A DNA stretch of 64,000 bases from Candidatus Poribacteria bacterium (GTDB lineage: Bacteria; Poribacteria; WGA-4E; PCPOR2b), in NCBI GenBank assembly GCA_965116925.1, contig OZ220744.1:2400001-2464000 (forward strand). Direction: 5' to 3'. Each line of letters starts with the position of its first letter. Within the stretch, counting starts at the first letter, position 1. Positions 1 through 64,000 of this stretch are shown one piece after another. The notes under the pieces were generated by a model. That model saw only the letters and a program-made list of their open reading frames with translations. It did no database searches and was not told the origin of the DNA. Made by a program: the position numbers and the translations under genes.

Positions 1-460
1 CGCGTGTGTGCTTGCCCGCTTCACTCACCGACATACTGAAATTTGCGTGTTCGCGGACGGCGTCATGATGGGCAGGTTCAATCTGCAACAACGGTGAGCG
101 ATCCTTTTCTTTCCATGATTCGTGAACCAGATCCAGATACTTCTGAAGATCCGCCTTCTCACGATTACCGAAGACGAGTGAGACGCCCGGAATCGCCTCA
201 ATTGCCTCCCGATCACTTTCAGCGTAACAACCCGTGACGAAGACTTCGGTATCGGGATTTTTCCGAACGGCTCGCCGGATGACTTGACGGGCTTTTTGGT
301 CTGCGGCATTTGTCACGGTGCAGGTGTTGATGATGCAAACGTCCGCGGGGGTGTTCTCTCCTACGACGGTATATCCGTTACGAAGCATCACCTCCTGCAT
401 CGCTTGTGTGTCGTATTGGTTCACCTTGCATCCCAAGGTGATGAGTGCCGCTGTTGGCAT
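1..460 (-). CDS. mtaB: tRNA t6A37 methylthiotransferase MtaB, 5' part only (runs off the window edge; absent from ORF track)
   Basis: Manual translation from ATG at 460: MPTAALITLGCKVNQYDTQAM...INTCTVTNAADQKARQVIRR...VTGCYA, the UPF0004 N-terminal Cys motifs with the MtaB-type TLGCKVNQY and NTCTVT; GAAGGAG RBS upstream. Confidence 0.85.
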   Translation of the reverse strand, partial: MPTAALITLGCKVNQYDTQAMQEVMLRNGYTVVGENTPADVCIINTCTVTNAADQKARQVIRRAVRKNPDTEVFVTGCYAESDREAIEAIPGVSLVFGNREKADLQKYLDLVHESWKEKDRSPLLQIEPAHHDAVREHANFSMSVSEAGKHTR

Positions 461-485
461 TTTCGTTCTCCTTCGATGGCTTAAT

Positions 486-1280
486 TCAACATTCGGAGGG
501 CTTCAGTGCATTTTTGCCGAAAATCACCGGGAACGTCTCGCCCGTTGTTACATGTTTTGTCGCTGCATCCATATAAGCAGCACTGAATGCGCGTCGCTGT
601 TTTCCCGTTGGATTTACCCCGGAACGGTGTAGCAGGAGGTTATTCAGCAGGACGACTTCGCCCTCTTCCACCTCCAAATCGATGGCATTTTCCTCCAACT
701 GATATTTTTCGGCCTCCGCTTCGGTAGCGAAATGTCCCTCATTTATCACGCCGTGTTTGTGGATACCGGGCACGATTTGCATACAACCGTTTTCTACTGT
801 TGCGTCGTCTAACGCCATCCAGACGGTAATAATTGGGTTGCGGTCTAGTCCCCAGCCTACCCCAACATCTTGATGCCACGGTAGGACAGTGCCTTGATTG
901 GCAGGTTTATTCATAAACATCGCCCGGTAGATCGACACATCTTCGCCGATGTAACGCCGTGTGATGTCACGCAGGAGTGGGTGCTGCATGTAGGAGAGGA
1001 ACAAGGGGTCTTGCTCAAGGTCCATAATCTTCCGGTATTGAAGTGTCGCGCCCTTGTGTCCCACACTCTCTGGAGGTGCTTCACGGTAGACACCGGTGGT
1101 GCTATCGAGTTGGAACCGCATATTGTCGTAGGGTATAATCCCCAGCATAATGTCATCAATCCGTTGCTGCAACGCAGCTAACTCTTTCTTTGATAGGAGG
1201 TGTCCGAGTCTCACGTACCCCTCCTCCATAAACTGAGTGTGTTCTTGACCCCCAAATTTAACAGGTGACTTTGTTGACAT
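486..1280 (-). CDS. Phytanoyl-CoA dioxygenase (PhyH) family Fe(II)/2-oxoglutarate oxygenase
   Basis: WHQD, WMALDDATVENGCMQIVPG and LHRSGVN motifs. Confidence 0.9.
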   Translation of the reverse strand: MSTKSPVKFGGQEHTQFMEEGYVRLGHLLSKKELAALQQRIDDIMLGIIPYDNMRFQLDSTTGVYREAPPESVGHKGATLQYRKIMDLEQDPLFLSYMQHPLLRDITRRYIGEDVSIYRAMFMNKPANQGTVLPWHQDVGVGWGLDRNPIITVWMALDDATVENGCMQIVPGIHKHGVINEGHFATEAEAEKYQLEENAIDLEVEEGEVVLLNNLLLHRSGVNPTGKQRRAFSAAYMDAATKHVTTGETFPVIFGKNALKPSEC

Positions 1281-1316
1281 GGATAGAATCTCCCTTCGGT
1301 TTATGTAAAAAAAAGA

Positions 1317-2126
1317 TCAAAACTCTTGTGCCTCTGCTTGTTTCGGCGGCATCACAATAATTTCGATTCGACGATTTCGTGCTCTTCCTTCGCGGGTTTT
1401 ATTTGTTTCGATTGGACGGTAGTAGGCATAGCCAACCGCTGCCAAACGGGCGGGATCCACACCAGCGCGCGTTTGTAGATAACGGACGGCAGAGATCGCT
1501 CGTTGCGTGGATAGGTCCCAATTGTTTAAGACTGAACCTCTGAATGGGACATTGTCGGTATGACCTTCAACGCGAATCTCTCGATCTGGAAAACGGTTTA
1601 AGAAAGTCTGAGCGATCTTGTCCAAGACACGTTTTCCAGCAGCTTTAACGTCGGCCTTTCCGGAGTCGAAGAGAATTTTATCCATTAGATTGACGGTTAA
1701 TTGTCCTTGGAGCATGGTGATAGTAATTTCTTTCGCTTCGATCTCTTTTTGGAGTTCCTCTCGGAGATCTCGGAATTCTTCCTCTTTCCGTTTTAGTTCC
1801 TCTTGTCTACGTTGCTTCTCTGCAAGAAGTTTTGTCGCCTCCGCTTCCGCTTTTGCTTTGGCTTCATTCAAATTGGTTGCACGTTCTTGTACCTCGTCGA
1901 TTGTGTCCTCTAGGAGGTCAATCTTGTTTTTCTTTGCATCGAGTTCTGCTTGGGTTGTAGTCAATTCATTTTGTAACTGTTCAGACTTTTTTTGGTAGGT
2001 AATCCGACTTTCCTGTTCTGCTTCAAAGTTATTCTTAAATTTGAATATGTAGTAGCTCATAATGGTGACAAGTAGGAGCAAGATAACCCCTGCGATGCCG
2101 CCAATGAGATACAGTTGTCTTTTCAT
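1317..2126 (-). CDS. OmpA/MotB-family protein (N-terminal TM helix, coiled coil, peptidoglycan-binding domain)
   Basis: LFDSGKA, VEGHTDNVP, NWDLSTQRA, RNRRIEI. Confidence 0.85.
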   Translation of the reverse strand: MKRQLYLIGGIAGVILLLLVTIMSYYIFKFKNNFEAEQESRITYQKKSEQLQNELTTTQAELDAKKNKIDLLEDTIDEVQERATNLNEAKAKAEAEATKLLAEKQRRQEELKRKEEEFRDLREELQKEIEAKEITITMLQGQLTVNLMDKILFDSGKADVKAAGKRVLDKIAQTFLNRFPDREIRVEGHTDNVPFRGSVLNNWDLSTQRAISAVRYLQTRAGVDPARLAAVGYAYYRPIETNKTREGRARNRRIEIIVMPPKQAEAQEF

Positions 2127-2168
2127 TCGTCTCTTACTCCCTTATCCTTGCTTTCATTAGCTAATATG

Positions 2169-2204
2169 TGTTGGTTTCCCAGTTTCGGTTCAACCCAACC
2201 TATA
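2169..2204 (-). repeat. REP-like hairpin
   Basis: Minus strand TATAGGTTGGGTTGAACCG...AAACCAACA, imperfect palindrome in an intergenic region. Confidence 0.4.
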
Positions 2205-2304
2205 ACACTAGGAGCACGTCCTACTAGAATAGACACCAACTTGGATTATAATAGTAGCATAATGTGGGTTAAATCTCAATAAATTTTCTCTGTGCAGAAA
2301 GTGA

Positions 2305-2332
2305 TTGACACTTTGAATAGCTTTGCTATAAT
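2305..2332 (+). promoter_or_regulatory. sigma-70 promoter
   Basis: TTGACA-16 bp-TATAAT with extended -10 TG, upstream of the TPR gene. Confidence 0.7.
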
Positions 2333-2379
2333 TAAGTTTATACGGAATTTTGAATGTTTGTCCCGTCGGAGGTTCACCG

Positions 2380-3183
2380 ATGAGAACACTCCCGTTTTTT
2401 CTCCTGATTTTCGTCCTTTTTTTGAATTGCCAGCCTGCTGAGAAGCAGCCAGAGCGGAAAGAGAAATTGAGTCGTGAGGCGACGCGGCTTAGGTTGGGCA
2501 TGGCACTCACGCCGGAAGATCCGACCGGGTATTTGGAACTCGGCGAAGTCTACCACGAAATGGGAGAGTATGAGAAAGCGATTGAGCAATTTCAGGAGGC
2601 GTTGGCAATTGATGAGGAGAATGCACAAGTGCACAACGCGCTCGGTTTAGTCTATATAGATATGCTACTAACGGGTCCGGCGATTGAAGCATTTCAAAAG
2701 GCGACCGACCTCTCCGCCGATAATCCAGCTTTCCTCAACAATCTGGCTTATGCTTATGACACCGCGGATCAGTTTGGTGAGGCGATCGAAACATATCGCA
2801 AGGCAATTGAGGCTGACTCAACCTTTCAAGATGCATACTTCAATCTGGCGGGTGCTTATCATGCGCGCGATCAATTTGAGGAGGCGATAAGCTATTATCA
2901 GCAAGCCATTGCATTAGATGAAAGTGATCCAGACGCACATTATAACCTCGCACACGCCTATCAAGAGACGGAGCAGTTTGATCACGCCCTCCGTGCATAC
3001 GAAACGGCTCAATCGCTTAACCCGGAGGATACGGAGGTATACTACCACCTCGCGCGGATGTACGAAAAGCGGGGGGACCGCCTCACGATGAAACGCTATT
3101 TGGATATCTTCCTAGAACGCGCGGCGGATTTACCGCAATTTCAAGATGAGATTGAGGTTGCCAAACAGATGTCGGATCAGTAG
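2380..3183 (+). CDS. TPR-repeat protein, probable lipoprotein
   Basis: GGAGG RBS before ATG 2380; hydrophobic leader ending LFLNC; several 34-aa TPR units (AYFNLA, AHYNLA, VHNALG). Confidence 0.85.
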   Translation: MRTLPFFLLIFVLFLNCQPAEKQPERKEKLSREATRLRLGMALTPEDPTGYLELGEVYHEMGEYEKAIEQFQEALAIDEENAQVHNALGLVYIDMLLTGPAIEAFQKATDLSADNPAFLNNLAYAYDTADQFGEAIETYRKAIEADSTFQDAYFNLAGAYHARDQFEEAISYYQQAIALDESDPDAHYNLAHAYQETEQFDHALRAYETAQSLNPEDTEVYYHLARMYEKRGDRLTMKRYLDIFLERAADLPQFQDEIEVAKQMSDQ

Positions 3184-3232
3184 TAGGGCTGTTAGTCGAT
3201 TCATGTGAATGATTACAAGGATTTACAGGTAG

Positions 3233-4153
3233 ATGTTAGACAATCTCTCCAAGCTGATCACCGAGCAAAAAAATCCGAACTCGGTCGATATTGACCTCAA
3301 ATCAACGGAAGATATTTTGCGAGTCTTTCACGAGGAGGATCGGAAAGCCCTTGCGGCTGTTGAAGCTGAATCCGTATCTATCGCGCAAGGAATAACCCTC
3401 ATCACAGAAGCATTTCGTCTAGGTGGACGGCTTTTTTATATCGGTGCGGGGACAAGTGGTAGGCTTGGTGTCCTTGATGCGTCCGAATGCCCACCGACGT
3501 TTAGCACGCCGCCCAGTATGGTACAGGGAATTATCGCCGGTGGGGACCGGGCGTTGCGTCGCTCTGTTGAGGCTGCGGAGGATAAGCCTGACGTTGGGGC
3601 ACAAGCCGTGCGAGATAACGGTGTAGCCGATCAGGATGTAGTGGTTGGCATTGCTGGTAGCGGTCGCACGCCTTATGTGCTTGGCGCGTTGGAGGAAGCG
3701 CATCGAATCGGTGCCAAGACCATTTTCCTGTGCTGCACCCCGCCTGCTGATAACCTGAAAGCATTTGTAAATGTCTTTATCGTGCCGGTGGTTGGACCGG
3801 AGATTATCACTGGTTCAACACGACTCAAAGCTGGGACAGCGACGAAGTTGGTACTAAACACCCTCACCACTGTCTCGATGATTCAGATTGGTAAAGTTTA
3901 CAACAACTTGATGGTTGATATTCAGGCATCAAACGCAAAACTTGTTGATCGCGCGGCGCGTATTATTATGGAGATTGCGGATGTGGATTATGCGATGGCA
4001 CAGACGGCATTGGAATGCGCCGGTGGCAGCGCGAAGGTTGCAATTGTCATGCTTGTGAGAGGAGTCGATCAAGAGGAAGCGGTTGCGTTATTGGAGGAAA
4101 ACGATGGTTTTCTCCGACGGGTGTTGGAAGATATTTCGTACCTCGGGGGATAA
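3233..4153 (+). CDS. murQ: N-acetylmuramic acid 6-phosphate etherase
   Basis: GAGTSGRLGVLDASECPPTF, GPEIITGSTRLKAGTATKLVLN, NLMVD. Confidence 0.95.
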   Translation: MLDNLSKLITEQKNPNSVDIDLKSTEDILRVFHEEDRKALAAVEAESVSIAQGITLITEAFRLGGRLFYIGAGTSGRLGVLDASECPPTFSTPPSMVQGIIAGGDRALRRSVEAAEDKPDVGAQAVRDNGVADQDVVVGIAGSGRTPYVLGALEEAHRIGAKTIFLCCTPPADNLKAFVNVFIVPVVGPEIITGSTRLKAGTATKLVLNTLTTVSMIQIGKVYNNLMVDIQASNAKLVDRAARIIMEIADVDYAMAQTALECAGGSAKVAIVMLVRGVDQEEAVALLEENDGFLRRVLEDISYLGG

Positions 4154-4160
4154 ACTTTTT

Positions 4161-4251
4161 GGCTCATGTGAAGAAATTGTGCAAAGAAACCGAGTTTTGC
4201 GGAAAAAATTCGGTTTCTCCTAGCGTTTTGCACTTTCTTTTTATATGAACC
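4161..4251. mobile_element. MITE family A, 91 bp, with 8-bp target-site duplication
   Basis: Imperfect 26-bp terminal inverted repeats (GGCTCATG... / ...TATGAACC); internal GAAACCGAG...TCGGTTTC hairpin; AACTTTTT on both flanks (4153-4160, 4252-4259). Confidence 0.8.
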
Positions 4252-4274
4252 AACTTTTTATCAGGAGACATAAT

Positions 4275-5039
4275 ATGCAAAATATCATCGCATGTAATTT
4301 GAATAGCTATGGACAGTTTAGTGAAGGTGCGTATGCACATCTTGCACAGATTGGGTTGACGAACGTTGAGATCGCTGCGCCTGCGCCGGGAGATGTCGAT
4401 AACGTGCTGGCTGAGTTGAAGTCCCACGGACTTACAGCAACCAGCGTTGCTGCGGGTTGCAATGTTCAGGATGAAAACGTTGTTTCGGACTTTCAGGCGT
4501 GCTTGGACGCGGCAGACCGAATCGGCGTGAAGGTCATCTTTACCAGTGCCCACGCCGGGGACCATGATCGAAATGTCATCTATGAACGGCTGAGGGGGAT
4601 TGGTGAGAATGCCGCACCGCTGGGGATCAAGGTCTGTTTGGAAACGCATCTCGATCTGGCGCACAACGCTGATGTCGCGCTCGAAACGATGCAGGGAGTC
4701 AATCACCCGAATATCTGTATTAACTTCGACACGGGCAATGTGTATTTCTACAACCGTAACGTCACTGCTGTTGGAGAACTTAGGAAGATTATCAAGCATG
4801 TCGGTGCGGTTCATCTCAAGGATACCAACGGTGGGTATCGGACGTGGCACTTTCCCGCGCTCGGTGAGGGCGTGGTTGATTTCAAAGGCGTGTTTCAGAT
4901 CTTGAACGATGCTGGATTCTATGGTCCCTGCGCGATGGAGTTGGAAGGGATCGAAGGCGAAGATATTGATGAGGCGGGGGTACAAGCACGCATGGAGCAG
5001 TCTGTGACTTATCTCAAGGGTATTGGAATAATGGATTAG
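4275..5039 (+). CDS. Sugar phosphate isomerase/epimerase (xylose isomerase-like TIM barrel)
   Basis: CLETH, NFDTGN, VHLKD, LGEGVVDF, AMELE; AGGAG RBS before ATG 4275. Confidence 0.85.
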   Translation: MQNIIACNLNSYGQFSEGAYAHLAQIGLTNVEIAAPAPGDVDNVLAELKSHGLTATSVAAGCNVQDENVVSDFQACLDAADRIGVKVIFTSAHAGDHDRNVIYERLRGIGENAAPLGIKVCLETHLDLAHNADVALETMQGVNHPNICINFDTGNVYFYNRNVTAVGELRKIIKHVGAVHLKDTNGGYRTWHFPALGEGVVDFKGVFQILNDAGFYGPCAMELEGIEGEDIDEAGVQARMEQSVTYLKGIGIMD

Positions 5040-5071
5040 ATGCGCCTCTGCGGCGAATTGCTAGAAAAGTG

Positions 5072-5100
5072 TTGACACAACGCAGTCGAGTCGGTAAAAT
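5072..5100 (+). promoter_or_regulatory. sigma-70 promoter
   Basis: TTGACA-17 bp-TAAAAT. Confidence 0.65.
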
Positions 5101-5158
5101 CAGCGACAATTTTTGGTACGGTTTTATTCATCTTAACGTAAGTTGCTACACTGGTTAC

Positions 5159-5293
5159 GGCACGCGGATGAAGATTAATTTATTAATTGGGTAATTTCCG
5201 AGCGACGCCGGCGCGGTTGCAAACCGCGCCTACCATATGTTTCGAGGAAAATCGGGATTACCGATTTAAATACTTAAACTTCATGAGCGTGCC
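5159..5293. mobile_element. MITE family C, 135 bp, with internal REP-like hairpin
   Basis: 37-bp terminal inverted repeats starting GGCACGC (29/37 match by hand); TAC on both flanks; hairpin GGCGCGGTTGCAAACCGCGCCTACC at 5210-5234. Confidence 0.7.
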
Positions 5294-5322
5294 TACTACT
5301 ATGGGAGGGGAGGAATGAGTAG

Positions 5323-6123
5323 ATGGCTGATGCACTACCGCTTATTGCATATCCAGATTTAGAGAGTCGGGTGAAGGCTGTGGAGGAAGATGGCTTTGTC
5401 TATTTCCCTGGGGTTCTCAACGCCGATGAGATTGCTGAACTGCGAGATGCCATGGATCGGTTGACGCAGATACCGGAAAGTTTCGATAGACACAATACCC
5501 CTGAAAACGGTGGTTTTCTCAATAAACATATCAACAATGCGTTCAATCGGGATGTCGTTTTTCTGCAATATCTTGATAAGCCGGAGATTATTGAGTTGGA
5601 GGAAGCGATCCACGGCGAGGATTGCCATGTTATTGGAATGACAGCGTGGACGACGGGTCCCGGGCGTCCGGATCAGGGTTTACATACTGATTGGCTGCCG
5701 ATTAGCCTACCGGCGGATGTGTTAGCGGATCCGCGGGTGAAGGTTCCAATTTTTATCACCACTGCCCATTTTTATCTTGATGACCTATACGAAGAATTGG
5801 GACCGACGAAGTTTATCCCGGGGAGTCATCAGGCGGGACGCAGCCCAAACGGCGATGTTGAGTATCAGGGTGTTGGAGATCACAGTATCCTGTGTAATGC
5901 CGGCGATGTTGTTGTTTTCCGAAGCGAGGTTTGGCACCGTGGATCGGCGAATACGAGCGATCAGGACCGGTATCTATTGCAGGTGCATTACGCGAAGCGG
6001 ATGATTACACAGAAGTTTCCGCCCTATCTCAACAAGTTTCAGTTTGACGATGTGATTCTCTCGCAGGCAACGCCGCGACAGCGCCGGCTGCTTGGTGACC
6101 ATCGACCAAGTAATTATGATTGA
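5323..6123 (+). CDS. PhyH-family dioxygenase
   Basis: LHTD, GPTKFIPGSH, WHRGSAN. Confidence 0.85.
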   Translation: MADALPLIAYPDLESRVKAVEEDGFVYFPGVLNADEIAELRDAMDRLTQIPESFDRHNTPENGGFLNKHINNAFNRDVVFLQYLDKPEIIELEEAIHGEDCHVIGMTAWTTGPGRPDQGLHTDWLPISLPADVLADPRVKVPIFITTAHFYLDDLYEELGPTKFIPGSHQAGRSPNGDVEYQGVGDHSILCNAGDVVVFRSEVWHRGSANTSDQDRYLLQVHYAKRMITQKFPPYLNKFQFDDVILSQATPRQRRLLGDHRPSNYD

Positions 6124-6270
6124 GAGGTGTTCAGGCGTTAGGTGAATAGAGGTTGGAAGGGAAGGATGGGAGCGTTCCTGCGATTCTGATCTTTTTACGT
6201 TTTACATGGTGCGTCCAACCTGAAGCGTGGCTTAGAATGTGGAACGTAGGAGCAAGAAGCGCGAGGAGCA

Positions 6271-7167
6271 ATGGATCGAAAATCTAAAATCGCAGCCGAC
6301 CAACCGAGTGCCAAGATTATCGCATTGGTATTGTTGCTTGGCTTGCTTTGGGGTGGGAACTCGGTTTCGATTAAAATCGGCTTGCAGGATGTTCCGCCGT
6401 TTGCACTTGCGACGATGCGTTTTCTCCTCGGATTTGCTGCGATTACGCTGTGGTCATTACATCAGCGGGTTCAGCTCCGAATGAATCCGGGCGAGTTGCT
6501 CCCACTACTCTTTGTGTCGCTGATTTTCACGCTGCAGATTAGCACGCTGAATCTCGGAACGCAGATCACAGAGGCGTCACGCTCGACGGTTTTTATCAGC
6601 ACATACCCGTTTTTTACTGCATTGTTCGCGCATTTCTGGGTGCCGGGGGATCGGCTCTCATTCAGGAAAACAGTAGGGATTACCCTTGCGTTCGGTGGTG
6701 TCCTACTGACTTTCGGGGGCAATCTAAAATTTGACTCGCAGGATTACCTGCGTGGGGACCTGATTGTCCTGTTGAGCGGTTGTCTGTTAGGACTTCGGAC
6801 GGTCGTCACCAAACTCATCATCCAGTCCATCCATCCTTATCGGCTACTATTCTGGTTGATGATTTTCAGCGTCCCATGTTTTGTTATTTCGAGTTTGTTC
6901 TTAGAGAGGGGTGCGAACTTTCGCTTTTCGGTTTCCGGTGTGAGCGCAATTTTCTATCAGGGCATCGTGATTGCTGGGTTCTGCTTTGTCTCTTGGACCT
7001 CGATCCTTGAAAAGTATAGTCCGAGCCGGTTAGTTGTCCTGTTCTTTCTGACGCCGTTGTTTGGGGTGTTTTTAAGCTATCTGCTTTTGGGCGATGAGAT
7101 TGGTTTCGGGTTGGTTGTCGGCGCCTGCTTGGTCGCTTATGGCATTTATCTTGTCAACAAGAATTGA
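6271..7167 (+). CDS. DMT/EamA family transporter
   Basis: About 10 TM helices in two EamA halves; LLWGGN...PPFALATMRF. Confidence 0.9.
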   Translation: MDRKSKIAADQPSAKIIALVLLLGLLWGGNSVSIKIGLQDVPPFALATMRFLLGFAAITLWSLHQRVQLRMNPGELLPLLFVSLIFTLQISTLNLGTQITEASRSTVFISTYPFFTALFAHFWVPGDRLSFRKTVGITLAFGGVLLTFGGNLKFDSQDYLRGDLIVLLSGCLLGLRTVVTKLIIQSIHPYRLLFWLMIFSVPCFVISSLFLERGANFRFSVSGVSAIFYQGIVIAGFCFVSWTSILEKYSPSRLVVLFFLTPLFGVFLSYLLLGDEIGFGLVVGACLVAYGIYLVNKN

Positions 7168-7217
7168 GCATTAGCGTATAAAAACAGGGGAGCGAAATTC
7201 CAAATCGGGAGGGGTGT

Positions 7218-8423
7218 ATGCAAACAGACAAGGTCAGATTAGCGATCATTGGTTGCGGCGGGATGGCGGGGGCGCATCTGAACGCCTACATTGGTCTCAA
7301 GAATCGTGGCATCGATATCTTTGATTTTGTAGCGATGTGTGATATAGATATAGATCGGGCGAAGGGTTTTGCTTCGAGAGCTGCCGAGGTGCAAGGGGGT
7401 GTGGAACCCAAGGTCTACGACGATATTGATAAGATGCTAGCACAGGAGACGTTGACCGCCGCTGACATCTGTGGACCTCATTTCTTACATCATACGCTTG
7501 CGATTGCTTGCTTTGAGGCGGGGGTTGATGTTATCGTTGAGAAACCACTTGGGGTGACAGTCCGTGCAGGCTGGAAGATGATAACGAGTGCAGCAGCCCA
7601 CGATCGTATCCTTGCCACCGCAGAGCAGGTGCGGCGATGGGTGAGTTCGCGCACAGTTGAGTGGTTAATCAACAAGGAGAAACGGATCGGGGAGCCTCGT
7701 ATGTTTTTTCGACAGGGTATTAGCGGGGCTAACAACGATCCTGAAAATCTCTTGCGCGATGAAATGACGACGTGGCGGCGAGAGAAACTCACAAGTGGTG
7801 GAAACGGGATCATTGATGGTGGAGTGCATTACATAGATCTCCTGATCTATTTTTACGGTGAACCCGATGAAATTTACGCCAGATCGGAGAATCTGACTCA
7901 ATACCAGTTCAAAGATCCGGACGGCAATTATATTCCACAAACCGTCGAGGATACCGCGCTCGCAACGATCACATTTAAGAGTGGTGTCATCGGTCAATGG
8001 GTCAACACCGGTGCTGCTCCGGGACGCGGTATCGGCTATAACAGCTACCACGGCAGCATCGGTTCCATCTACAGTACCGGTGGATACCCACAATCGCCTG
8101 AGTTGCAGCTATGGGATGGAAGCACTCAAGATCCAGACACCTTGCAAAGCACCTACATGGCGAATCTCAGCCCAGAGGAGAAGGAACGGTTGTTCCCGCA
8201 CGGCATCACGGAGGGGGTGATGCTTGAGGTCTACGATTTTCTGGACGCGGTTCGTAGGCGGCGTAGACCGGAGCTTGATGGGGTTGATGGCTTGAAAGCA
8301 CAGGCGGTTTGCAACGCGATCTATGAATCGGGGTGGGCCGGTCAGGCGGTCAAATTCGATGATGTATATAATGACAGGGTGACAGGGTATCAGGATGAGA
8401 TCAACGACCGATGGGGGATCTGA
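7218..8423 (+). CDS. Gfo/Idh/MocA family oxidoreductase
   Basis: IIGCGGMA Rossmann motif, VEKP, DGGVHYID. Confidence 0.9.
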   Translation: MQTDKVRLAIIGCGGMAGAHLNAYIGLKNRGIDIFDFVAMCDIDIDRAKGFASRAAEVQGGVEPKVYDDIDKMLAQETLTAADICGPHFLHHTLAIACFEAGVDVIVEKPLGVTVRAGWKMITSAAAHDRILATAEQVRRWVSSRTVEWLINKEKRIGEPRMFFRQGISGANNDPENLLRDEMTTWRREKLTSGGNGIIDGGVHYIDLLIYFYGEPDEIYARSENLTQYQFKDPDGNYIPQTVEDTALATITFKSGVIGQWVNTGAAPGRGIGYNSYHGSIGSIYSTGGYPQSPELQLWDGSTQDPDTLQSTYMANLSPEEKERLFPHGITEGVMLEVYDFLDAVRRRRRPELDGVDGLKAQAVCNAIYESGWAGQAVKFDDVYNDRVTGYQDEINDRWGI

Positions 8424-8476
8424 GCATCTATTTAAAAGCCTGAGTTCAGCCTGAAATGAGGAGAAAAGAGCAGTAT

Positions 8477-8950
8477 ATGGAGTGGAAGTTTACGCTCGGT
8501 GTTGGTGGGGCGGTTGTGCGTGATGGGCAGCTTCTCTTGGTTCATCATGCCTACGGTGCCAAGATGTGGCAGATTCCGGGCGGATATGTCAAGCCGGAGG
8601 AATGTGCCCATGAGGGGGTTGTGCGGGAAATCTACGAAGAAACCCACATCCGCGCAGCGGTTGATGGTCTGCTTGGCGTTCGCCACCGTGTGAAGAAAGG
8701 CGATAATTCGACCTATCTTATTTTCAGATTGACACCGGTTGAATTACACGATCCCATTCCCGATGAGCGTGAGGTTGATGCCGCTGGATACTTTAGCCTT
8801 GCCGAGATTGAAGCGTTTTCACCAGACGAAATTCCTGCGCTCAATAAGTGGGTGGCTCGGTGTGTTTTGGGCAAAACGCCAAATATGCTGTTGGATCAAG
8901 GCGACCCCGATGGGCTTAATCGATCGTATAACCTTTACATTTGCTCTTGA
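8477..8950 (+). CDS. NUDIX hydrolase
   Basis: Nudix box PGGYVKPEECAHEGVVREIYEETHI. Confidence 0.85.
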   Translation: MEWKFTLGVGGAVVRDGQLLLVHHAYGAKMWQIPGGYVKPEECAHEGVVREIYEETHIRAAVDGLLGVRHRVKKGDNSTYLIFRLTPVELHDPIPDEREVDAAGYFSLAEIEAFSPDEIPALNKWVARCVLGKTPNMLLDQGDPDGLNRSYNLYICS

Positions 8951-8982
8951 ACGTTTTACGTTTCACGTATGAGGAGACTGAC

Positions 8983-10050
8983 ATGAATCAACGCGAACAG
9001 GAAACAATTGTCAATGCAGACCAGCTCCAACAGGTCTGTAGTCAACTGTACCAAAAGGCTGGTGTCGCACAGGAATACGCCGATACCATCGCCCAGATGC
9101 AGGTTTTAATGGATTTGCGAGGCGTTCCTTCACACGCAACACGCGGCGTGCCGGGCTATGTGCGTGGAATGATAAGCGGTGGCACTAACCCGAATCCCGA
9201 TATTAAGACGCTTGAAGATAACCCTGCGTCTGCCCTACTCGATGGGGATCGAGGTTTCGGGCACCTTGTCGCGATCCACGGAATGAATCTTGCTATTGAA
9301 AAAGCGAGGGCAACTTCGATCGGGGTTGTAGTTGTTCGCAACAGCAATCACTTCGGCGCTGCTTCCAGCCATGCGATACGCGCACTTGAACACGATATGA
9401 TTGGCTTTGCGACCACCAATGGCGGCGGCGTGAATGTGGCGGTCTTTGGTGCAAGGACTAACTCAATTGGTAACAACGCGCTCGCTTTTGCCATTCCCGC
9501 TGGCGAAGAACCACCGATTGTGTTGGATATGGCGTGTGGTGCTGCGGCTGCTGGCAGAATTGGGACCGCCCGGATGTATAATCAGAAGATTCCCTTGGGC
9601 TGGGGACTGGACGAGAATGGGGAGGAGACTGATGATCCGTCAAAGGTGGCAGCGATCCTGCCCGCTGCGGGTCCGAAAGGCTCTGCGCTCGCCATGATTA
9701 TGGATGTGTTGTGTGGGCCGTTGGGTGGCGGACTGATGGGAATCAATAAGGCGTACAATCCACGGAACGCGCCGCCGGAAAAAATGGGGACAGCTCACTT
9801 TTTCTTTGCTATTAATATTGCGAGTTTGACCTCGATAGATCAATTTAAGGAGGAGATGGACGAACAGATTCGCACGACTCGCAAGGCGAAACCGCGGGCG
9901 GGATTTGATCGGGTTACGCTGCCCGGTGAAATTGAATGGGAACTCACCCAAGAACGCCGCGCAAACGGTATTCCACTCCATAAGTCTCAAGTAGTGACTC
10001 TTGAAGAGTTGGCGGATGAGCTCGGGGTGCCTGTGCCGTGGAGAACGTGA
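8983..10050 (+). CDS. Ldh_2 (malate/L-lactate/ureidoglycolate dehydrogenase-like) family oxidoreductase
   Basis: DLRGVPSH, RNSNHFGA, LDMA, GPKGSAL, LPGE; GAGGAG RBS before 8983. Confidence 0.9.
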   Translation: MNQREQETIVNADQLQQVCSQLYQKAGVAQEYADTIAQMQVLMDLRGVPSHATRGVPGYVRGMISGGTNPNPDIKTLEDNPASALLDGDRGFGHLVAIHGMNLAIEKARATSIGVVVVRNSNHFGAASSHAIRALEHDMIGFATTNGGGVNVAVFGARTNSIGNNALAFAIPAGEEPPIVLDMACGAAAAGRIGTARMYNQKIPLGWGLDENGEETDDPSKVAAILPAAGPKGSALAMIMDVLCGPLGGGLMGINKAYNPRNAPPEKMGTAHFFFAINIASLTSIDQFKEEMDEQIRTTRKAKPRAGFDRVTLPGEIEWELTQERRANGIPLHKSQVVTLEELADELGVPVPWRT

Positions 10051-10072
10051 AACGTGATGCGTGAAACGTGAA
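10045..10072 (+). repeat. Heptamer tandem repeat (RCGTGAW x4)
   Basis: ACGTGAA ACGTGAT GCGTGAA ACGTGAA overlapping the stop codon; related arrays at 8948-8968 (reverse), 18104-18155 and 37837-37857. Confidence 0.7.
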
Positions 10073-10164
10073 GACGGCTTGTTCATTGGTGCGGTTGGAC
10101 TAGGAAGAGCAGGCTACGTGGCTTAAAAAAAGACAGTGCAAAACGCAAAGAGAGACCGACATCA

Positions 10165-11820
10165 CTAATTTTCCTCGGTGATAATGAGCAACTGATTCGC
10201 TTCAACATTTGTGAGCGTTTGTTCTGCGCCGCGGGACCAGGTAATTTTCACTGTTTCCGCTTTCGTTTCTGTCCCTAGTCCAAAAAGGAGCCGCAGGTCG
10301 TGTCCTGAAAGATAGCTTGCCCCGGCTTGGACCTCTCTCATCTGGGAATGGGAGCGGGTCACAACTTCGACACGCGCACCTATACCATCACGGTTGCTTT
10401 TGGTCCCAACGGTTTTTATCATCAGCCAGTTGTGTTTGCTTCCACCTTCGTTGCGGAGCAGCACCCCTTCCTGATTCAGGTTCACGACAAAAATGTCAGT
10501 GTCGCCGTCGTTATCGTAATCGCCAAAGGCGGCACCACGTCCCACCTTTTTGATTGAGAAATACTCACCTGATTGATTGGAGGCATTCACGAAAGTTCCC
10601 TCTCCTGTGTTGATGAAAAGTTGGTCGGTTTGTGCGTATTCGAGCACATCGGATTCTGTTGGATAGAGATGACCGTTGGCGACAAAGAGATCTAATGCTC
10701 CATCGTTGTTCGCATCGAAGAACTTTGTTCCGAAAGCCAATTTCAGGAAGCTGATCTCCCCCAAGCCTGCAATGTTTGTGAAGTCGATTAAGGCACCGTC
10801 TGCGGTGTTATGGTACAGAGTATTTGTCTCGTTGGAAAAGTTAGTGACGAAAATGTCCAAAGCACCATCGTTATTGTAGTCCCCGAAATCGACTCCCATT
10901 CCGCCTTCCGCAACGCCGTGTTCGTTATATGCTGCACCCGCAAAGGGAGCAATATCCACAAAACGTCCCTCACCAATATTGCGGTAGAGAAAATTGGGCG
11001 TTGTGTCGTTGGCGACATAGATATCGATACGTCCATCGTTGTCGTAATCCCCGCAGGTGACACCGAGACCTTTGCCGTCATTGTTATAAATGCCTGCCTG
11101 TCTCGTTACATCGGTAAATGTCCCATCGCCATTGTTTCTGTAAAGGGTATCTGATACACCTTCGTAGACCTGTGGATTAGAATAAATCCGCCGCCCACGG
11201 GGATCATACCAATCCCGATCTTTGGCTATATCATAATCGAGGTAGTTGACGACGTAGAGGTCTAGGTTGCCATCATGGTCGTAGTCCACGAAGGCGCAGC
11301 TGGAACTCCATTTTTCTCCATTTCCCACACCCGCATGAGCGGTCACATCGGTGAATGTGCCATCCCCGTTGTTCCGATACAGAAGATTTTCGCCGAAATT
11401 GGTCACGTATAGATCTGCGTCGCCGTCGTTGTCGTAATCTGCGGCAACGCAGCCCATACCGTAGCCGGTGTCTCCCACACCTGCTGTGGCAGTGACATCG
11501 GTGAACGTGCCATCTCCTGTATTTTGATAGAGGTAGTTCGTGGGTGGCGCAGCTGCTTCAAAGCCGGGCAGCGGTGCACCGTTGACGATGTAAAGGTCTA
11601 AATCGTCGTCATTATCATAATCGAGGAAAGCTGCGCCTGATCCCATAGTTTCCAGATAGAACTTGCGATCGCTAGCACCATTGACGTGCTTGAAGGTGAT
11701 TCCTGCCTGTTTAGTGGCATCAACGAATTGGACTGCCATTTGTGCGTGACAAGGGACAATCAGAAGGTTAAGTATCAGGAGAAACCAATTTCTTAGCTTT
11801 CGTTGCATTCGTCTATCCAT
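10165..11820 (-). CDS. CRTAC1-like FG-GAP/VCBS repeat protein with C-terminal ASPIC/UnbV domain, secreted
   Basis: Repeated DYDNDGxxDLYV...YRNNGDGTFTDVT; SNRDGIGARV...LLFGLG; signal peptide. Confidence 0.9.
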   Translation of the reverse strand: MDRRMQRKLRNWFLLILNLLIVPCHAQMAVQFVDATKQAGITFKHVNGASDRKFYLETMGSGAAFLDYDNDDDLDLYIVNGAPLPGFEAAAPPTNYLYQNTGDGTFTDVTATAGVGDTGYGMGCVAADYDNDGDADLYVTNFGENLLYRNNGDGTFTDVTAHAGVGNGEKWSSSCAFVDYDHDGNLDLYVVNYLDYDIAKDRDWYDPRGRRIYSNPQVYEGVSDTLYRNNGDGTFTDVTRQAGIYNNDGKGLGVTCGDYDNDGRIDIYVANDTTPNFLYRNIGEGRFVDIAPFAGAAYNEHGVAEGGMGVDFGDYNNDGALDIFVTNFSNETNTLYHNTADGALIDFTNIAGLGEISFLKLAFGTKFFDANNDGALDLFVANGHLYPTESDVLEYAQTDQLFINTGEGTFVNASNQSGEYFSIKKVGRGAAFGDYDNDGDTDIFVVNLNQEGVLLRNEGGSKHNWLMIKTVGTKSNRDGIGARVEVVTRSHSQMREVQAGASYLSGHDLRLLFGLGTETKAETVKITWSRGAEQTLTNVEANQLLIITEEN

Positions 11821-11824
11821 TATT

Positions 11825-14800
11825 TTATTTGGCTCGAAGTTGCCGGGCGATTCTGAATTCTTGGGCGGCTTTTTTGGGTTCGCCCAGTCGTTTATACGTT
11901 TCGCCGAGATTTTCGTGGAACTCTGGGTTGCGTGGATCGAACCGAATAGCAGTGGTAAATGACTCTGTTGCGTCGGAATACCTTCTCTGTAGAAAGTAGC
12001 TCATCCCAAGACTATTATGTGCCTTCGGTTCATTGGGCGCGAGGCGGACGGCGGTTTCGCAAACACGCTGCATTTTATCTAGCCGGTTGAGTCTCATATA
12101 GCATACCGCGAGTATATTGTAGGTTTCCCAGTTGTTGGGACTAAGTTTGGTGGATTGCTCTAAGGGTGTAATGGCTTTCTCAAATCTACCGTATTGTACG
12201 TGAACGCGCCCAAGCTGATACCACCGTTCGGGGTTGTCTGGATTCTGTTGAAGGGCAATTTCAAGTTGTGAAACAAGATTCATATAAGGCTTGAGGTTCT
12301 GGTACTTTCTAATCAGTTCGGCACCTTTCTGGACGTTCCCTTGTCTGATATATGTGTTCCCCAGACTGTAGTACGCTCGAATCTGATCTGGATCCAGTTC
12401 GATTGCTCGTTCAAAACAGCTAATCGCATCATCAAAATTGCCCTGTTTCAGATAGACCATGCCGAGGTCATAGTAGGGGTGGTAGGGATAATCTGGGGCG
12501 ACTTTAGGATTCAGTTCGATAGCTTGGCGCAAGGCTTGAATCGCCTCTGGATACTGATTTCGTCTGAAGTAGGCAACGCCGAGCATCTGGTGTGGTGTGG
12601 GATTTTTGGGATCTAGCTTGATTGCGGTTTGGAGGGATTCGATTGCCGCTGCCGTTTTAGCAAGGTAAAGCAGATAGATCCGTCCAAGGAGACGGTGCGC
12701 TTCCGCACGGTTGGGGTCGATTTGAATGGCTTTTTTGAGCGATTCCACAGCGAGTAGATAATTCTGGTTTTTACTTAAATCTAGCCCGCGATTGTAATGT
12801 TCCACAAAGGCAGAGAGGTCGCTGTCTTCCGAAGCACGCTGTACTGTTTGTGTCGAATGCACCTCGTGATGCGTCTGAGGCACTTCAGATCCCTTGTCCT
12901 CTATCTGAGTTTTTGAGCCCAATTTTAATTTTTTGAGTTCGATAGTTGTGTATTGCGTTTCATCTTCGGTGATCTGAATGAAGTGATCGAGGGGCACGTC
13001 ATGGAACTTTTGTGTGAGTCCGGTGGTGTGCCAGAAAATCTCAAGTTTCTCGACTTTTTCCGCCTGACCTAAGCCGATTGTCTGTCGGAGCGGATTGGCA
13101 CCGAAGCTGCCCCCACTGTTGGCATACTTGTAAATCGAACGTCGTTCCCCGTTTTCGATGACCTCAGCATGGATACGCGCCCCGATTGCTGACCGGTTGG
13201 AATCCACACCGACGAGCTTAATCGTGAGAAAATGGTTTCCAAAGCCGGGGTTTTCATACAGGACGTTGCTATACCCATCGCCCGGAAAGGCACCACCCAT
13301 CTGCTCGAAGATGTCTTGGTCGCCATCGTTGTCGAGGTCAGCGAAGACGATAGCGTGTCCCTTCTGCAGATGCCCAAACCCGCCAGCGTAGGTTACGTCC
13401 ACGAAGCCTATGCCCTGCCGATTGCGATACATGACGCTTGGCATTAGGTTTTTATAGTCCGGATATCCGGTGCCGAGATAGAAATCGAGATAGCCATCGT
13501 TGTCGAGGTCGCCGAAGTTTGAACCCATAGGCGCGTTGGGTCGTACGAGATTGTGTTGGTGTGCAACTTGGTTGAAACCACCCTGCCCATCTCCACGATA
13601 CAGATGTGGTAATCCACCTTCATTGAGATCGGGACGGTTATGATATGTTGTCCTCGATTCTGTCTCTGCCGCAGAAGGTGGGGCACCTATGGAGATGCCG
13701 AGGGCGTTTGCTGCGAGATGTGAGATACCAGCGGAATAGGCGGACACATACAGATCCAATGCCCCATCGTTGTCGAAGTCCCAAAACCAAGCGGGGAAGC
13801 TGCGTATCGGCAGGTCAATATTGAGTTGCTTCGCCACATCGGTGAAAGTACCGTCCCCGTTATTGCGAAAGAGGTGGTTGACACCTTTGAAATTGGACAC
13901 ATATAGGTCGAGTAACCGATCTCCATTGTAATCGCCCCAGATCACTGACTTGGTAAAACCGTAGTTTTGCACACCGGCTTCCGCAGCTACATCGGTGAAC
14001 GTGCTATCCCCGTTGTTGCGGAATAGCTGACATGGGGCGTTGAACGTTTCGGTAGACTCATTTCCGATGTATAGATCGAGATCGCCGTCGTTATCGTAGT
14101 CGCCCCAAGATGCTGTCTGAGTGGGATAATGCACCTTGCCTAAACCTGCGTCGAAGGTTACATCGGTGAACGTGCCGTCTCCATTATTACGCAGCAAGGA
14201 GTTTGGGTGTTGCCCCGCAGCTTCCAACCAAGCACCTCGCAATACAAGGATATCGACATTGTTGTCGTTGTCGTAGTCCGCTTGGAGGAGGTTCAATCCG
14301 CCGTACAGACCTAGAAGCCCTGCCTGTTCGGTTCGTTCTGAGAAGGTGCCATCCCGGTTGTTCTGAAAAAAGCGGATTTGTCCGGCGGGATCCCACGTGG
14401 AAACGACGAGATCTAGGTAGTTATCGTTGTCGAAGTCATCAACGATCGCACCACCGGATAGATCAAATGTGTCAAGTCCCAGATGTGGTGCAATGTTAGT
14501 GAAACGCGGCATTTCTTCTGAGGATTGAAATGCCTCTGGGGGCAGGAGGTATCGCTTGGGAACCTGCTCTGGATAGCGGCCGATCGTCATGTAAGCGATG
14601 TTGAGCAGCCATCTCGCCTCCAGATGGAGCGGCAATTCAACCGTTGTATTTCGCAGCACTTCTGTGAGGTAGGTTATCGCCTGTATTGACCCCTCTTGTT
14701 GGGTGTGAATCCCACCATCTCGTAACGGCAGAATGCAGCTGTCAGGGTTGCTCGCAGTTCCGATTTCGCTGGGGCAGCAATTCTGTGTTTCGCCCTTTCG

Positions 14801-15304
14801 CATATATGCGACACCGAGGCGAAAGAGGGTTTGATTCGCCATCAATGGGGAGAGTTGTCCCCTCAATCGAGGCAGCAGTTTTCCTGCTTGTGTGAGTTGA
14901 TCTATTGCTGCCTCTTCATTACCGAGCCGAAGTTCTGCCTCACCGAGTTCTGTATGGAGACGCCATCGGTTAAGGTTTGAAGCCTCGACGGGTAAGTTGG
15001 CGAGATGTCTACGCAGCTGGCGTGCTAGTCCCTCGCCTAGGTAATTGTTTGTTTCGGCAGTTTGATCAGCGATACCCTTGAGAAGGGTGAGCATCTTTTG
15101 ATGGCTTGCGGTCGGCGTATCGGTATCGGAGGAAACATTCCCCGTTATGACGATGGCTGTTCCTATAACGATCAAGCCAAGCACGACGTAGGGGAAACGC
15201 CTGAAATACGTTTTGATTAATGATTGCTGCACAACTTGATCTTTCAAATTGAAGTCCGCAAGATAGTGTACTGGGTTGTTAAAATTTCGCTTGATAATTG
15301 GCAT
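11825..15304 (-). CDS. TPR + FG-GAP/VCBS + ASPIC/UnbV + TPR multidomain protein
   Basis: N-terminal hydrophobic segment and TPR-like helices; DxDNDG repeats; SNRSAIGARI...IGLG; long C-terminal TPR array; start codon uncertain. Confidence 0.85.
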   Translation of the reverse strand: MPIIKRNFNNPVHYLADFNLKDQVVQQSLIKTYFRRFPYVVLGLIVIGTAIVITGNVSSDTDTPTASHQKMLTLLKGIADQTAETNNYLGEGLARQLRRHLANLPVEASNLNRWRLHTELGEAELRLGNEEAAIDQLTQAGKLLPRLRGQLSPLMANQTLFRLGVAYMRKGETQNCCPSEIGTASNPDSCILPLRDGGIHTQQEGSIQAITYLTEVLRNTTVELPLHLEARWLLNIAYMTIGRYPEQVPKRYLLPPEAFQSSEEMPRFTNIAPHLGLDTFDLSGGAIVDDFDNDNYLDLVVSTWDPAGQIRFFQNNRDGTFSERTEQAGLLGLYGGLNLLQADYDNDNNVDILVLRGAWLEAAGQHPNSLLRNNGDGTFTDVTFDAGLGKVHYPTQTASWGDYDNDGDLDLYIGNESTETFNAPCQLFRNNGDSTFTDVAAEAGVQNYGFTKSVIWGDYNGDRLLDLYVSNFKGVNHLFRNNGDGTFTDVAKQLNIDLPIRSFPAWFWDFDNDGALDLYVSAYSAGISHLAANALGISIGAPPSAAETESRTTYHNRPDLNEGGLPHLYRGDGQGGFNQVAHQHNLVRPNAPMGSNFGDLDNDGYLDFYLGTGYPDYKNLMPSVMYRNRQGIGFVDVTYAGGFGHLQKGHAIVFADLDNDGDQDIFEQMGGAFPGDGYSNVLYENPGFGNHFLTIKLVGVDSNRSAIGARIHAEVIENGERRSIYKYANSGGSFGANPLRQTIGLGQAEKVEKLEIFWHTTGLTQKFHDVPLDHFIQITEDETQYTTIELKKLKLGSKTQIEDKGSEVPQTHHEVHSTQTVQRASEDSDLSAFVEHYNRGLDLSKNQNYLLAVESLKKAIQIDPNRAEAHRLLGRIYLLYLAKTAAAIESLQTAIKLDPKNPTPHQMLGVAYFRRNQYPEAIQALRQAIELNPKVAPDYPYHPYYDLGMVYLKQGNFDDAISCFERAIELDPDQIRAYYSLGNTYIRQGNVQKGAELIRKYQNLKPYMNLVSQLEIALQQNPDNPERWYQLGRVHVQYGRFEKAITPLEQSTKLSPNNWETYNILAVCYMRLNRLDKMQRVCETAVRLAPNEPKAHNSLGMSYFLQRRYSDATESFTTAIRFDPRNPEFHENLGETYKRLGEPKKAAQEFRIARQLRAK

Positions 15305-15381
15305 TGGTGGTGCTACCCTAAAAGCGTGGTGAACTGCAACTTTCAGTCTACAATCGAGGTCGGCTTACAGAGGAGTTAATT

Positions 15382-16134
15382 TTGGAAAATATTAAAACGT
15401 CCAGACATTCGGATGAGGCTCGTGATCTGGATGCGCTTGTAGATCAGTTAGATCCCAACAGCGTCCCCCAAATTCGTTGGGTCTATCGTGCTGCCCGACG
15501 TATCAACAGGGGGGGGCAGAAGCTCGGTATCTTCTCTGGGTCTTTCAACCCGCTCACCGTTGCCCACATCAAAATGATCGAGGCAGCACAGAAAAAATAC
15601 GATCTGGACGAGATTTTGCTAATTTTGGCAAGGGCGAATGTTGACAAGGGTGTGTTCGGTCTCTCTCTTGCCGATCGTTTGTTGATGCTGAAAGAATACA
15701 CCGTGAACCGTGAGGATTTTTCTGTTGCCGCTTGCAGCCACGGTAAATTCATTGAGAAGGTTGAAGCGTTAAAATCTGCGTATCCCCCCGGCTCACACTT
15801 TTCGTTTATTGTTGGCTACGATACGTTCATTCGCCTGTTCGACCCGAAATATTATACCGATTTGCACAGCGCATTGGAAGCCCTTTTCGATCAATGTCGC
15901 TTCATCGTTGCGAACCGCCAAGACTATGATGCGGAGGCAGTGAAACAGGTGATGGAATCGCCGGACTACCGTCGTTACTCAAGCGGAATTGATCTGATCG
16001 AGTTGCCAGATTTTTATGCGGAGATTTCTTCGACGGATATCCGAGCGCAGATTCAGGCGGGAAATTCGGTGGATCACCTTGTGCCATCGGAAGTGCAGGG
16101 ATTCCTCAAGGCAGTTCAGGCTTATCAGGCTTGA
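15382..16134 (+). CDS. Nucleotidyltransferase, NadD-like (nicotinate/nicotinamide mononucleotide adenylyltransferase family)
   Basis: GSFNPLTVAH (HxGH-like), FIVGYD, ISSTDIR. Confidence 0.75.
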   Translation: MENIKTSRHSDEARDLDALVDQLDPNSVPQIRWVYRAARRINRGGQKLGIFSGSFNPLTVAHIKMIEAAQKKYDLDEILLILARANVDKGVFGLSLADRLLMLKEYTVNREDFSVAACSHGKFIEKVEALKSAYPPGSHFSFIVGYDTFIRLFDPKYYTDLHSALEALFDQCRFIVANRQDYDAEAVKQVMESPDYRRYSSGIDLIELPDFYAEISSTDIRAQIQAGNSVDHLVPSEVQGFLKAVQAYQA

Positions 16135-16721
16135 ACGCTGATTGGGACGGGGGTTGTCCACTCATAATGAATGACGACCCGGTTGGTCCTTGGACAGATG
16201 TAAACTTGTTGATCTAGATGGTCACAGTGCAGACATGTGCGGGCCCAACTCCTTGACTGCATTGGTAAAAAAAACTCGCATTTTGTGGCAATCTGTTTCA
16301 TCTGCTCGTGATTTGCCGCGGTCAGATAGAACGCCTCAACTGACTCGCCTACGAGGTTGATTACGCGATCTGTCCGTCCTTCTCCTTGCCATATCTCGTT
16401 AATCAGTTCTTCCAAAATAGCGCGATAGGTCTGTTCTCCACTTGGCTCTGGTGAATGGAGGGTGATATCGTTTTCTAGGCTATATTGTATCAGGTGTTTT
16501 AATTTGCTCTCCTCCTTACGATATTCTGCTCTCATTTCAGCCATAAAGTTTTTACGAAATTCTTCCCAACCAATTTCTCTAGATCTCCACTGTGTAAGCA
16601 ACTCCTTTGATGGTGCCAATTCTGTGATATTCTGCATGGCGGGAATTTTTTCGTAACAGATCGCGTATTTTTTGTCCGTTTTGCTGGCTGCGGCGTTTTC
16701 TACTGAGTTTAAGTATAGCAT
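16125..16721 (-). CDS. DUF488/YeaO-like protein with C-terminal four-Cys extension
   Basis: ELAPSKELL...WEEFRKNFMAEM resembles DUF488; tail C-x14-C-x2-C-x9-C. Confidence 0.6.
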   Translation of the reverse strand: MLYLNSVENAAASKTDKKYAICYEKIPAMQNITELAPSKELLTQWRSREIGWEEFRKNFMAEMRAEYRKEESKLKHLIQYSLENDITLHSPEPSGEQTYRAILEELINEIWQGEGRTDRVINLVGESVEAFYLTAANHEQMKQIATKCEFFLPMQSRSWARTCLHCDHLDQQVYICPRTNRVVIHYEWTTPVPISVQA

Positions 16722-16750
16722 GATTTTACCTCTTTTCTGTTAAAGATTAT

Positions 16751-16873
16751 CACTCATGTTAAGATTTAGTGCAAAGAAACCGAGTTTTCACCCCCTCTAA
16801 TCCCCTCGCAAGCGGGGAGAGAGAAGAACGCGCAATGAATTGCGCTACTACAAACTGAAGTGCGTAACTCCTA
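16751..16873. repeat. Composite repeat cluster (left half of MITE A, two hairpins, TGCGTAASTCCTA-type end)
   Basis: CTCATGTTAAGATTTAGTGCAAAGAAACCGAG matches family A; then TCCCCTCGCAAGCGGGGA, GCGCAATGAATTGCGCTACTAC and TGCGTAACTCCTA (compare TGCGTAAGTCCTA at 42444-42456). Confidence 0.65.
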
Positions 16874-17101
16874 TTGTGTAAAGACAGTGCACCTATTTTA
16901 TCCTGGTGCAACGAAAGTTTATTTTCCGAATCCACTTTAAGAACGGCAAGATCGCTAATCTTGATACAAAAACTGTGAAGATTGCCTATTGTTACTATGA
17001 GCAGGATTCGGTTGCGGGGTGATGGACACCTCACTTTCGATATTGACAATTTGGTTCATTGGTTTATTTTGGTTGGCATTACATTTGCGTGGAGGAATAC
17101 A

Positions 17102-18085
17102 ATGACACGAACAGGTACGCAGGTTGTTGTTAGACCGGACAATAGCGTAGGAACAAAGGCGACTGAGATTCGTTCGCCAGGAAGCGGTGAGGTGCTTGTC
17201 GAGACGGCGTGTACACTGATTAGCGCGGGTACTGAACTCGGCACACAAGAGCAGGGACGGACAGACGATTTTACCCCCGGCTACTCAAACACCGGCCGTA
17301 TTATTGAAATTGGTGAAGGGGTGGAAGGCTACGAAATCGGGGAGCGTGTGTTGTCGCTGGGACGACACGCTAGTCATGTAACTGTGTCGGCTGCACCACA
17401 ATCGTTGGCGAAACTGCCGGATAGTGTGTCTTTCGATGAGGGCACCTTCGGTGTGCTGGGAAGTGTTTCAATGCACGGGGTCCGAAAAGCGCGGATTGAG
17501 TTGGGTGAGTTCGCCTGCATTACAGGGATGGGACTCGTTGGACAGTTGGCGTTGCAGCTTGCAGCGCAAACGGGTGCGGAGTTGCTCTTCGCAATTGATC
17601 TGAGTGAGCCGCGATTAGGGGTGGCAAGAGATTCGGGGGCGACGCATGCCCTGAATCCGAAGCAATGTGATCTTCGCTCCGAGGTTGGTAGCATCACCGA
17701 AGGACGTGGATTGGACGTGACCATTGAAGCGTCCGGTTATCCGGAGCTGCTGCCGATTGCGTTTGACATGGCGCGCATTGGTGGGCGAATTATGGCGTTG
17801 GGATCAATCTGGCACCGAAAGGTTGAGGTAGATTTTATGGATTTTCACCTGAAGGAACTGACCTTAGTTGGGTGTCATCAGCCGAAATGCCCGACGGTTG
17901 CGACGCCTGCGTTTCCTTGGACACAACAGTATAACCGGCGTCAGATTTTGAAGATGATTGAGCGCGGTGAACTCAACGTAGATCGTTTAATCACGCACCG
18001 ATTGCCTTATACGGAAGCAGGTGAAGCTTACCGGCTGCTGCGTGATGAGCGGGATAAATCGTTGGGGGTCGTGTTGACTTGGTAG
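17102..18085 (+). CDS. MDR superfamily (zinc-binding alcohol dehydrogenase-like) oxidoreductase
   Basis: ISAGTE, PGYSNTG, GMGLVG, LITHR; GGAGG RBS before ATG 17102. Confidence 0.85.
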   Translation: MTRTGTQVVVRPDNSVGTKATEIRSPGSGEVLVETACTLISAGTELGTQEQGRTDDFTPGYSNTGRIIEIGEGVEGYEIGERVLSLGRHASHVTVSAAPQSLAKLPDSVSFDEGTFGVLGSVSMHGVRKARIELGEFACITGMGLVGQLALQLAAQTGAELLFAIDLSEPRLGVARDSGATHALNPKQCDLRSEVGSITEGRGLDVTIEASGYPELLPIAFDMARIGGRIMALGSIWHRKVEVDFMDFHLKELTLVGCHQPKCPTVATPAFPWTQQYNRRQILKMIERGELNVDRLITHRLPYTEAGEAYRLLRDERDKSLGVVLTW

Positions 18086-18103
18086 TGAAACGAAAAGAAT
18101 AAT

Positions 18104-18155
18104 TACGTAATGCGTAATGCGTAAAATGGTTTCCTTACGTATTACGTATTACATA
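18104..18155. repeat. Inverted heptamer arrays forming a long hairpin (possible terminator or mRNA stabiliser)
   Basis: TACGTAA TGCGTAA TGCGTAA ... TTACGTA TTACGTA TTACATA. Confidence 0.65.
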
Positions 18156-18199
18156 GCCTTTGTGCTTGATTTAAGCCTAACCATTCGGAGGATCGCAGT

Positions 18200-19684
18200 A
18201 TGGAACACACAAATATCACGGCGCGAGAAATTCGATTATTTGCGATACTCGCGCTCGTAGCAGGGATCATTTTTGACTACCTGTTTTTTGGAAAGGCAAT
18301 CGGGGTTTCATATCCGTTGTTTGTGGCTGTTTTCTACTGCGTATTCTGGGTTGCTTCACACAAACGGGTTTCGTTCCAAATTGACTTTGGTTGGTTTCTG
18401 TTTATCCCTATTTTATTGCTCTCGGCTGCGTTTGCCCTCCATTCAAACCCGGTGTTGCTTGCTCGCAATTTTGTCCTGATTCCACTGCTCCTGTTTGTTC
18501 AGACGACGCTGCTTGTCTATGGATATGAGTGGTCTAGCGTGCGATGCGTCGGCCGTTTTATAGGAAGATTGCTCAGTCGATTTTTTGACAATGCGCCAAA
18601 GGTATTCTTGGAGGTAATCTCGCTAGCAAAAGTCGCGTACAGAATGGCACCTGAAAAGCGTAAGACTCTCAAAAATATCCTCATTGGCTTGATAATTTCT
18701 GCGCCTCTCTTACTTATTGTAATTGCATTGCTCGCGGAGGCAGATACAGTTTTTCAGAACGTTATCGCTGATATTTTCAAGTCTTTGGAATTTATTGATT
18801 CCATTCCTTTCGCCGAGCATGTGGGAGTTATTGGGATTATCACAGTGTTGCTGTTTGGTTATTTGGCGGTTGTACTAAGGGCAGAGGTGGAGGGGGTGCC
18901 CGCACCGGCGGAGAGAGGTATAGGGGGCTGGGACGCTACGATCGTTGTTACGGTTTTGGTGATGGTGAACGCTGTTTACATTCTCTTCTGTGGGATTCAG
19001 TTTACATACCTTTTTGGGGGTGAGGAAGTGATTCGCTCTATCCCTAATTACACTTACGCAGAATACGCGAGACGGGGTTTTTCCGAGCTAATTGTTGTTA
19101 CCGTTATTAACCTAAGTATTTTACTGATAGGTCTGCGCGTCACCAAAAATGATGGAAAGTTAGATCGTTTAGTTCTTGTGCTACGCTGTCTGCTCGTACT
19201 TTGCACCGTGATTATGCTCTATTCCGCACACTTGCGATTGAAGTTGTATGAGGAGGCGTACGGCTACACCTACGCACGGATTTTTGCCCACACATTTATT
19301 GCTCTGCTTTTTGTGCTGTTTATGCTTACCCTTTACAAGTTCTGGCGGAGGGACTTCCCTTTGCTCAAAGCGTTTGCTATCGCGGCGTTGCTTACCTATA
19401 CCACCCTGAATTACCTCAACATTGACGCAGTTATTGCACGGAAAAACGTCGATAGGTACTTTACGACTGGTAAGATGGATCTTGACTATTTGCAGGAGTT
19501 GTCCTACGATGCGATACCGGAATTGAGGCGTTTGAGTGCTGCGGACAGTGGAGATGTGGATAAAAAGAAAGTGGAAGCATTTCTTCGGGATAAACAGACG
19601 CAGTTGGGGTCGCGAAGCCATTGGCAATCCTACAATCTCTCGAAGGCGAAGGCAAAACGGATTTTGTCTGAAATTCAGCAGTGA
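18200..19684 (+). CDS. DUF4153/DUF4173-like multi-pass membrane protein
   Basis: Many TM helices; QFTYLFGG, TYAEYARRGFSEL, RLKLYEEAYGYTYARI, LSYDAIP. Confidence 0.85.
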   Translation: MEHTNITAREIRLFAILALVAGIIFDYLFFGKAIGVSYPLFVAVFYCVFWVASHKRVSFQIDFGWFLFIPILLLSAAFALHSNPVLLARNFVLIPLLLFVQTTLLVYGYEWSSVRCVGRFIGRLLSRFFDNAPKVFLEVISLAKVAYRMAPEKRKTLKNILIGLIISAPLLLIVIALLAEADTVFQNVIADIFKSLEFIDSIPFAEHVGVIGIITVLLFGYLAVVLRAEVEGVPAPAERGIGGWDATIVVTVLVMVNAVYILFCGIQFTYLFGGEEVIRSIPNYTYAEYARRGFSELIVVTVINLSILLIGLRVTKNDGKLDRLVLVLRCLLVLCTVIMLYSAHLRLKLYEEAYGYTYARIFAHTFIALLFVLFMLTLYKFWRRDFPLLKAFAIAALLTYTTLNYLNIDAVIARKNVDRYFTTGKMDLDYLQELSYDAIPELRRLSAADSGDVDKKKVEAFLRDKQTQLGSRSHWQSYNLSKAKAKRILSEIQQ

Positions 19685-19765
19685 TCTTTATAGGCAAGTT
19701 ACCACCTAAAATTAACCGCAGAGACGCAGAGAACACAGAGAATAAGAAAATGGGTAAAACATCTT

Positions 19766-19850
19766 GGCTCATGCTAAGAAATCGTAGAAACCGAGTTTTT
19801 TTCAAAACTTGGTTTCTCTTTATACTTTGCACTTTCTTTTTGTATGCCCC
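19766..19850. mobile_element. MITE family A, degenerate copy
   Basis: GGCTCATGCTAAGAAA...AGAAACCGAG...TTGGTTTCT...TTTGCACTTTCTTTTTGTATGCCCC; no clean target duplication. Confidence 0.7.
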
Positions 19851-20063
19851 TCAACCTTCGTCGCTGGTGAAGCCGTGTGCCTTACCGTAGCGGGGCAGCC
19901 AGTAGTCAAACCAAGTGGCTTCGCATCGTTCATCGCAGAATTTTAGGGATTTGCCATCGTATTCTACGCGCCATAAACGTCTGATCAACATCTTTCCACA
20001 GAGGTCGCAGTGGTGGATTTGTGTGGCGTATAGCGCATCGGAAATTGGTTCCCACTGAGCCAT
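19851..20063 (-). CDS. Small TRASH/YHS-like metal-binding protein (70 aa)
   Basis: C-x2-C-x20-C-x3-C (CDLC...FCDERC); ATG overlaps the upstream TGA (TGATG) with a GGAGG RBS. Confidence 0.75.
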   Translation of the reverse strand: MAQWEPISDALYATQIHHCDLCGKMLIRRLWRVEYDGKSLKFCDERCEATWFDYWLPRYGKAHGFTSDEG

Positions 20064-21847
20064 CAAGATGCCCTCCTTTCGCGACGAAGATCGATTGTCC
20101 TATTTTCATCAACATACCAGTCTCCTGCTTCCTGAATAAGTGCCACGGCGTATATATCACACGCTTCTTCGGGTGATACCAAGCCTTCACGGACATCATC
20201 TAAAACCTCGCTTGGAACCCGTTTTTCAGGGGGACCGTACCCACCGCCTCCCGGGCTGACAATCCTAATTTCGTCTCCGGCTTGGATCTGAATATCGGCG
20301 AATTTATTGGGAGAGGCAGTTCCGTAGACTTCGGAAAATGTCCGCCACCGGTCATCTCCATTTTTCCGAATCCGCACCGCGCCGCTCGATCCTTCTTTAC
20401 CACCAAACAGTCCCCACGCCCCTGTCTCGTGCCGGTCCATAAAGCTCGAAACCGTGATTTCCGGTGCGAGCACTTCAATAATTCTTTCGCTGCCACAGCC
20501 GCCGCGATGCTGACCGTGCCCGCCCGAATCCTCGACGATACGGTATGTCTTCGTCAGCCAAGGGTAGCGTGTCTCAAAGACCTCAACTGGCGTATTTCGG
20601 CAATTTCCATTAATTGGGCATTGTGTGTGATTTCCGTCGCCGGTCGCCTTGCCTCCCCAGCCGCAGCCGTCGATGTGGTAGTTTGCGTAATACTGTCCTG
20701 TATTTGGGTGTATCCCTCCGAAAAGAAAGTTACAGGAACTGGCACCGGTCGCCGCGGCGACGCGCTCCGGCACTGCGCCTGATAGACAGCCGAATAGGAC
20801 ATCAACGATCCGCTCGTGAATCTCGGAGTTGCCCCCGACGCTGGGGCCAGGGTGTTTTACATTCACAACAGTGCCCGGTGGGACAATCAGTTGGATGGGG
20901 CGATAACAGCCTGAATTGCGGGGGATGGTCTGATCGGTGATGTTGAGCATTGCGTTGAACGTGGCAGAGGCGGTCACACCGTAGGTGCAGTTGCAGGGAC
21001 CCCGCGCTTGGGGACTTGAGCCGGTGTAATCAAAGAGGATGTTTTCGTCCTCCACGATGGCTGTGCAGTTGATGCGATACCGTTTGTCAGGAACAACGCC
21101 GTCATTCTCGATCCAGTCATCGAATTGGTACTCGCCGTTGGGGATGTCTCGGATTTCTGCCCGCATCCGTGCTTCGGAGTAGTCCATGAGCTGCTTGCCT
21201 GCGGTGAGAATTTCATCGAAACCGTACCGATCGAGGAGTTCATGGAGTCGCCGCTCTGCCACATTGAGCGATCCGAGCATCGCGTGAAAATCGCCCCAAG
21301 AGGTGCGCGGTGTCCGGTGATTTTCAAGGATAATTTTCCAGATGTCTTCAACGGGTTCGCCTTCTCGGATAATCTTGACCGGCGGCAATCGGAGCCCCTC
21401 TTGGTAGACCTCCTTGGCATCCGCTGCGAAACCGCCGACCGCTTTCCCACCAATCTCTGTGACGTGGGCGATGTTGCCGATGAACCCGTATAACTCGTCG
21501 TCGTGGTAGACCGCTTGAATCACTGTATGCTCCGGCATGTGACATCCGCCGCGGTAGGGGTCGTTGTGCATCACCACATCGCCGGGCTTGAAGTTTTCCA
21601 GACCGATTTCGGCGATCGTCCACTGCATGGTGTAGAGAATTGCGCCGATCTGGGCGGGACAGAACTCCGCATAAGCCACCATCTCGCCGTCGCGATCAAA
21701 GATAACGCAGGAGAAATCCAGTCCTTCGTTGAAGATGGAGGAGTAGGAGGTCTTCATCATTGCCAATCCCATCTCACGACAGGTATTGACGAGGTAGTTG
21801 TTGATGATGGTGAGTGTGACGCTGTCTATCGGTTTTTCTGTTTTCAT
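20063..21847 (-). CDS. Hydantoinase B/5-oxoprolinase family protein
   Basis: TSYSSIFNEGLDFSC, NDPYRGGCHMPE, QEGLRLPP, NTPVEVFE, PGGGGYG. Confidence 0.92.
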   Translation of the reverse strand: MKTEKPIDSVTLTIINNYLVNTCREMGLAMMKTSYSSIFNEGLDFSCVIFDRDGEMVAYAEFCPAQIGAILYTMQWTIAEIGLENFKPGDVVMHNDPYRGGCHMPEHTVIQAVYHDDELYGFIGNIAHVTEIGGKAVGGFAADAKEVYQEGLRLPPVKIIREGEPVEDIWKIILENHRTPRTSWGDFHAMLGSLNVAERRLHELLDRYGFDEILTAGKQLMDYSEARMRAEIRDIPNGEYQFDDWIENDGVVPDKRYRINCTAIVEDENILFDYTGSSPQARGPCNCTYGVTASATFNAMLNITDQTIPRNSGCYRPIQLIVPPGTVVNVKHPGPSVGGNSEIHERIVDVLFGCLSGAVPERVAAATGASSCNFLFGGIHPNTGQYYANYHIDGCGWGGKATGDGNHTQCPINGNCRNTPVEVFETRYPWLTKTYRIVEDSGGHGQHRGGCGSERIIEVLAPEITVSSFMDRHETGAWGLFGGKEGSSGAVRIRKNGDDRWRTFSEVYGTASPNKFADIQIQAGDEIRIVSPGGGGYGPPEKRVPSEVLDDVREGLVSPEEACDIYAVALIQEAGDWYVDENRTIDLRRERRAS

Positions 21848-21888
21848 TTATTTTCTCTAGTCAGGAATTTATAGTATGTGTGCCCGTC

Positions 21889-21920
21889 AGAAATCGAGTT
21901 CTTAGAAAAACTTGGTTTCT
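21889..21920. repeat. Isolated core hairpin of MITE family A
   Basis: AGAAATCGAGTTCTTAGAAAAACTTGGTTTCT. Confidence 0.55.
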
Positions 21921-21975
21921 CGGAGAACAGCCTAACAGCAAACCTACCCTCCAAAAGTATCAACCCAATTAGGTT

Positions 21976-22464
21976 TTATTGCTTTTTGAAGACAATGACC
22001 TCACCATCGTCGCTGTTAATTGTGAGGGTATTCCCGCTTCTAGACCATGTACCGGTATCTTCGTCTGCACCTCCAAAAAAAGTAGGTGCTTCTCCTTCCG
22101 TTGTGATTGTGAGTGTATAGCTGGAGCCAGATAGAGAGTAAGTACCCATAAATTTAACTGAACTCTGTAGTGAAAATTCGGTCCCTCCCTCTTTTACTTC
22201 AACCTTTACAGCAAAATCCGCATCCATCATTCCGTCGTCATTAAACGTCCAGTTGTTGGTAACAATAGAAAAATTTATGCTTTCTTCTCCAAAATCTGCT
22301 GCCAAAGCTTGTTCTAAACTCTGACCATCAATGCTTTCTATTGCCCATGTGCCGACCCAATCATTCTCATCATCTTCACTACCACAACCGACGACTCCGA
22401 TAATAAGAAATGCACCAAGGCCAACTAACCACAAAAACGAACGGGGACTTACTTGTTGAAACAT
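21976..22464 (-). CDS. Lipocalin-like lipoprotein
   Basis: Lipobox VVGC; VGTW, WTFNDDG, GTWSRSGNTLTI. Confidence 0.7.
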   Translation of the reverse strand: MFQQVSPRSFLWLVGLGAFLIIGVVGCGSEDDENDWVGTWAIESIDGQSLEQALAADFGEESINFSIVTNNWTFNDDGMMDADFAVKVEVKEGGTEFSLQSSVKFMGTYSLSGSSYTLTITTEGEAPTFFGGADEDTGTWSRSGNTLTINSDDGEVIVFKKQ

Positions 22465-22555
22465 TTTTTGTTTTCCTTATTAAGTTGGAATAAACTTTAG
22501 ATTTTTGAATAAGAAACAATAAGGAAAACAGGCCACAAATGCCTATCTCCCTTTT

Positions 22556-22638
22556 GGCTTCATGAAACCGATGTCGAGATAGGGCGGGGCAGGATGCCCC
22601 ACCTACGGTTTCCGTTGCACGCTTTCTTAACATGAGCC
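22556..22638 (-). mobile_element. MITE family A variant with nested REP-like hairpin
   Basis: Minus strand GGCTCATGTTAAGAAAGCGTGCAACGGAAACCG, then GTAGGTGGGGCATCCTGCCCCGCC, then CGGTTTC. Confidence 0.65.
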
Positions 22639-22659
22639 AATACTTTTTAACCCACTTTC

Positions 22660-22710
22660 CTACTTCAGAATCATCATCTGTCGTGTGGCGGAGTAGTTGG
22701 CTACTGTGAG
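22660..22710 (-). pseudogene. Out-of-frame remnant of the last 16 codons of the FlgD-like C-terminal domain of the LRR gene
   Basis: Reads LTVANYSATRQMMILK-stop followed by GAAAGTGGGTTAA; the paralogue ends LTAGDYSATRKMTILK-stop followed by the same GAAAGTGGGTTAA. Confidence 0.85.
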
Positions 22711-24386
22711 AACGCATCTGCAACCCACACCAGATCCAACATATTAACTATCCCATCTCCGTTAATATCTGTTGGTAAATCCGGACCTTCACTACCAAAT
22801 GCGGACGCAACCAAAACCAAATCTAGGAGATTCACGACACCGTCGTCGTTGACATCCGTTGCAATCGGTGGTGGTTCTGTATCCGAGATAACGTTAAAGA
22901 TTACCGGATCATCTATAACCAATCCCGCAGCGGTTGCGGAAACGGTGTGTATTCCCAAATTCTCTCCTAGCGTGAGTGTGCTCTGCGCCCTGCCATTTTC
23001 CTCAGTGGTTGTGTGTGTGACACTGAGCGTTCCGTCGCCGGCAGTCACGGCAAACGTGACCGGAACCCCCTCAAACGCGGAACCGTACTCATCCCGCACT
23101 TCAACGACAAATGGGTTCAGTGTTACAGAGGGAGCACCGCGCTGGTAACCCGAGATATTCAGGATGGTCGTAGGGGTACGGTGGCGAAAACGGAAGCTAA
23201 CGCCTCTCGCCCTTAGGATCGGGATGTGTGTGTGAATTGATGGGTAGTTAAGAGAATTTTCTCGCAGCCCAACTATGTCTTCGTCCCCTAACCCCGTATT
23301 TGTTACTAGGGTTGAGATATCCGATATAGCGTTGTCATATAGCCACAGCCATTTTAGATTAGTCAATCCTGCTAGCGGTGAAATGTCCGATATGGAATTG
23401 TGCACAAGAGACAGTTCCGTCAGATTGATTAGTCCTGCCAGTGCCGAAATATCAGATAGTGAATTACCCCCAAGATCTAGATCTATCAGGTTAGTCAATC
23501 CCGTCAGAGGCGAAATATCGGATATAAAGTTACTCACAAGATATAACCGTTTCAGGTTGCTTAGTCCTGCCAGAGGCGAAATATCGGATATTGGATTATT
23601 TCTAAGAGACAGTCCTGTCAGTGTGGTTAATTCCATCAGCGGCGAAATATCGGATATTGGGTTATTCGTAAGAGAGAGCCATTTCAGGTTAATCAGGTCC
23701 GCTATAGGTGAAATATCCGATATAGGGTTGTCGTCAAGAGTTAGCGATATCAGGTTGGTCAACCCTGTCAGCGGCGGAATATCTGATATAGAATTGTCGT
23801 TAAGATCCAGCCCCGTTAGGCTGGTCAACTCTGTCAACGGTGAAATGTCTGATATAAAGTTGTTCCCAAGACCCACTCCTGTCAGGTGAGTCAATCCTGC
23901 TAGCGGCGAAATATCCGATACGGAGTTGTCATCAAGACCTAGTTCTATCAGGTTGGTCAATCCCGCCAGCGGTGAAATGTCTGATATAGAGTTGCCCCAA
24001 AGATATAGAACTGACAGGTTAGTTAATCCTGCCAGAGGCGAAATATCTGATACGGAGTTGTACCCAAGGTTTAACCATGTCAGGTTAGTTAATCCTGCTA
24101 CAGATGAGATATCCGATACAGAGTTGCCCTCAAGATCCAACCCTGTCAGATTGATTGCGAACTCCAGTCCGGTCAAATCGCTTATGCTAGCGTCGTCTCC
24201 TTCAAGATCTGTCAAGATCTCCATCTCTGCCACAGTGATTATGGCACCTGACGCTTTGCCGAGGGCGGCTTCGACGACAGTGCGGAGGTTGGGGTCGGGG
24301 ATGTTCACTGTTTGTGCCGTTGTTGTCAACGGAATCGAGACGCAGATTAACAGGAAAAAAGTGAGACGAAAAAGTTGTGTTCTCAT
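22701..24386 (-). CDS. Secreted internalin-like LRR protein with Ig-like (Big) and dockerin-like domains; C-terminal domain deleted
   Basis: Signal peptide, IPDPNLR cap, 14 LRRs of 22 aa, GVPVTFAV...TTEENGRAQSTLTLG, DVNDDGVVNLLDL/DINGDGIVNMLDL. Confidence 0.9.
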   Translation of the reverse strand: MRTQLFRLTFFLLICVSIPLTTTAQTVNIPDPNLRTVVEAALGKASGAIITVAEMEILTDLEGDDASISDLTGLEFAINLTGLDLEGNSVSDISSVAGLTNLTWLNLGYNSVSDISPLAGLTNLSVLYLWGNSISDISPLAGLTNLIELGLDDNSVSDISPLAGLTHLTGVGLGNNFISDISPLTELTSLTGLDLNDNSISDIPPLTGLTNLISLTLDDNPISDISPIADLINLKWLSLTNNPISDISPLMELTTLTGLSLRNNPISDISPLAGLSNLKRLYLVSNFISDISPLTGLTNLIDLDLGGNSLSDISALAGLINLTELSLVHNSISDISPLAGLTNLKWLWLYDNAISDISTLVTNTGLGDEDIVGLRENSLNYPSIHTHIPILRARGVSFRFRHRTPTTILNISGYQRGAPSVTLNPFVVEVRDEYGSAFEGVPVTFAVTAGDGTLSVTHTTTEENGRAQSTLTLGENLGIHTVSATAAGLVIDDPVIFNVISDTEPPPIATDVNDDGVVNLLDLVLVASAFGSEGPDLPTDINGDGIVNMLDLVWVADAFSQ

Positions 24387-24584
24387 GGGGTTATCTCCTC
24401 CGCGATTGGAAATGCGTGTGAAATCTCTGTGGATTGATTGCCTGTTACTTTTATCCAGACGCGGATCTCGGTTTCACTAGAGAGAATTTTATGCCGATCA
24501 GCATACTACAAAATAAGGGGGTAAGTCAACGTTTTTTTCAGGTTTGATGTTCTTGGAGAGGCAATTTCCGCTCAGGTTTTTTGG

Positions 24585-24613
24585 TTTACAGAGACCTTCT
24601 GTCATGCTATAAT
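24585..24613 (+). promoter_or_regulatory. sigma-70 promoter upstream of riboflavin synthase (copy 1 of a duplicated 48-bp block)
   Basis: TTTACA-17 bp-TATAAT with extended TG. Confidence 0.75.
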
Positions 24614-24698
24614 AACTCACCTAATCTACGATCAACATCCCTGATACAAATCGGGGGAACAGACTCTAACAGGGAGATTGAAACTAAAGCAGATAGTC

Positions 24699-25343
24699 AT
24701 GTTCACAGGAATTGTTGCCGAGTTGGGAACCGTAAAGGGGATTCAGCGCAGCTCACAGGCGGGAGTGCTGACCATTACAGCCGCAGAGGTATTATCGGAT
24801 GGGGTTGTCGGGGATAGTATTGCGATAGATGGGGTCTGTCTGACGATCACGGATCTGACGCACGACAGTTTCACGGCAGATGTTTCTGCTGAGACATTAC
24901 GTCGCACAACATTGGGTTCCCTCAAGCCGGGCGATCCGGTCAATCTTGAGAGCGCGTTGCGCTTGGCGGATCGGTTGGGCGGGCATCTCGTTTTAGGGCA
25001 TGTTGACGAGGTCGGGATCATCAGCGGTTGGCAGGACGAAGGCACATCATCATTGATGCGCGTTTCGATTTCTCCTGAAGCAATGCGGTATGTGGTGTAT
25101 AAGGGCTCAGTCTGTGTTGACGGTGTCAGTCTGACAATCTCAAATCTGTTTGACGATGGTTTTGAGGTCGCGCTTATCCCCCACACCAAGCAGGTGACGA
25201 CGTTGGGACATAAACGGGTTGGCGATCGTGTGAATATCGAGGTAGATCTGTTAGGGCGGTATATCGAACGGTTGTTGACTTATCCATCTGTCGAAGGGGC
25301 ATCAATCGATATGGACTTCTTAGCAAAGCACGGGTATATTTGA
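24699..25343 (+). CDS. ribE: Riboflavin synthase (alpha chain; ribC in E. coli nomenclature)
   Basis: Canonical MFTGIV start, GDSIAIDGVCLT, VNLE, GGHLVLGHVD, KGSVCVDGVSLT. Confidence 0.95.
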   Translation: MFTGIVAELGTVKGIQRSSQAGVLTITAAEVLSDGVVGDSIAIDGVCLTITDLTHDSFTADVSAETLRRTTLGSLKPGDPVNLESALRLADRLGGHLVLGHVDEVGIISGWQDEGTSSLMRVSISPEAMRYVVYKGSVCVDGVSLTISNLFDDGFEVALIPHTKQVTTLGHKRVGDRVNIEVDLLGRYIERLLTYPSVEGASIDMDFLAKHGYI

Positions 25344-25358
25344 AATCAAAATTTCGAC

Positions 25359-25512
25359 TATGATGAATTCTAAAAACAGATAGACACTTTCGCCCCTCGG
25401 TTTCGATCCCGATTCTCGGGATTCCGATGTATCGGAACAGGAATACGGGACGAGGAGAACGGTAGGTGCGGTTTTCTAACCGCACCAGCTTGGAGTGTCC
25501 CATTAATTCTAA
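25359..25512. mobile_element. MITE family B, right end truncated, with REP-like hairpin
   Basis: TATGATGAATTCTAAAAACAGATAGACACTTTC...GGTAGGTGCGGTTTTCTAACCGCACC...TTGGAGTGTCCCATTAATTCTAA. Confidence 0.65.
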
Positions 25513-25525
25513 TTAACCCACTTTC

Positions 25526-27721
25526 CTACTTGAGAATCGTCATCTTCCGTGTGGCAGAATAATCGCCCGCTGTAAGGGTGTAAAAGTAAGTGCCACTTGC
25601 CATAGGTTCGCCGAATTCATTTTTGCCATCCCAATAGGCGGCACGGCTGCGGGTCTGATATATACCTGCGGGTTGATGTCCGAAGGCTAACTGCCGAACT
25701 GCTTGTCCGCTTGTGTCGTAAATAGTCAAGGTGACATCTGCCTCCTTTGCAAGATTATACGGTATCCACGTCTCCGGATTGAACGGATTTGGATAGTTGA
25801 GCAACAAAACAGTTTCTTTCGGTATCAGTGTTGCAAGAAGTTGCTCTAGAAACAGAATGCCTTTTAGAGACGTTGCATCTGTGAGATCTAGTTGTTGTGC
25901 TTGGGAAAGCCACCACTTTACATCTGCTGCGGTCAACATTTCAAATGCTTGTGCCGACGGTGCGGCCTCCGCAGCTCCAAACGCATCCGCAACCCATACC
26001 AAATCCGAAATATTAACTACCCCATCTCCATTAACATCCGTTGCTATATCCGGGCCCTTGCTCCCGAATGCGGACGCAACCAAAATCAAATCTAGGAGAT
26101 TCACGACACCGTCGTCGTTGACATCCGTTGCAATCGGTGGTGGTTCTGTATCGGAGATAACGTTAAAGATTACCGGATCATCTATAACCCATCCCGCAGC
26201 GGTTGCAGAAACGGTGTGTATTCCCAAATTCTCTCCTAGCGTGAGCGTGCTCTGCGCCCTGCCGTTTTCATCAGTAGTTGTGTGTGTGGCACTGAGTCTA
26301 CCGTCACCGGCAGTCACGGCAAACGTGACCGGAACTCCCCCAAACGCAGAACCGTACTCATCTCGCACTTCAACGACAAATGGTTTCAGCGTTACAGAGG
26401 GGGAGCCGCGCTGGTAGCCTGAGATTTTCAAGATTGCCGAAGGGGTACGGTGGCGAAAAATTACCTTAACTCGTCTTTCTTTTAAAATTGGGATGTGTGT
26501 GTTAAGCGATGGGTAGCTCAAGGGATTGCCTCGCAGCTCAACTTCATCTGCATACCCCAACCCTGTATTTGCTACCAACGCTGAGACATCCAATATAGAG
26601 TTATTCGCAAGGTATAACCATGTCAGATGAGTCAATCCTGTCACAGCCGAAATATCAGATATGGAGTTATTCGCAAGGTATAACCATGTCAGATGAGTCA
26701 ATCCCGCCACTGGTGAAATATCGGATATAGAGTTGCCTTCAAGATCGAGATCTGTTAGATGAATCAATCCCACCACAGGCGAAATATCAGATATAGAATT
26801 GCCTCCCAGATATAGCAATGTCAGCTTGGTTAATCCGGCTGTCGCCGATATATCGGATACCGAGTTCTCCCCCAGATCTAGCTCTTTGAGGTCGGCTAAT
26901 CCCATCACTGCTGATATATCCAACACTGCGTTGTCCCGAAGAGACAACATGGTCAGGTTAGTCAATCCTGCTAGGGGCGAAATATCGGATATAGAGTTAC
27001 CCTCCAAATACAGTTGTGTCAGGCTGGTTAATTCTGCCGCAGCCGAAATATCCGCTATCAAGTTACTACCCAAAAACAGCGATGTCAGATTAGGTAATCC
27101 TGCTAGGGGCGAAATATCGGATACCGAGTTCTTTGAAAGGCGTAGTGCTATCAGGTTAGTCAACCCTGCTATGGGTGAAATATCGGGTATAGAGTTGTAT
27201 CTTAAATCCAACTCTATCAGTTTGTTTAATCCCGCCACGGGCGCAATATCGGATATAGAGTTACCTCCAAAAAATAACTTAGTCAGATTAGTTAATCCCG
27301 CCACGGGCGCAATATCGGATATAGAGTTATCCCAAAGGTCTAGCCGTGTTAGATTAATCAACCCTGCTACAGGCGCAATATCGGATATAGCGTTGCGTCC
27401 AAGAGATAGCTTTGTCAGGTTAGTTAATCCCGCTAGGGGCGCAATATCGGATATAGAGTTATCCCAAAGATACAGTCGTGTCAAATTAGTCGCGAACTCG
27501 AGTCCGGTCAAATCGCTTATGCTAGCGTCCTGTCCTTCAAGGCGGGTCAAAGTCCCCATCTCTGCTACAGTGATTGGGTCCCCCGATGCTTTACGGAGAG
27601 CGGATTCGATAACAGCACGGAGGTTTGGGTCGGGAAGGTTCACCGTTTGCGCCCTTGTCGGCAATGGAATCGAGACGCAAATTAGCAGGAAAAAAGTGAG
27701 ACGAAAAAATTGTGTTTTCAT
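25526..27721 (-). CDS. Secreted internalin-like LRR protein with Big, dockerin-like and FlgD-like (T9SS type A sorting-like) C-terminal domains
   Basis: 15 LRRs of 22 aa; dockerin-like repeats; NYPNPFNPETWIPY...AAYWDGKNEFGEPMASGTYFYTL...TRKMTILK. Confidence 0.92.
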   Translation of the reverse strand: MKTQFFRLTFFLLICVSIPLPTRAQTVNLPDPNLRAVIESALRKASGDPITVAEMGTLTRLEGQDASISDLTGLEFATNLTRLYLWDNSISDIAPLAGLTNLTKLSLGRNAISDIAPVAGLINLTRLDLWDNSISDIAPVAGLTNLTKLFFGGNSISDIAPVAGLNKLIELDLRYNSIPDISPIAGLTNLIALRLSKNSVSDISPLAGLPNLTSLFLGSNLIADISAAAELTSLTQLYLEGNSISDISPLAGLTNLTMLSLRDNAVLDISAVMGLADLKELDLGENSVSDISATAGLTKLTLLYLGGNSISDISPVVGLIHLTDLDLEGNSISDISPVAGLTHLTWLYLANNSISDISAVTGLTHLTWLYLANNSILDVSALVANTGLGYADEVELRGNPLSYPSLNTHIPILKERRVKVIFRHRTPSAILKISGYQRGSPSVTLKPFVVEVRDEYGSAFGGVPVTFAVTAGDGRLSATHTTTDENGRAQSTLTLGENLGIHTVSATAAGWVIDDPVIFNVISDTEPPPIATDVNDDGVVNLLDLILVASAFGSKGPDIATDVNGDGVVNISDLVWVADAFGAAEAAPSAQAFEMLTAADVKWWLSQAQQLDLTDATSLKGILFLEQLLATLIPKETVLLLNYPNPFNPETWIPYNLAKEADVTLTIYDTSGQAVRQLAFGHQPAGIYQTRSRAAYWDGKNEFGEPMASGTYFYTLTAGDYSATRKMTILK

Positions 27722-27851
27722 GGATTTATCCCCCTAGCAGTTGGAAATGTGAGTAGGTATCTGTGCCTTGGTGGTTTGTTACCCTTATCCGAACGGGGCA
27801 TCTAATTTCCCCGCCATAGCCTCGATCGCCCGGTCAAGGCTACGGGAGAAT

Positions 27852-27988
27852 TATGGAATAAATAGAACTTTTGCCCCTCGGCTTCGATCCCTCCGATAAA
27901 TCGGGGTAAACTAATTATCGGGGCCGGTAGGTGCGGTTAGGAAACCGCACCGATTTGGAGTGTCTTATTCATTCTAAGATCCACTATA
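27852..27988. mobile_element. MITE family B copy
   Basis: TATGG...AATAAATAGAACTTTTGCCCCTCGG...GGTAGGTGCGGTTAGGAAACCGCACC...TTGGAGTGTCTTATTCATTCTAAGATCCACTATA. Confidence 0.7.
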
Positions 27989-28015
27989 AATGACTCTAAC
28001 GCTCAGGTTTTTTGG

Positions 28016-28044
28016 TTTACAGAGACCTTGAGTCATGCTATAAT
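28016..28044 (+). promoter_or_regulatory. sigma-70 promoter (copy 2 of the duplicated block)
   Basis: TTTACA-17 bp-TATAAT; 28000-28047 matches 24569-24616 at 46/48 positions. Confidence 0.7.
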
Positions 28045-28642
28045 AACCACAGTTGCTGCTTCCGATACTGAAGGTTGAATAGGGGCTTATTTGCCTAGCA
28101 AACCCTCGTTATTTTTTCTATGGGAACGTGACTGAAAAGTTCGGTTTCTCTTGTGAATACGCAACTTAGGTTGTTATCATCGTAGACAAATGCAGTACTT
28201 TAACCCGCTGCGATTGTAGAGCAACTTGTGTGCCATGCCTTTATTAACAATGAGGAACGCTGTCAGAATGATCGGGAGATCCCTCGAACCGTCGAATTTT
28301 ATCGTCAGATCCGAATAGGTATCGTTACACACAACATACCCATGAAGTTAAGGGTATTGTTGTGGATTGACACCCCATCCGGCTCATTGACACCTCTGGA
28401 ACAATCTAGCCGTAACTACCCAGAAATCGGGCGCATCTCACTTGTACATGATTTGAAAATTGCCCAATACCGTGCGAACCAGTTGGTGTCTTTAACCTTA
28501 AGTGTGCAAAGTACAGATTAGATGACTGCTAGAGGGGTATGACTCGCGCCCGATGTCTGATTAGGGTCTATCAGTCTATATCCCCCAAGATCTGTAAATC
28601 CCATAGTGAATGAGTCGATTTGCTATCTTAATCGATAAGATT

Positions 28643-28745
28643 TATGGTGAACACCAAAAATAAATAGACACTTTCACCCTCCGGTAGGTGCGTTTTCCTA
28701 ACCGCACCGGCTTGGAGCGTCCCATTAATTCTAAGATCTACTATA
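28643..28745. mobile_element. MITE family B copy, 103 bp, TA at both ends
   Basis: TATGGTGAACACCAAAAATAAATAGACACTTTC...GGTAGGTGCGTTTTCCTAACCGCACC...TTGGAGCGTCCCATTAATTCTAAGATCTACTATA. Confidence 0.7.
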
Positions 28746-28746
28746 A

Positions 28747-30021
28747 ATGAAGGCATCATCTATGAAGTTTAACACAATTCCAGAAGCAATTGAGGCGATA
28801 CGGAATGGAGAGCTAATTATTGTCTCCGACGATCCGGATCGGGAGAATGAAGGCGATTTAATCATGGCAGCGGAGAAAGCCACGCCGGAGGCGATTAATT
28901 TCATGGCGAAGTACGGGCGTGGTATGATTTGTCTTCCTGCCACCGCGGAGCGGTTGTCAGAGTTGAATCTTCCGTTGATGGTCTCGGAAAACACCGCACA
29001 GCTGCATACAGCGTTTACGGTAACAATTGATGCCAGCGATGTGACCACCGGCATCTCCGCCTACGAGCGGGCACATACGATTCAAAAGTTTGTCCAGCCA
29101 GAGACGACAGCGGAGGATTTCGTCCGTCCGGGCCATATCTTCCCGCTGCAAGCAAAGGAGGGCGGGGTTTTGCGGCGTGCCGGTCATACGGAGGCGACGG
29201 TTGATTTGGCGCGCCTGGCGGGACTCTATCCGGCGGGGGTTCTCTGCGAAATCTTGAACGAAGATGGTACAATGGCGCGGCTGCCGCAGCTTTTTGAGTT
29301 CGCTGAAAAGTATGGCCTAAAGTTTATCACTATTGCGGATCTAATCGCTTACCGACGGCAAACGGAGACGCTTATCAAACGGGTTGCCGAGGCGGATCTC
29401 CAGACGAGGCACGGCTACTTCAGGCTCCATTCCTACCAAAGTGCTGACGATGATAAAACTCACATTGCATTGATCAAAGGAGACATTTCGGACGGTGAGC
29501 CGGTGCTAGTGCGGATGCACTCGCAATGTTTCACCGGGGACGTGTTCGGTTCGCTTCGATGCGACTGTGGCGAGCAGTTGGAGAAAGCAATGCAACTGAT
29601 CCAGAAGGAGGGGCGGGGTGTCTTAGTCTATATGCGTCAGGAGGGACGGGGCATGGGACTCGGCAACAAGATTCGCGCCTACCGGTTGCAGGACAGCGAG
29701 GGGCTTGACACCGTTGAAGCGAATGAGCGACTTGGTTTCCCCCCAGATTTGCGGGATTACGGCGTGGGTGCCCAGATTTTGACAGACCTCGGTGTGGAGA
29801 AGATGCGTCTGTTGACGAACAATCCGCGTAAGGTGAGTGGTCTTGAGGGGCATAGTCTTGAGATTGTCGAGCGGATTCCGCTGCAAACGAGGCCCCATGA
29901 GTTTAACCGTCATTATTTGGAAACGAAGAAAACGAAGCTAGGGCATCTGTTGTTAGATACTATCAACGAGGAGAAGGAGGAGACGGTGCACGGTTATGAT
30001 GGCCTGATGGTTCAGGGTTAG
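28747..30021 (+). CDS. ribBA: Bifunctional 3,4-dihydroxy-2-butanone-4-phosphate synthase / GTP cyclohydrolase II
   Basis: [51 protein letters not shown]; start may be 28762. Confidence 0.96.
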
Positions 30022-30041
30022 ACCACCTGCACTAAGGAACA

Positions 30042-30512
30042 ATGCCAAATATCTACGAAGGCAATCTTATCGGTACGGATCTGAAAATTGGGATTGTGGT
30101 CAGTCGGTTTAATAGTTTTATTACCACCAAATTGTTGGATGGGGCATGTGACGCGCTTAAACGCCACGGTGTGAACGAGGACGATGTGGACATCTGCTGG
30201 ACGCCCGGTTCGTTTGAGATCCCCACTACGGCAAAGCGGCTCGCTGATAAGGGGCGATATGATGCGGTTATCTGTATCGGTGCGGTGATTCGTGGTGCAA
30301 CACCGCACTTCGACTTTGTCGCCAACGAAAGCGCGAAAGGAATCGCACAGGTTTCTTTGAATACAGGGATCCCGGTGATTTATGGCGTTATCACTACTGA
30401 TACGATTGAGCAGGCGATTGAACGCGCTGGCACGAAGGCGGGGAATAAAGGGGCAGAAGCGGCGGTCACTGCGATTGAGATGGCGAACCTGTATCGGCAG
30501 ATTGACGGATAG
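30042..30512 (+). CDS. ribH: 6,7-dimethyl-8-ribityllumazine synthase
   Basis: [31 protein letters not shown]. Confidence 0.97.
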
Positions 30513-30537
30513 AGGGATTGATAGGCACTTTAAGCTT

Positions 30538-31389
30538 ATGGCAGCCTTAGAAGAAATCAAAATTGGTAATGGGCGGATTATCAAAGGGGATTGTCTCTCA
30601 GTCATGGATAATTTCCCCGACAACCATTTTATGCTTGGGTTCACCTCGCCTCCCTACCTAAACGCGATTAATTATGAGGAGCATATTGAAAAGCTGCACG
30701 GGGCCAAGGCACGATGGGAACGAGAAGATATATCCTACGAGGAATATCGGCTTTTTCTGGAGAATCGGTTCAAGGCATTGCTGCGAATTACAAAGCCGGG
30801 AGGACACAATGTGGTAAATATTGCCCCGGTCCTATGGAATGGTACGCGGACTGCGCTCCCGTTTCATTTTGTCAGTTGGCTTGAGGATATTGGCTGGCAA
30901 TTCAAGGAGGATATTATCTGGGAAAAGCCGGTTGCGAGGGATCGGCGATCAGGAGTTTTGTTACAGCATCCCTATCCCGGATATTATTATCCTAGTTTGG
31001 TTGCCGAATATGTATTTGTCTTCCAGAAACCTGCCGATAAGAAAAGTCAGAACAACATTTATTGGGATAGAAGTAATGAAGAGAAGACAAAAAATGAGAT
31101 TGACCTGAAGGATTATCAAGGCGAGAAAAGCAAAAACGTCTGGAAAATCCGTCCATTAGCTCCTCAAGAAAATCTGCATCCGTGTCCATTTCCATTAGAA
31201 CTTGCGGAACGGGTCATCCAGTTTTACTCTTATAGGGGAGATTCGGTGATTGACATTTTTGCTGGAAGTGGACAGACAAATTGTGCTGCTGAAAAATTGG
31301 GCAGAGCGCATGTCGGCATTGAAACGCAACAAAAATATATAGATTATGCGCTTGAACAGTATCATCAAATTTTGAACAGCGAGACATAG
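30538..31389 (+). CDS. Site-specific DNA methyltransferase, beta class, probably N4-cytosine
   Basis: TSPPY (motif IV) precedes HPCPFP and DIFAGSG (motif I). Confidence 0.88.
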   Translation: MAALEEIKIGNGRIIKGDCLSVMDNFPDNHFMLGFTSPPYLNAINYEEHIEKLHGAKARWEREDISYEEYRLFLENRFKALLRITKPGGHNVVNIAPVLWNGTRTALPFHFVSWLEDIGWQFKEDIIWEKPVARDRRSGVLLQHPYPGYYYPSLVAEYVFVFQKPADKKSQNNIYWDRSNEEKTKNEIDLKDYQGEKSKNVWKIRPLAPQENLHPCPFPLELAERVIQFYSYRGDSVIDIFAGSGQTNCAAEKLGRAHVGIETQQKYIDYALEQYHQILNSET

Positions 31390-31390
31390 A

Positions 31391-32293
31391 ATGAAAGCAA
31401 CTGTGCTGCATGGAGATTGCGCCTTGCTATTAGACCAACAGAACATCCCTTTTGGGCATGTTGATCTCACCTTTCTCGATCCACCTTTTAATCAAGATAA
31501 AGGCTACAACGAGTGGGATGATAACTTGCCTGAAGCGCAGTATTGGAAGTGGATGGGCGATGTGTGCACGAAGATTTACGACCGAACTGCTTCGGGTGGC
31601 GCAATCTATTTTATGCAGCGCGAGAAGAAAACCGAGGCTGTGCTACGGTGTTTACGCGAGTCTGGGTGGACGTTTCAAAACCTGATTATTTGGAAAAAGA
31701 AAACGTCCGCTGTCCCCGGGATGAATCGTTTTGGCAAACATTACCAGATCATCGCCTTTGCAACGAAAGGGGAGCGTCCACGGGTATTTCATCGTTTACG
31801 AATCAATCCACCACTCCCTGCGGGCTACAAATATGAACGGGAAAACGGCATGTTCGTCACCGATGTGTGGGACGATATTCGTGAGTTGACATCGGGCTAT
31901 TTTGCCGGAGATGAGGCACTGCGGGATACAGAGGGCAATCGCTTGCACAAGCAACAGACACCGATTCAACTGCTCCTTCGGATAATCCTCTCTTCCACAA
32001 ATCCCGGTGATGTTGTATTGGACCCATTTGCGGGTTCGGGGACAACGCTGGTCGTTGTGGAGCAGTTGGGGCGGAAATCAATCGGGGTTGAACTCGATAA
32101 GGTCAACGTCAAAATCATCGAAGAAAGGCTTGCTGAAAAAAGGGAAGCGGATGATATTTCAAGTTTATTCAAAGACTATGAGTGTACACCGGACCTAGAA
32201 GCTATTTGGGGCAGAGTTGAATCGAGAGCCGCAGCGACTTTCAAGCAGGGAAAACTTTTTGAGGCGAATCAAAGGTTACATTTGAGCAAATGA
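31391..32293 (+). CDS. Site-specific DNA methyltransferase, beta class (N6-adenine or N4-cytosine)
   Basis: DPPFN, IIWKK, TDVWDDI, VLDPFAGSGTT. Confidence 0.9.
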   Translation: MKATVLHGDCALLLDQQNIPFGHVDLTFLDPPFNQDKGYNEWDDNLPEAQYWKWMGDVCTKIYDRTASGGAIYFMQREKKTEAVLRCLRESGWTFQNLIIWKKKTSAVPGMNRFGKHYQIIAFATKGERPRVFHRLRINPPLPAGYKYERENGMFVTDVWDDIRELTSGYFAGDEALRDTEGNRLHKQQTPIQLLLRIILSSTNPGDVVLDPFAGSGTTLVVVEQLGRKSIGVELDKVNVKIIEERLAEKREADDISSLFKDYECTPDLEAIWGRVESRAAATFKQGKLFEANQRLHLSK

Positions 32294-32398
32294 ATGTCTT
32301 AAACCTATTTTCACAGATTAAAATTTTCACTCTGCAACATCACTTCAATGGTCCCTTTTTAATTTTTCAAACGAATCTTTTATCCACATGAGTTTCCA

Positions 32399-33007
32399 AT
32401 GATTGCAATTATCGACTACGGTGCGGGCAACCTGACGAGTGTTGAACGCGCTGTCCAATATTTAGGCTACGACGGAAAAATTACCGCTGATCCCCAGACC
32501 ATTTTGGGCGCGGAGAAAGTTATCTTTCCCGGCGTGGGTGCGGCGCGGGCAACAATGGATAACCTGAACGCGGCTGGGCTTGCGGAGATTTTGTGGGATG
32601 TCTATAAATCGGGTAAACCGATGTTAGGGATCTGTATCGGTATCCAGATCCTATTTGAACATAGTGAGGAGGAGGATACCAACTGCCTCGGTATCTTGCC
32701 CGGTGTTGTCAAAAAGTATGAGGCGACACAGACCCAAAAAGTGCCGCAGATCGGCTGGAATGAGGTGTATCAGACGCAGGCGCACCCAATTTTTCAAGAT
32801 GTTCCGAATCCTGCTCATTTCTATTTTGTGAACTCGTACTACCCGATCCCGCGGGACGATTCATACATCGTCGGTAAGACCACTTACGGCGTTGAATTTT
32901 CGAGTGTTGTCGCCCATCAGAACTTGATTGCGACACAGTTCCATCTGGAGAAAAGCGGTCGAATCGGACTCAAGATGCTTGATAATTTCTTGGGGAATGG
33001 ACAGTAA
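32399..33007 (+). CDS. hisH: Imidazole glycerol phosphate synthase, glutaminase subunit
   Basis: IIDYGAGNL, FPGVG, LGICIG, VPQIGWN, FYFVNSY, QFHLEKSG. Confidence 0.95.
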   Translation: MIAIIDYGAGNLTSVERAVQYLGYDGKITADPQTILGAEKVIFPGVGAARATMDNLNAAGLAEILWDVYKSGKPMLGICIGIQILFEHSEEEDTNCLGILPGVVKKYEATQTQKVPQIGWNEVYQTQAHPIFQDVPNPAHFYFVNSYYPIPRDDSYIVGKTTYGVEFSSVVAHQNLIATQFHLEKSGRIGLKMLDNFLGNGQ

Positions 33008-33039
33008 AAACCTTTGCGAGTAATCTTTGAAACTGTGAA

Positions 33040-34572
33040 TTGTTCATGCTAACTTTCTTTTTGGTATTCGTTGTTTTACTGATTAACCTGTTGGTTTACG
33101 GCTTGGATAGCCCCCACAACTATGATGTTGTTTCGCATCTCTATTATGGGGTCATCATCCTCGCGGGGATATACGACAACCGTCGCGGGCAGTATCTGTT
33201 GCTTGCGTGCACGACATTAGCGAATTGGATACACGCGGGGCTCTACTATGAGCAGATCCATTTGGGTGTAGTTGCAATTTTATATCCTATCATTGCATAT
33301 TTCATTGTCCGCACCATCCAGCTATTCAAGGCACAACGCGCCACTACGGAGGCACAGTTTCAGCAGATAGATCAAGCCAACACGGATTTGGAAAAACGGG
33401 TGCGCGACCTATCTACCCTTTTTGAAATCGGTGATACGGCAAACACCGCTCTGGAATTAGATGAGCTTTTCCAAAAGATTATCAAGACGCTTGCCAACCG
33501 GATGGGGGTATACCGGGGTGCGCTGAGGATTTGGGAAGATGGCGAGTTAGTCAAAAAGGTGGAGGCAGTTGTTGGATTGACGGAGGCGGAACTCCGGCGC
33601 GGCACGGACAGTCAAATTGATCTTATCCAACAACAGGTGCTCCAATCTGGGCAACCGATCGGTGTGCCACACAGTCGCACGCCTCTCGAGCAGATTGAGT
33701 TTCCAGATGCGAAATCGGTGCAATCGAAAGATCCGATAGCATTCTGGTGTGTTCCGGTGGTGGTGGATGAACAGGTGATCGGCACATTGACGATTGATAA
33801 GGCATCGGACGAATTTTCGATTGAGGACGATATTCGTATCTTGACGATTATCGCTGCGATTGTAGCACAGCGCGTTAAGATTCAGCAGATGATTGACTCA
33901 CTGGTGCAATCCGAACGCCTTGCAACGCTTGGAAAACTTGCGACGACGGTGGCGCACGAGGTGAGAAATCCGCTTGGCGGGATCCGTGGTGCGGCGCAGT
34001 TGCTTCAACTAGGGGGCGAATCAAATTCCGAGATTCAAGAGTACATTCAGGTCATTATCAAAGAGGTGGATCGGTTGAATCGTGTGGTTGAGCAGCTACT
34101 TGTGTCCGGCAACCCACGTACCGCCGGCGTCAAGTTAGGTAGTATTGATGACCTGATCGACAATAGCCTTTCGATCTGTCAGCCGGAGTTAGATCGGGAC
34201 CATATCCTCGTTGAAAAGAAATTTGCTGATAGTTGTCCACCGGTTTCTGTGAACGCTGACGGAATGATACAGGTGTTATTGAACCTATTTCGTAATGCAA
34301 TTGAATCGATGGAAGATGGGGGTATCTTGACGATCCAAACCCTCTATGATTCTGTGACTCAGGTGGTTAAAATTTATATCAAGGATACCGGACGGGGTAT
34401 ACCGCCGGAGGTTGCTCCTCATCTGTTTGACCCATTCTACACAACAAAACAGAAGGGGACGGGGCTTGGGTTAGCGATTAGCCAGCAAATTATTGAGGAA
34501 CACGGCGGTGCAATCGAAGTTGATATAACAGAGCCTCAAGGGGCAACGTTTATTGTGACGTTGCCGATTTGA
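33040..34572 (+). CDS. Membrane sensor histidine kinase with GAF domain (NtrB-like kinase core)
   Basis: N-terminal TM helices; GAF; AHEVRNPL, NLFRNA, DTGRG, FDPFYTTK, GTGLGL. Confidence 0.92.
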   Translation: MFMLTFFLVFVVLLINLLVYGLDSPHNYDVVSHLYYGVIILAGIYDNRRGQYLLLACTTLANWIHAGLYYEQIHLGVVAILYPIIAYFIVRTIQLFKAQRATTEAQFQQIDQANTDLEKRVRDLSTLFEIGDTANTALELDELFQKIIKTLANRMGVYRGALRIWEDGELVKKVEAVVGLTEAELRRGTDSQIDLIQQQVLQSGQPIGVPHSRTPLEQIEFPDAKSVQSKDPIAFWCVPVVVDEQVIGTLTIDKASDEFSIEDDIRILTIIAAIVAQRVKIQQMIDSLVQSERLATLGKLATTVAHEVRNPLGGIRGAAQLLQLGGESNSEIQEYIQVIIKEVDRLNRVVEQLLVSGNPRTAGVKLGSIDDLIDNSLSICQPELDRDHILVEKKFADSCPPVSVNADGMIQVLLNLFRNAIESMEDGGILTIQTLYDSVTQVVKIYIKDTGRGIPPEVAPHLFDPFYTTKQKGTGLGLAISQQIIEEHGGAIEVDITEPQGATFIVTLPI

Positions 34573-34611
34573 GCAAATTCAGTGAATACAGATATGGTGA
34601 ATGAAAGAAAC

Positions 34612-35739
34612 ATGTCATTAACTGAAGAAGAAATTCGCGAATTAATCGCTAGTGAATTTCCGCGCCTAATAACCCAAAATACCGAAATTCGTTATGAGTT
34701 AATCGGTGTTATGTCGGAGACTTTTGCCAAAAAAGAGGATATAACAGCGATTTTGAACGAGCTCAAGCAGATGCGCGAGGAATCTGAACAACAGCGGGTT
34801 GAATTCCGGCAGGAGATGCAAGGCTTACGTGAAGAATCCAATCAACTACGTGAGGAGTCCGAGCAGCGATGGGTTGAATTCCGGCAGGAGATGCAAAGCT
34901 TACGTGAGGAGTCCGAGCAGCGGTGGGGTAATTTCCGGCAGGAGATGGAAGCCCTACGTGAGGAGTCTGAGCAGCGGTGGGGTAATTTCCGGCAGGAGAT
35001 GGAAGCCCTACGTAAGGAGTCTGAGCAGCGGTGGGGTAATTTCCGGCAGGAGATGGAAGCCCTACGTGAGGAGTCTGAGCAGCGGTGGGATAATTTCCGG
35101 CAGGAGATGGAAGCCTTACGCGAAGAATCCGAACGGTTGCGTGAGGAGTCCGAGCAACGGTGGGTTGAATTCCGGGAAGAGATGCAAGTTCTACGCGAAG
35201 AGTCCAATCGGCTGCGTGAGGAGTCCGAGCAACGGTGGGTTGAATTCCGGGAAGAGATGCAAGTTCTACGCGAAGAGTCCAATCAGTTGCGTGAGGAATC
35301 TAGAGCGTCACGTGCATATCTAGATGATGAATTAAAGCGATTTCACCATACCGTTCAAGGTCTGGGAGCGCGCTGGGGATTGCAGTCCGAAGAGGCATTC
35401 CGCAATGGGCTTGCTGCAATTTTGACTGATGAACTCGGTTTCCGGGTGGAACGGTACGAGGCTTATGACGATTCTGGATCGGTTTTCGGACAGCCGGAAC
35501 AGGTGGAGATGGATGTAATCATCCGGAATAGCTCAGTCATTGCAATTGAAATTAAGTCATCAGTCAGCCGCGGCGACCTTGCCCTTTTTCAAAGGAAAGT
35601 GGCATTCTTTGAGCAGACGGAAAGTGTAACGGTAAATCGAAAATTCTTCATATCTCCATTTGTTGATCCCAATGCTGTTGAATTGGCGGCAGCGATGGGC
35701 ATCGAATTTTACACCCACACCTTAGATATTACGATATAG
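34612..35739 (+). CDS. DUF3782-like coiled-coil repeat protein with C-terminal PD-(D/E)XK nuclease-like domain
   Basis: LGARWGLQSEEAFRNGL; EMDVII...IEIKSS; central tandem repeats. Confidence 0.75.
   Translation: MSLTEEEIRELIASEFPRLITQNTEIRYELIGVMSETFAKKEDITAILNELKQMREESEQQRVEFRQEMQGLREESNQLREESEQRWVEFRQEMQSLREESEQRWGNFRQEMEALREESEQRWGNFRQEMEALRKESEQRWGNFRQEMEALREESEQRWDNFRQEMEALREESERLREESEQRWVEFREEMQVLREESNRLREESEQRWVEFREEMQVLREESNQLREESRASRAYLDDELKRFHHTVQGLGARWGLQSEEAFRNGLAAILTDELGFRVERYEAYDDSGSVFGQPEQVEMDVIIRNSSVIAIEIKSSVSRGDLALFQRKVAFFEQTESVTVNRKFFISPFVDPNAVELAAAMGIEFYTHTLDITI
34774..35289 (+). repeat. Intragenic tandem repeat: eight 54-bp units and four 21-bp units
   Basis: Unit REESEQRW(GN/VE)FR(Q/E)EMxxL interleaved with REES(N/E)(Q/R)L; several units differ by only 1-3 nt. 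Confidence 0.9.
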
Positions 35740-35810
35740 ATACTGTGCTTAGTATTGATGCTGCTATGGCATTCGCCGATTTTGGTGTGGACAGCTATCA
35801 TTAGATCTCT

Positions 35811-37265
35811 ATGACACATACAATTCTTATTGCTGACGACGACGATAGCATCCGTTTTGTGTTGGAGAAAGCCCTTCAGAAGGAGGGGTATCGTACATTC
35901 TCCGCACGAAATGGGAAAGAAACGGTGGATCTCCTCCGCTCAGAAGCGATCGACACGATTTTTCTCGATATCTTTATGCCCGATGTCAACGGGCTAGATC
36001 TGATTGAAGAGCTGCAGGGTATTAACGGGACCGCATCGATTATTGTCATCACCGCCCACGGCACAACGCAAACGGCGATTGAAGCTGCAAAGCGACACGC
36101 TTATGACTATGTGACCAAGCCTTTTGACCTCCAAGAGATCATACCTTTGGTATCCCGTGCGGTATATGCTGCGGATCAAACAAAAGTGGCGATAGCAGAA
36201 GATTCGCCACCAGAAGATAGTGTGGTGCCACAAAATGGGGAGGAGGTGGGCACTCAGATTGTTGGCGAGAGCGATGCGATGCACGCGATCTACCTGACGA
36301 TCGGGCGGGCGGCGATCAGCGACGAAACCGTTCTAATTATGGGAGAGAGTGGCACCGGTAAAGAGTCAATTGCCAAGGCGATCCACCAAAATAGTAAGAG
36401 AGCGGAAGAGGAGTTTGTGGTGGTGGATTGCAGCGCGATTCCCTCGGACTTGATCGAAAGTGCGCTCTTTGGACATGTTAAAGGGGCGTACACAGGAGCC
36501 GACACCGCACGTGAAGGCAAATTTGAACAGGCGGACCGGGGAACAATTTTTCTGGATGAGGTTGGCGAATTACCGATAGAGGTGCAGATGAAGTTGTTGC
36601 GTGTTCTCCAAGAGCGGGAGGTCGAGCCTATTGGATCAAATGAGATTCGCAAGGTAGATGTGCGGGTGGTTGCCGCGACGAATCGACGCCTTGATTTGGC
36701 AATTCAGGAGGGTACGTTTCGGGAAGATCTGTTTTATCGGCTCAATGTAGTGCCAATCTTTTTGCCTCCGTTGCGTGAGCGGAAAGAGGATATTCCCGAT
36801 CTGGTGGACTTTTTTATTTCCCGCTTTGCTCAGGATTACGATCAGCCCAAAGGGACAATTTCGCCGGAGGCGTTCAAGCTGCTGATGGTTTATGATTGGC
36901 CCGGAAATGTCCGCGAACTTGAAAACAGCTTGAAGCGCGCGCTCGTGATGTGTGCCGGCCAGGTCCTCCTCCCGGAACATTTCCCGGAGCTTTCTGGCAG
37001 CGCAGTTCCCTCCGTTACGAAGGTGCCGACAGGGTTTGAGAGTCGCCTTGCTTCGCTTATGTCAGAGCGCGTGGATGAACTTATCGAATCCGGTGCCTCC
37101 TCGGGATCACTTCATGCAGAGATTCGTGTTGCCGTTGAGAAGCCGCTTTTTGAGTCTATTCTCCGGCGGACCAGCTGGAATCGTAGGAAGGCGGCTGAGA
37201 TTCTTGGAATTAATCGGAATACACTCCATTCTAAGATGGAGGAGTATGGGATTCAAAAGCGTTAG
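35811..37265 (+). CDS. sigma-54-dependent response regulator (NtrC-like: REC-AAA-HTH)
   Basis: IADDD, LDIFMP, GESGTGKE, GAYTGA, FLDEVGE, FREDLFYRLNV, WPGNVREL, LGINRNTL. Confidence 0.95.
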   Translation: MTHTILIADDDDSIRFVLEKALQKEGYRTFSARNGKETVDLLRSEAIDTIFLDIFMPDVNGLDLIEELQGINGTASIIVITAHGTTQTAIEAAKRHAYDYVTKPFDLQEIIPLVSRAVYAADQTKVAIAEDSPPEDSVVPQNGEEVGTQIVGESDAMHAIYLTIGRAAISDETVLIMGESGTGKESIAKAIHQNSKRAEEEFVVVDCSAIPSDLIESALFGHVKGAYTGADTAREGKFEQADRGTIFLDEVGELPIEVQMKLLRVLQEREVEPIGSNEIRKVDVRVVAATNRRLDLAIQEGTFREDLFYRLNVVPIFLPPLRERKEDIPDLVDFFISRFAQDYDQPKGTISPEAFKLLMVYDWPGNVRELENSLKRALVMCAGQVLLPEHFPELSGSAVPSVTKVPTGFESRLASLMSERVDELIESGASSGSLHAEIRVAVEKPLFESILRRTSWNRRKAAEILGINRNTLHSKMEEYGIQKR

Positions 37266-37279
37266 GTGAGCGTGCGTCT

Positions 37280-37564
37280 ATGGATATTGGAAAGGTCATC
37301 GGGACCATCGTCGCAACTCGAAAAGATCCGAGCTTGGTTGGCTATCGTCTGCTGGTTGTACAACCCCTTGATGCGGCGGGGGAATCGGCTGGCGATCCGG
37401 TCACCGCTATTGATATACAGGGTGCAGCCGGGTATGGTGAACTGGTCTATTTCGTCACCGGTGGAGACGCCGCATTTGTGTCAGCGGAACGCGCAATGCC
37501 TGTTGATGTTGCTGTAGTAGGAATTGTTGATTCAATCACCGTAACTGAAGAAGCGGAGGGGTGA
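37280..37564 (+). CDS. EutN/CcmL family bacterial microcompartment vertex (BMC-P) protein
   Basis: MxIGKVIGTIVATRK...LLVVQP...AID..GAA..GELV...PVDVAVVGIVD. Confidence 0.9.
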   Translation: MDIGKVIGTIVATRKDPSLVGYRLLVVQPLDAAGESAGDPVTAIDIQGAAGYGELVYFVTGGDAAFVSAERAMPVDVAVVGIVDSITVTEEAEG

Positions 37565-37842
37565 TGTACATCGCAAAGGTTATTGGTAAAGTGGTTTCGG
37601 TCATTAAACATCCTGCCTATGACAATCGAACCCTTCTGCTTGTTCAACCGTTGAGTCTGAAATCGCAGTTGGTACGAACACCGACGATTGCTGTTGACTA
37701 TGTTGGTGCGGGAGAGAACGATATCGTGCTTGTTGGGGCGGGGCCGGGCGTTGCCCAAGAGGTCTTTGAACTTGAAACTGCCCCCATAAGGGAGTTGGTT
37801 ATGGGAATCATTGATCGGTTTGATGTGTCCGGTGAGGCGTGA
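37564..37842 (+). CDS. Second EutN/CcmL family BMC vertex protein
   Basis: AKVIGKVVSVIKH...LLLVQP...AVDYVGAGENDIVLV...VMGIID; TGATG coupling to the first. Confidence 0.88.
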   Translation: MYIAKVIGKVVSVIKHPAYDNRTLLLVQPLSLKSQLVRTPTIAVDYVGAGENDIVLVGAGPGVAQEVFELETAPIRELVMGIIDRFDVSGEA

Positions 37843-37934
37843 AACGTGAAACGTAAAGTGTCATGTGTCGTAGTTAAAGTGTGACATTATCGCAGGTTTG
37901 CCTATCTGCTCATTTGTCGAAAGGACACGACACT

Positions 37935-38654
37935 TTGTTTATTCCATTGCCGAGTACGCCATTGACACAGAAATCTTTTAAGCCGCGCGCGGTCCAATTT
38001 TTAATCGTCGCAAATCTCTTGGTTTTTGTATATCAGCTTTACGCGCTTTATCAAGGGGTGCTGTTGGCAGACGTATCTGGCGCGATTCCCAACCAGATTA
38101 TGCACCGCTATTCGTTCTTACCACCGCTTCCAAACCTTTCAGATAAGACACTATTCACCTCCTTATTTTTACACGATGTCCATATTTTACAGGGCGGATT
38201 TATCCACATTATTGGCAACATGCTGTATCTCTCGGCTTTTGGTCCGACCCTTGAAAGTATGATTGGGAGTCTGAAATTTCTCCTGTTCTATCTATTATGC
38301 GGCGTGTTGGCAACGCTCTGTTACGTAATGATCTACTACGATTCTAGCTTGCCCCTTATTGGCGCGAGCGGCGCAATCGCCGGCGTAATGGGAGCGCACT
38401 TTATCGCCTGTCCTAGGGCGCGCGTTCGATGCCTTCTCTTTATCTATATTATCTCTGTGCCCGCGATTGTTTTGCTGTTACCTTGGATCGCCATCCAGCT
38501 AGTCAATGTCTATTTTTCGTTCCAAAGTGCGTCTATTGCTTGGGTGGCGCACGTCGGTGGGTTTGGGGTGGGGATGTTTCTTATCGGAAAATTCCAACGA
38601 ACTTGGTTTCGTCCTAAACAAGAGGTGTATAGAATTCGTCCTTATGTTCGATAG
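37935..38654 (+). CDS. Rhomboid family intramembrane serine protease
   Basis: TSLFLH, HIIGNM, IGASGAIAGV, AWVAHVGGF; TTG start inferred from AAGGA RBS. Confidence 0.9.
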   Translation: MFIPLPSTPLTQKSFKPRAVQFLIVANLLVFVYQLYALYQGVLLADVSGAIPNQIMHRYSFLPPLPNLSDKTLFTSLFLHDVHILQGGFIHIIGNMLYLSAFGPTLESMIGSLKFLLFYLLCGVLATLCYVMIYYDSSLPLIGASGAIAGVMGAHFIACPRARVRCLLFIYIISVPAIVLLLPWIAIQLVNVYFSFQSASIAWVAHVGGFGVGMFLIGKFQRTWFRPKQEVYRIRPYVR

Positions 38655-38687
38655 TAGTCTGTTTGAAAAGATATCGTAATGTGCGGC

Positions 38688-38711
38688 GGCGGGGCAAAAT
38701 ACCCCGCTTAC
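38688..38711. repeat. REP-like hairpin, GGCGGGGCA..ATRCCCCRCYTAC family
   Basis: Related copies at 22583-22606, 41329-41379 (interrupted) and 42423-42436 (partial). Confidence 0.6.
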
Positions 38712-38824
38712 GGCGTGTAAATAAAGTTGAGGCGTGGCACGATGCACCACTTATGGTGTTGCTTGCTGTTTCAAACGGGTTCTATTGGGTACGATTCTGT
38801 GGTATATGATTGCGAGGTAGAAAG

Positions 38825-39418
38825 ATGACCGCTCTAAAGCAGTTTGGGATTTTCTTGTTGTTATTTGCCTGTGTTAGTTTATCCGGTTGCGTTTGGTCTT
38901 CTCTATTAGCGAATTCATGGAGTGAGAACTTCGCGCTGGCGAGCTATGGGTCAAAGGCGAACCATCCGGCACTCAACGATGGAAGATTAGACACCGTTGC
39001 GGTTCTGGCGGCGAAAAACGAACGGATCTTTACATTACGATTCGCAGAGGTTAAGCCCGTCCGGAAGATCATCATCCATAACGTTAACCTGTTTTGGTTT
39101 CATGTGGACTATTGGGACATTGATGAGTTTGAGTGGAAAACGGTCCACTCTGTGCGTCAGTTACGGGATATTGGCGAAGGTCGGGCACAGTCCGAAATTG
39201 TCATTGATCGATTGAACTGTCGGACAAATACTATCCGTATCAACGTCTCTCGTACGGTCGATGATAACGTTGTAACAAAGGTTATGTTATCGCCTGGGGA
39301 TAAGGTTGTCGATCGGAGAACCACCATGGCGGGAGCGTATTATCCTCACTTCCGCGTTATCCAGCCGGCGTGGGCGCAGGTCCGTGAGATCGAGGTATAT
39401 CACCTAGCATCGAAGTAG
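38825..39418 (+). CDS. Hypothetical lipoprotein (possible discoidin/galactose-binding-like beta sandwich)
   Basis: Lipobox LSGC; ENFAL...LNDG...VREIEVY resembles F5/8-type C borders; fold is a guess. Confidence 0.6.
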   Translation: MTALKQFGIFLLLFACVSLSGCVWSSLLANSWSENFALASYGSKANHPALNDGRLDTVAVLAAKNERIFTLRFAEVKPVRKIIIHNVNLFWFHVDYWDIDEFEWKTVHSVRQLRDIGEGRAQSEIVIDRLNCRTNTIRINVSRTVDDNVVTKVMLSPGDKVVDRRTTMAGAYYPHFRVIQPAWAQVREIEVYHLASK

Positions 39419-39424
39419 GTTCGA

Positions 39425-40105
39425 TTAGCGTTTGATTGCAACTGATACCCCATCACGGAGCGGAATGATTGTTGTGAACACATCGGGGGAATTGTAAAGC
39501 AGCCGTGTCAACTCTTTAACCCCGACTGTTGTATTGTGCACCCACTGTTCCTCTTCATCAAGTTCTTGCATGTCAGCATCGGTATCGTATGTAACAACAC
39601 GCCCCAGCCATAGCATGTTGTCCGTGATAAACAACCCACCACTCCTGAGCCGTGGAATCGCCTTGCGAAACGCTTCGGGATATCCGTCCTTATCGATATC
39701 GTTGTAGATGATGTCAAATTCCCCTTCGGTTTCGTCGATGATTTCGAGCGCGTTCCCGACGCGATAATCGATCCGATCTGCGACTCCGCCTCGCGCAAGA
39801 TAACCCGCCGCACGATCAGCGTTTTCCTGCGAACCGTCGGTGCAGATGATGCCCGCTTCCGGCTGTCGCAGTGCTTTTGCCATCCAATACGCTGAATAGC
39901 CGAAACCGGATCCCATCTCGAAGATCCGCGTTGGGTTCGTCAGCAGCACCAATTGGTGTAACACGCGCCCAACGAGAGGACCTACGATTGGAAAACGGTT
40001 CTCCCGCGCGTGCGCCTCCATCTCCGTCAGTACCTCGTCGCGTTCAGGAATAACCTCGAGTAGGTATTCGTTAATTGACGGATGCAGCACATCTAAACGT
40101 TCCAT
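39425..40105 (-). CDS. Class I SAM-dependent O-methyltransferase
   Basis: FEMGSGFGYS, DIDKDGY, GGLFITDNML, PLRDGV. Confidence 0.9.
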   Translation of the reverse strand: MERLDVLHPSINEYLLEVIPERDEVLTEMEAHARENRFPIVGPLVGRVLHQLVLLTNPTRIFEMGSGFGYSAYWMAKALRQPEAGIICTDGSQENADRAAGYLARGGVADRIDYRVGNALEIIDETEGEFDIIYNDIDKDGYPEAFRKAIPRLRSGGLFITDNMLWLGRVVTYDTDADMQELDEEEQWVHNTTVGVKELTRLLYNSPDVFTTIIPLRDGVSVAIKR

Positions 40106-40372
40106 AAATCACTCCTATTCTTTCTGTGAGAAAAATGAAAGTAATGAGTAATGCGTGAAATCTGCTCTTTACCTATGACGCACTACTTGTTACCTAGTTT
40201 ATGCTGTTCGATTTAAGCTGCTAACAACCTATGCCCTATTTTTTATTTGATGGTGAATCTGTGTATAATCGCCTATTTCAAACGCTTTAGGGTAAAAAAA
40301 TGTTGGGAGTTTTGCTAATTTTTTTGGAGATGGATGTTTTTTTTAGAATCCATCAATAAAAATCATTTCGTT

Positions 40373-40412
40373 TTGACTTTTTTGATTTCAATAGCGTAAA
40401 ATTCTATTGAAA
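40373..40412 (+). promoter_or_regulatory. sigma-70 promoter with overlapping inverted repeat (candidate operator)
   Basis: TTGACT-18 bp-TAAAAT; TTTCAATAG-N9-CTATTGAAA brackets the -10 box. Confidence 0.55.
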
Positions 40413-40476
40413 ACGTGGCGGATCATTCGAGCAGAACAGTGAACGGTTTCAGACAACCATCATAAAGGATCTGAAA

Positions 40477-41301
40477 ATGGGACAAGGACAGTCGAATCTG
40501 TGGGCAAAATCCTATATCAACGATGGATATTTAATGCTTCCAGATCTCATTACACCCGAAGAGTGTAACGACTTGAAAGCAGAAATGCTGAAGATTTTTC
40601 GAGGGGATTATCCGTGTGAGGCGATCCCACCGATGCCGGAAACAGCAAGCGAGACAGAAGTATTGGATAGGATTATGTGTGTCGGCGAACCGCATGTCTT
40701 TAGCCCTTTGGTTCGGCGTTACATTGAACATCCAAAAATCTGTGAAATACTCCGAGGGATTGTTGGGGCACACATCCCATTTTGGGCAGGCGGAGTGAAG
40801 TGTATGCAGTCAATGATGTTGAGTAAGGTTCCTGGGCATAACGGCAACCCTTGGCACCAGGACGAACATCCGATTCCGACACGCGACAGATCGCTGGTCG
40901 GTGTGTGGATTGCATTGGATGATACCACAATTGAGAACGGCTGCCTTTGGATTCTGCCGAATAGCCATCGTTCGGGTGTAATTTATGATCGCGTGCCGCA
41001 CAACAAACGGGATGAATTCGACAGTTGTCAAGAAGCTGTTGGTTTTGATGATACGGACGAGATTCCGATCGAGATGTCGGCTGGCAGCGTCCTCTTTTTC
41101 AACGGTTACCTCTTGCACCGTTCCAAAAAGAATCGAAGCGATACATTTCGGCGTATCCTGGTGAGCCACTATTGTTCAACAGCATCATGGCTGGGCTGGA
41201 AGGGGCAGCGAAATTACCGCGGTATTGTCACTGTTGCTGGTGAAGATCCGTACATTGACGAAGGGCATGTCACCCCAAACGTCTGGGCACGATGGGAGTA
41301 G
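40477..41301 (+). CDS. PhyH-family dioxygenase
   Basis: WHQDE, WIALDDTTIENGCLWILP, LLHRS. Confidence 0.9.
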   Translation: MGQGQSNLWAKSYINDGYLMLPDLITPEECNDLKAEMLKIFRGDYPCEAIPPMPETASETEVLDRIMCVGEPHVFSPLVRRYIEHPKICEILRGIVGAHIPFWAGGVKCMQSMMLSKVPGHNGNPWHQDEHPIPTRDRSLVGVWIALDDTTIENGCLWILPNSHRSGVIYDRVPHNKRDEFDSCQEAVGFDDTDEIPIEMSAGSVLFFNGYLLHRSKKNRSDTFRRILVSHYCSTASWLGWKGQRNYRGIVTVAGEDPYIDEGHVTPNVWARWE

Positions 41302-41383
41302 GAACTCTGTTGTGCCACAGAAGCAGATGGCGGGGCAAGTCGCTTGGGATCCCGATCTTATCGAGGATGTCCCGTCTACAACT

Positions 41384-42346
41384 CTAACGGTGAGTAGACT
41401 GTAAACCTGTTTGCTTTAAGATTCCCCAGAGCGTTGTTCGCTTGTGTGTGTTTGGCGAAACGGATAGCCCCAACGGCACCCATTCAGGGGAAAATTCTAC
41501 TCCCGGATCTTGTGTCAGTTGTTGGATCTCCCCATTCGCCATACGGATTAGATGGAGGTTTTTGTTATTGCCTTGAGTTGACACATAGGCGATCCATTGT
41601 CCATCGGGCGACTCGGCAGGTTCTTCGCAGGGTTGTGGGGCGTTTACCAACTTCCGGACATTTCCCCCGTTGACATCTATGGCAAACAGGGTAGGCATCT
41701 CTACATTGTCGAGCATATCGCTAGAAAAGTAAATCTCTTTGCCCTCAGCTGCCCAAGTGGGGTTCATCGCGGAGACCTGTGTGAGGGCACGCTGTTTTTT
41801 GCCATTTGCGTTCATCAGATGGATGGCACCGAAACCGTCCAGTGTGGTGCGGAACGCGATCCACTGCCCGTCTGGCGACCACGCCGGCGTTGAATTGTGT
41901 CCACCCTTGTTTGTGAGTTGTTGTGCTTTCTTGCCACTTGGGTTCATTATGTAGATATCAGTGTCTGCTGCATGCTCTCTATGTTGGTTAGATGCGAACG
42001 CAATCCAGCGTCCATCCGGTGACCAGGCGGGATCTACGTCTGTTGCGCGATTGTTTGTTAGCCGTCGGGATTCCTTGTTTTTCATCTCCATCACATAAAT
42101 CTCTGGATTGCCATCTCTGTGTGAAACATAAGCGAACGCGCTGCCATCAGGTGCCCACGTAGCGGAAGAGTCCTCTGCCGGGTGGTTGGTCAAGTTGATG
42201 GGATTCTTGCGATTGGTATCCATTATGTAGATGTCAAGATTTCCGTTCAGATCGGCGGTGAAGGAAATCGTTCTATTGCCCCAAGCGTTTATCGTCGGCA
42301 GACTGCACCCTAACAGTAACACTGTCCAAACTAATTTCTGTTTCAT
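41384..42346 (-). CDS. Secreted TolB-like PD40-repeat beta-propeller protein
   Basis: Signal peptide; repeated PAWSPDGxWIAF, RDGNPEIYVM; tail SVSP...TTLWGILK. Confidence 0.88.
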   Translation of the reverse strand: MKQKLVWTVLLLGCSLPTINAWGNRTISFTADLNGNLDIYIMDTNRKNPINLTNHPAEDSSATWAPDGSAFAYVSHRDGNPEIYVMEMKNKESRRLTNNRATDVDPAWSPDGRWIAFASNQHREHAADTDIYIMNPSGKKAQQLTNKGGHNSTPAWSPDGQWIAFRTTLDGFGAIHLMNANGKKQRALTQVSAMNPTWAAEGKEIYFSSDMLDNVEMPTLFAIDVNGGNVRKLVNAPQPCEEPAESPDGQWIAYVSTQGNNKNLHLIRMANGEIQQLTQDPGVEFSPEWVPLGLSVSPNTHKRTTLWGILKQTGLQSTHR

Positions 42347-42463
42347 TGATGGATCTTTCCTGTCCTCTTGCACTTTTTGGTCACTTGAGATGTACTGCAC
42401 GCATTTCAGCGCAGGGAAACCAGATGCCCCGCCTACAGTTAGCTGCGTAAGTCCTATGCTATG

Positions 42464-44482
42464 TTAAAACGTGACCGAAATGCCCAATGTCGGCAGAATT
42501 GGCAGCAGCGGTTCTTCATTGATCTCGCAATCGAGCAGAATATCCGTTTCCTCATCGCGCGTCTCACTGAACGCATATTGGTCGATGTTAGAACGATTGT
42601 AGAGATTTAAGATTTGGAAATACCATGTAAGTTCCCACCGGCTGTATGGATTCCGTTTCGTAAACCGAAAATCGAGACTGTGATAAGATGGTAGCCGCTC
42701 TGAATGCGTCTCCCCAAATTGTCGGTCACACGCGAGGTCACCTCCCGGCTGGGAAACCAGCGTATGCGTCAAAGGCGTTCTGGGTTCGCCGGTATGGAAA
42801 CGCCAAGTCAGGTAGAGATGCCAGCCCCGTGAAAGTTGATGACTGCTACTGAGGGCGACAGAGTGTCGTCGATCGGACTGCCGAAAAAATGTCTCACCAC
42901 CTGCATTTTCTTCTGCAACGGCGTACGCATAGCCGACTCCCCATGTTAACCGATCTGAAACCGTATGCGTTACGAAAGCATCTACCCCTTTTGCCTCCCC
43001 GGATTCCGGAGGCACAAAAATCTGGGTCTGTCGTCCGAACTCCCTGAGCCGTCCTGAAAGGTTGTCCAATGTTTTGTAGTATGCCTCCAAACGGAACAAG
43101 AAATTAGCATTTGGATGGTATTCACCGCCGAGAATGTAATGAATCGCCTGTTCGGCACGTCCGACGGTTTGAACGTTGTCTTCCACAGGAATATTCATCA
43201 TAGAGATGGGTTGGTGATAGATCCCCCATGCTCCGCGCAATATCAGTTTCTCTGTTGGGCGCACTGCGAGTGCAATCCGAGGTCCAATCTCATAGTTTTG
43301 GATGCCGGCAGCGCGATAGTCCTGAAACAGGTATCGCCCTCCCACATTAAGCGCGAGTTTTGGATGCAGCTGCCACTCGTCTTGGAGGAACATCTTAATT
43401 TCACTGCCGCTGTCTTCAAAGTCTGCGAGGACTCGTGCGTATTGGTCTATACCGGGCTGCCGTTCTCGGACATTGTAATCGTACTGCGCTCCCATCCAAC
43501 GCCATTCTATACCGCTGCGAAACAGATGTTTATCCAAAAAGCCGGCTGTGAATTCCGTTTTGGTGCCGAAAAAATGGAACGAACGGAGGTCAGAATTTGC
43601 CACTCCGGTCTGACGGTCATGCGCTGCGGTCCCCCCAAAAACGAACACATCAGACCAGTTCGCCGTGCCGAAGTGATGCCTCCACCGCGTCCAAACGGTT
43701 AAATTATCATAGCGCGAATCTAAGTTATTGTCGGGATCCCCTTGCCGAATCCGATTCTTATCCCATCCATAAAGTCCGTTGAGTGTGAGTGTATCCTTCT
43801 GTGTCGGTGCGTACGTGAGTTTACCGTAGACATCCGCGTATTGTGGTTTGTAGTCCTCGTCGAAATCAATCATTGCGAGGATTAGGTCAACGTAACCCCG
43901 GCGTACTGACACGCGCCATGACCCTTTTTCTGATAGGGGTCCCTCCGCCATCGCAGTTGTATTTATAAGGTCAAGCCCGAAATTAGCAGAAACTTTCTCA
44001 ATGTCCTCCTCTTTTGTTGTGATGTCAAATACACCGGCCATTTTATCCCCATACTCTGCCGGGAAGCCGCCCATCAACAGTTCGACGCGCTGGATTAAAT
44101 CGAGACCAACGAGCGAGACAGCACCGCCAAAGTCTTGTAAGTGATACGGATTGAAGAGTTCCATCCCGTCTAATCGCACCAAAACGTCGTCCTTTTCACC
44201 GCCGCGTACGCTGAATCGCGCGCTGTAATCGCTTGCAACGACCCCTGGAAAAATATGTGCAGACCGCATCGCATCGTTACCAATCAACGGAAACTGCTCG
44301 ATTCGTTGCTTTGAGAGCGATAATTTTGAGGGTGTCCCATCATCAATTGCGAACCGGCCGGGGGTCACCACAATTTCGTCGAGTTCAACGGGTTTTGTGT
44401 CATCTTGTGCTGAAACGTCCAGGCAACTTCCAACTCCAAAAAGTAGAAGATGTAGACAGATTGTGTGGATGGATTTGACCAT
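42464..44482 (-). CDS. TonB-dependent receptor
   Basis: Signal peptide, LDEIVVT TonB box, SVRGG...LDG plug, terminal Phe; start 44482 or 44497. Confidence 0.9.
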   Translation of the reverse strand: MVKSIHTICLHLLLFGVGSCLDVSAQDDTKPVELDEIVVTPGRFAIDDGTPSKLSLSKQRIEQFPLIGNDAMRSAHIFPGVVASDYSARFSVRGGEKDDVLVRLDGMELFNPYHLQDFGGAVSLVGLDLIQRVELLMGGFPAEYGDKMAGVFDITTKEEDIEKVSANFGLDLINTTAMAEGPLSEKGSWRVSVRRGYVDLILAMIDFDEDYKPQYADVYGKLTYAPTQKDTLTLNGLYGWDKNRIRQGDPDNNLDSRYDNLTVWTRWRHHFGTANWSDVFVFGGTAAHDRQTGVANSDLRSFHFFGTKTEFTAGFLDKHLFRSGIEWRWMGAQYDYNVRERQPGIDQYARVLADFEDSGSEIKMFLQDEWQLHPKLALNVGGRYLFQDYRAAGIQNYEIGPRIALAVRPTEKLILRGAWGIYHQPISMMNIPVEDNVQTVGRAEQAIHYILGGEYHPNANFLFRLEAYYKTLDNLSGRLREFGRQTQIFVPPESGEAKGVDAFVTHTVSDRLTWGVGYAYAVAEENAGGETFFRQSDRRHSVALSSSHQLSRGWHLYLTWRFHTGEPRTPLTHTLVSQPGGDLACDRQFGETHSERLPSYHSLDFRFTKRNPYSRWELTWYFQILNLYNRSNIDQYAFSETRDEETDILLDCEINEEPLLPILPTLGISVTF

Positions 44483-44575
44483 GAATTTGATCCTCATAAT
44501 GTTTAAGTGCTTCTTTAATTATAACACATTGTAGGCAAACAACCAACGATAGTTGAGAAAATGTACAGAGCCATT

Positions 44576-44605
44576 TATAGTGAATTATATAAATAGGTAG
44601 ACATT
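44576..44605. repeat. Isolated left end of MITE family B
   Basis: TATAGTGAATTATATAAATAGGTAGACATT. Confidence 0.5.
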
Positions 44606-44727
44606 GAAAAGTAGTAGACACACGCCGCCCCGATAGATTGGGATTCAAAGCAATATACTGTAGCTCTGCGAACAAAGTTTCTGACCTCGCTCGTTCACAG
44701 TATTAGGAGTTTGCAAATTGATTGATT

Positions 44728-46179
44728 TTATCGCACAACAATCATCCGGCGCGTCATCTGATAATCCCCTACCACTAGCGTGTAGAAATACACCCCGCTG
44801 CTGACCTCTTCCCCCATATCATTGCGGCCATCCCAATATGCTGCTTGTTTTCGTGACATATAATTGCCGGCGGGCTTGGCACCTAGATTCAAGGTCCTCA
44901 CCAAATCCCCAACGACATCATAAATGTGAATTTTTACATGGGTAGCCTCTGCTAGTTGATAGGGTATCCACGTTTCGGGGTTGAAAGGGTTGGGATAGTT
45001 TGGCAGCAATTTTGTTTCCGTGACCAATGGCTGCATTTGGGATAACCACGCTTTGAGCAGGTCGTGGGCGAGGCGTGCCCCACGCGAGTGGGCTATCTGT
45101 AATTCTAAAGCTGCAAGTGCTTGGAATTGACGCTTGACACTTGATGGGTGATAATTGGCAGTTGGGTTTGAATCGTCAACAAGGGGCGCGGGTGCTGCAG
45201 CGTTTTCGCTTAAATTCACGCTGATAAGTATCAAATCGGACACATCCACTTTCCCGTCGCCATTGACATCTCCGGCGAGATGGGTGCCAACTTGTCCGAA
45301 TTGAAGGGCAGCCTGTATCAGATCTAGAATATTCACGACTCCATCCCGATTAACGTCCGGGGGTAGGAACGGATCTGCTGGGGGAATCGGAGGCTTGCCA
45401 TCTGTTTCATTATTTGAGTTGTTTTTGGCTCCCTCATTAATCCAATCAATAATGAGTTGCACCTGAGCTACCGGTAAAGGTGGACCACCCGGGGGCATTT
45501 CGCCCTCAACAATTACTTCAACCAGTTCGCTCCTTCGCGCATTGCCTGCAATAACAATAGGGCCCTCATAGCCTCCGGCAATCACGGCATCATACGTACG
45601 GAGATCTATACGGTACGGTCCGCCGGCGACATGACAACCTGCAAAGGCACATCGGTTCGTAAGGATAGGTAAAATATCGTCCTGAAAAGAGGGACTGGGT
45701 CTACCGGCATTTGTAGGATCATCAAATAACACATTACCATAATGGTAATCGTCGTCATCATAGTCATCGTCGTAGTCATCATCGTCGTAGTCATCGTCAT
45801 CATCGTCATCATCGTCGTCATCATCGCCGTCATAGTCTTGTGCACTCTGGCTATACGTGTTAGGTCCCGTCTTGTAGGCCGTTGGGCGAATTAGTGCACC
45901 ATTACTATAACCACTTAGACTAGAGTTGATCGCCCTGTTTTCACCGAAGTTATGCTGCTCCAATTCCTCCTTTTCAAGATTTGCTGCGTCGCCGGTTTTC
46001 TTTGGATTTTTTTCGTCAGAGGTATTCAAGCCGACACCGTAGGTCGAGGAACTATGGAGTTCACCCACCTCATTTGTATCCAAACGATTAGAGCCTTCTT
46101 GGTGTTTAATCGTACAGCCTATCACTATAAAAAGCAGACATGTTGTAATACTGATATGTTTTTTTAATCTCGTATACAT
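44728..46179 (-). CDS. Exported protein: Asp-rich tract, planctomycete-type cytochrome c domain (CX4CH), dockerin-like and FlgD-like C-terminal domains
   Basis: Leader ending VIGC; poly-D/Y tract; FQDDILPILTNRCAFAGCH...GEMPP...LIIDWINEGA; DVNRDGVVNILDL; NYPNPFNPETWIPY...TRRMIVVR. Confidence 0.85.
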   Translation of the reverse strand: MYTRLKKHISITTCLLFIVIGCTIKHQEGSNRLDTNEVGELHSSSTYGVGLNTSDEKNPKKTGDAANLEKEELEQHNFGENRAINSSLSGYSNGALIRPTAYKTGPNTYSQSAQDYDGDDDDDDDDDDDDYDDDDYDDDYDDDDYHYGNVLFDDPTNAGRPSPSFQDDILPILTNRCAFAGCHVAGGPYRIDLRTYDAVIAGGYEGPIVIAGNARRSELVEVIVEGEMPPGGPPLPVAQVQLIIDWINEGAKNNSNNETDGKPPIPPADPFLPPDVNRDGVVNILDLIQAALQFGQVGTHLAGDVNGDGKVDVSDLILISVNLSENAAAPAPLVDDSNPTANYHPSSVKRQFQALAALELQIAHSRGARLAHDLLKAWLSQMQPLVTETKLLPNYPNPFNPETWIPYQLAEATHVKIHIYDVVGDLVRTLNLGAKPAGNYMSRKQAAYWDGRNDMGEEVSSGVYFYTLVVGDYQMTRRMIVVR

Positions 46180-46206
46180 TAATCAGCTCCCTCCTGTTGA
46201 TTTCTT

Positions 46207-46298
46207 CGTTCATGTTAAGATTTAGTGCAACCGAGACCGAGTTTTGCCGAAAAAACTCGGTTTATCTTGGTGCTCTGCACTTTCTTTTTACATAAGCC
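46207..46298. mobile_element. MITE family A, 92 bp, with 8-bp target-site duplication
   Basis: CGTTCATGTTAAGA...TTACATAAGCC; GATTTCTT on both flanks (46199-46206, 46299-46306). Confidence 0.8.
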
Positions 46299-46356
46299 GA
46301 TTTCTTAATATTTCACTTGCAAGGATCGTGTAGAAGTTAAGCACTTTTGATAAGGT

Positions 46357-46872
46357 CTAGTTATTCTTGGCCCCCTGATTGATCCAATCAATGATAAGTT
46401 GGATCTGGGCTGCCGGCAAAGGTGGCCCGTCAGGCGGCATTTCCCCCTCAACAATTTGTTCGACCAATTCACTCTCTCTTGCATTGCCTGCAATGACGGT
46501 ATCGTCATCATCTCCTCCCGCAATCATGGTATCATACGTACGGAGATCTATACCGCCCGGTCCTCCAGCGACATGACAGCCTGCAAAAGCACATTGATTG
46601 GTCAGGATGGGCAGGATATCGGCGTTAAACGAGGGACTTGGTCTACCAGCATCTACGGGATTATCAAATACGATGCCGCGAGCATTGACAGCGCGCCTAT
46701 CGTCGTCATCATCGTCATAGTCATCATCGTCGTGGTCGTCATCGTTGTCATGTTCATCATAGTCATCATCGTAGTCATCGTCGTCGTATTCTTCACCACA
46801 ACCAATCAACCCAATCGCAATCAGTAATGTAATGAAAAACAAGATTCTAGCAATGTGTAACGGTTTCATCAT
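46357..46872 (-). CDS. Lipoprotein with Asp/His/Tyr-rich tract and planctomycete-type cytochrome c domain (CX4CH)
   Basis: Lipobox LIGC; acidic tract; FNADILPILTNQCAFAGCH...GEMPP...LIIDWINQGAKNN. Confidence 0.85.
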   Translation of the reverse strand: MMKPLHIARILFFITLLIAIGLIGCGEEYDDDDYDDDYDEHDNDDDHDDDDYDDDDDDRRAVNARGIVFDNPVDAGRPSPSFNADILPILTNQCAFAGCHVAGGPGGIDLRTYDTMIAGGDDDDTVIAGNARESELVEQIVEGEMPPDGPPLPAAQIQLIIDWINQGAKNN

Positions 46873-47039
46873 TTGATCCTCTTTTGAGAATTTGTTTGAC
46901 AGTTGTTTTGAATTAGATTATCTTAATTAGCAGCAGAAAAGGCGCGAACGCAAACACCCCTCTACGAGAAATCGGAGATGGGCGTGTCGAGTTGATTGTC
47001 ATCTAGGAATTTGCTAACAATTGGCGTTGGGAGCGTTTC

Positions 47040-47288
47040 CTATGTGACCTTCGTTGCCTTTTCTGCAATTATACCGAACCACTTTGGATTCGATTTTCTC
47101 AATAAAATCGGAATTTTACCTATTCCGTTGAAGATGAGTCGTGTTAGATTGCCCCCATCCGTCATCGTGCAGATTTCTGCATTTCCAGCCCGTTTGAAAT
47201 AAAACGTAATTTTAGCGTGGAGGGGGCGATTAAGAGTCGGATAGGTGTGTACGAAATTCATCGGTGTGATTGTCTCAATTCTCGACAA
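47040..47288 (-). pseudogene. Possible decayed PD40/TolB-like gene fragment
   Basis: KITFYFKRAGNAEICTMTDGGNLTRL resembles the PD40 repeat seen in the 41384-42346 gene; no signal peptide, single repeat. Confidence 0.4.
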
Positions 47289-49607
47289 TTAAAATCGGTT
47301 ATCAAGGCTGACAATCACGTTGAATCCCGGTGCATTGATGCCGGAGCCGTGCTCACGATAGCGCTTATCAAGGAGGTTTTCAAGGGCGAGGGTGAGTCGA
47401 TTGTATTGGGTCACCTGAACACCGCCGCGCAGGTTAAACGTTACCCAACCCGGTGAGCCTTCACCAATGGCTGCACCGTTGGCATCAAACTCAACTTCAC
47501 CTGTGTCGCGGGTGGTTCCTGGAATCCGCGGATCTCGAATATCGCTCCGATTTAAGCGTCTCTGCTCGGTTGCACCACGAACGAAGCATTCCGCCCAAAA
47601 TCGTTGAGCAGGTGGCTCCCAGCGTAGACCGATCATGCCGTTGAGAGGTGGTTCGCGACGGATTCGTTCTTCCCACGGCTTGTGGGGATCCGGTGCTGCG
47701 CCGTTGATGGTCAGTACTTTTCCACGCGTGAACATCGCATTACCGTAGAGCGATAAACCACTTTGAATCGGAATCGGAACCGTTCCAGCAAACTCAACAC
47801 CTTGGATTTGCACTTCATCCACGTTGTCAAATACATAGACATCAACGCCCGGATTGTTTTTCTGGATTTCCTGAATCAGGCTTGGAAGCGGTTGGTCTCC
47901 GTAAGCATCTTCGACGGGAACGCGGGTGACCAGATCGCTAACGCGACCATGGAAAAGGATCAGTGAACCGATAAACCATGGATAACGCGCCTTAAAACCA
48001 CCTTCCGCTGTCCATCCTCGCTCCGATTTGAGGTCTGGCGAAGGGGAATCGATACCTTCATTGGTGACTTCGACAGCGGTTGTATCGTTCAAAGAAGGCG
48101 CGCGGAACGATGTGGCGAAATTACTGACAACATTCAGCCCGTCGGTGACGCTTGCGACTAGACCTGCGCTGTAGGTCAATGCGTTACCAGATTCATTAAA
48201 ATTATCGAACTGATCGGAACGCACCGAGAGATCTGCGTTTGTGTTGTAAAGTGTATATCGTCCACCGAGCGTCAGTTCAAGGCGTTCGTGCAGTTCAATT
48301 TCGTCCTGAACGTAAAGGTTTGCGTCCCAGAATTGCGATCCGTCGATGAACCTACCCTTTGTGTCGTCCACCTTTTCAGTCCCGGTCTTGATATCGGTTT
48401 TGATTGTTTGGCTTGAAACGGTATCGAAGTAGAATTCCCCGCCTGCGACGACACGCTGCTTTGGCATTGACGAATTGACCGCTTGTGCACTAAGCCCCAA
48501 TGTATTGACGGTATCGAACCGTTCACGGCGTTCCGTTGTATCGCGTAGGAGCTCGTTTCGTCCCTCTTTTTGCCGATGAAATGAAGTAGTGCATCGAATC
48601 TGGTCAATCGCCGCGGTTGCCGGTTTGGAGAGGTAGGTGGCGTAAAATAGGTCTCGGTCTTGTGGTTGAAAGAAAAACTCGTCAAACTCGCGCGGTGCAA
48701 TCTTGTCGTAACGCGGTGTTTGCGGTTGTCGCCAAAGTTGGTAGGCGAGGTTGACCCTGCTGGTGTCATTGAGTTTGTAAGCGAGTTTAGCGTCGCCATC
48801 ATAGGCATTCCAACCGAGTGGGCCTTCGGAATCAACCAGCCAACGTTCGGGGACATTTTTGGGGGGACCATCAGAGACTTGCACACCCGCTGGTTTGTCG
48901 GTGACAATCTCAAATTTTCGGTTCTTGTAGTGTAGGTCGTAGCCGCTGCCCGGATTGATATTACCAAACCATCGTGCCGAGGCACCGATCGAAAACCCAA
49001 GTTGCTTTTGGCTTCCGATTACCTCAAGGCGTCCGAGTCGCTCGGCACTCCCCGAAGCGAATCGAGTGAAGGCACGGGACTGGATGTTCCAATGGTCTGT
49101 TGCGTTATCAGGAATGGCGTCTTTGGTGAACATGCTGATAACCCCGCCCATAGCACCGCTGCCGTATAGCATCGAACCGGCACCGCGTAACACCTCAATC
49201 CGATCGAGACTATCCGGGCTAGTTGTTGCCAGATATTGATTGGGCCCGGAGCGGAAGGTGGAATTGTTGAGTCGGACACCATCAATCGCAAGGAAGGCTT
49301 GATAGCCGGTAAGTCCCCGCAGCAGCGGTGAACCTTGTCCGACCGTTGTTTGCTGTGCCCAGACTCCCTCTGTTTCGCGTAGGATTCGGGGTGTTGTTGG
49401 GGCATTCATACGCTCAATCTGCTCTCTGTCAATGACGGAGACTGCGTTCGGTGTTCGGAATGTGTCTTTTACGACGCGGGTGATGACAGTGACTTCCTCA
49501 AGTTCAACGATCGAGGACTCTGACCCGTCTTCTTGAGCATAAGCAAGGTTGATACTAATTAGGAAAAGACTCAAACATACCCACGGGTGTTTCGGCTTCC
49601 GTTTCAT
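47289..49607 (-). CDS. TonB-dependent receptor (hemoglobin/transferrin/lactoferrin receptor-like)
   Basis: LEEVTV TonB box, LLRG...IDGVRLNNSTFRSGPNQY, RIEVLRGAGSMLYGSGAMGGVI, FRAP, ENLLDKRY, terminal Phe; GAGGAGG RBS. Confidence 0.92.
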   Translation of the reverse strand: MKRKPKHPWVCLSLFLISINLAYAQEDGSESSIVELEEVTVITRVVKDTFRTPNAVSVIDREQIERMNAPTTPRILRETEGVWAQQTTVGQGSPLLRGLTGYQAFLAIDGVRLNNSTFRSGPNQYLATTSPDSLDRIEVLRGAGSMLYGSGAMGGVISMFTKDAIPDNATDHWNIQSRAFTRFASGSAERLGRLEVIGSQKQLGFSIGASARWFGNINPGSGYDLHYKNRKFEIVTDKPAGVQVSDGPPKNVPERWLVDSEGPLGWNAYDGDAKLAYKLNDTSRVNLAYQLWRQPQTPRYDKIAPREFDEFFFQPQDRDLFYATYLSKPATAAIDQIRCTTSFHRQKEGRNELLRDTTERRERFDTVNTLGLSAQAVNSSMPKQRVVAGGEFYFDTVSSQTIKTDIKTGTEKVDDTKGRFIDGSQFWDANLYVQDEIELHERLELTLGGRYTLYNTNADLSVRSDQFDNFNESGNALTYSAGLVASVTDGLNVVSNFATSFRAPSLNDTTAVEVTNEGIDSPSPDLKSERGWTAEGGFKARYPWFIGSLILFHGRVSDLVTRVPVEDAYGDQPLPSLIQEIQKNNPGVDVYVFDNVDEVQIQGVEFAGTVPIPIQSGLSLYGNAMFTRGKVLTINGAAPDPHKPWEERIRREPPLNGMIGLRWEPPAQRFWAECFVRGATEQRRLNRSDIRDPRIPGTTRDTGEVEFDANGAAIGEGSPGWVTFNLRGGVQVTQYNRLTLALENLLDKRYREHGSGINAPGFNVIVSLDNRF

Positions 49608-49675
49608 AAAATCCCTCCTCTTTTCAACATGGCTTTTGGATTATTGAATTTTTAAGACCGTGTGCTAGTTAAATG

Positions 49676-49690
49676 GCAATTTTTGTGCCA
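49676..49690 (-). promoter_or_regulatory. sigma-54 (-24/-12) promoter
   Basis: Minus strand TGGCAC-AAAAA-TTGC, exact consensus spacing, about 70 bp upstream of the receptor ATG. Confidence 0.8.
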
Positions 49691-49761
49691 AAGGAATTCG
49701 AGCCAGAGATTAAGTTTTTATGCGGGTTCCTTGTTGGTTTTGTCCGACGAGATACTGTCTA

Positions 49762-49800
49762 TTGTTCAATTTTTGAACAAGTCTGTTTTTCTTTTGGACA
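49762..49800. promoter_or_regulatory. Tandem candidate upstream activator sites
   Basis: TGT-N11-ACA at 49763-49779 (within palindrome TTGTTCAA-N3-TTGAACAA) and at 49784-49800, 21 bp apart. Confidence 0.6.
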
Positions 49801-49950
49801 GTTGCGTTTGCTATAGAAGCACGGGTTGATTTAAAGTATAATAGCAAGAGCGAGAAGTCGCTAATGCCTTCCGTGTGTTTTTGAGGAAATAAGGCGTAAT
49901 ATCCAACGCGTAAAAAAGATGGCTACGATGTATCGCGATGCCAAATTAGG

Positions 49951-49980
49951 TTGACATATTCCTCAACCTAGTGGCACAAT
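49951..49980 (+). promoter_or_regulatory. sigma-70 promoter for the large propeller gene
   Basis: TTGACA-18 bp-CACAAT with extended TG. Confidence 0.55.
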
Positions 49981-50047
49981 AACTACAAAATCACTCTTAG
50001 GCGAAAGAAAGGTTGTTGAAATAATGAAGCAAGCAGGTCCGCACAGG

Positions 50048-53000
50048 ATGAAAACCGCTGTATGTTCCCTATTGTTATTACCATTGGTTATGATGGTAGG
50101 GTGCACAACATTAGTCCCCGATGATCCTAATATTCCGCTGGAAGATTTCGGTTCGGGTTCTCGTGCTGAAAAGACGTGGCGGGTGGACCGGAAGCTCGTC
50201 AGTAACGAGGTCAACTGTATTGCTGCTGATGCACACAATGTGTGGTTTGCAACGCAAGCCGGTGTTTCGCGTTGGGATCGAGGCCAAGATCAATGGTTCC
50301 ACTACACAATGGAAGATGGACTGTCGAACGATGTGGTAAACGCTGTCGCAATTGATGGGCAGTGGGTTTGGTTCGCCACGGAGGAGGGGGTGAGTCGCTA
50401 CGACACGGAGACGCACACCTTTTCGACCTACCGTACCATTGATGGGTTGGCGAGCGATCGGGTGTCGTCCATTGCGGTGGACGGGAACTATGTTTGGTTT
50501 GGAACATCTAACGGGTTAAATCGTTACGACAAAACCATTGACAGTTGGGCGGTGCGTACCCGTAAGGATGGTCTGGTCAGCAAGGTGATTACAACGATTG
50601 CGGTTGAACCAGAGTATGTGTGGGTCGGCACGGATAAGGAGATAAATCCGGATCCCCACGGCTGGGAGGATGACCCTCGGTTCAGCAAAGGTGGGGTGAG
50701 CCGATACCATCGAGACACCGATTCTTGGAATAATTATAAAAAATCAGATGGCTTGATAGACAATGAGATCGCTACCATTGCGGTGGATGAGAATAGTGTT
50801 TGGTTTGGAACGCAGGACGAAGGCGTGAGTCAGTACAATCAGGTTGATCAGGCTTTCATCAAAACATTTACGAAGACCGACCTGCTCAAGAGCAATATGA
50901 TATCTTGTATCCGTGCGGATGGGTTTCAAGTATGGTTTGGTACTGCGAATGCCGGTGTGCATCGTTTCATCAAGCCGGTGAACACTTGGGTGCATTACAC
51001 CAAAACGGATGGACTGGCAAGTAATCATGTGAGTTGGATCGCGACACAAGGAAATGATGTTTGGTTTGCAAGCAAAGAGGATGGGGTGAGCCGCTTTGAT
51101 AAGGTAACCGGTGAGTGGACGCTCTATAAGCAGGCAGATTTTCTTGCGGATAACGATGTTCGGGATATAACACGCGATGCGGAGGGCAATCTTTGGCTGG
51201 CGACGGTATCGGGAATTTCGATTTACGATCCCCGAACGCGCAGTTGGGAAATCATCTCTAAAGAGGATGGTCTTCCGAGCCCGTATATTACGAGGATAGA
51301 TGTTGCGTCTCAATCGACTGAGTCGGGGCAAAGCGAAATAATCGAAATCATGAACGGTGGGATGACTGGTGCACAGGTCTGGATCGGTACAGATCGAGGA
51401 CTAGGCACACGCCCTTGCTCCGGCGGCGAATGGGCGTTTTATTCTCCTCTCCGATCCGAGACAGATGGGGAGGCTTTTGTGACGGCAGTCGATGCCGACG
51501 AAGATATGCTCTGGCTCGGTACAAGTTCAGGCCCCGCCATATATGACACAACTTCTCAAGAGTGGACACATCTTGAAACACCGGGTGCTAAGTCGAATGC
51601 GATTGTGTTATCTGTACTTGTCCAGGATGGAATGGTCTGGTTTGGTGGGGCGGCGGGTGTTTGGCGATATTCGATTGCGGATAAGAAGATGCATCATGCT
51701 GCTGAGGGGCTTCCTGACACCTACGTTAATGTGCTACTTTCCGCAGAAGGTATCCTTTGGGCGGGGACACGCCAAGGAGTTGCACGATATGATGTTGCTC
51801 AGGGGCATTGGGTGCCGCTATCGTTTAACGAACAGTTGCCTGTTTCCAATGTTACGGCACTCGATTTCCGAGATGGCATCCTCTGGATAGGCACACCGCA
51901 AGGTTTGGGCAATTATTCGATTGCTTCGGAGGCATGGGGTCTTATCTCGGATGTGCCGTACAGCATTCGGGACATCCTGTGTGATGTGGAAGAAACGCTT
52001 TGGTTAGCGACATCGGTCGGTCTTGTCGAATATCACCCTTCAGATGGAGGCAAAGTGCTGCATCAATCGCGTCCGGTACGGGAGCCGTTTCTTGAAACGA
52101 AGGTGTCAAATATCAAATTTGATGGGGATTACATCTGGTTCAACAACTGGGCTGCTTCACCGAACGGTGGGATTTTACGGTTTCATCGTCCCACGGGAGC
52201 ATGGCAGCGTTTTACGCGCTTGGATATTCTCCAGTCAACTCAGAAAAGGTCGATGACCACAGTGCGTTGGAGCTATGTGGATACAGATGCAGTCTGGTTC
52301 ACGACGGACTACGGCGTTCTACGGTACGACAAAATGGCGGATACGTGGCAACATTTTACGATAGAGGACGGTCTTTCTACGAACGATGCGGACAAGATTG
52401 CTGTGAGCGAACACAGCGTGTGGGTGATTCCGATGATCGGTGTCGAATTAAGCCATTATAGTAAAAAGACTGGAAAATGGAATGTGATTGCTCATGGAAA
52501 AGAGATGCAGATTGAGCGGTTGAACGCGTTAGCGGTTGATGGGGCGGAGGTCTGGTTCGGTTCGGGACGTGGGCTTCATCGTTACAATGAATTTACCGGT
52601 GAATGGCGTGATTTCACGCCGAGAGACGGACTAGCGGGTAGGGGTGCTGAGTGGATTACCGCGGATGAGGATTTCATCTGGGTAGCGCGTTCGGAGTGGG
52701 ATAGAGACAGTAATCGTCCGCTGTCACGATACAATAAAAAAACGAAAAAATGGGATACATTTTCAACGAGTGACGTGCTCGCTTCAGATACGATTAGACG
52801 AATTATTGCGACAAAGGACGACGTTTGGATACTCTACAGACCTTGGACAAAGAAGGGGGTCACCCGATACGATAGGCGTACCGGAGAGTGGACGACAATC
52901 AAGTCGGGGCAGGGCACGCTTGAGTTAGCTGTGGACGATGACTACCTCTGGTTAGCTGTGCCCAATAATGGACTCCGGCGATTTCACTTTGCATCTGGTA

Positions 53001-54172
53001 CTTGGACGGTATTCCGGGATCTGAAAGGAATGCTGCATAACCATGTAGATGAGTATGGGCTTGCGGTTGACGATCGATATGTATGGGTGGGCACGTTGCG
53101 CGGGCTTTCTCGCTATGACAAACAGAGGGAATCTTGGACCCCCTTTACCGCGATGCCAACCCTTTCTGGACGCACCATCCGGACGGTGGATACAGACGAG
53201 CGTTTTGTCTGGGTCGGTACTGACAACGGTTTGTCTCGTTACGATAAGGAATTGGGCACCTGGAAGCAATATCAACAGGAGGGTGGTTCCGAAGAGATTG
53301 CCACCCACGGTGGCCATTGGCACCGATGGCGTCCCAAAAGGAAAGATACACTGTCCGATAATTCGGTGAGTTCGATTGTGGTTGATGCCCAGTACGTCTG
53401 GGTCGGCACCCGAGATGGAGCGAACCGTTTTGATAAGCTCGCCCTACGCTGGGATCAGTACAAAACCGGGCATGGGTTGCCTGCTAATAATGTGACTTCT
53501 GTCAGTAACGATGGCAATAATATTTGGGTTGGCACAAACTCTGGGATTGGCAAGTATCCCCGAACCGCGGATGACCTCAACGCTTGGATTGCTTATACCT
53601 CCGGCACGGAGATTCAACCCGCCTCTGTCTCAAAAGAGTTTGCGGAGTCGTTGGTTACGGATGAGATCTGGTGTATCGCTAGCAGCAAGAAAAATGTTTG
53701 GGTCGGTACGCGACGGGGTGTGAGCAGATACGATATCGGTAAGGACACGTGGAAAACTATCACAACCGAAGATGGCTTGACGAGTGATGAAATCAGTTGT
53801 ATTGCTATTGATGGGGAGCGTGTTTGGTTCGGCACAGATCGGGGTGCGACTGTCTACAATGAGGAAACAGAGGCTTGGACTTCCTATACAACAGAAGATG
53901 GATTAGCTAGCAACAAGGTAACTTCGATTGATGTTGATGGTACAGAGGTGTGGATTGGGACGTATAATGCAGGAGTAAGCCGCTTCGATCCGTCAGTAAA
54001 TAGCTGGCTAACTTATACGCGAGAGGAGGGCTTGGCTCATAATGGGATTCTGTCTATCTCAGTAGGAAATACTTATGTGTGGTTCGGGACCTATCGTGGC
54101 TTGAGCCGTTTTGACAAACATACGGGCATCTGGACAACCTTCACAGAATCCTACGGACCTGAGGATCTTTGA
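50048..54172 (+). CDS. Large multi-beta-propeller (two-component regulator propeller-like repeat) lipoprotein, no signalling domain
   Basis: Lipobox MVGC; many repeats of DGL.S..V..IAVDG..VWFGT..G.SRYD. Confidence 0.85.
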   Translation: MKTAVCSLLLLPLVMMVGCTTLVPDDPNIPLEDFGSGSRAEKTWRVDRKLVSNEVNCIAADAHNVWFATQAGVSRWDRGQDQWFHYTMEDGLSNDVVNAVAIDGQWVWFATEEGVSRYDTETHTFSTYRTIDGLASDRVSSIAVDGNYVWFGTSNGLNRYDKTIDSWAVRTRKDGLVSKVITTIAVEPEYVWVGTDKEINPDPHGWEDDPRFSKGGVSRYHRDTDSWNNYKKSDGLIDNEIATIAVDENSVWFGTQDEGVSQYNQVDQAFIKTFTKTDLLKSNMISCIRADGFQVWFGTANAGVHRFIKPVNTWVHYTKTDGLASNHVSWIATQGNDVWFASKEDGVSRFDKVTGEWTLYKQADFLADNDVRDITRDAEGNLWLATVSGISIYDPRTRSWEIISKEDGLPSPYITRIDVASQSTESGQSEIIEIMNGGMTGAQVWIGTDRGLGTRPCSGGEWAFYSPLRSETDGEAFVTAVDADEDMLWLGTSSGPAIYDTTSQEWTHLETPGAKSNAIVLSVLVQDGMVWFGGAAGVWRYSIADKKMHHAAEGLPDTYVNVLLSAEGILWAGTRQGVARYDVAQGHWVPLSFNEQLPVSNVTALDFRDGILWIGTPQGLGNYSIASEAWGLISDVPYSIRDILCDVEETLWLATSVGLVEYHPSDGGKVLHQSRPVREPFLETKVSNIKFDGDYIWFNNWAASPNGGILRFHRPTGAWQRFTRLDILQSTQKRSMTTVRWSYVDTDAVWFTTDYGVLRYDKMADTWQHFTIEDGLSTNDADKIAVSEHSVWVIPMIGVELSHYSKKTGKWNVIAHGKEMQIERLNALAVDGAEVWFGSGRGLHRYNEFTGEWRDFTPRDGLAGRGAEWITADEDFIWVARSEWDRDSNRPLSRYNKKTKKWDTFSTSDVLASDTIRRIIATKDDVWILYRPWTKKGVTRYDRRTGEWTTIKSGQGTLELAVDDDYLWLAVPNNGLRRFHFASGTWTVFRDLKGMLHNHVDEYGLAVDDRYVWVGTLRGLSRYDKQRESWTPFTAMPTLSGRTIRTVDTDERFVWVGTDNGLSRYDKELGTWKQYQQEGGSEEIATHGGHWHRWRPKRKDTLSDNSVSSIVVDAQYVWVGTRDGANRFDKLALRWDQYKTGHGLPANNVTSVSNDGNNIWVGTNSGIGKYPRTADDLNAWIAYTSGTEIQPASVSKEFAESLVTDEIWCIASSKKNVWVGTRRGVSRYDIGKDTWKTITTEDGLTSDEISCIAIDGERVWFGTDRGATVYNEETEAWTSYTTEDGLASNKVTSIDVDGTEVWIGTYNAGVSRFDPSVNSWLTYTREEGLAHNGILSISVGNTYVWFGTYRGLSRFDKHTGIWTTFTESYGPEDL

Positions 54173-54297
54173 GTCGGAGGGATTAGAAGTTTTTCTAGTG
54201 AAATCTGATTTATTTTTTTATTTTATAGGTGTACTTTACTTTTTCTAACCCATTCACTTTATGCAGACTTTCTTAGGCTAAAGGAGAATTCATTTTA

Positions 54298-56571
54298 ATG
54301 TTTTCAAATGTGGCGCAACAGTCTGGGTTGACCTCCAGCAGCGGTGTCTTACATTCCCAAAACGGGCACGGCTTTGGCACTTCACCTGTTTTTCTTACTT
54401 CAATCTGTACAATTCTTGGTGCAATTCTTTTCTTGCGGTTTGGCTACGCTGTCGGTCATGTAGGACTATGGGGCAGCTTGGCAATCATAGCCCTTGGGCA
54501 TCTGGTGACTATTCCTACAGTGTTAGCGGTGTCCGAGATTGCGACGAACCGCCGCGTGGCGGGCGGCGGTGCGTACTACATTGTCAGCCGTTCCTTTGGT
54601 CCGACCATCGGCGGTACAATTGGGATCGCCCTATATCTTGCCCAAGCGATTTCGATTGCTTTCTATATGGTTGCGTTTGCGGAAGCTTTGGAGCCCGTTT
54701 ATCAATGGGTGGCTGCCACATACGAATTAAAACTTGATCGCCGCTGGGTGAGTCTTACCTGTACACTTCTCCTTATCGCTCTGATGCTGACTAAAGGTGC
54801 AAATCTGGGTGTGTGGGGATTGTGGGGTGTCGGCGCAATCCTAGCAGCCTCAATCGGTGCGTTCCTTTTGGGGACGGGCCCCGAGGATATACGACCGGAA
54901 GGATTGAACATCACGGCACGGATCGAAGGGGGTGATAGCTTCGGCACGGTTTTCGCCATCTGCTTTCCCGCCTTCACGGGTATGATTGCGGGGCTTGGCT
55001 TATCCGGGGACCTAAGGAACCCTCAGCGGAGCATCCCACTTGGTACAATCGGAGCGACAATCGCGGGCATGGTGATATACGCGCTCGTCGCTGTCAAGCT
55101 TGCCCAGAGTGCCACGCCTGAAGAACTCGCCGCCAATCAGTTTGTTATGGCGAAGATTGCCCTGTGGGGTCCTGCAATCTACGTTGGGTTGGGCGGAGCT
55201 GCCCTGTCGTCCGCCCTCGGCTCAATCTTAGTCGCGCCCAGAACGCTCCAGATGCTTGGTCGTGACAATGTTTTGCCGTTTTTTCAGTTGAACCGTCTGA
55301 TGGAAAAAGGGGTAGGGCAGACACAGGAGCCGGTGTACGCGACCTGTGTGTCGGGTGCCATCGCGATTGTGTTCGTAGTGGCTGGTGATGTGGACTTTAT
55401 CGCTCGAATCCTCACCATGTTCTTTATTGTGACATACGGCGTTCTGTGTGCGGTATCATTCCTTGAGCACTTCGCAGGGAATCCGTCCTATCGTCCTACG
55501 TTTCATTCCCGTTGGTACTTATCGTTGGTTGGCACTGTGATGTGCGGCTTGATGATGATTCAGATAAATGTGCTGTATGCGTTTATCTCGATTTTTCTGA
55601 TGGTGGTAATCTACCTCGGACTCCGCCATAGCCACCAGGGACAGCGCGACTTGACGGCGATTTTCCAAGGAACGATGTTCCAACTAACTCGATGGTTGCA
55701 AATTACGCTACAGAGGAACCGTGGCATCTCCCCCGAAGGCGGGTGGCGTCCATCAATCGTTGCGGTAACCCAATTCGGCGAGCGCCGGCTTGGGCATTTT
55801 GATCTGCTCCGTTGGATTTGCCATCGGCACGGGTTTGGTCATTTCATCCAGTTCTTCCACGGCGATTACTCGTTTCTTGACGAGATTGAGGCTCGCATTT
55901 ACGTTGACGAGTTAATCCAACGGACAGAGGTTAGCAGGGCAGGTATCTTTGTTGATACCCTGATTTGCCCGACGTTCCAACTCGCAGTTGCACAGACGTT
56001 GCAGATGCCGGGGATTTCCGGTTTGCCAAACAATTCGATCCTCTTTGAGTTTGATCGGGAAAATATTGATGAGATTAATGATGTTGGACAGGGTGCTCGG
56101 CTCGCTATCAACTCAATGTTCAATGTCCTTATCTTGCGATCGACGAAATACCGATTTGGCTATCGATCTTCGATCCATGTGTGGGTGACCGAGGAGAACC
56201 TTATGAACGCTCCGATGATGCTGCTGCTAGCGTATATCATTGTAGGACACCCGGAATGGAGGCGTGCTGAGATTCAACTTTTTGCGTGCTTTGAATCCGA
56301 GGATGCTGAACGTGAGGCGGACCGGCTCTCAGCGTGGATGAGGGAAGGGCGCCTGCCGATTTCAGCACAGAACGTGACTTCTGTTTCGTGCAGCAATGGA
56401 GAGGCGTTGGAGGAAGAGGTGTCCCATTACTCTTCTCAAGCTGACTTGGTTATTGCGGGTTTAGTAGCGGAGGATCTCGAACCGGAGGCAGTGATCCAAG
56501 CCCTGCGGCGTTACGCGGGTGCGAACGATGTGCTCTTCGTCCATTCAATTGAGCGGATTGCAATTGATTAG
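54298..56571 (+). CDS. Cation-chloride cotransporter (SLC12/CCC-like, APC superfamily)
   Basis: ILGAILFLR, GGGAYYIVSRSFG, FPAFTG...SGDLRNPQRSIPLGT, PSYRPTF, WRPSI, soluble C-terminal domain. Confidence 0.85.
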   Translation: MFSNVAQQSGLTSSSGVLHSQNGHGFGTSPVFLTSICTILGAILFLRFGYAVGHVGLWGSLAIIALGHLVTIPTVLAVSEIATNRRVAGGGAYYIVSRSFGPTIGGTIGIALYLAQAISIAFYMVAFAEALEPVYQWVAATYELKLDRRWVSLTCTLLLIALMLTKGANLGVWGLWGVGAILAASIGAFLLGTGPEDIRPEGLNITARIEGGDSFGTVFAICFPAFTGMIAGLGLSGDLRNPQRSIPLGTIGATIAGMVIYALVAVKLAQSATPEELAANQFVMAKIALWGPAIYVGLGGAALSSALGSILVAPRTLQMLGRDNVLPFFQLNRLMEKGVGQTQEPVYATCVSGAIAIVFVVAGDVDFIARILTMFFIVTYGVLCAVSFLEHFAGNPSYRPTFHSRWYLSLVGTVMCGLMMIQINVLYAFISIFLMVVIYLGLRHSHQGQRDLTAIFQGTMFQLTRWLQITLQRNRGISPEGGWRPSIVAVTQFGERRLGHFDLLRWICHRHGFGHFIQFFHGDYSFLDEIEARIYVDELIQRTEVSRAGIFVDTLICPTFQLAVAQTLQMPGISGLPNNSILFEFDRENIDEINDVGQGARLAINSMFNVLILRSTKYRFGYRSSIHVWVTEENLMNAPMMLLLAYIIVGHPEWRRAEIQLFACFESEDAEREADRLSAWMREGRLPISAQNVTSVSCSNGEALEEEVSHYSSQADLVIAGLVAEDLEPEAVIQALRRYAGANDVLFVHSIERIAID

Positions 56572-56622
56572 ATGAGAGCATAATACGTAAGACGCCACGA
56601 CACGTTGGAAAGGATATAAACC

Positions 56623-57183
56623 GTGCAAGAGCGTGTGATACTTGTTGACCCTATGGACAGAGAAATCGGTACTGAAGAAAAGCTAAAGGCACATCGTGAG
56701 GGTAAGCTGCATCGCGCTTTTTCGGTTTTCGTTTTCAACACTTCAGGGGAATTGCTGCTTCAGAAACGTTCAGAGACAAAGTATCACTCCGGTGGGTTGT
56801 GGACGAATACTTGCTGCAGTCATCCACGCCCTGGTGAAAGTCATGATTGTGCAGCGAGACGACGACTCTATGAAGAAATGGGTTTTGATTGTGAATTGAC
56901 CGGGCTTTTCAGTTTTATCTATCATGCCAGACTGGAGAATAACCTATTTGAGCATGAATTAGACCATGTTTTTGTTGGACACTATGACGGTCAACCGGTG
57001 CCAAATTCTGACGAAGTTGATGATTGGAAATGGATGGACATTGACGGACTGAAGCGGGATATTGGAGAAAGCCCTGAGCATTATACGTGCTGGTTCAAAT
57101 TGATACTTAATCGTGTCGTCAAACAGTGCGAGGAAGTCATTTTCTTAAGATTTCAATTATTGGGAAGGAGAAAGGAGCAATGA
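56623..57183 (+). CDS. idi: Isopentenyl-diphosphate delta-isomerase, type 1
   Basis: LHRAFSVFVF, LLLQKRS, WTNTCCSHP, EHELDHVF. Confidence 0.95.
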   Translation: MQERVILVDPMDREIGTEEKLKAHREGKLHRAFSVFVFNTSGELLLQKRSETKYHSGGLWTNTCCSHPRPGESHDCAARRRLYEEMGFDCELTGLFSFIYHARLENNLFEHELDHVFVGHYDGQPVPNSDEVDDWKWMDIDGLKRDIGESPEHYTCWFKLILNRVVKQCEEVIFLRFQLLGRRKEQ

Positions 57184-58259
57184 GCTGGCGCGTTGTAGAG
57201 CATTTTACAATCTACCGTGAAGAGGGGTGGTACGGTGCCCACCCCAATCTTGTGCGCACCCCCGGTGGGAATCTGTTAGTTCTATTTCACCGCTCGCCAT
57301 TCGTGGGATATTCCCACCATAGCCACCCGTTATTTGATGTTCGTGCCTGTCGGTCTGAGGATGAAGGGCAAACTTGGAGTGACCCACACTTGGTTACCAT
57401 TGATCCGTTGGGCGGTGTGCTTGACTTCGGCACGCATACCCTCACGGACGGAAGCATCTTCCTTCACGCCTCCAATGTCGCGCTCGTTCCTGAAGATGAG
57501 GAGCGCGAAGGTGACGGATGGGCGGCTCGTGCAGGTATTCCGTTCTGGGCGCGTTCCAATGATGATGGGCGCACTTGGACCGAACCGGTGCGTTTCCCGC
57601 CACTACCCGATGCCGTGTGGGGACATCCTGCCTCTCATTCAGGGATTGCCCGGAGTGGATTGATACAGATGCCTGACGGACGTTTACTTTTGCCGAGCAA
57701 GGCGACCGACCACCCTGACGGTTCAATGCCTTTCTTCGGTATGCTGCGAGTGTCAACGGATATGGGTGAGACGTGGGAGTACGCCGGACGGATTGCGGAA
57801 GACGCCGTTACCCACTTCAGTGAGCCTGCCATCCATCTCACCCCTAGTGGAAAGATTATTGTTCTCTTTCGGTGCCACCCTGGCCCCGGCGCAACGAGCC
57901 GCGAGGTTTGCCTCGCGTTAGTGGAATCGCATGATGGTGGGAACACATGGTCTCCGTGGCGACAGACGACGATCCGTGGATGCCCCGGCCACATGCTTGG
58001 GCTGCGGGATGGACGTATCTTTACCACTGTCGGCACACGGTGGCCCGGACAACGTGGATGCCTAGCGCGTATCCTCGAACCGGAGGGAAGTGACTTGGAC
58101 ACCGCACCTGTGCTGGTCATCCGAAGTGATTCACACGATTCCGATTGTGGTTATCCTTGGTCGGCTGAGCTTGAAGATGGTCGTGTGTTGGTGGTGTATT
58201 ATTACGTCTATCCGGATGGTCATCGAGGCATTGAGGGAACGATTGTCGAGGAAGTTTAG
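57180..58259 (+). CDS. Sialidase-like BNR/Asp-box repeat protein
   Basis: Four Asp-boxes (SEDEGQTW, SNDDGRTW, STDMGETW, SHDGGNTW), DCGYP; ATGA overlap with idi. Confidence 0.85.
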   Translation: MSWRVVEHFTIYREEGWYGAHPNLVRTPGGNLLVLFHRSPFVGYSHHSHPLFDVRACRSEDEGQTWSDPHLVTIDPLGGVLDFGTHTLTDGSIFLHASNVALVPEDEEREGDGWAARAGIPFWARSNDDGRTWTEPVRFPPLPDAVWGHPASHSGIARSGLIQMPDGRLLLPSKATDHPDGSMPFFGMLRVSTDMGETWEYAGRIAEDAVTHFSEPAIHLTPSGKIIVLFRCHPGPGATSREVCLALVESHDGGNTWSPWRQTTIRGCPGHMLGLRDGRIFTTVGTRWPGQRGCLARILEPEGSDLDTAPVLVIRSDSHDSDCGYPWSAELEDGRVLVVYYYVYPDGHRGIEGTIVEEV

Positions 58260-58325
58260 CGATAAAGGGTTGGGAGCAGGCGATTTTTTAATCCAATCTG
58301 AACAACCGTACCGATAGGAGCGGAT

Positions 58326-59114
58326 ATGAGCGAAACAGTTGATATTAAACTCGCATGTATGAGTCTGATGTGGGGCGGAGATCTATCCAACGAAGAGATG
58401 CCCGCTTGGATTGATGATGTGGCGGTGGCGGGTTATGCGGGTGTTGCTACATTTGAGAGGGTGCTGCTTCGGTTTATGGAGGAGACGGATTTTGTCGAGC
58501 GGATAGCAGATCGTGGGCTTCCATTGGTAAGCGTCGATCTCGTCATAGACCGTGACTTCGATAGGGTCAACCGTGTCTGTGAGGTTATGCAGCAGCTCGG
58601 TGCGAAGCATCTGGTGACGATAGGTGGCTTGGCACAGAAGGGGGCAGATATGAACGAGATTGCTGATTTGCTGAACCAGATTGGCGAGATTGCACTGACC
58701 TACGACGTCCGTGCCTGCTTTCACAACCACACCCATCACACCGGCGAGACGTTGGAGGAGACGGAGGAGTTGCTACACAAAACAGATCCCACCAAGTTCT
58801 TCGGTTTCTTGGATGTCGGTCATGCGACAAAGGATTTTGTGGGGCACCCTGTGGAACAACGTGCGGCAATCTTCCTTGAACAAAATTGGGATCGAATCGA
58901 CTTTCTTGAATTCAAAGATTGGCATGAAGATTCCGACTTAAGGACAGAGGTTGGTGCTGGCGACTGCGACTATGAAGGCGTGTTTCGGATTCTGAGGGAG
59001 AAACGTTATTCGGGCTGGATCACGGTGGAGCAGAATGGTCCGACTGGAGACAAAACGCCATTGGAATGCGCTAGAGCGAGTCGGGATTTTATCCGACAAG
59101 GCTTAGGTGTTTGA
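58326..59114 (+). CDS. Sugar phosphate isomerase/epimerase (IolE-like TIM barrel)
   Basis: FHNH, LDVGH, EFKD, EVGAG, YSGWITVEQ. Confidence 0.85.
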   Translation: MSETVDIKLACMSLMWGGDLSNEEMPAWIDDVAVAGYAGVATFERVLLRFMEETDFVERIADRGLPLVSVDLVIDRDFDRVNRVCEVMQQLGAKHLVTIGGLAQKGADMNEIADLLNQIGEIALTYDVRACFHNHTHHTGETLEETEELLHKTDPTKFFGFLDVGHATKDFVGHPVEQRAAIFLEQNWDRIDFLEFKDWHEDSDLRTEVGAGDCDYEGVFRILREKRYSGWITVEQNGPTGDKTPLECARASRDFIRQGLGV

Positions 59115-60320
59115 TTTTTCGTTGACCAGTTCATAAACCGTGATGTTTTCCCATTTTCGCTTTGTTCTATGGGTTGCCACCCGCTTCTTAAATCGGTTCA
59201 AAATCCTTAAATCCGCAGTGTCAATCATTGTTTCTAGACGAGCGATTGCTTTTGCGCCGGAAGCGTCCGCATACCCAATGAGCAGGCGACCTCTTGGATT
59301 AAGGTAACTAGGAAGGTCGTCGAAAAAACGTTGAAGGGTCTGTTGTTTTTCGTCGTGGATGGCAATTTCTGCGCGGTTCCGGGCCCGTGAAACTACCCAC
59401 GGTGCATTGAAAATAATCAGATCGAAACGGTGCCCCGACACTGGTTGGAAGAGATCGCCCGCCGGCATGAGGTAGGTTTGCGGCGGATCGCTGTGCCCAT
59501 CGGCAAAACGTAAGAGGTTAAGCCGGGTTGTGGCAACTGCTTCAGGCAGCAGATCCGATCCATAAATTTTCACCCCCAAATCTCCTACTTCCTGTGCGGC
59601 GAGCAGCGTAAGACACCCACACCCACACCCCATATCGAGTACCGTTGCGCTTTGCGGTAGCTGCAGTTTAACGCTTTGCAATCCCCGTTGGAATAGTTCG
59701 ATCGTCTCCTGAGAATGGGGCGGAAGCACGTTGTCGGAGGCAGCCAGTGACATACCGAGTGCACGAATCGGATAAGCCTCTGCGAGTGCCCTTTGAATCT
59801 CTTGAATCTTGGTGATGGGTATTAGAAACGGGTGTCCTTCATTTGCACCCTGATTTTCGCCGACCCACTCAAGGAGGTAAGGTAGATCTGGCGGAGGATT
59901 TACCTGTAAGATACCGGTTGGGTCTGCCCAACACATTAAGCGTGACAGTGTGCCTTCCCTTTCTTGCATGGGATTTACAACCGCCAACTCTGAATCGGAT
60001 TTGCGTCTGTCGCCCCCCGTTCGACGTTGCCATCTGCCTTTGTCTCGCCCCGACCTTTTTCTCTCCCGCCTACCCTCGTGGGTTGGACGAATCAACTCAT
60101 CCTTTTTTCGTTCAATGTACTCCATCACCTCCGTTACTTGCTTCCAGTCGCCGGACAGGATTGCGATACCACCACGGCGTAAGTGAGTAAAAATTCGATT
60201 GAATTGTCCTAACTCGCCGTGTGTGAACAACTTCCACGAGGCATCATCTGCGGCAATTTCTCGATATTGGGTCGGCACGTAAACATCACCGACTTCACCT
60301 ATCCGGCGAAATGGAGGCAT
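59103..60320 (-). CDS. Class I SAM-dependent methyltransferase (methyltransferase small domain-like)
   Basis: VLDMGCGCG, GDLF, FDLIIFNAPW (NPPY-like). Confidence 0.8.
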   Translation of the reverse strand: MPPFRRIGEVGDVYVPTQYREIAADDASWKLFTHGELGQFNRIFTHLRRGGIAILSGDWKQVTEVMEYIERKKDELIRPTHEGRRERKRSGRDKGRWQRRTGGDRRKSDSELAVVNPMQEREGTLSRLMCWADPTGILQVNPPPDLPYLLEWVGENQGANEGHPFLIPITKIQEIQRALAEAYPIRALGMSLAASDNVLPPHSQETIELFQRGLQSVKLQLPQSATVLDMGCGCGCLTLLAAQEVGDLGVKIYGSDLLPEAVATTRLNLLRFADGHSDPPQTYLMPAGDLFQPVSGHRFDLIIFNAPWVVSRARNRAEIAIHDEKQQTLQRFFDDLPSYLNPRGRLLIGYADASGAKAIARLETMIDTADLRILNRFKKRVATHRTKRKWENITVYELVNEKSNT

Positions 60321-60359
60321 AGTGGGTAGAGGTGGTTGAAGTATATTTTTTTCTGACGT

Positions 60360-61685
60360 TTAGATGAGCCAGATGTATCGCGCTACGAAAAGCACTGCGA
60401 ACAGGTAAATCAGCCAGTGCACCTGTCTTCCTTGACGGGTGACCAGTTTTAGTAGGGCGTAGGAGATGAAGCCAAACGCGATCCCTTCCGTGATACTGAT
60501 GGTAAGAGGCATCAGCAATAGGGTTAGGAACGCTGGGATAGACTCTGTCATGTCGTCCCAATCGATGGAGACAACATTTTTGAGCATGAGACTTCCGACG
60601 ATAATCAGGGCCGGGGCAACTATGGGATAGAGGAACGTATTTTCACCGATCGGGTATCCTGCCCCTACCATCTTGATTAGCGGATTAAAGAATAGGGCGA
60701 GCAGCATCAGCACTGCTGTGACGATACTGGTTAAGCCGGTGCGTCCTCCTGCGGAGATCCCGGACGCGCTCTCTATGTAGCTGGTAACGGTTGATGTGCC
60801 GAGCAGGGCACCCGCGCTTGTGGCGACCGCATCCGAAAGCAGTGCCTGTCTCGCCCTCGGCAGTTTGCCATTGACCATAAAGCCGCCTTGTTCGCCGACA
60901 CCGACCAACGTTCCGACGGTATCGAACAGATCTAGGAAGATAAAGATAAAAATTACCGAAAGCATCTTCGGGTCTACGAGAATGTTCGGGATTTGGAGTT
61001 GGAGGAAAGTTGGAGCAATAGACGGCGGGGCGGCAACAACCCCTTGAAATTTGACCATGCCGGTGATGAGCCCAACAATGGTTGACGCAAGAATGCCGAT
61101 TAAGATTGCGCCGCGCACTTTTAGGGCGAACAGGACAGCTATCACGATCACTCCAAACAGAGAGAGGAGTGCCGGCGGTGATTTCAGATCCCCAAGGGTG
61201 ACATAGGTTGCAGGATGATCAACGATAAGCCCCGCCCATTCCAAACCCACTAGCGCGATGAGCAATCCAATTCCAGCAGGGATGGCGTTCCTCAGCGAGA
61301 CAGGCAGAATCGTCATCACCTTTTCGCGCAGCCCTACAAAGAAGAGCAGGATAAACAGCACCCCTGCAATGAAAACGGCGCCGAGCGCGTTTTGCCACGA
61401 CACACCGAGGGTGAGACAGACGGTGAAGGTGAAGTAGAAGTTATGTCCCATCCCCGGCGCAAGGGCGATGGGATAGTTGGCGAGCAGTGCCATCAACACC
61501 ATTGCCAATGCACTTGTGATGCAGGTTGCCGCCATCACCGCGCCTGAATCCATCCCCGCTGCCGATAGCACCGCCGGTTGGACGAAGATAATATACGAAA
61601 GTGTCATGAACGTTGTGCAGCCTGCAACAATTTCACGTTTAACAGTTGTTCCTGATTCTTGTAAACGGAACAATTTTTCGAGCAT
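60360..61685 (-). CDS. NCS2/AzgA-family purine permease
   Basis: REIVAGCTTF, PIALAPGMG, DLFDTVGTL, TSYIESASG, GGRTGLT. Confidence 0.92.
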   Translation of the reverse strand: MLEKLFRLQESGTTVKREIVAGCTTFMTLSYIIFVQPAVLSAAGMDSGAVMAATCITSALAMVLMALLANYPIALAPGMGHNFYFTFTVCLTLGVSWQNALGAVFIAGVLFILLFFVGLREKVMTILPVSLRNAIPAGIGLLIALVGLEWAGLIVDHPATYVTLGDLKSPPALLSLFGVIVIAVLFALKVRGAILIGILASTIVGLITGMVKFQGVVAAPPSIAPTFLQLQIPNILVDPKMLSVIFIFIFLDLFDTVGTLVGVGEQGGFMVNGKLPRARQALLSDAVATSAGALLGTSTVTSYIESASGISAGGRTGLTSIVTAVLMLLALFFNPLIKMVGAGYPIGENTFLYPIVAPALIIVGSLMLKNVVSIDWDDMTESIPAFLTLLLMPLTISITEGIAFGFISYALLKLVTRQGRQVHWLIYLFAVLFVARYIWLI

Positions 61686-61772
61686 TAGTTACCTCCTCGA
61701 TGATTACAGGATTTTTTGTCTTGTCACGTTTGTTCGTGAAATCGATAATATAACCCAAACTCAAAGAAACAA

Positions 61773-62333
61773 TCATATTTGCAAAACAAGGTTCACAATC
61801 TCATCTATACTGGGTGAATATTGCCCTTCTGTCGAGACATGGACTGTAGGCACGTTGAAATCCGGGGCTATATAGTTACCGGGAGGCGACATTACACCAG
61901 TTTTCCTGTAGATGCTAACGCGCTCATCGCCGTGGAAAAACTCCCGGCTTGGATCATCTAGGCCACGCTGGAGATGGCGTTTTGCTGCCACCAGCCCGTC
62001 AACAGAGCATACAACAATGAAAGGATCGCCCAATTCAAGGATTTTGGGCATCCTTGGTTCCCAGACCTTGTGCTGAAAGGCCGCCTCTATGACGATAGAG
62101 ATCTTACCGGCGAGGTACTGATTCACTATCTCGAAGAAGAAATTGGTGACCACACCATTAGTGTCCGGTGGAAGCTGATCGTGCTTGACGCCATGCGTGT
62201 TGACATAGCCCTCCTTGATTTCATCGCGACTGATAACCGGCATCCACAGTCGTTCAGCGAGTTTCTTGGATAGACTTGTTTTCCCTGATCCCGGACGGCC
62301 TGTGACGATAATGCATTTGGGTTTACTGCTCAT
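61773..62333 (-). CDS. P-loop kinase-like (AAA_33 type) protein
   Basis: VTGRPGSGKTS, ISRDEIKE, IVIEAAF. Confidence 0.8.
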   Translation of the reverse strand: MSSKPKCIIVTGRPGSGKTSLSKKLAERLWMPVISRDEIKEGYVNTHGVKHDQLPPDTNGVVTNFFFEIVNQYLAGKISIVIEAAFQHKVWEPRMPKILELGDPFIVVCSVDGLVAAKRHLQRGLDDPSREFFHGDERVSIYRKTGVMSPPGNYIAPDFNVPTVHVSTEGQYSPSIDEIVNLVLQI

Positions 62334-62384
62334 ATTTCTGGATACCCTTCTGAATACCCTCCCAAGTTTGAATGCGAATAGGTG

Positions 62385-62413
62385 GTATATCTCCGTCTAT
62401 TCTGGAGATATAC
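62385..62413. other. Perfect 10-bp stem hairpin or operator-like inverted repeat
   Basis: GTATATCTCC-N9-GGAGATATAC between pncB and the kinase gene. Confidence 0.5.
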
Positions 62414-62469
62414 TGAATCAAATGACTTTTCAAACAGGTTCTAAATCAATTTACCTATTGAAAAGTATA

Positions 62470-63921
62470 TCAATGTTGCCTGTTTTGTGTCAATTCCTCT
62501 AATAAATCCTCCAATCCCGGACTCAAAACAACTGGGTATTCTTTCGCCTCTGTCAGTTCCTTATAGGGTTTGGGCAGCCGCGCTAGTTCAGATCTTGCTT
62601 TTGCCTGCATTGCCGCCATATCAGGGAACGAGTAGACTAGCTCACCCTTGTTAATTACCGGCACGAGCAGCGGTTCACTGTTTTGGAGATCTTCATTCCA
62701 GAGGCTGATTACATCCTGAACGTAATTTCCTTCATCGTCGTATATACGATGGAGCTGTTTTCTGCTAGGAAGGGTTGATTTGCCGGTATCCTCACTGAAC
62801 TTCATTGTGACGATCACCTTTTCGTTTTCGATCCGTTCGACATGCTTGTAGACACCGGGCAGTGCTGAAGGGCCGCCTTCACCAGTTAGTGGATTAAAAT
62901 TTGCTCCGGTTGCCAAACGGGTGCCGACGCCAAAACCGTCAATCGGTGCACCTGAAGCTAACAGTCGATCAATATGAAATTCGTCAAGGTCGTTGCTTGC
63001 GAAGATCTGGACATCATGCAGCCCTGCTTCATCGAAAATTTTTCTGACGGCTTTGCTCAGTGCTAGTAGATCGCCGCTATCAAGTCGAACCCCTCTCAGC
63101 TGTGCGCCGCTTGCCTGCATCTCTTTTCCAACGATACAGGCGTTTCTTGCTCCCTGAATAGTGTCGCAGGTGTCGATCAGGAGGAGGGTGTTGTGAGGGA
63201 AAGATTTTGCATAGTCTCGAAATGCCTCTAGTTCAGACGGACGGTCCATGATGAACTTGTGTGCGGTTGTCCCGACATAAGGAATGTTGAAATATTGCCC
63301 CGCAATAACGAGGGAGGTGCCGGCAGCACCACCAATGAATGATGCCCGTGCAGCCAAAATACCGGCATCTCTCCCATGTGCCCGTCGTGCGCCGAAATCA
63401 AAACAGGTGCGTCCGCGTGCGGCATGAACAATCCGCGCGGTTTTCGTGGCGATTAATGTCTGGAAATTCATCACGTTGAGGAGATAGGTCTCGAAGATCT
63501 GGATGTCGATTGACCTGCCTGTCACATTGATCAGTGGTTCGTTTGGGAAGACGGGTGTCCCTTCAGGCACTGCATAGACATCGCCATCGAATTTGAAATG
63601 ACGCAGGTAATCAAGGAAATCATCGCTCATATCCGGTGTCGGCTTGTCCCGTTTCGAGGACTTCGATTTATCGGAACTTTCCTTCAGCCACTTGAGATCT
63701 GCATCAGTAAAGCGTAGATTCAAGATGTAGTGGATGACCTGCTCCAATCCTGCCGCAATCATATACTGTCCCTGTGGGATGGAGCGAACGAAGTAGTTCT
63801 CAGTGCAGATTGCGTTGTTCCCACTGTCAAAATCCGCCTTGCCCATCGTCAACTCGTAATAGTCAGCGAACAGTGCCATATTTGATTCAGTGAGGAGACC
63901 GGATTGGGGGGCTTTGGTCAT
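62470..63921 (-). CDS. pncB: Nicotinate phosphoribosyltransferase
   Basis: DYYELTM, DFGARRAH, GTTAH, LLIDT, VRLDSGDL, ASNDLDE, FGVGT, GVYK. Confidence 0.93.
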   Translation of the reverse strand: MTKAPQSGLLTESNMALFADYYELTMGKADFDSGNNAICTENYFVRSIPQGQYMIAAGLEQVIHYILNLRFTDADLKWLKESSDKSKSSKRDKPTPDMSDDFLDYLRHFKFDGDVYAVPEGTPVFPNEPLINVTGRSIDIQIFETYLLNVMNFQTLIATKTARIVHAARGRTCFDFGARRAHGRDAGILAARASFIGGAAGTSLVIAGQYFNIPYVGTTAHKFIMDRPSELEAFRDYAKSFPHNTLLLIDTCDTIQGARNACIVGKEMQASGAQLRGVRLDSGDLLALSKAVRKIFDEAGLHDVQIFASNDLDEFHIDRLLASGAPIDGFGVGTRLATGANFNPLTGEGGPSALPGVYKHVERIENEKVIVTMKFSEDTGKSTLPSRKQLHRIYDDEGNYVQDVISLWNEDLQNSEPLLVPVINKGELVYSFPDMAAMQAKARSELARLPKPYKELTEAKEYPVVLSPGLEDLLEELTQNRQH

Positions 63922-63945
63922 CGTTCCGTGCCTTTGGATTGTCAG

Positions 63946-64000
63946 TTAAGCTGCTGAAGTTTCTGCTGTAGCCAGTGCGTCATCGGTCCCGGTGCCGGAT
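63946..64000 (-). CDS. Possible 3' end of an upstream gene cut by the window edge
   Basis: Open frame ...SGTGTDDALATAETSAA-stop ending about 25 bp before the pncB start. Confidence 0.35.
   Translation of the reverse strand, partial: SGTGTDDALATAETSAA

Follow-up and report, generated by a model that had tools for sequence, protein, structure and literature searches.

Poribacteria are abundant uncultured sponge symbionts whose nutrient uptake has been inferred almost wholly from gene names. In a 64,000-nucleotide stretch of a Candidatus Poribacteria genome (hereafter the window), five genes for exported proteins, among them two TonB-dependent receptors and two cytochromes c with acidic tracts, lie behind a sigma-54 promoter box. 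The initial annotation proposed that they form a redox-assisted module for metal capture or uptake. The locus thus raises the question of whether these genes are a fixed machine or one arrangement of a wider, co-regulated set of surface proteins.

The five genes and their cytochrome domain

The five co-oriented open reading frames are all on the minus strand of positions 41384–49800, and their positions, the box and the order of the encoded proteins were upheld by inspection of the ORFs and by Pfam. Receptor 1 (47289–49607) is a TonB-dependent receptor of 772 aa with Pfam plug and barrel domains. CytL (46357–46872) is a 171-aa lipoprotein (lipobox Cys25) with an Asp/Tyr/His tract at residues 27–58 and one PSCyt1/FoxE-like domain, which bears a CAFAGCH motif (C94-X4-C99-H100) and Met145. 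CytD (44728–46179; 483 aa) has a lipoprotein-like N-terminus with a lipobox-like Cys22, an Asp/Tyr tract at residues 115–147, the CAFAGCH motif at 177–183, a dockerin at 275–320 and a FlgD-Ig/CTD-like tail; its PSCyt1/FoxE-like domain is 78% identical to that of CytL. Receptor 2 (42464–44497; 677 aa) belongs to another TonB-dependent subfamily than receptor 1, and the PD40/TolB-like secreted propeller (41384–42400) likely starts at Met19. The gaps measure 416, 177, 230 and 63 nt (117 nt for the last if the propeller starts at Met19), near the 120–420 given initially. Three of the four gaps contain genome-wide repeats, which the initial annotation had not recorded, including a REP-like palindromic repeat at 46200–46290 (~312 BLAST hits in the genome) and a short repeat at 42410–42450 (52 BLAST hits). 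No Rfam family was found within 40000–51000.

The Asp tracts of CytL and CytD rank first and second in acidity when all 25-residue stretches of the 5513 ORFs of the genome are compared, and Asp/His tracts reach ~150 residues. The N-terminal 103 aa of CytD were found in 12 of 61 genomes, always in the receptor-1 locus, including that of G042 from another family. Its dockerin/tail belongs to a family with 76 hits in this genome; the tail scores 24.2 against a cut-off of 27 for Por_Secre_tail and above the cut-off for FlgD_ig, and in relatives a PorX-like protein of type IX secretion passes its cut-off while a PorZ-like one fails. The propeller is one of ~98 paralogues by hits in this genome, with an orthologue in 18/20 genomes of the genus and 1/41 other genomes.

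The proposal of a c-type cytochrome domain was supported. The PSCyt1 profile scored CytL at 34.2 bits (cut-off 22) and CytD at 21.3 by protein scan and 24.6 by genome scan. The haem motif is spaced as CX4CH rather than CxxCH, and its two Cys and His, together with a distal Met-Pro, are invariant in 49/49 aligned domains and present in 170/171 sampled domains. The genome also encodes a Ccm system (CcmC/E/F, with CcmE of the CxxxY type). The best structural match of the domain is FoxE (Z 10.5, rmsd 3.2 over 100), both repeats of which match the domain profile (E 2.8e-13). Judged by sequence and predicted fold, the haem domain of CytL and CytD is PSCyt1, homologous to FoxE, and both proteins likely bind haem. 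With as many as 23,234 protein clusters matched by the profile (E ≤0.001), the likeness to FoxE says little about function. The PSCyt1 domain is modular and common: it was found somewhere in 60 of 61 genomes, and for 141 of 171 sampled domains the nearer of the two receptors is over 7 kb away.

A promoter signature before receptor 1 and elsewhere

The exact TGGCAC-N5-TTGC box (49676–49690, minus strand), 69 nt before the receptor 1 ATG, was confirmed and is retained ahead of receptor 1 in 49/52 loci; in the other three it sits before the gene just upstream. The number of boxes in the window is not above chance (6 matches at ≤1 mismatch, 4.3 expected). Intergenic boxes numbered 41 at spacer 5 versus 0–10 at spacers 3, 4, 6 and 7, and rpoN-type genes were found in this genome. 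A palindrome that had gone unrecorded, TGTTCA-N5-TGAACA (49763–49779, minus strand), lies 89 nt upstream of the box, and a weaker distal copy (49784–49800, minus strand), 21 nt from the proximal one, completes a tandem pair; we predict that the palindrome is the binding site of a sigma-54 activator. The box with TGTYCA-N5-TGRACA ~89 nt upstream is kept before receptor 1 in all four sampled families. At ≤2 mismatches the palindrome was present in 48 of the 49 box-bearing upstream regions, exactly at −89 in 25, and the distal copy is visible in most of those from the genus. Tandem upstream activator sites are characteristic of glnAp2/NtrC-type sigma-54 promoters, which the arrangement resembles in its −24/−12 box and its two palindromes 21 nt apart, ~90–110 nt upstream. 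Two activator candidates are both core: the NtrC-like gene of the window (35811–37265; 60/61 genomes) and a regulator that stands beside receptor 2 in other families (59/61).

The strict composite of palindrome and box occurs in 52/61 genomes (reversed controls, 0). In this genome only 4 of 87 boxes have a palindrome 55–130 nt upstream, the box of the glnA-like gene not being among them, and at three of the four the palindromes are in tandem: those of receptor 1, an alpha/alpha-barrel gene and a trihaem gene. The barrel gene (979029–980120 in this genome) is present in 61/61 genomes and carries the promoter pair in 34/34 loci (32/32 plus 2/2 first-gene loci). Its secreted product, named a prenyltransferase/squalene-oxidase-repeat protein in the Atlas, had no PDB match as a single sequence and matched squalene-hopene cyclase weakly by profile (E 7e-4). 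The trihaem gene (4163657–4164553 in this genome; 59/61 genomes) has the pair in 18/19 loci of this genus (17/18 congeners plus this genome) and in 0/21 loci outside it. It encodes a protein with four predicted TM helices, a near-invariant His and 3 CxxCH motifs, for which the top Atlas score of 0.76 (Cytochrom_CIII; Ferric_reduct 35%) is a lead only. A DUF2231 gene, present in 12/61 genomes and in or near the slot behind receptor 1 in nine, has this promoter before it in G021 and G022, as do WD40/PD40 propeller arrays and other receptors elsewhere. The sigma-54 promoter proposed initially is supported by its conservation, and in another family it also precedes cytochrome genes that are not beside the receptor. 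Of 74 cytochrome arrays, 11 follow the promoter pair, and only one of these 11 is at receptor 1 (reversed control 0/2000). The other 63 have no promoter pair within 1200 nt; among them are nine behind receptor 1 and every array in a proteasome/SodC or cysteine-synthase context.

On the read-through between genes that was to be checked, RNA-library contigs from one study, which give neither strand nor level, cover the gap between receptor 1 and CytL, whereas none of the contigs listed bridges the gap between CytD and receptor 2. In a related strain an RNA contig shows an in-frame CytL::CytD fusion. Regions 45782–46123 and 46466–46693 have no contig cover in RNA runs X1 and X2, which is explained by the joined contig; the divergent promoter gap also has a hole in its cover. 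A sigma-54 transcript would be expected to start 11–13 nt below the box; one contig ends at 49654 and three further in, and contigs show neither transcript starts nor the continuity of a transcript. Contig depths differ between genes, although contigs cannot rank them. Scans of 41000–50300 for terminators (10 versus 10.4 by chance) and sigma-70 promoters (16 versus 11.0) were both at chance level.

A variable slot behind receptor 1

Receptor 1 is a core, single-copy gene (59/61 genomes), and what lies behind it varies. Synteny had been chosen beforehand as the test of a fixed module, and it was largely absent: the full order occurs in only 6 of 19 assessable congeners, eight of which have no cytochromes in the slot, and in 0/27 loci from other families; a single five-gene operon of conserved order was thus not found. 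In all 27 loci mapped from the three other families the two receptors are unlinked. Across 40 loci no sigma-54 box belonging to receptor 2 itself was found, and outside this family its usual neighbour is a rhodanese gene.

In relatives the slot is filled by WD40-tail arrays (4/4 in genus g5), a YCF48-type propeller, an 800-aa protein, a second receptor with a CobN operon, or nothing. The 800-aa protein was considered as a relative of the barrel protein and was not detectably related (match probability 0.1). Slot lipoproteins of G001, G004, G013 and G045 keep the acid tract and lack the haem domain. Haem-type genes of five kinds nevertheless recur near receptor 1. In G031 and G049 the barrel gene, receptor 1, an EB_dh haem domain and the trihaem gene stand in a row; in G041 a cytochrome gene from the other main clade is driven by the promoter and immediately precedes receptor 1; and in G037 and G043 the promoter is followed by two barrels, receptor 2 and rhodanese. 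On a quick tree of receptor 1 the presence of cytochromes requires nine changes, and at least four. The domain tree (FastTree, 94 columns) leaves 86 of 168 forks open.

Readings of the locus and relation to known systems

A dedicated five-gene module for metal uptake, with acid tracts that gather cations and haems that switch redox state beside both receptors, now appears improbable. Among solved receptors the fold of receptor 1 comes closest to that of PhuR, a haem receptor (E 1.4e-43, although at 19% identity), followed by Cir, ChuA, HasR and OprC; this, the descent shared with an Fe(II) oxidoreductase, the long Asp/His tracts and the slot of G020, where receptor, CobN, MotA/ExbB and DUF2149 form an hmuR-S-U-V-like run, all speak for such a module. 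Against them stand the unconserved order, the breadth of the domain family, and the receptor itself: a 51-sequence alignment revealed no His or Tyr in its FRAP...SPDL loop, and such a ligand is to be expected in the FRAP/NPNL loop of haem/haemoglobin TonB receptors. A G014 orthologue (92% identical) scores below the curated cut-offs of TIGR01785 and TIGR01786 (173.5 versus 316.85 and 189.7 versus 323.75). The only Peripla_BP_2 protein of the genome lies in a separate bacterioferritin/receptor/HmuY/ABC cluster, the FeoB Gate domain was not found, and CobN occurs in 1/61 genomes, behind a second receptor. There are three Fur-family genes, and a Fur-box scan with an E. coli consensus gave a best match of 9–12 of 19 everywhere, the HmuY cluster included. 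A plasmid search returned three distant receptor-1 relatives; the neighbours of the one inspected were uninformative. Metal uptake by this locus is a possibility. Far less credible still is a domain that binds no haem, its cysteines forming a disulfide or metal site in structural acidic surface lipoproteins. The non-canonical spacing and the orthologues that dispense with the domain while keeping the tract would suit it, but the near-universal Cys, Cys, His and Met-Pro, fold matches that are haem proteins and the Ccm genes argue for haem, as does haem binding by CX4CH in hydrazine dehydrogenase (PMC6469936).

A more serious rival is that the slot is passive, a recombination hotspot behind a strong promoter that gathers exported paralogues, so that any link of the cytochromes with the receptor or the trihaem protein would be at most one of regulation and not one of function. 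The varied slot content, the repeated changes on the receptor-1 tree, the repeats in three gaps and the near-ubiquity of the domain are what it would lead one to expect, yet we think it unlikely, given that cytochrome arrays of another family bear the same promoter on their own, that the CytD N-terminus is confined to receptor-1 loci across families, and that five kinds of haem-type gene recur there. We lean, by a modest degree, towards a regulon of surface proteins under sigma-54 that includes a hypervariable slot and in which the cytochromes are probably haem-binding accessory electron carriers. The missing promoter pair before the trihaem gene outside the genus and before most cytochrome arrays, the distance of most domains from the receptors and the slot lipoproteins without haem domain count against it, as do the many WD40/PD40 propellers among its other members, which have no redox role; the shared control may therefore reflect no more than a general response of the envelope.

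Under this regulon reading, the five genes are likely one shifting snapshot of a co-regulated surface programme and not a fixed metal-uptake machine, because the same promoter precedes the core receptor and, elsewhere, haem-motif lipoproteins, the trihaem protein and propellers, and because the slot is proposed to turn over by recombination, both at the Asp tracts and at the repeats between genes. Receptor 2 and the PD40 propeller belong to the set more loosely. One enhancer-binding protein would bind the palindromes and switch on the set, and transcription from receptor 1 would read on into CytL and CytD. The Ccm system would attach haem to CX4CH, with His/Met ligation, and electrons could pass from the membrane b-type/trihaem protein to CytL/CytD-type lipoproteins and on to a substrate held at the cell surface by the outer membrane, which receptor 1 would import. 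The Asp tracts may serve as flexible anionic tethers, possibly also holding cations. A metal or haem chelate is the single most likely substrate, a tentative choice. A bolder version, which we hold to be unlikely as a whole, is a regulon, undescribed so far and spanning the phylum, in which sigma-54 would control redox-assisted scavenging. The membrane b-type/trihaem protein would pass electrons to FoxE-like poly-Asp CX4CH cytochromes, either anchored by lipid or exported to the surface, that mobilise a metal or haem chelate; their tracts, tuned in length by recombination, would bind cations or mineral; the core receptor would import the chelate, and a conserved secreted alpha/alpha-barrel enzyme would process the ligand.

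Among characterised systems, Pseudomonas FoxA-FoxB and FpvA-FpvG pair a TonB receptor with periplasmic reduction; here, too, shared regulation is predicted for an outer-membrane receptor and a haem protein of the membrane, but with predicted sigma-54 control, c-type partners, dispersed genes and no linked ABC transporter. FoxE, the dihaem Fe(II) oxidoreductase of Rhodobacter ferrooxidans SW2 (PDB 5MAB), matches the window domains in fold and in their predicted His/Met ligation but has two repeats with CxxCH, whereas the window proteins are lipoproteins with Asp tracts and one CX4CH domain each (two elsewhere). In the accessible text on foxEYZ the propeller gene foxY adjoins foxE (PMC10654088), and TonB receptors and sigma-54 control are not mentioned there; FoxY is a PQQ-type propeller and not PD40, and a FoxZ/DMT gene was not found among the ORFs of the locus. 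CytL passes the Pfam cut-off for PSCyt1 (PF07635, planctomycete cytochrome c), whose contexts, as far as the available description goes, are DUF1501/PSCyt2/PSD1/WD40 clusters (PMC3542564), unlike the acid-tailed lipoproteins behind a TonB receptor here. The G020 slot holds the gene classes of hmuR, S, U and V from the Bacteroidota hmuYRSTUV haem operon (PMC11681262); that operon is absent from the window, CobN is confined to one genome, and the HmuY of this genome goes with another receptor. The CytD tail is of the kind that the accessible part of a 2014 study reports as Por-secretion-like on poribacterial WD40 proteins, with no Por structural genes found (PMC3909097), although what it is attached to in CytD is an Asp tract and a cytochrome domain. 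What is new is the promoter shared by the core receptor, the barrel gene, the trihaem gene, DUF2231, and propeller and cytochrome arrays.

The promoter signature defines a gene set that can be traced in existing metatranscriptomes, and its proteins are amenable to expression one at a time. Even if the redox link is false, the locus clearly illustrates how a slot next to a promoter can exchange surface proteins between close strains. If the link is true, it would place a FoxE-fold uptake route outside photoferrotrophs and would offer a first clue to the function of a cytochrome domain that is very common and hardly studied.

The five genes and their haem domain

The sequence contains the five ORFs described in the initial annotation in the stated order, along with both CAFAGCH motifs, the Asp tracts and an exact sigma-54 box at 49676-49690. 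All five genes lie on the minus strand. Pfam detected plug and barrel domains in receptor 1 (47289-49607) and receptor 2 (42464-44497), PD40 repeats in the last gene (41384-42400), and a PSCyt1 domain that scored above the cut-off in CytL (46357-46872) and just below it in CytD (44728-46179), which also carries dockerin and FlgD-Ig domains. Within the source genome, a single 6.47-Mb contig, BLAST returned 76 matches for the dockerin/tail part, 98 for PD40 and 6 for the haem domain, which marks three of the five gene types as parts expanded in this lineage. In acidity, the Asp tracts of the cytochrome lipoproteins rank first and second among the 5513 ORFs of the genome. Palindromic repeats lie between the genes at 46200-46290, 44570-44700 and 42410-42450 (~312, ~32 and ~52 BLAST matches in the genome, respectively). 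A 1382-aa Reg_prop/PorZ-N-like propeller lipoprotein (50024-54172, plus strand) is transcribed away from receptor 1 and keeps this position across the genus.

The haem domain of CytL and CytD resembles that of FoxE. Cys, Ala, Cys, His, a distal Met-Pro and Asp-Trp were invariant across 49 aligned domains, and CX4CH was found in 170 of 171 sampled domains. The domain profile matched both FoxE repeats (PDB 5MAB, E 2.8e-13), remaining matches being weak and of cytochrome c6 types. With a predicted model of the domain (pLDDT 82), Foldseek returned FoxE and the hydrazine synthase alpha chain, none at E < 0.001, while structural comparison gave FoxE at Z 10.5 (rmsd 3.2 over 100 residues), followed by PccH at Z 6.4. 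Since the family comprises 23,234 clusters (E ≤ 0.001), the likeness to FoxE shows a fold, not iron oxidation. Desulfovibrio matures CX4CH motifs. In hydrazine dehydrogenase CX4CH carries haem (PMC6469936). The source genome encodes CcmC, CcmF and, within a haem-synthesis and ccm cluster, a CcmE (G000:C1:5755840-5756286) ending in CxxxY in place of HxxxY, a variant described for archaea and Desulfovibrio (PMC9084895).

A conserved receptor with a variable slot

To survey conservation, we compared the source genome (G000) with 60 relatives (61 genomes; 100 mapped stretches of up to 20 kb). Receptor 1 was found in 59/61 genomes, in single copy each (split across two contigs in G040), receptor 2 in 58/61 and the haem domain in 60/61. 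Synteny of the five genes named in the initial annotation is not conserved. Of the 20 genomes in the genus, 19 could be judged, as the contig of G016 ends behind receptor 1; the complete order, including a pair of haem-domain genes, occurred in six (G000, G008, G009, G011, G017 and, across two contigs, G019). A cytochrome gene followed receptor 1 in 11/19 and was absent there in 8/19; the two receptors were linked in 17/19. The PD40 orthologue was present in 18/20 genomes of the genus and 1/41 others.

Elsewhere, the region behind receptor 1, hereafter the slot, is filled differently. WD40-tail proteins occupied the gap between the receptors in all four genomes of another genus, g5. In the 27 receptor-1 loci of the three other families, receptor 2 never lay within the mapped stretch and only two loci (G042, G041) contained a cytochrome gene; outside the family of the source genome, a rhodanese mostly came next after receptor 2. 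Downstream of receptor 1, G045 (L086:9046-9849) and, ~10 kb further on, G057 (L223:12004-13011) encode acid lipoproteins of 267 and 335 aa, respectively, nearly all Asp/Glu/Gly repeats and lacking the haem domain. In G020 (L240, G020:C47:2949-10260), a second receptor, CobN, MotA/ExbB and DUF2149 are inserted behind receptor 1, the same gene classes as hmuR, S, U and V (PMC11681262); CobN was found in G020 only (1/61 genomes). DUF2231, present in 12/61 genomes, lay within or close to the slot in 9; in G021 and G022 it follows the palindrome-plus-box promoter (see below) together with a different receptor.

Mapped onto a quick-method tree of receptor 1 (52 rows), the cytochrome label required 9 changes (at least 4). 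CytD orthologues retained their N-terminus and an acid tract of 22-152 residues, carried 0, 1 or 2 haem domains and exchanged other domains; this N-terminus was present in 12/61 genomes, one of them (G042) from another family, and every time at the receptor-1 locus. The haem domain itself is more widespread: 141 of 171 domains lay >7 kb from either receptor, although the sample was enriched for receptor loci, with Pup-proteasome/SodC, cysteine synthase or UDP-glucose dehydrogenase/sulfatase genes as neighbours. Two further CX4CH lipoproteins are encoded in tandem (L051, G000:C1:6193336-6194491) between Pup-proteasome genes, a Cu/Zn superoxide dismutase and PPDK; this pair is kept across the genus without the palindrome-plus-box promoter.

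A predicted sigma-54 promoter shared by distant genes

The sigma-54 promoter proposed in the initial annotation was borne out, with the box preceding receptor 1 in 49/52 loci; none was found before receptor 2 in 40 loci at up to 1 mismatch. A TGTYCA-N5-TGRACA palindrome lay upstream in 48 of the 49 box-bearing regions when up to 2 mismatches were allowed; its usual position was -89, and in many regions another copy lay 21 nt upstream of the first. As kin genomes are non-independent, the counts in this section show conservation, not statistics. Sigma-54 boxes are frequent in the source genome: 41 are intergenic, preceding clpB, groES, a glnA-like gene and numerous genes for exported proteins (identified from their sequences), but just 4 of 87 boxes had the palindrome 55-130 nt upstream. 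Tandem palindromes marked three boxes: those of receptor 1, an alpha/alpha-barrel gene and a trihaem cytochrome gene.

The barrel gene (L248, G000:C1:979029-980120) encodes a secreted prenyltransferase/squalene-cyclase-repeat-like protein present in 61/61 genomes and ~60-94% identical in most. The palindrome-box pair preceded it at 32/32 loci, as it did both first-gene copies in G037 and G043, whose second copies (n=2) lie inside the run without the pair. The trihaem gene (L214, G000:C1:4163657-4164553; 59/61 genomes) encodes a membrane protein that is predicted to have four helices and that carries near-invariant His residues and three CxxCH motifs; the pair preceded it in G000 and 17/18 congeners and at 0/21 loci outside the genus. 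Extra trihaem copies sit beside receptor 1 and DUF2231 in G042, G045, G048 and G057. In deep-branching G031 and G049, one run comprises the promoter, barrel, receptor 1, a CARDB-barrel, an EB_dh haem domain and the trihaem gene; in deep-branching G037 and G043, it comprises the promoter, two barrels, receptor 2 and a rhodanese.

The strict composite pattern occurred in 52/61 genomes (reversed controls, 0). At twenty further sites the genes downstream were mostly small lipoproteins and arrays of WD40 or PD40 proteins; at two a cytochrome was the second gene, and one site lay near a multihaem gene. Among 74 cytochrome arrays, 11 had the pair within 1200 nt upstream (reversed control, 0/2000), 10 of these without receptor 1; it was absent from that interval in 63, of which 9 lay behind receptor 1.

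A second exact box in the window (28221-28235, minus strand) precedes two genes for LRR/Big/dockerin surface proteins (25526-27721, 22701-24386). The source genome has two sigma-54 DNA-binding-domain genes (G000:C1:123832 and 5246670) and 27 BLAST matches to the enhancer-binding regulator. Window positions 33040-37842 encode a GAF histidine kinase, a PD-(D/E)XK/DUF3782 protein, an NtrC-like regulator (core, 60/61) and two small proteins that we take to be EutN/CcmL-like.

Substrate, expression and possible role of the cytochromes

The best fold match of receptor 1 was PhuR (19% identity); an orthologue scored below haem-receptor cut-offs, and the FRAP loop of receptor 1 contains no His or Tyr. 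Its invariant residues include many Arg, Lys and Trp, which would suit an anionic ligand. A separate haem/iron cluster (G000:C1:5388507-5397867) encodes bacterioferritin-like, Rieske-like and PepSY-TM-like proteins, a TonB receptor, HmuY, a binding protein, a permease and an ATPase (several names read from sequence), and holds the sole Peripla_BP_2 protein of the genome, with its ABC pair, apart from receptor 1. We found no FeoB Gate domain in the source genome. Both observations weigh against receptor 1 as the main iron route; a metal chelate may still be its substrate, being compatible with both.

The locus was present in six RNA runs and two runs of uncertain kind. Contigs from four RNA runs of one study, of a strain ~98% alike, extended over all five genes; such contigs show neither strand, start nor level, and the libraries may contain DNA. 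The initial annotation had allowed that the genes may not form one transcript. A single contig (X2, record 11) spanned the receptor 1-CytL gap completely and extended into the cytochrome gene; the receptor 2-PD40 gap was bridged, and CytD-receptor 2 was unbridged among the pieces listed. In both X1 and X2, the contig connects 46699 with 45747, so that CytL 1-58 is fused in frame with CytD 145-483 at the Asp tracts; X5, from a different study, has a similar joint (45709 to 46766). Pieces from X7, possibly the source sample, were identical over parts of both cytochrome genes and three gaps.

The initial annotation read the five genes as a module for redox-assisted metal capture or uptake. The gene observations hold, but a fixed module of this kind is not upheld: a dedicated metal module, compatible with a chelate as substrate and with the G020 insertion, is improbable given the exchange of genes behind receptor 1. 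That exchange is also what a passive slot would look like, a reading we consider rather unlikely beside the constant location of the CytD N-terminus and the composite promoter before cytochrome arrays lacking receptor 1. That the domain binds no haem at all is very improbable; its motif departs from CxxCH, and its invariant residues, FoxE-like fold and the encoded Ccm proteins point to haem. We lean towards the cytochromes being accessory electron carriers within the predicted sigma-54 programme. In a search of the main texts of open-access literature, none of the matches listed (12 of 75 and 20 of 418 for two queries) described this locus or regulon. The better-supported view is of exported proteins belonging to a predicted sigma-54 regulon, which combines a hypervariable slot with a conserved core, the core comprising receptor 1, the barrel protein and, in the genus of the source genome, the trihaem protein.
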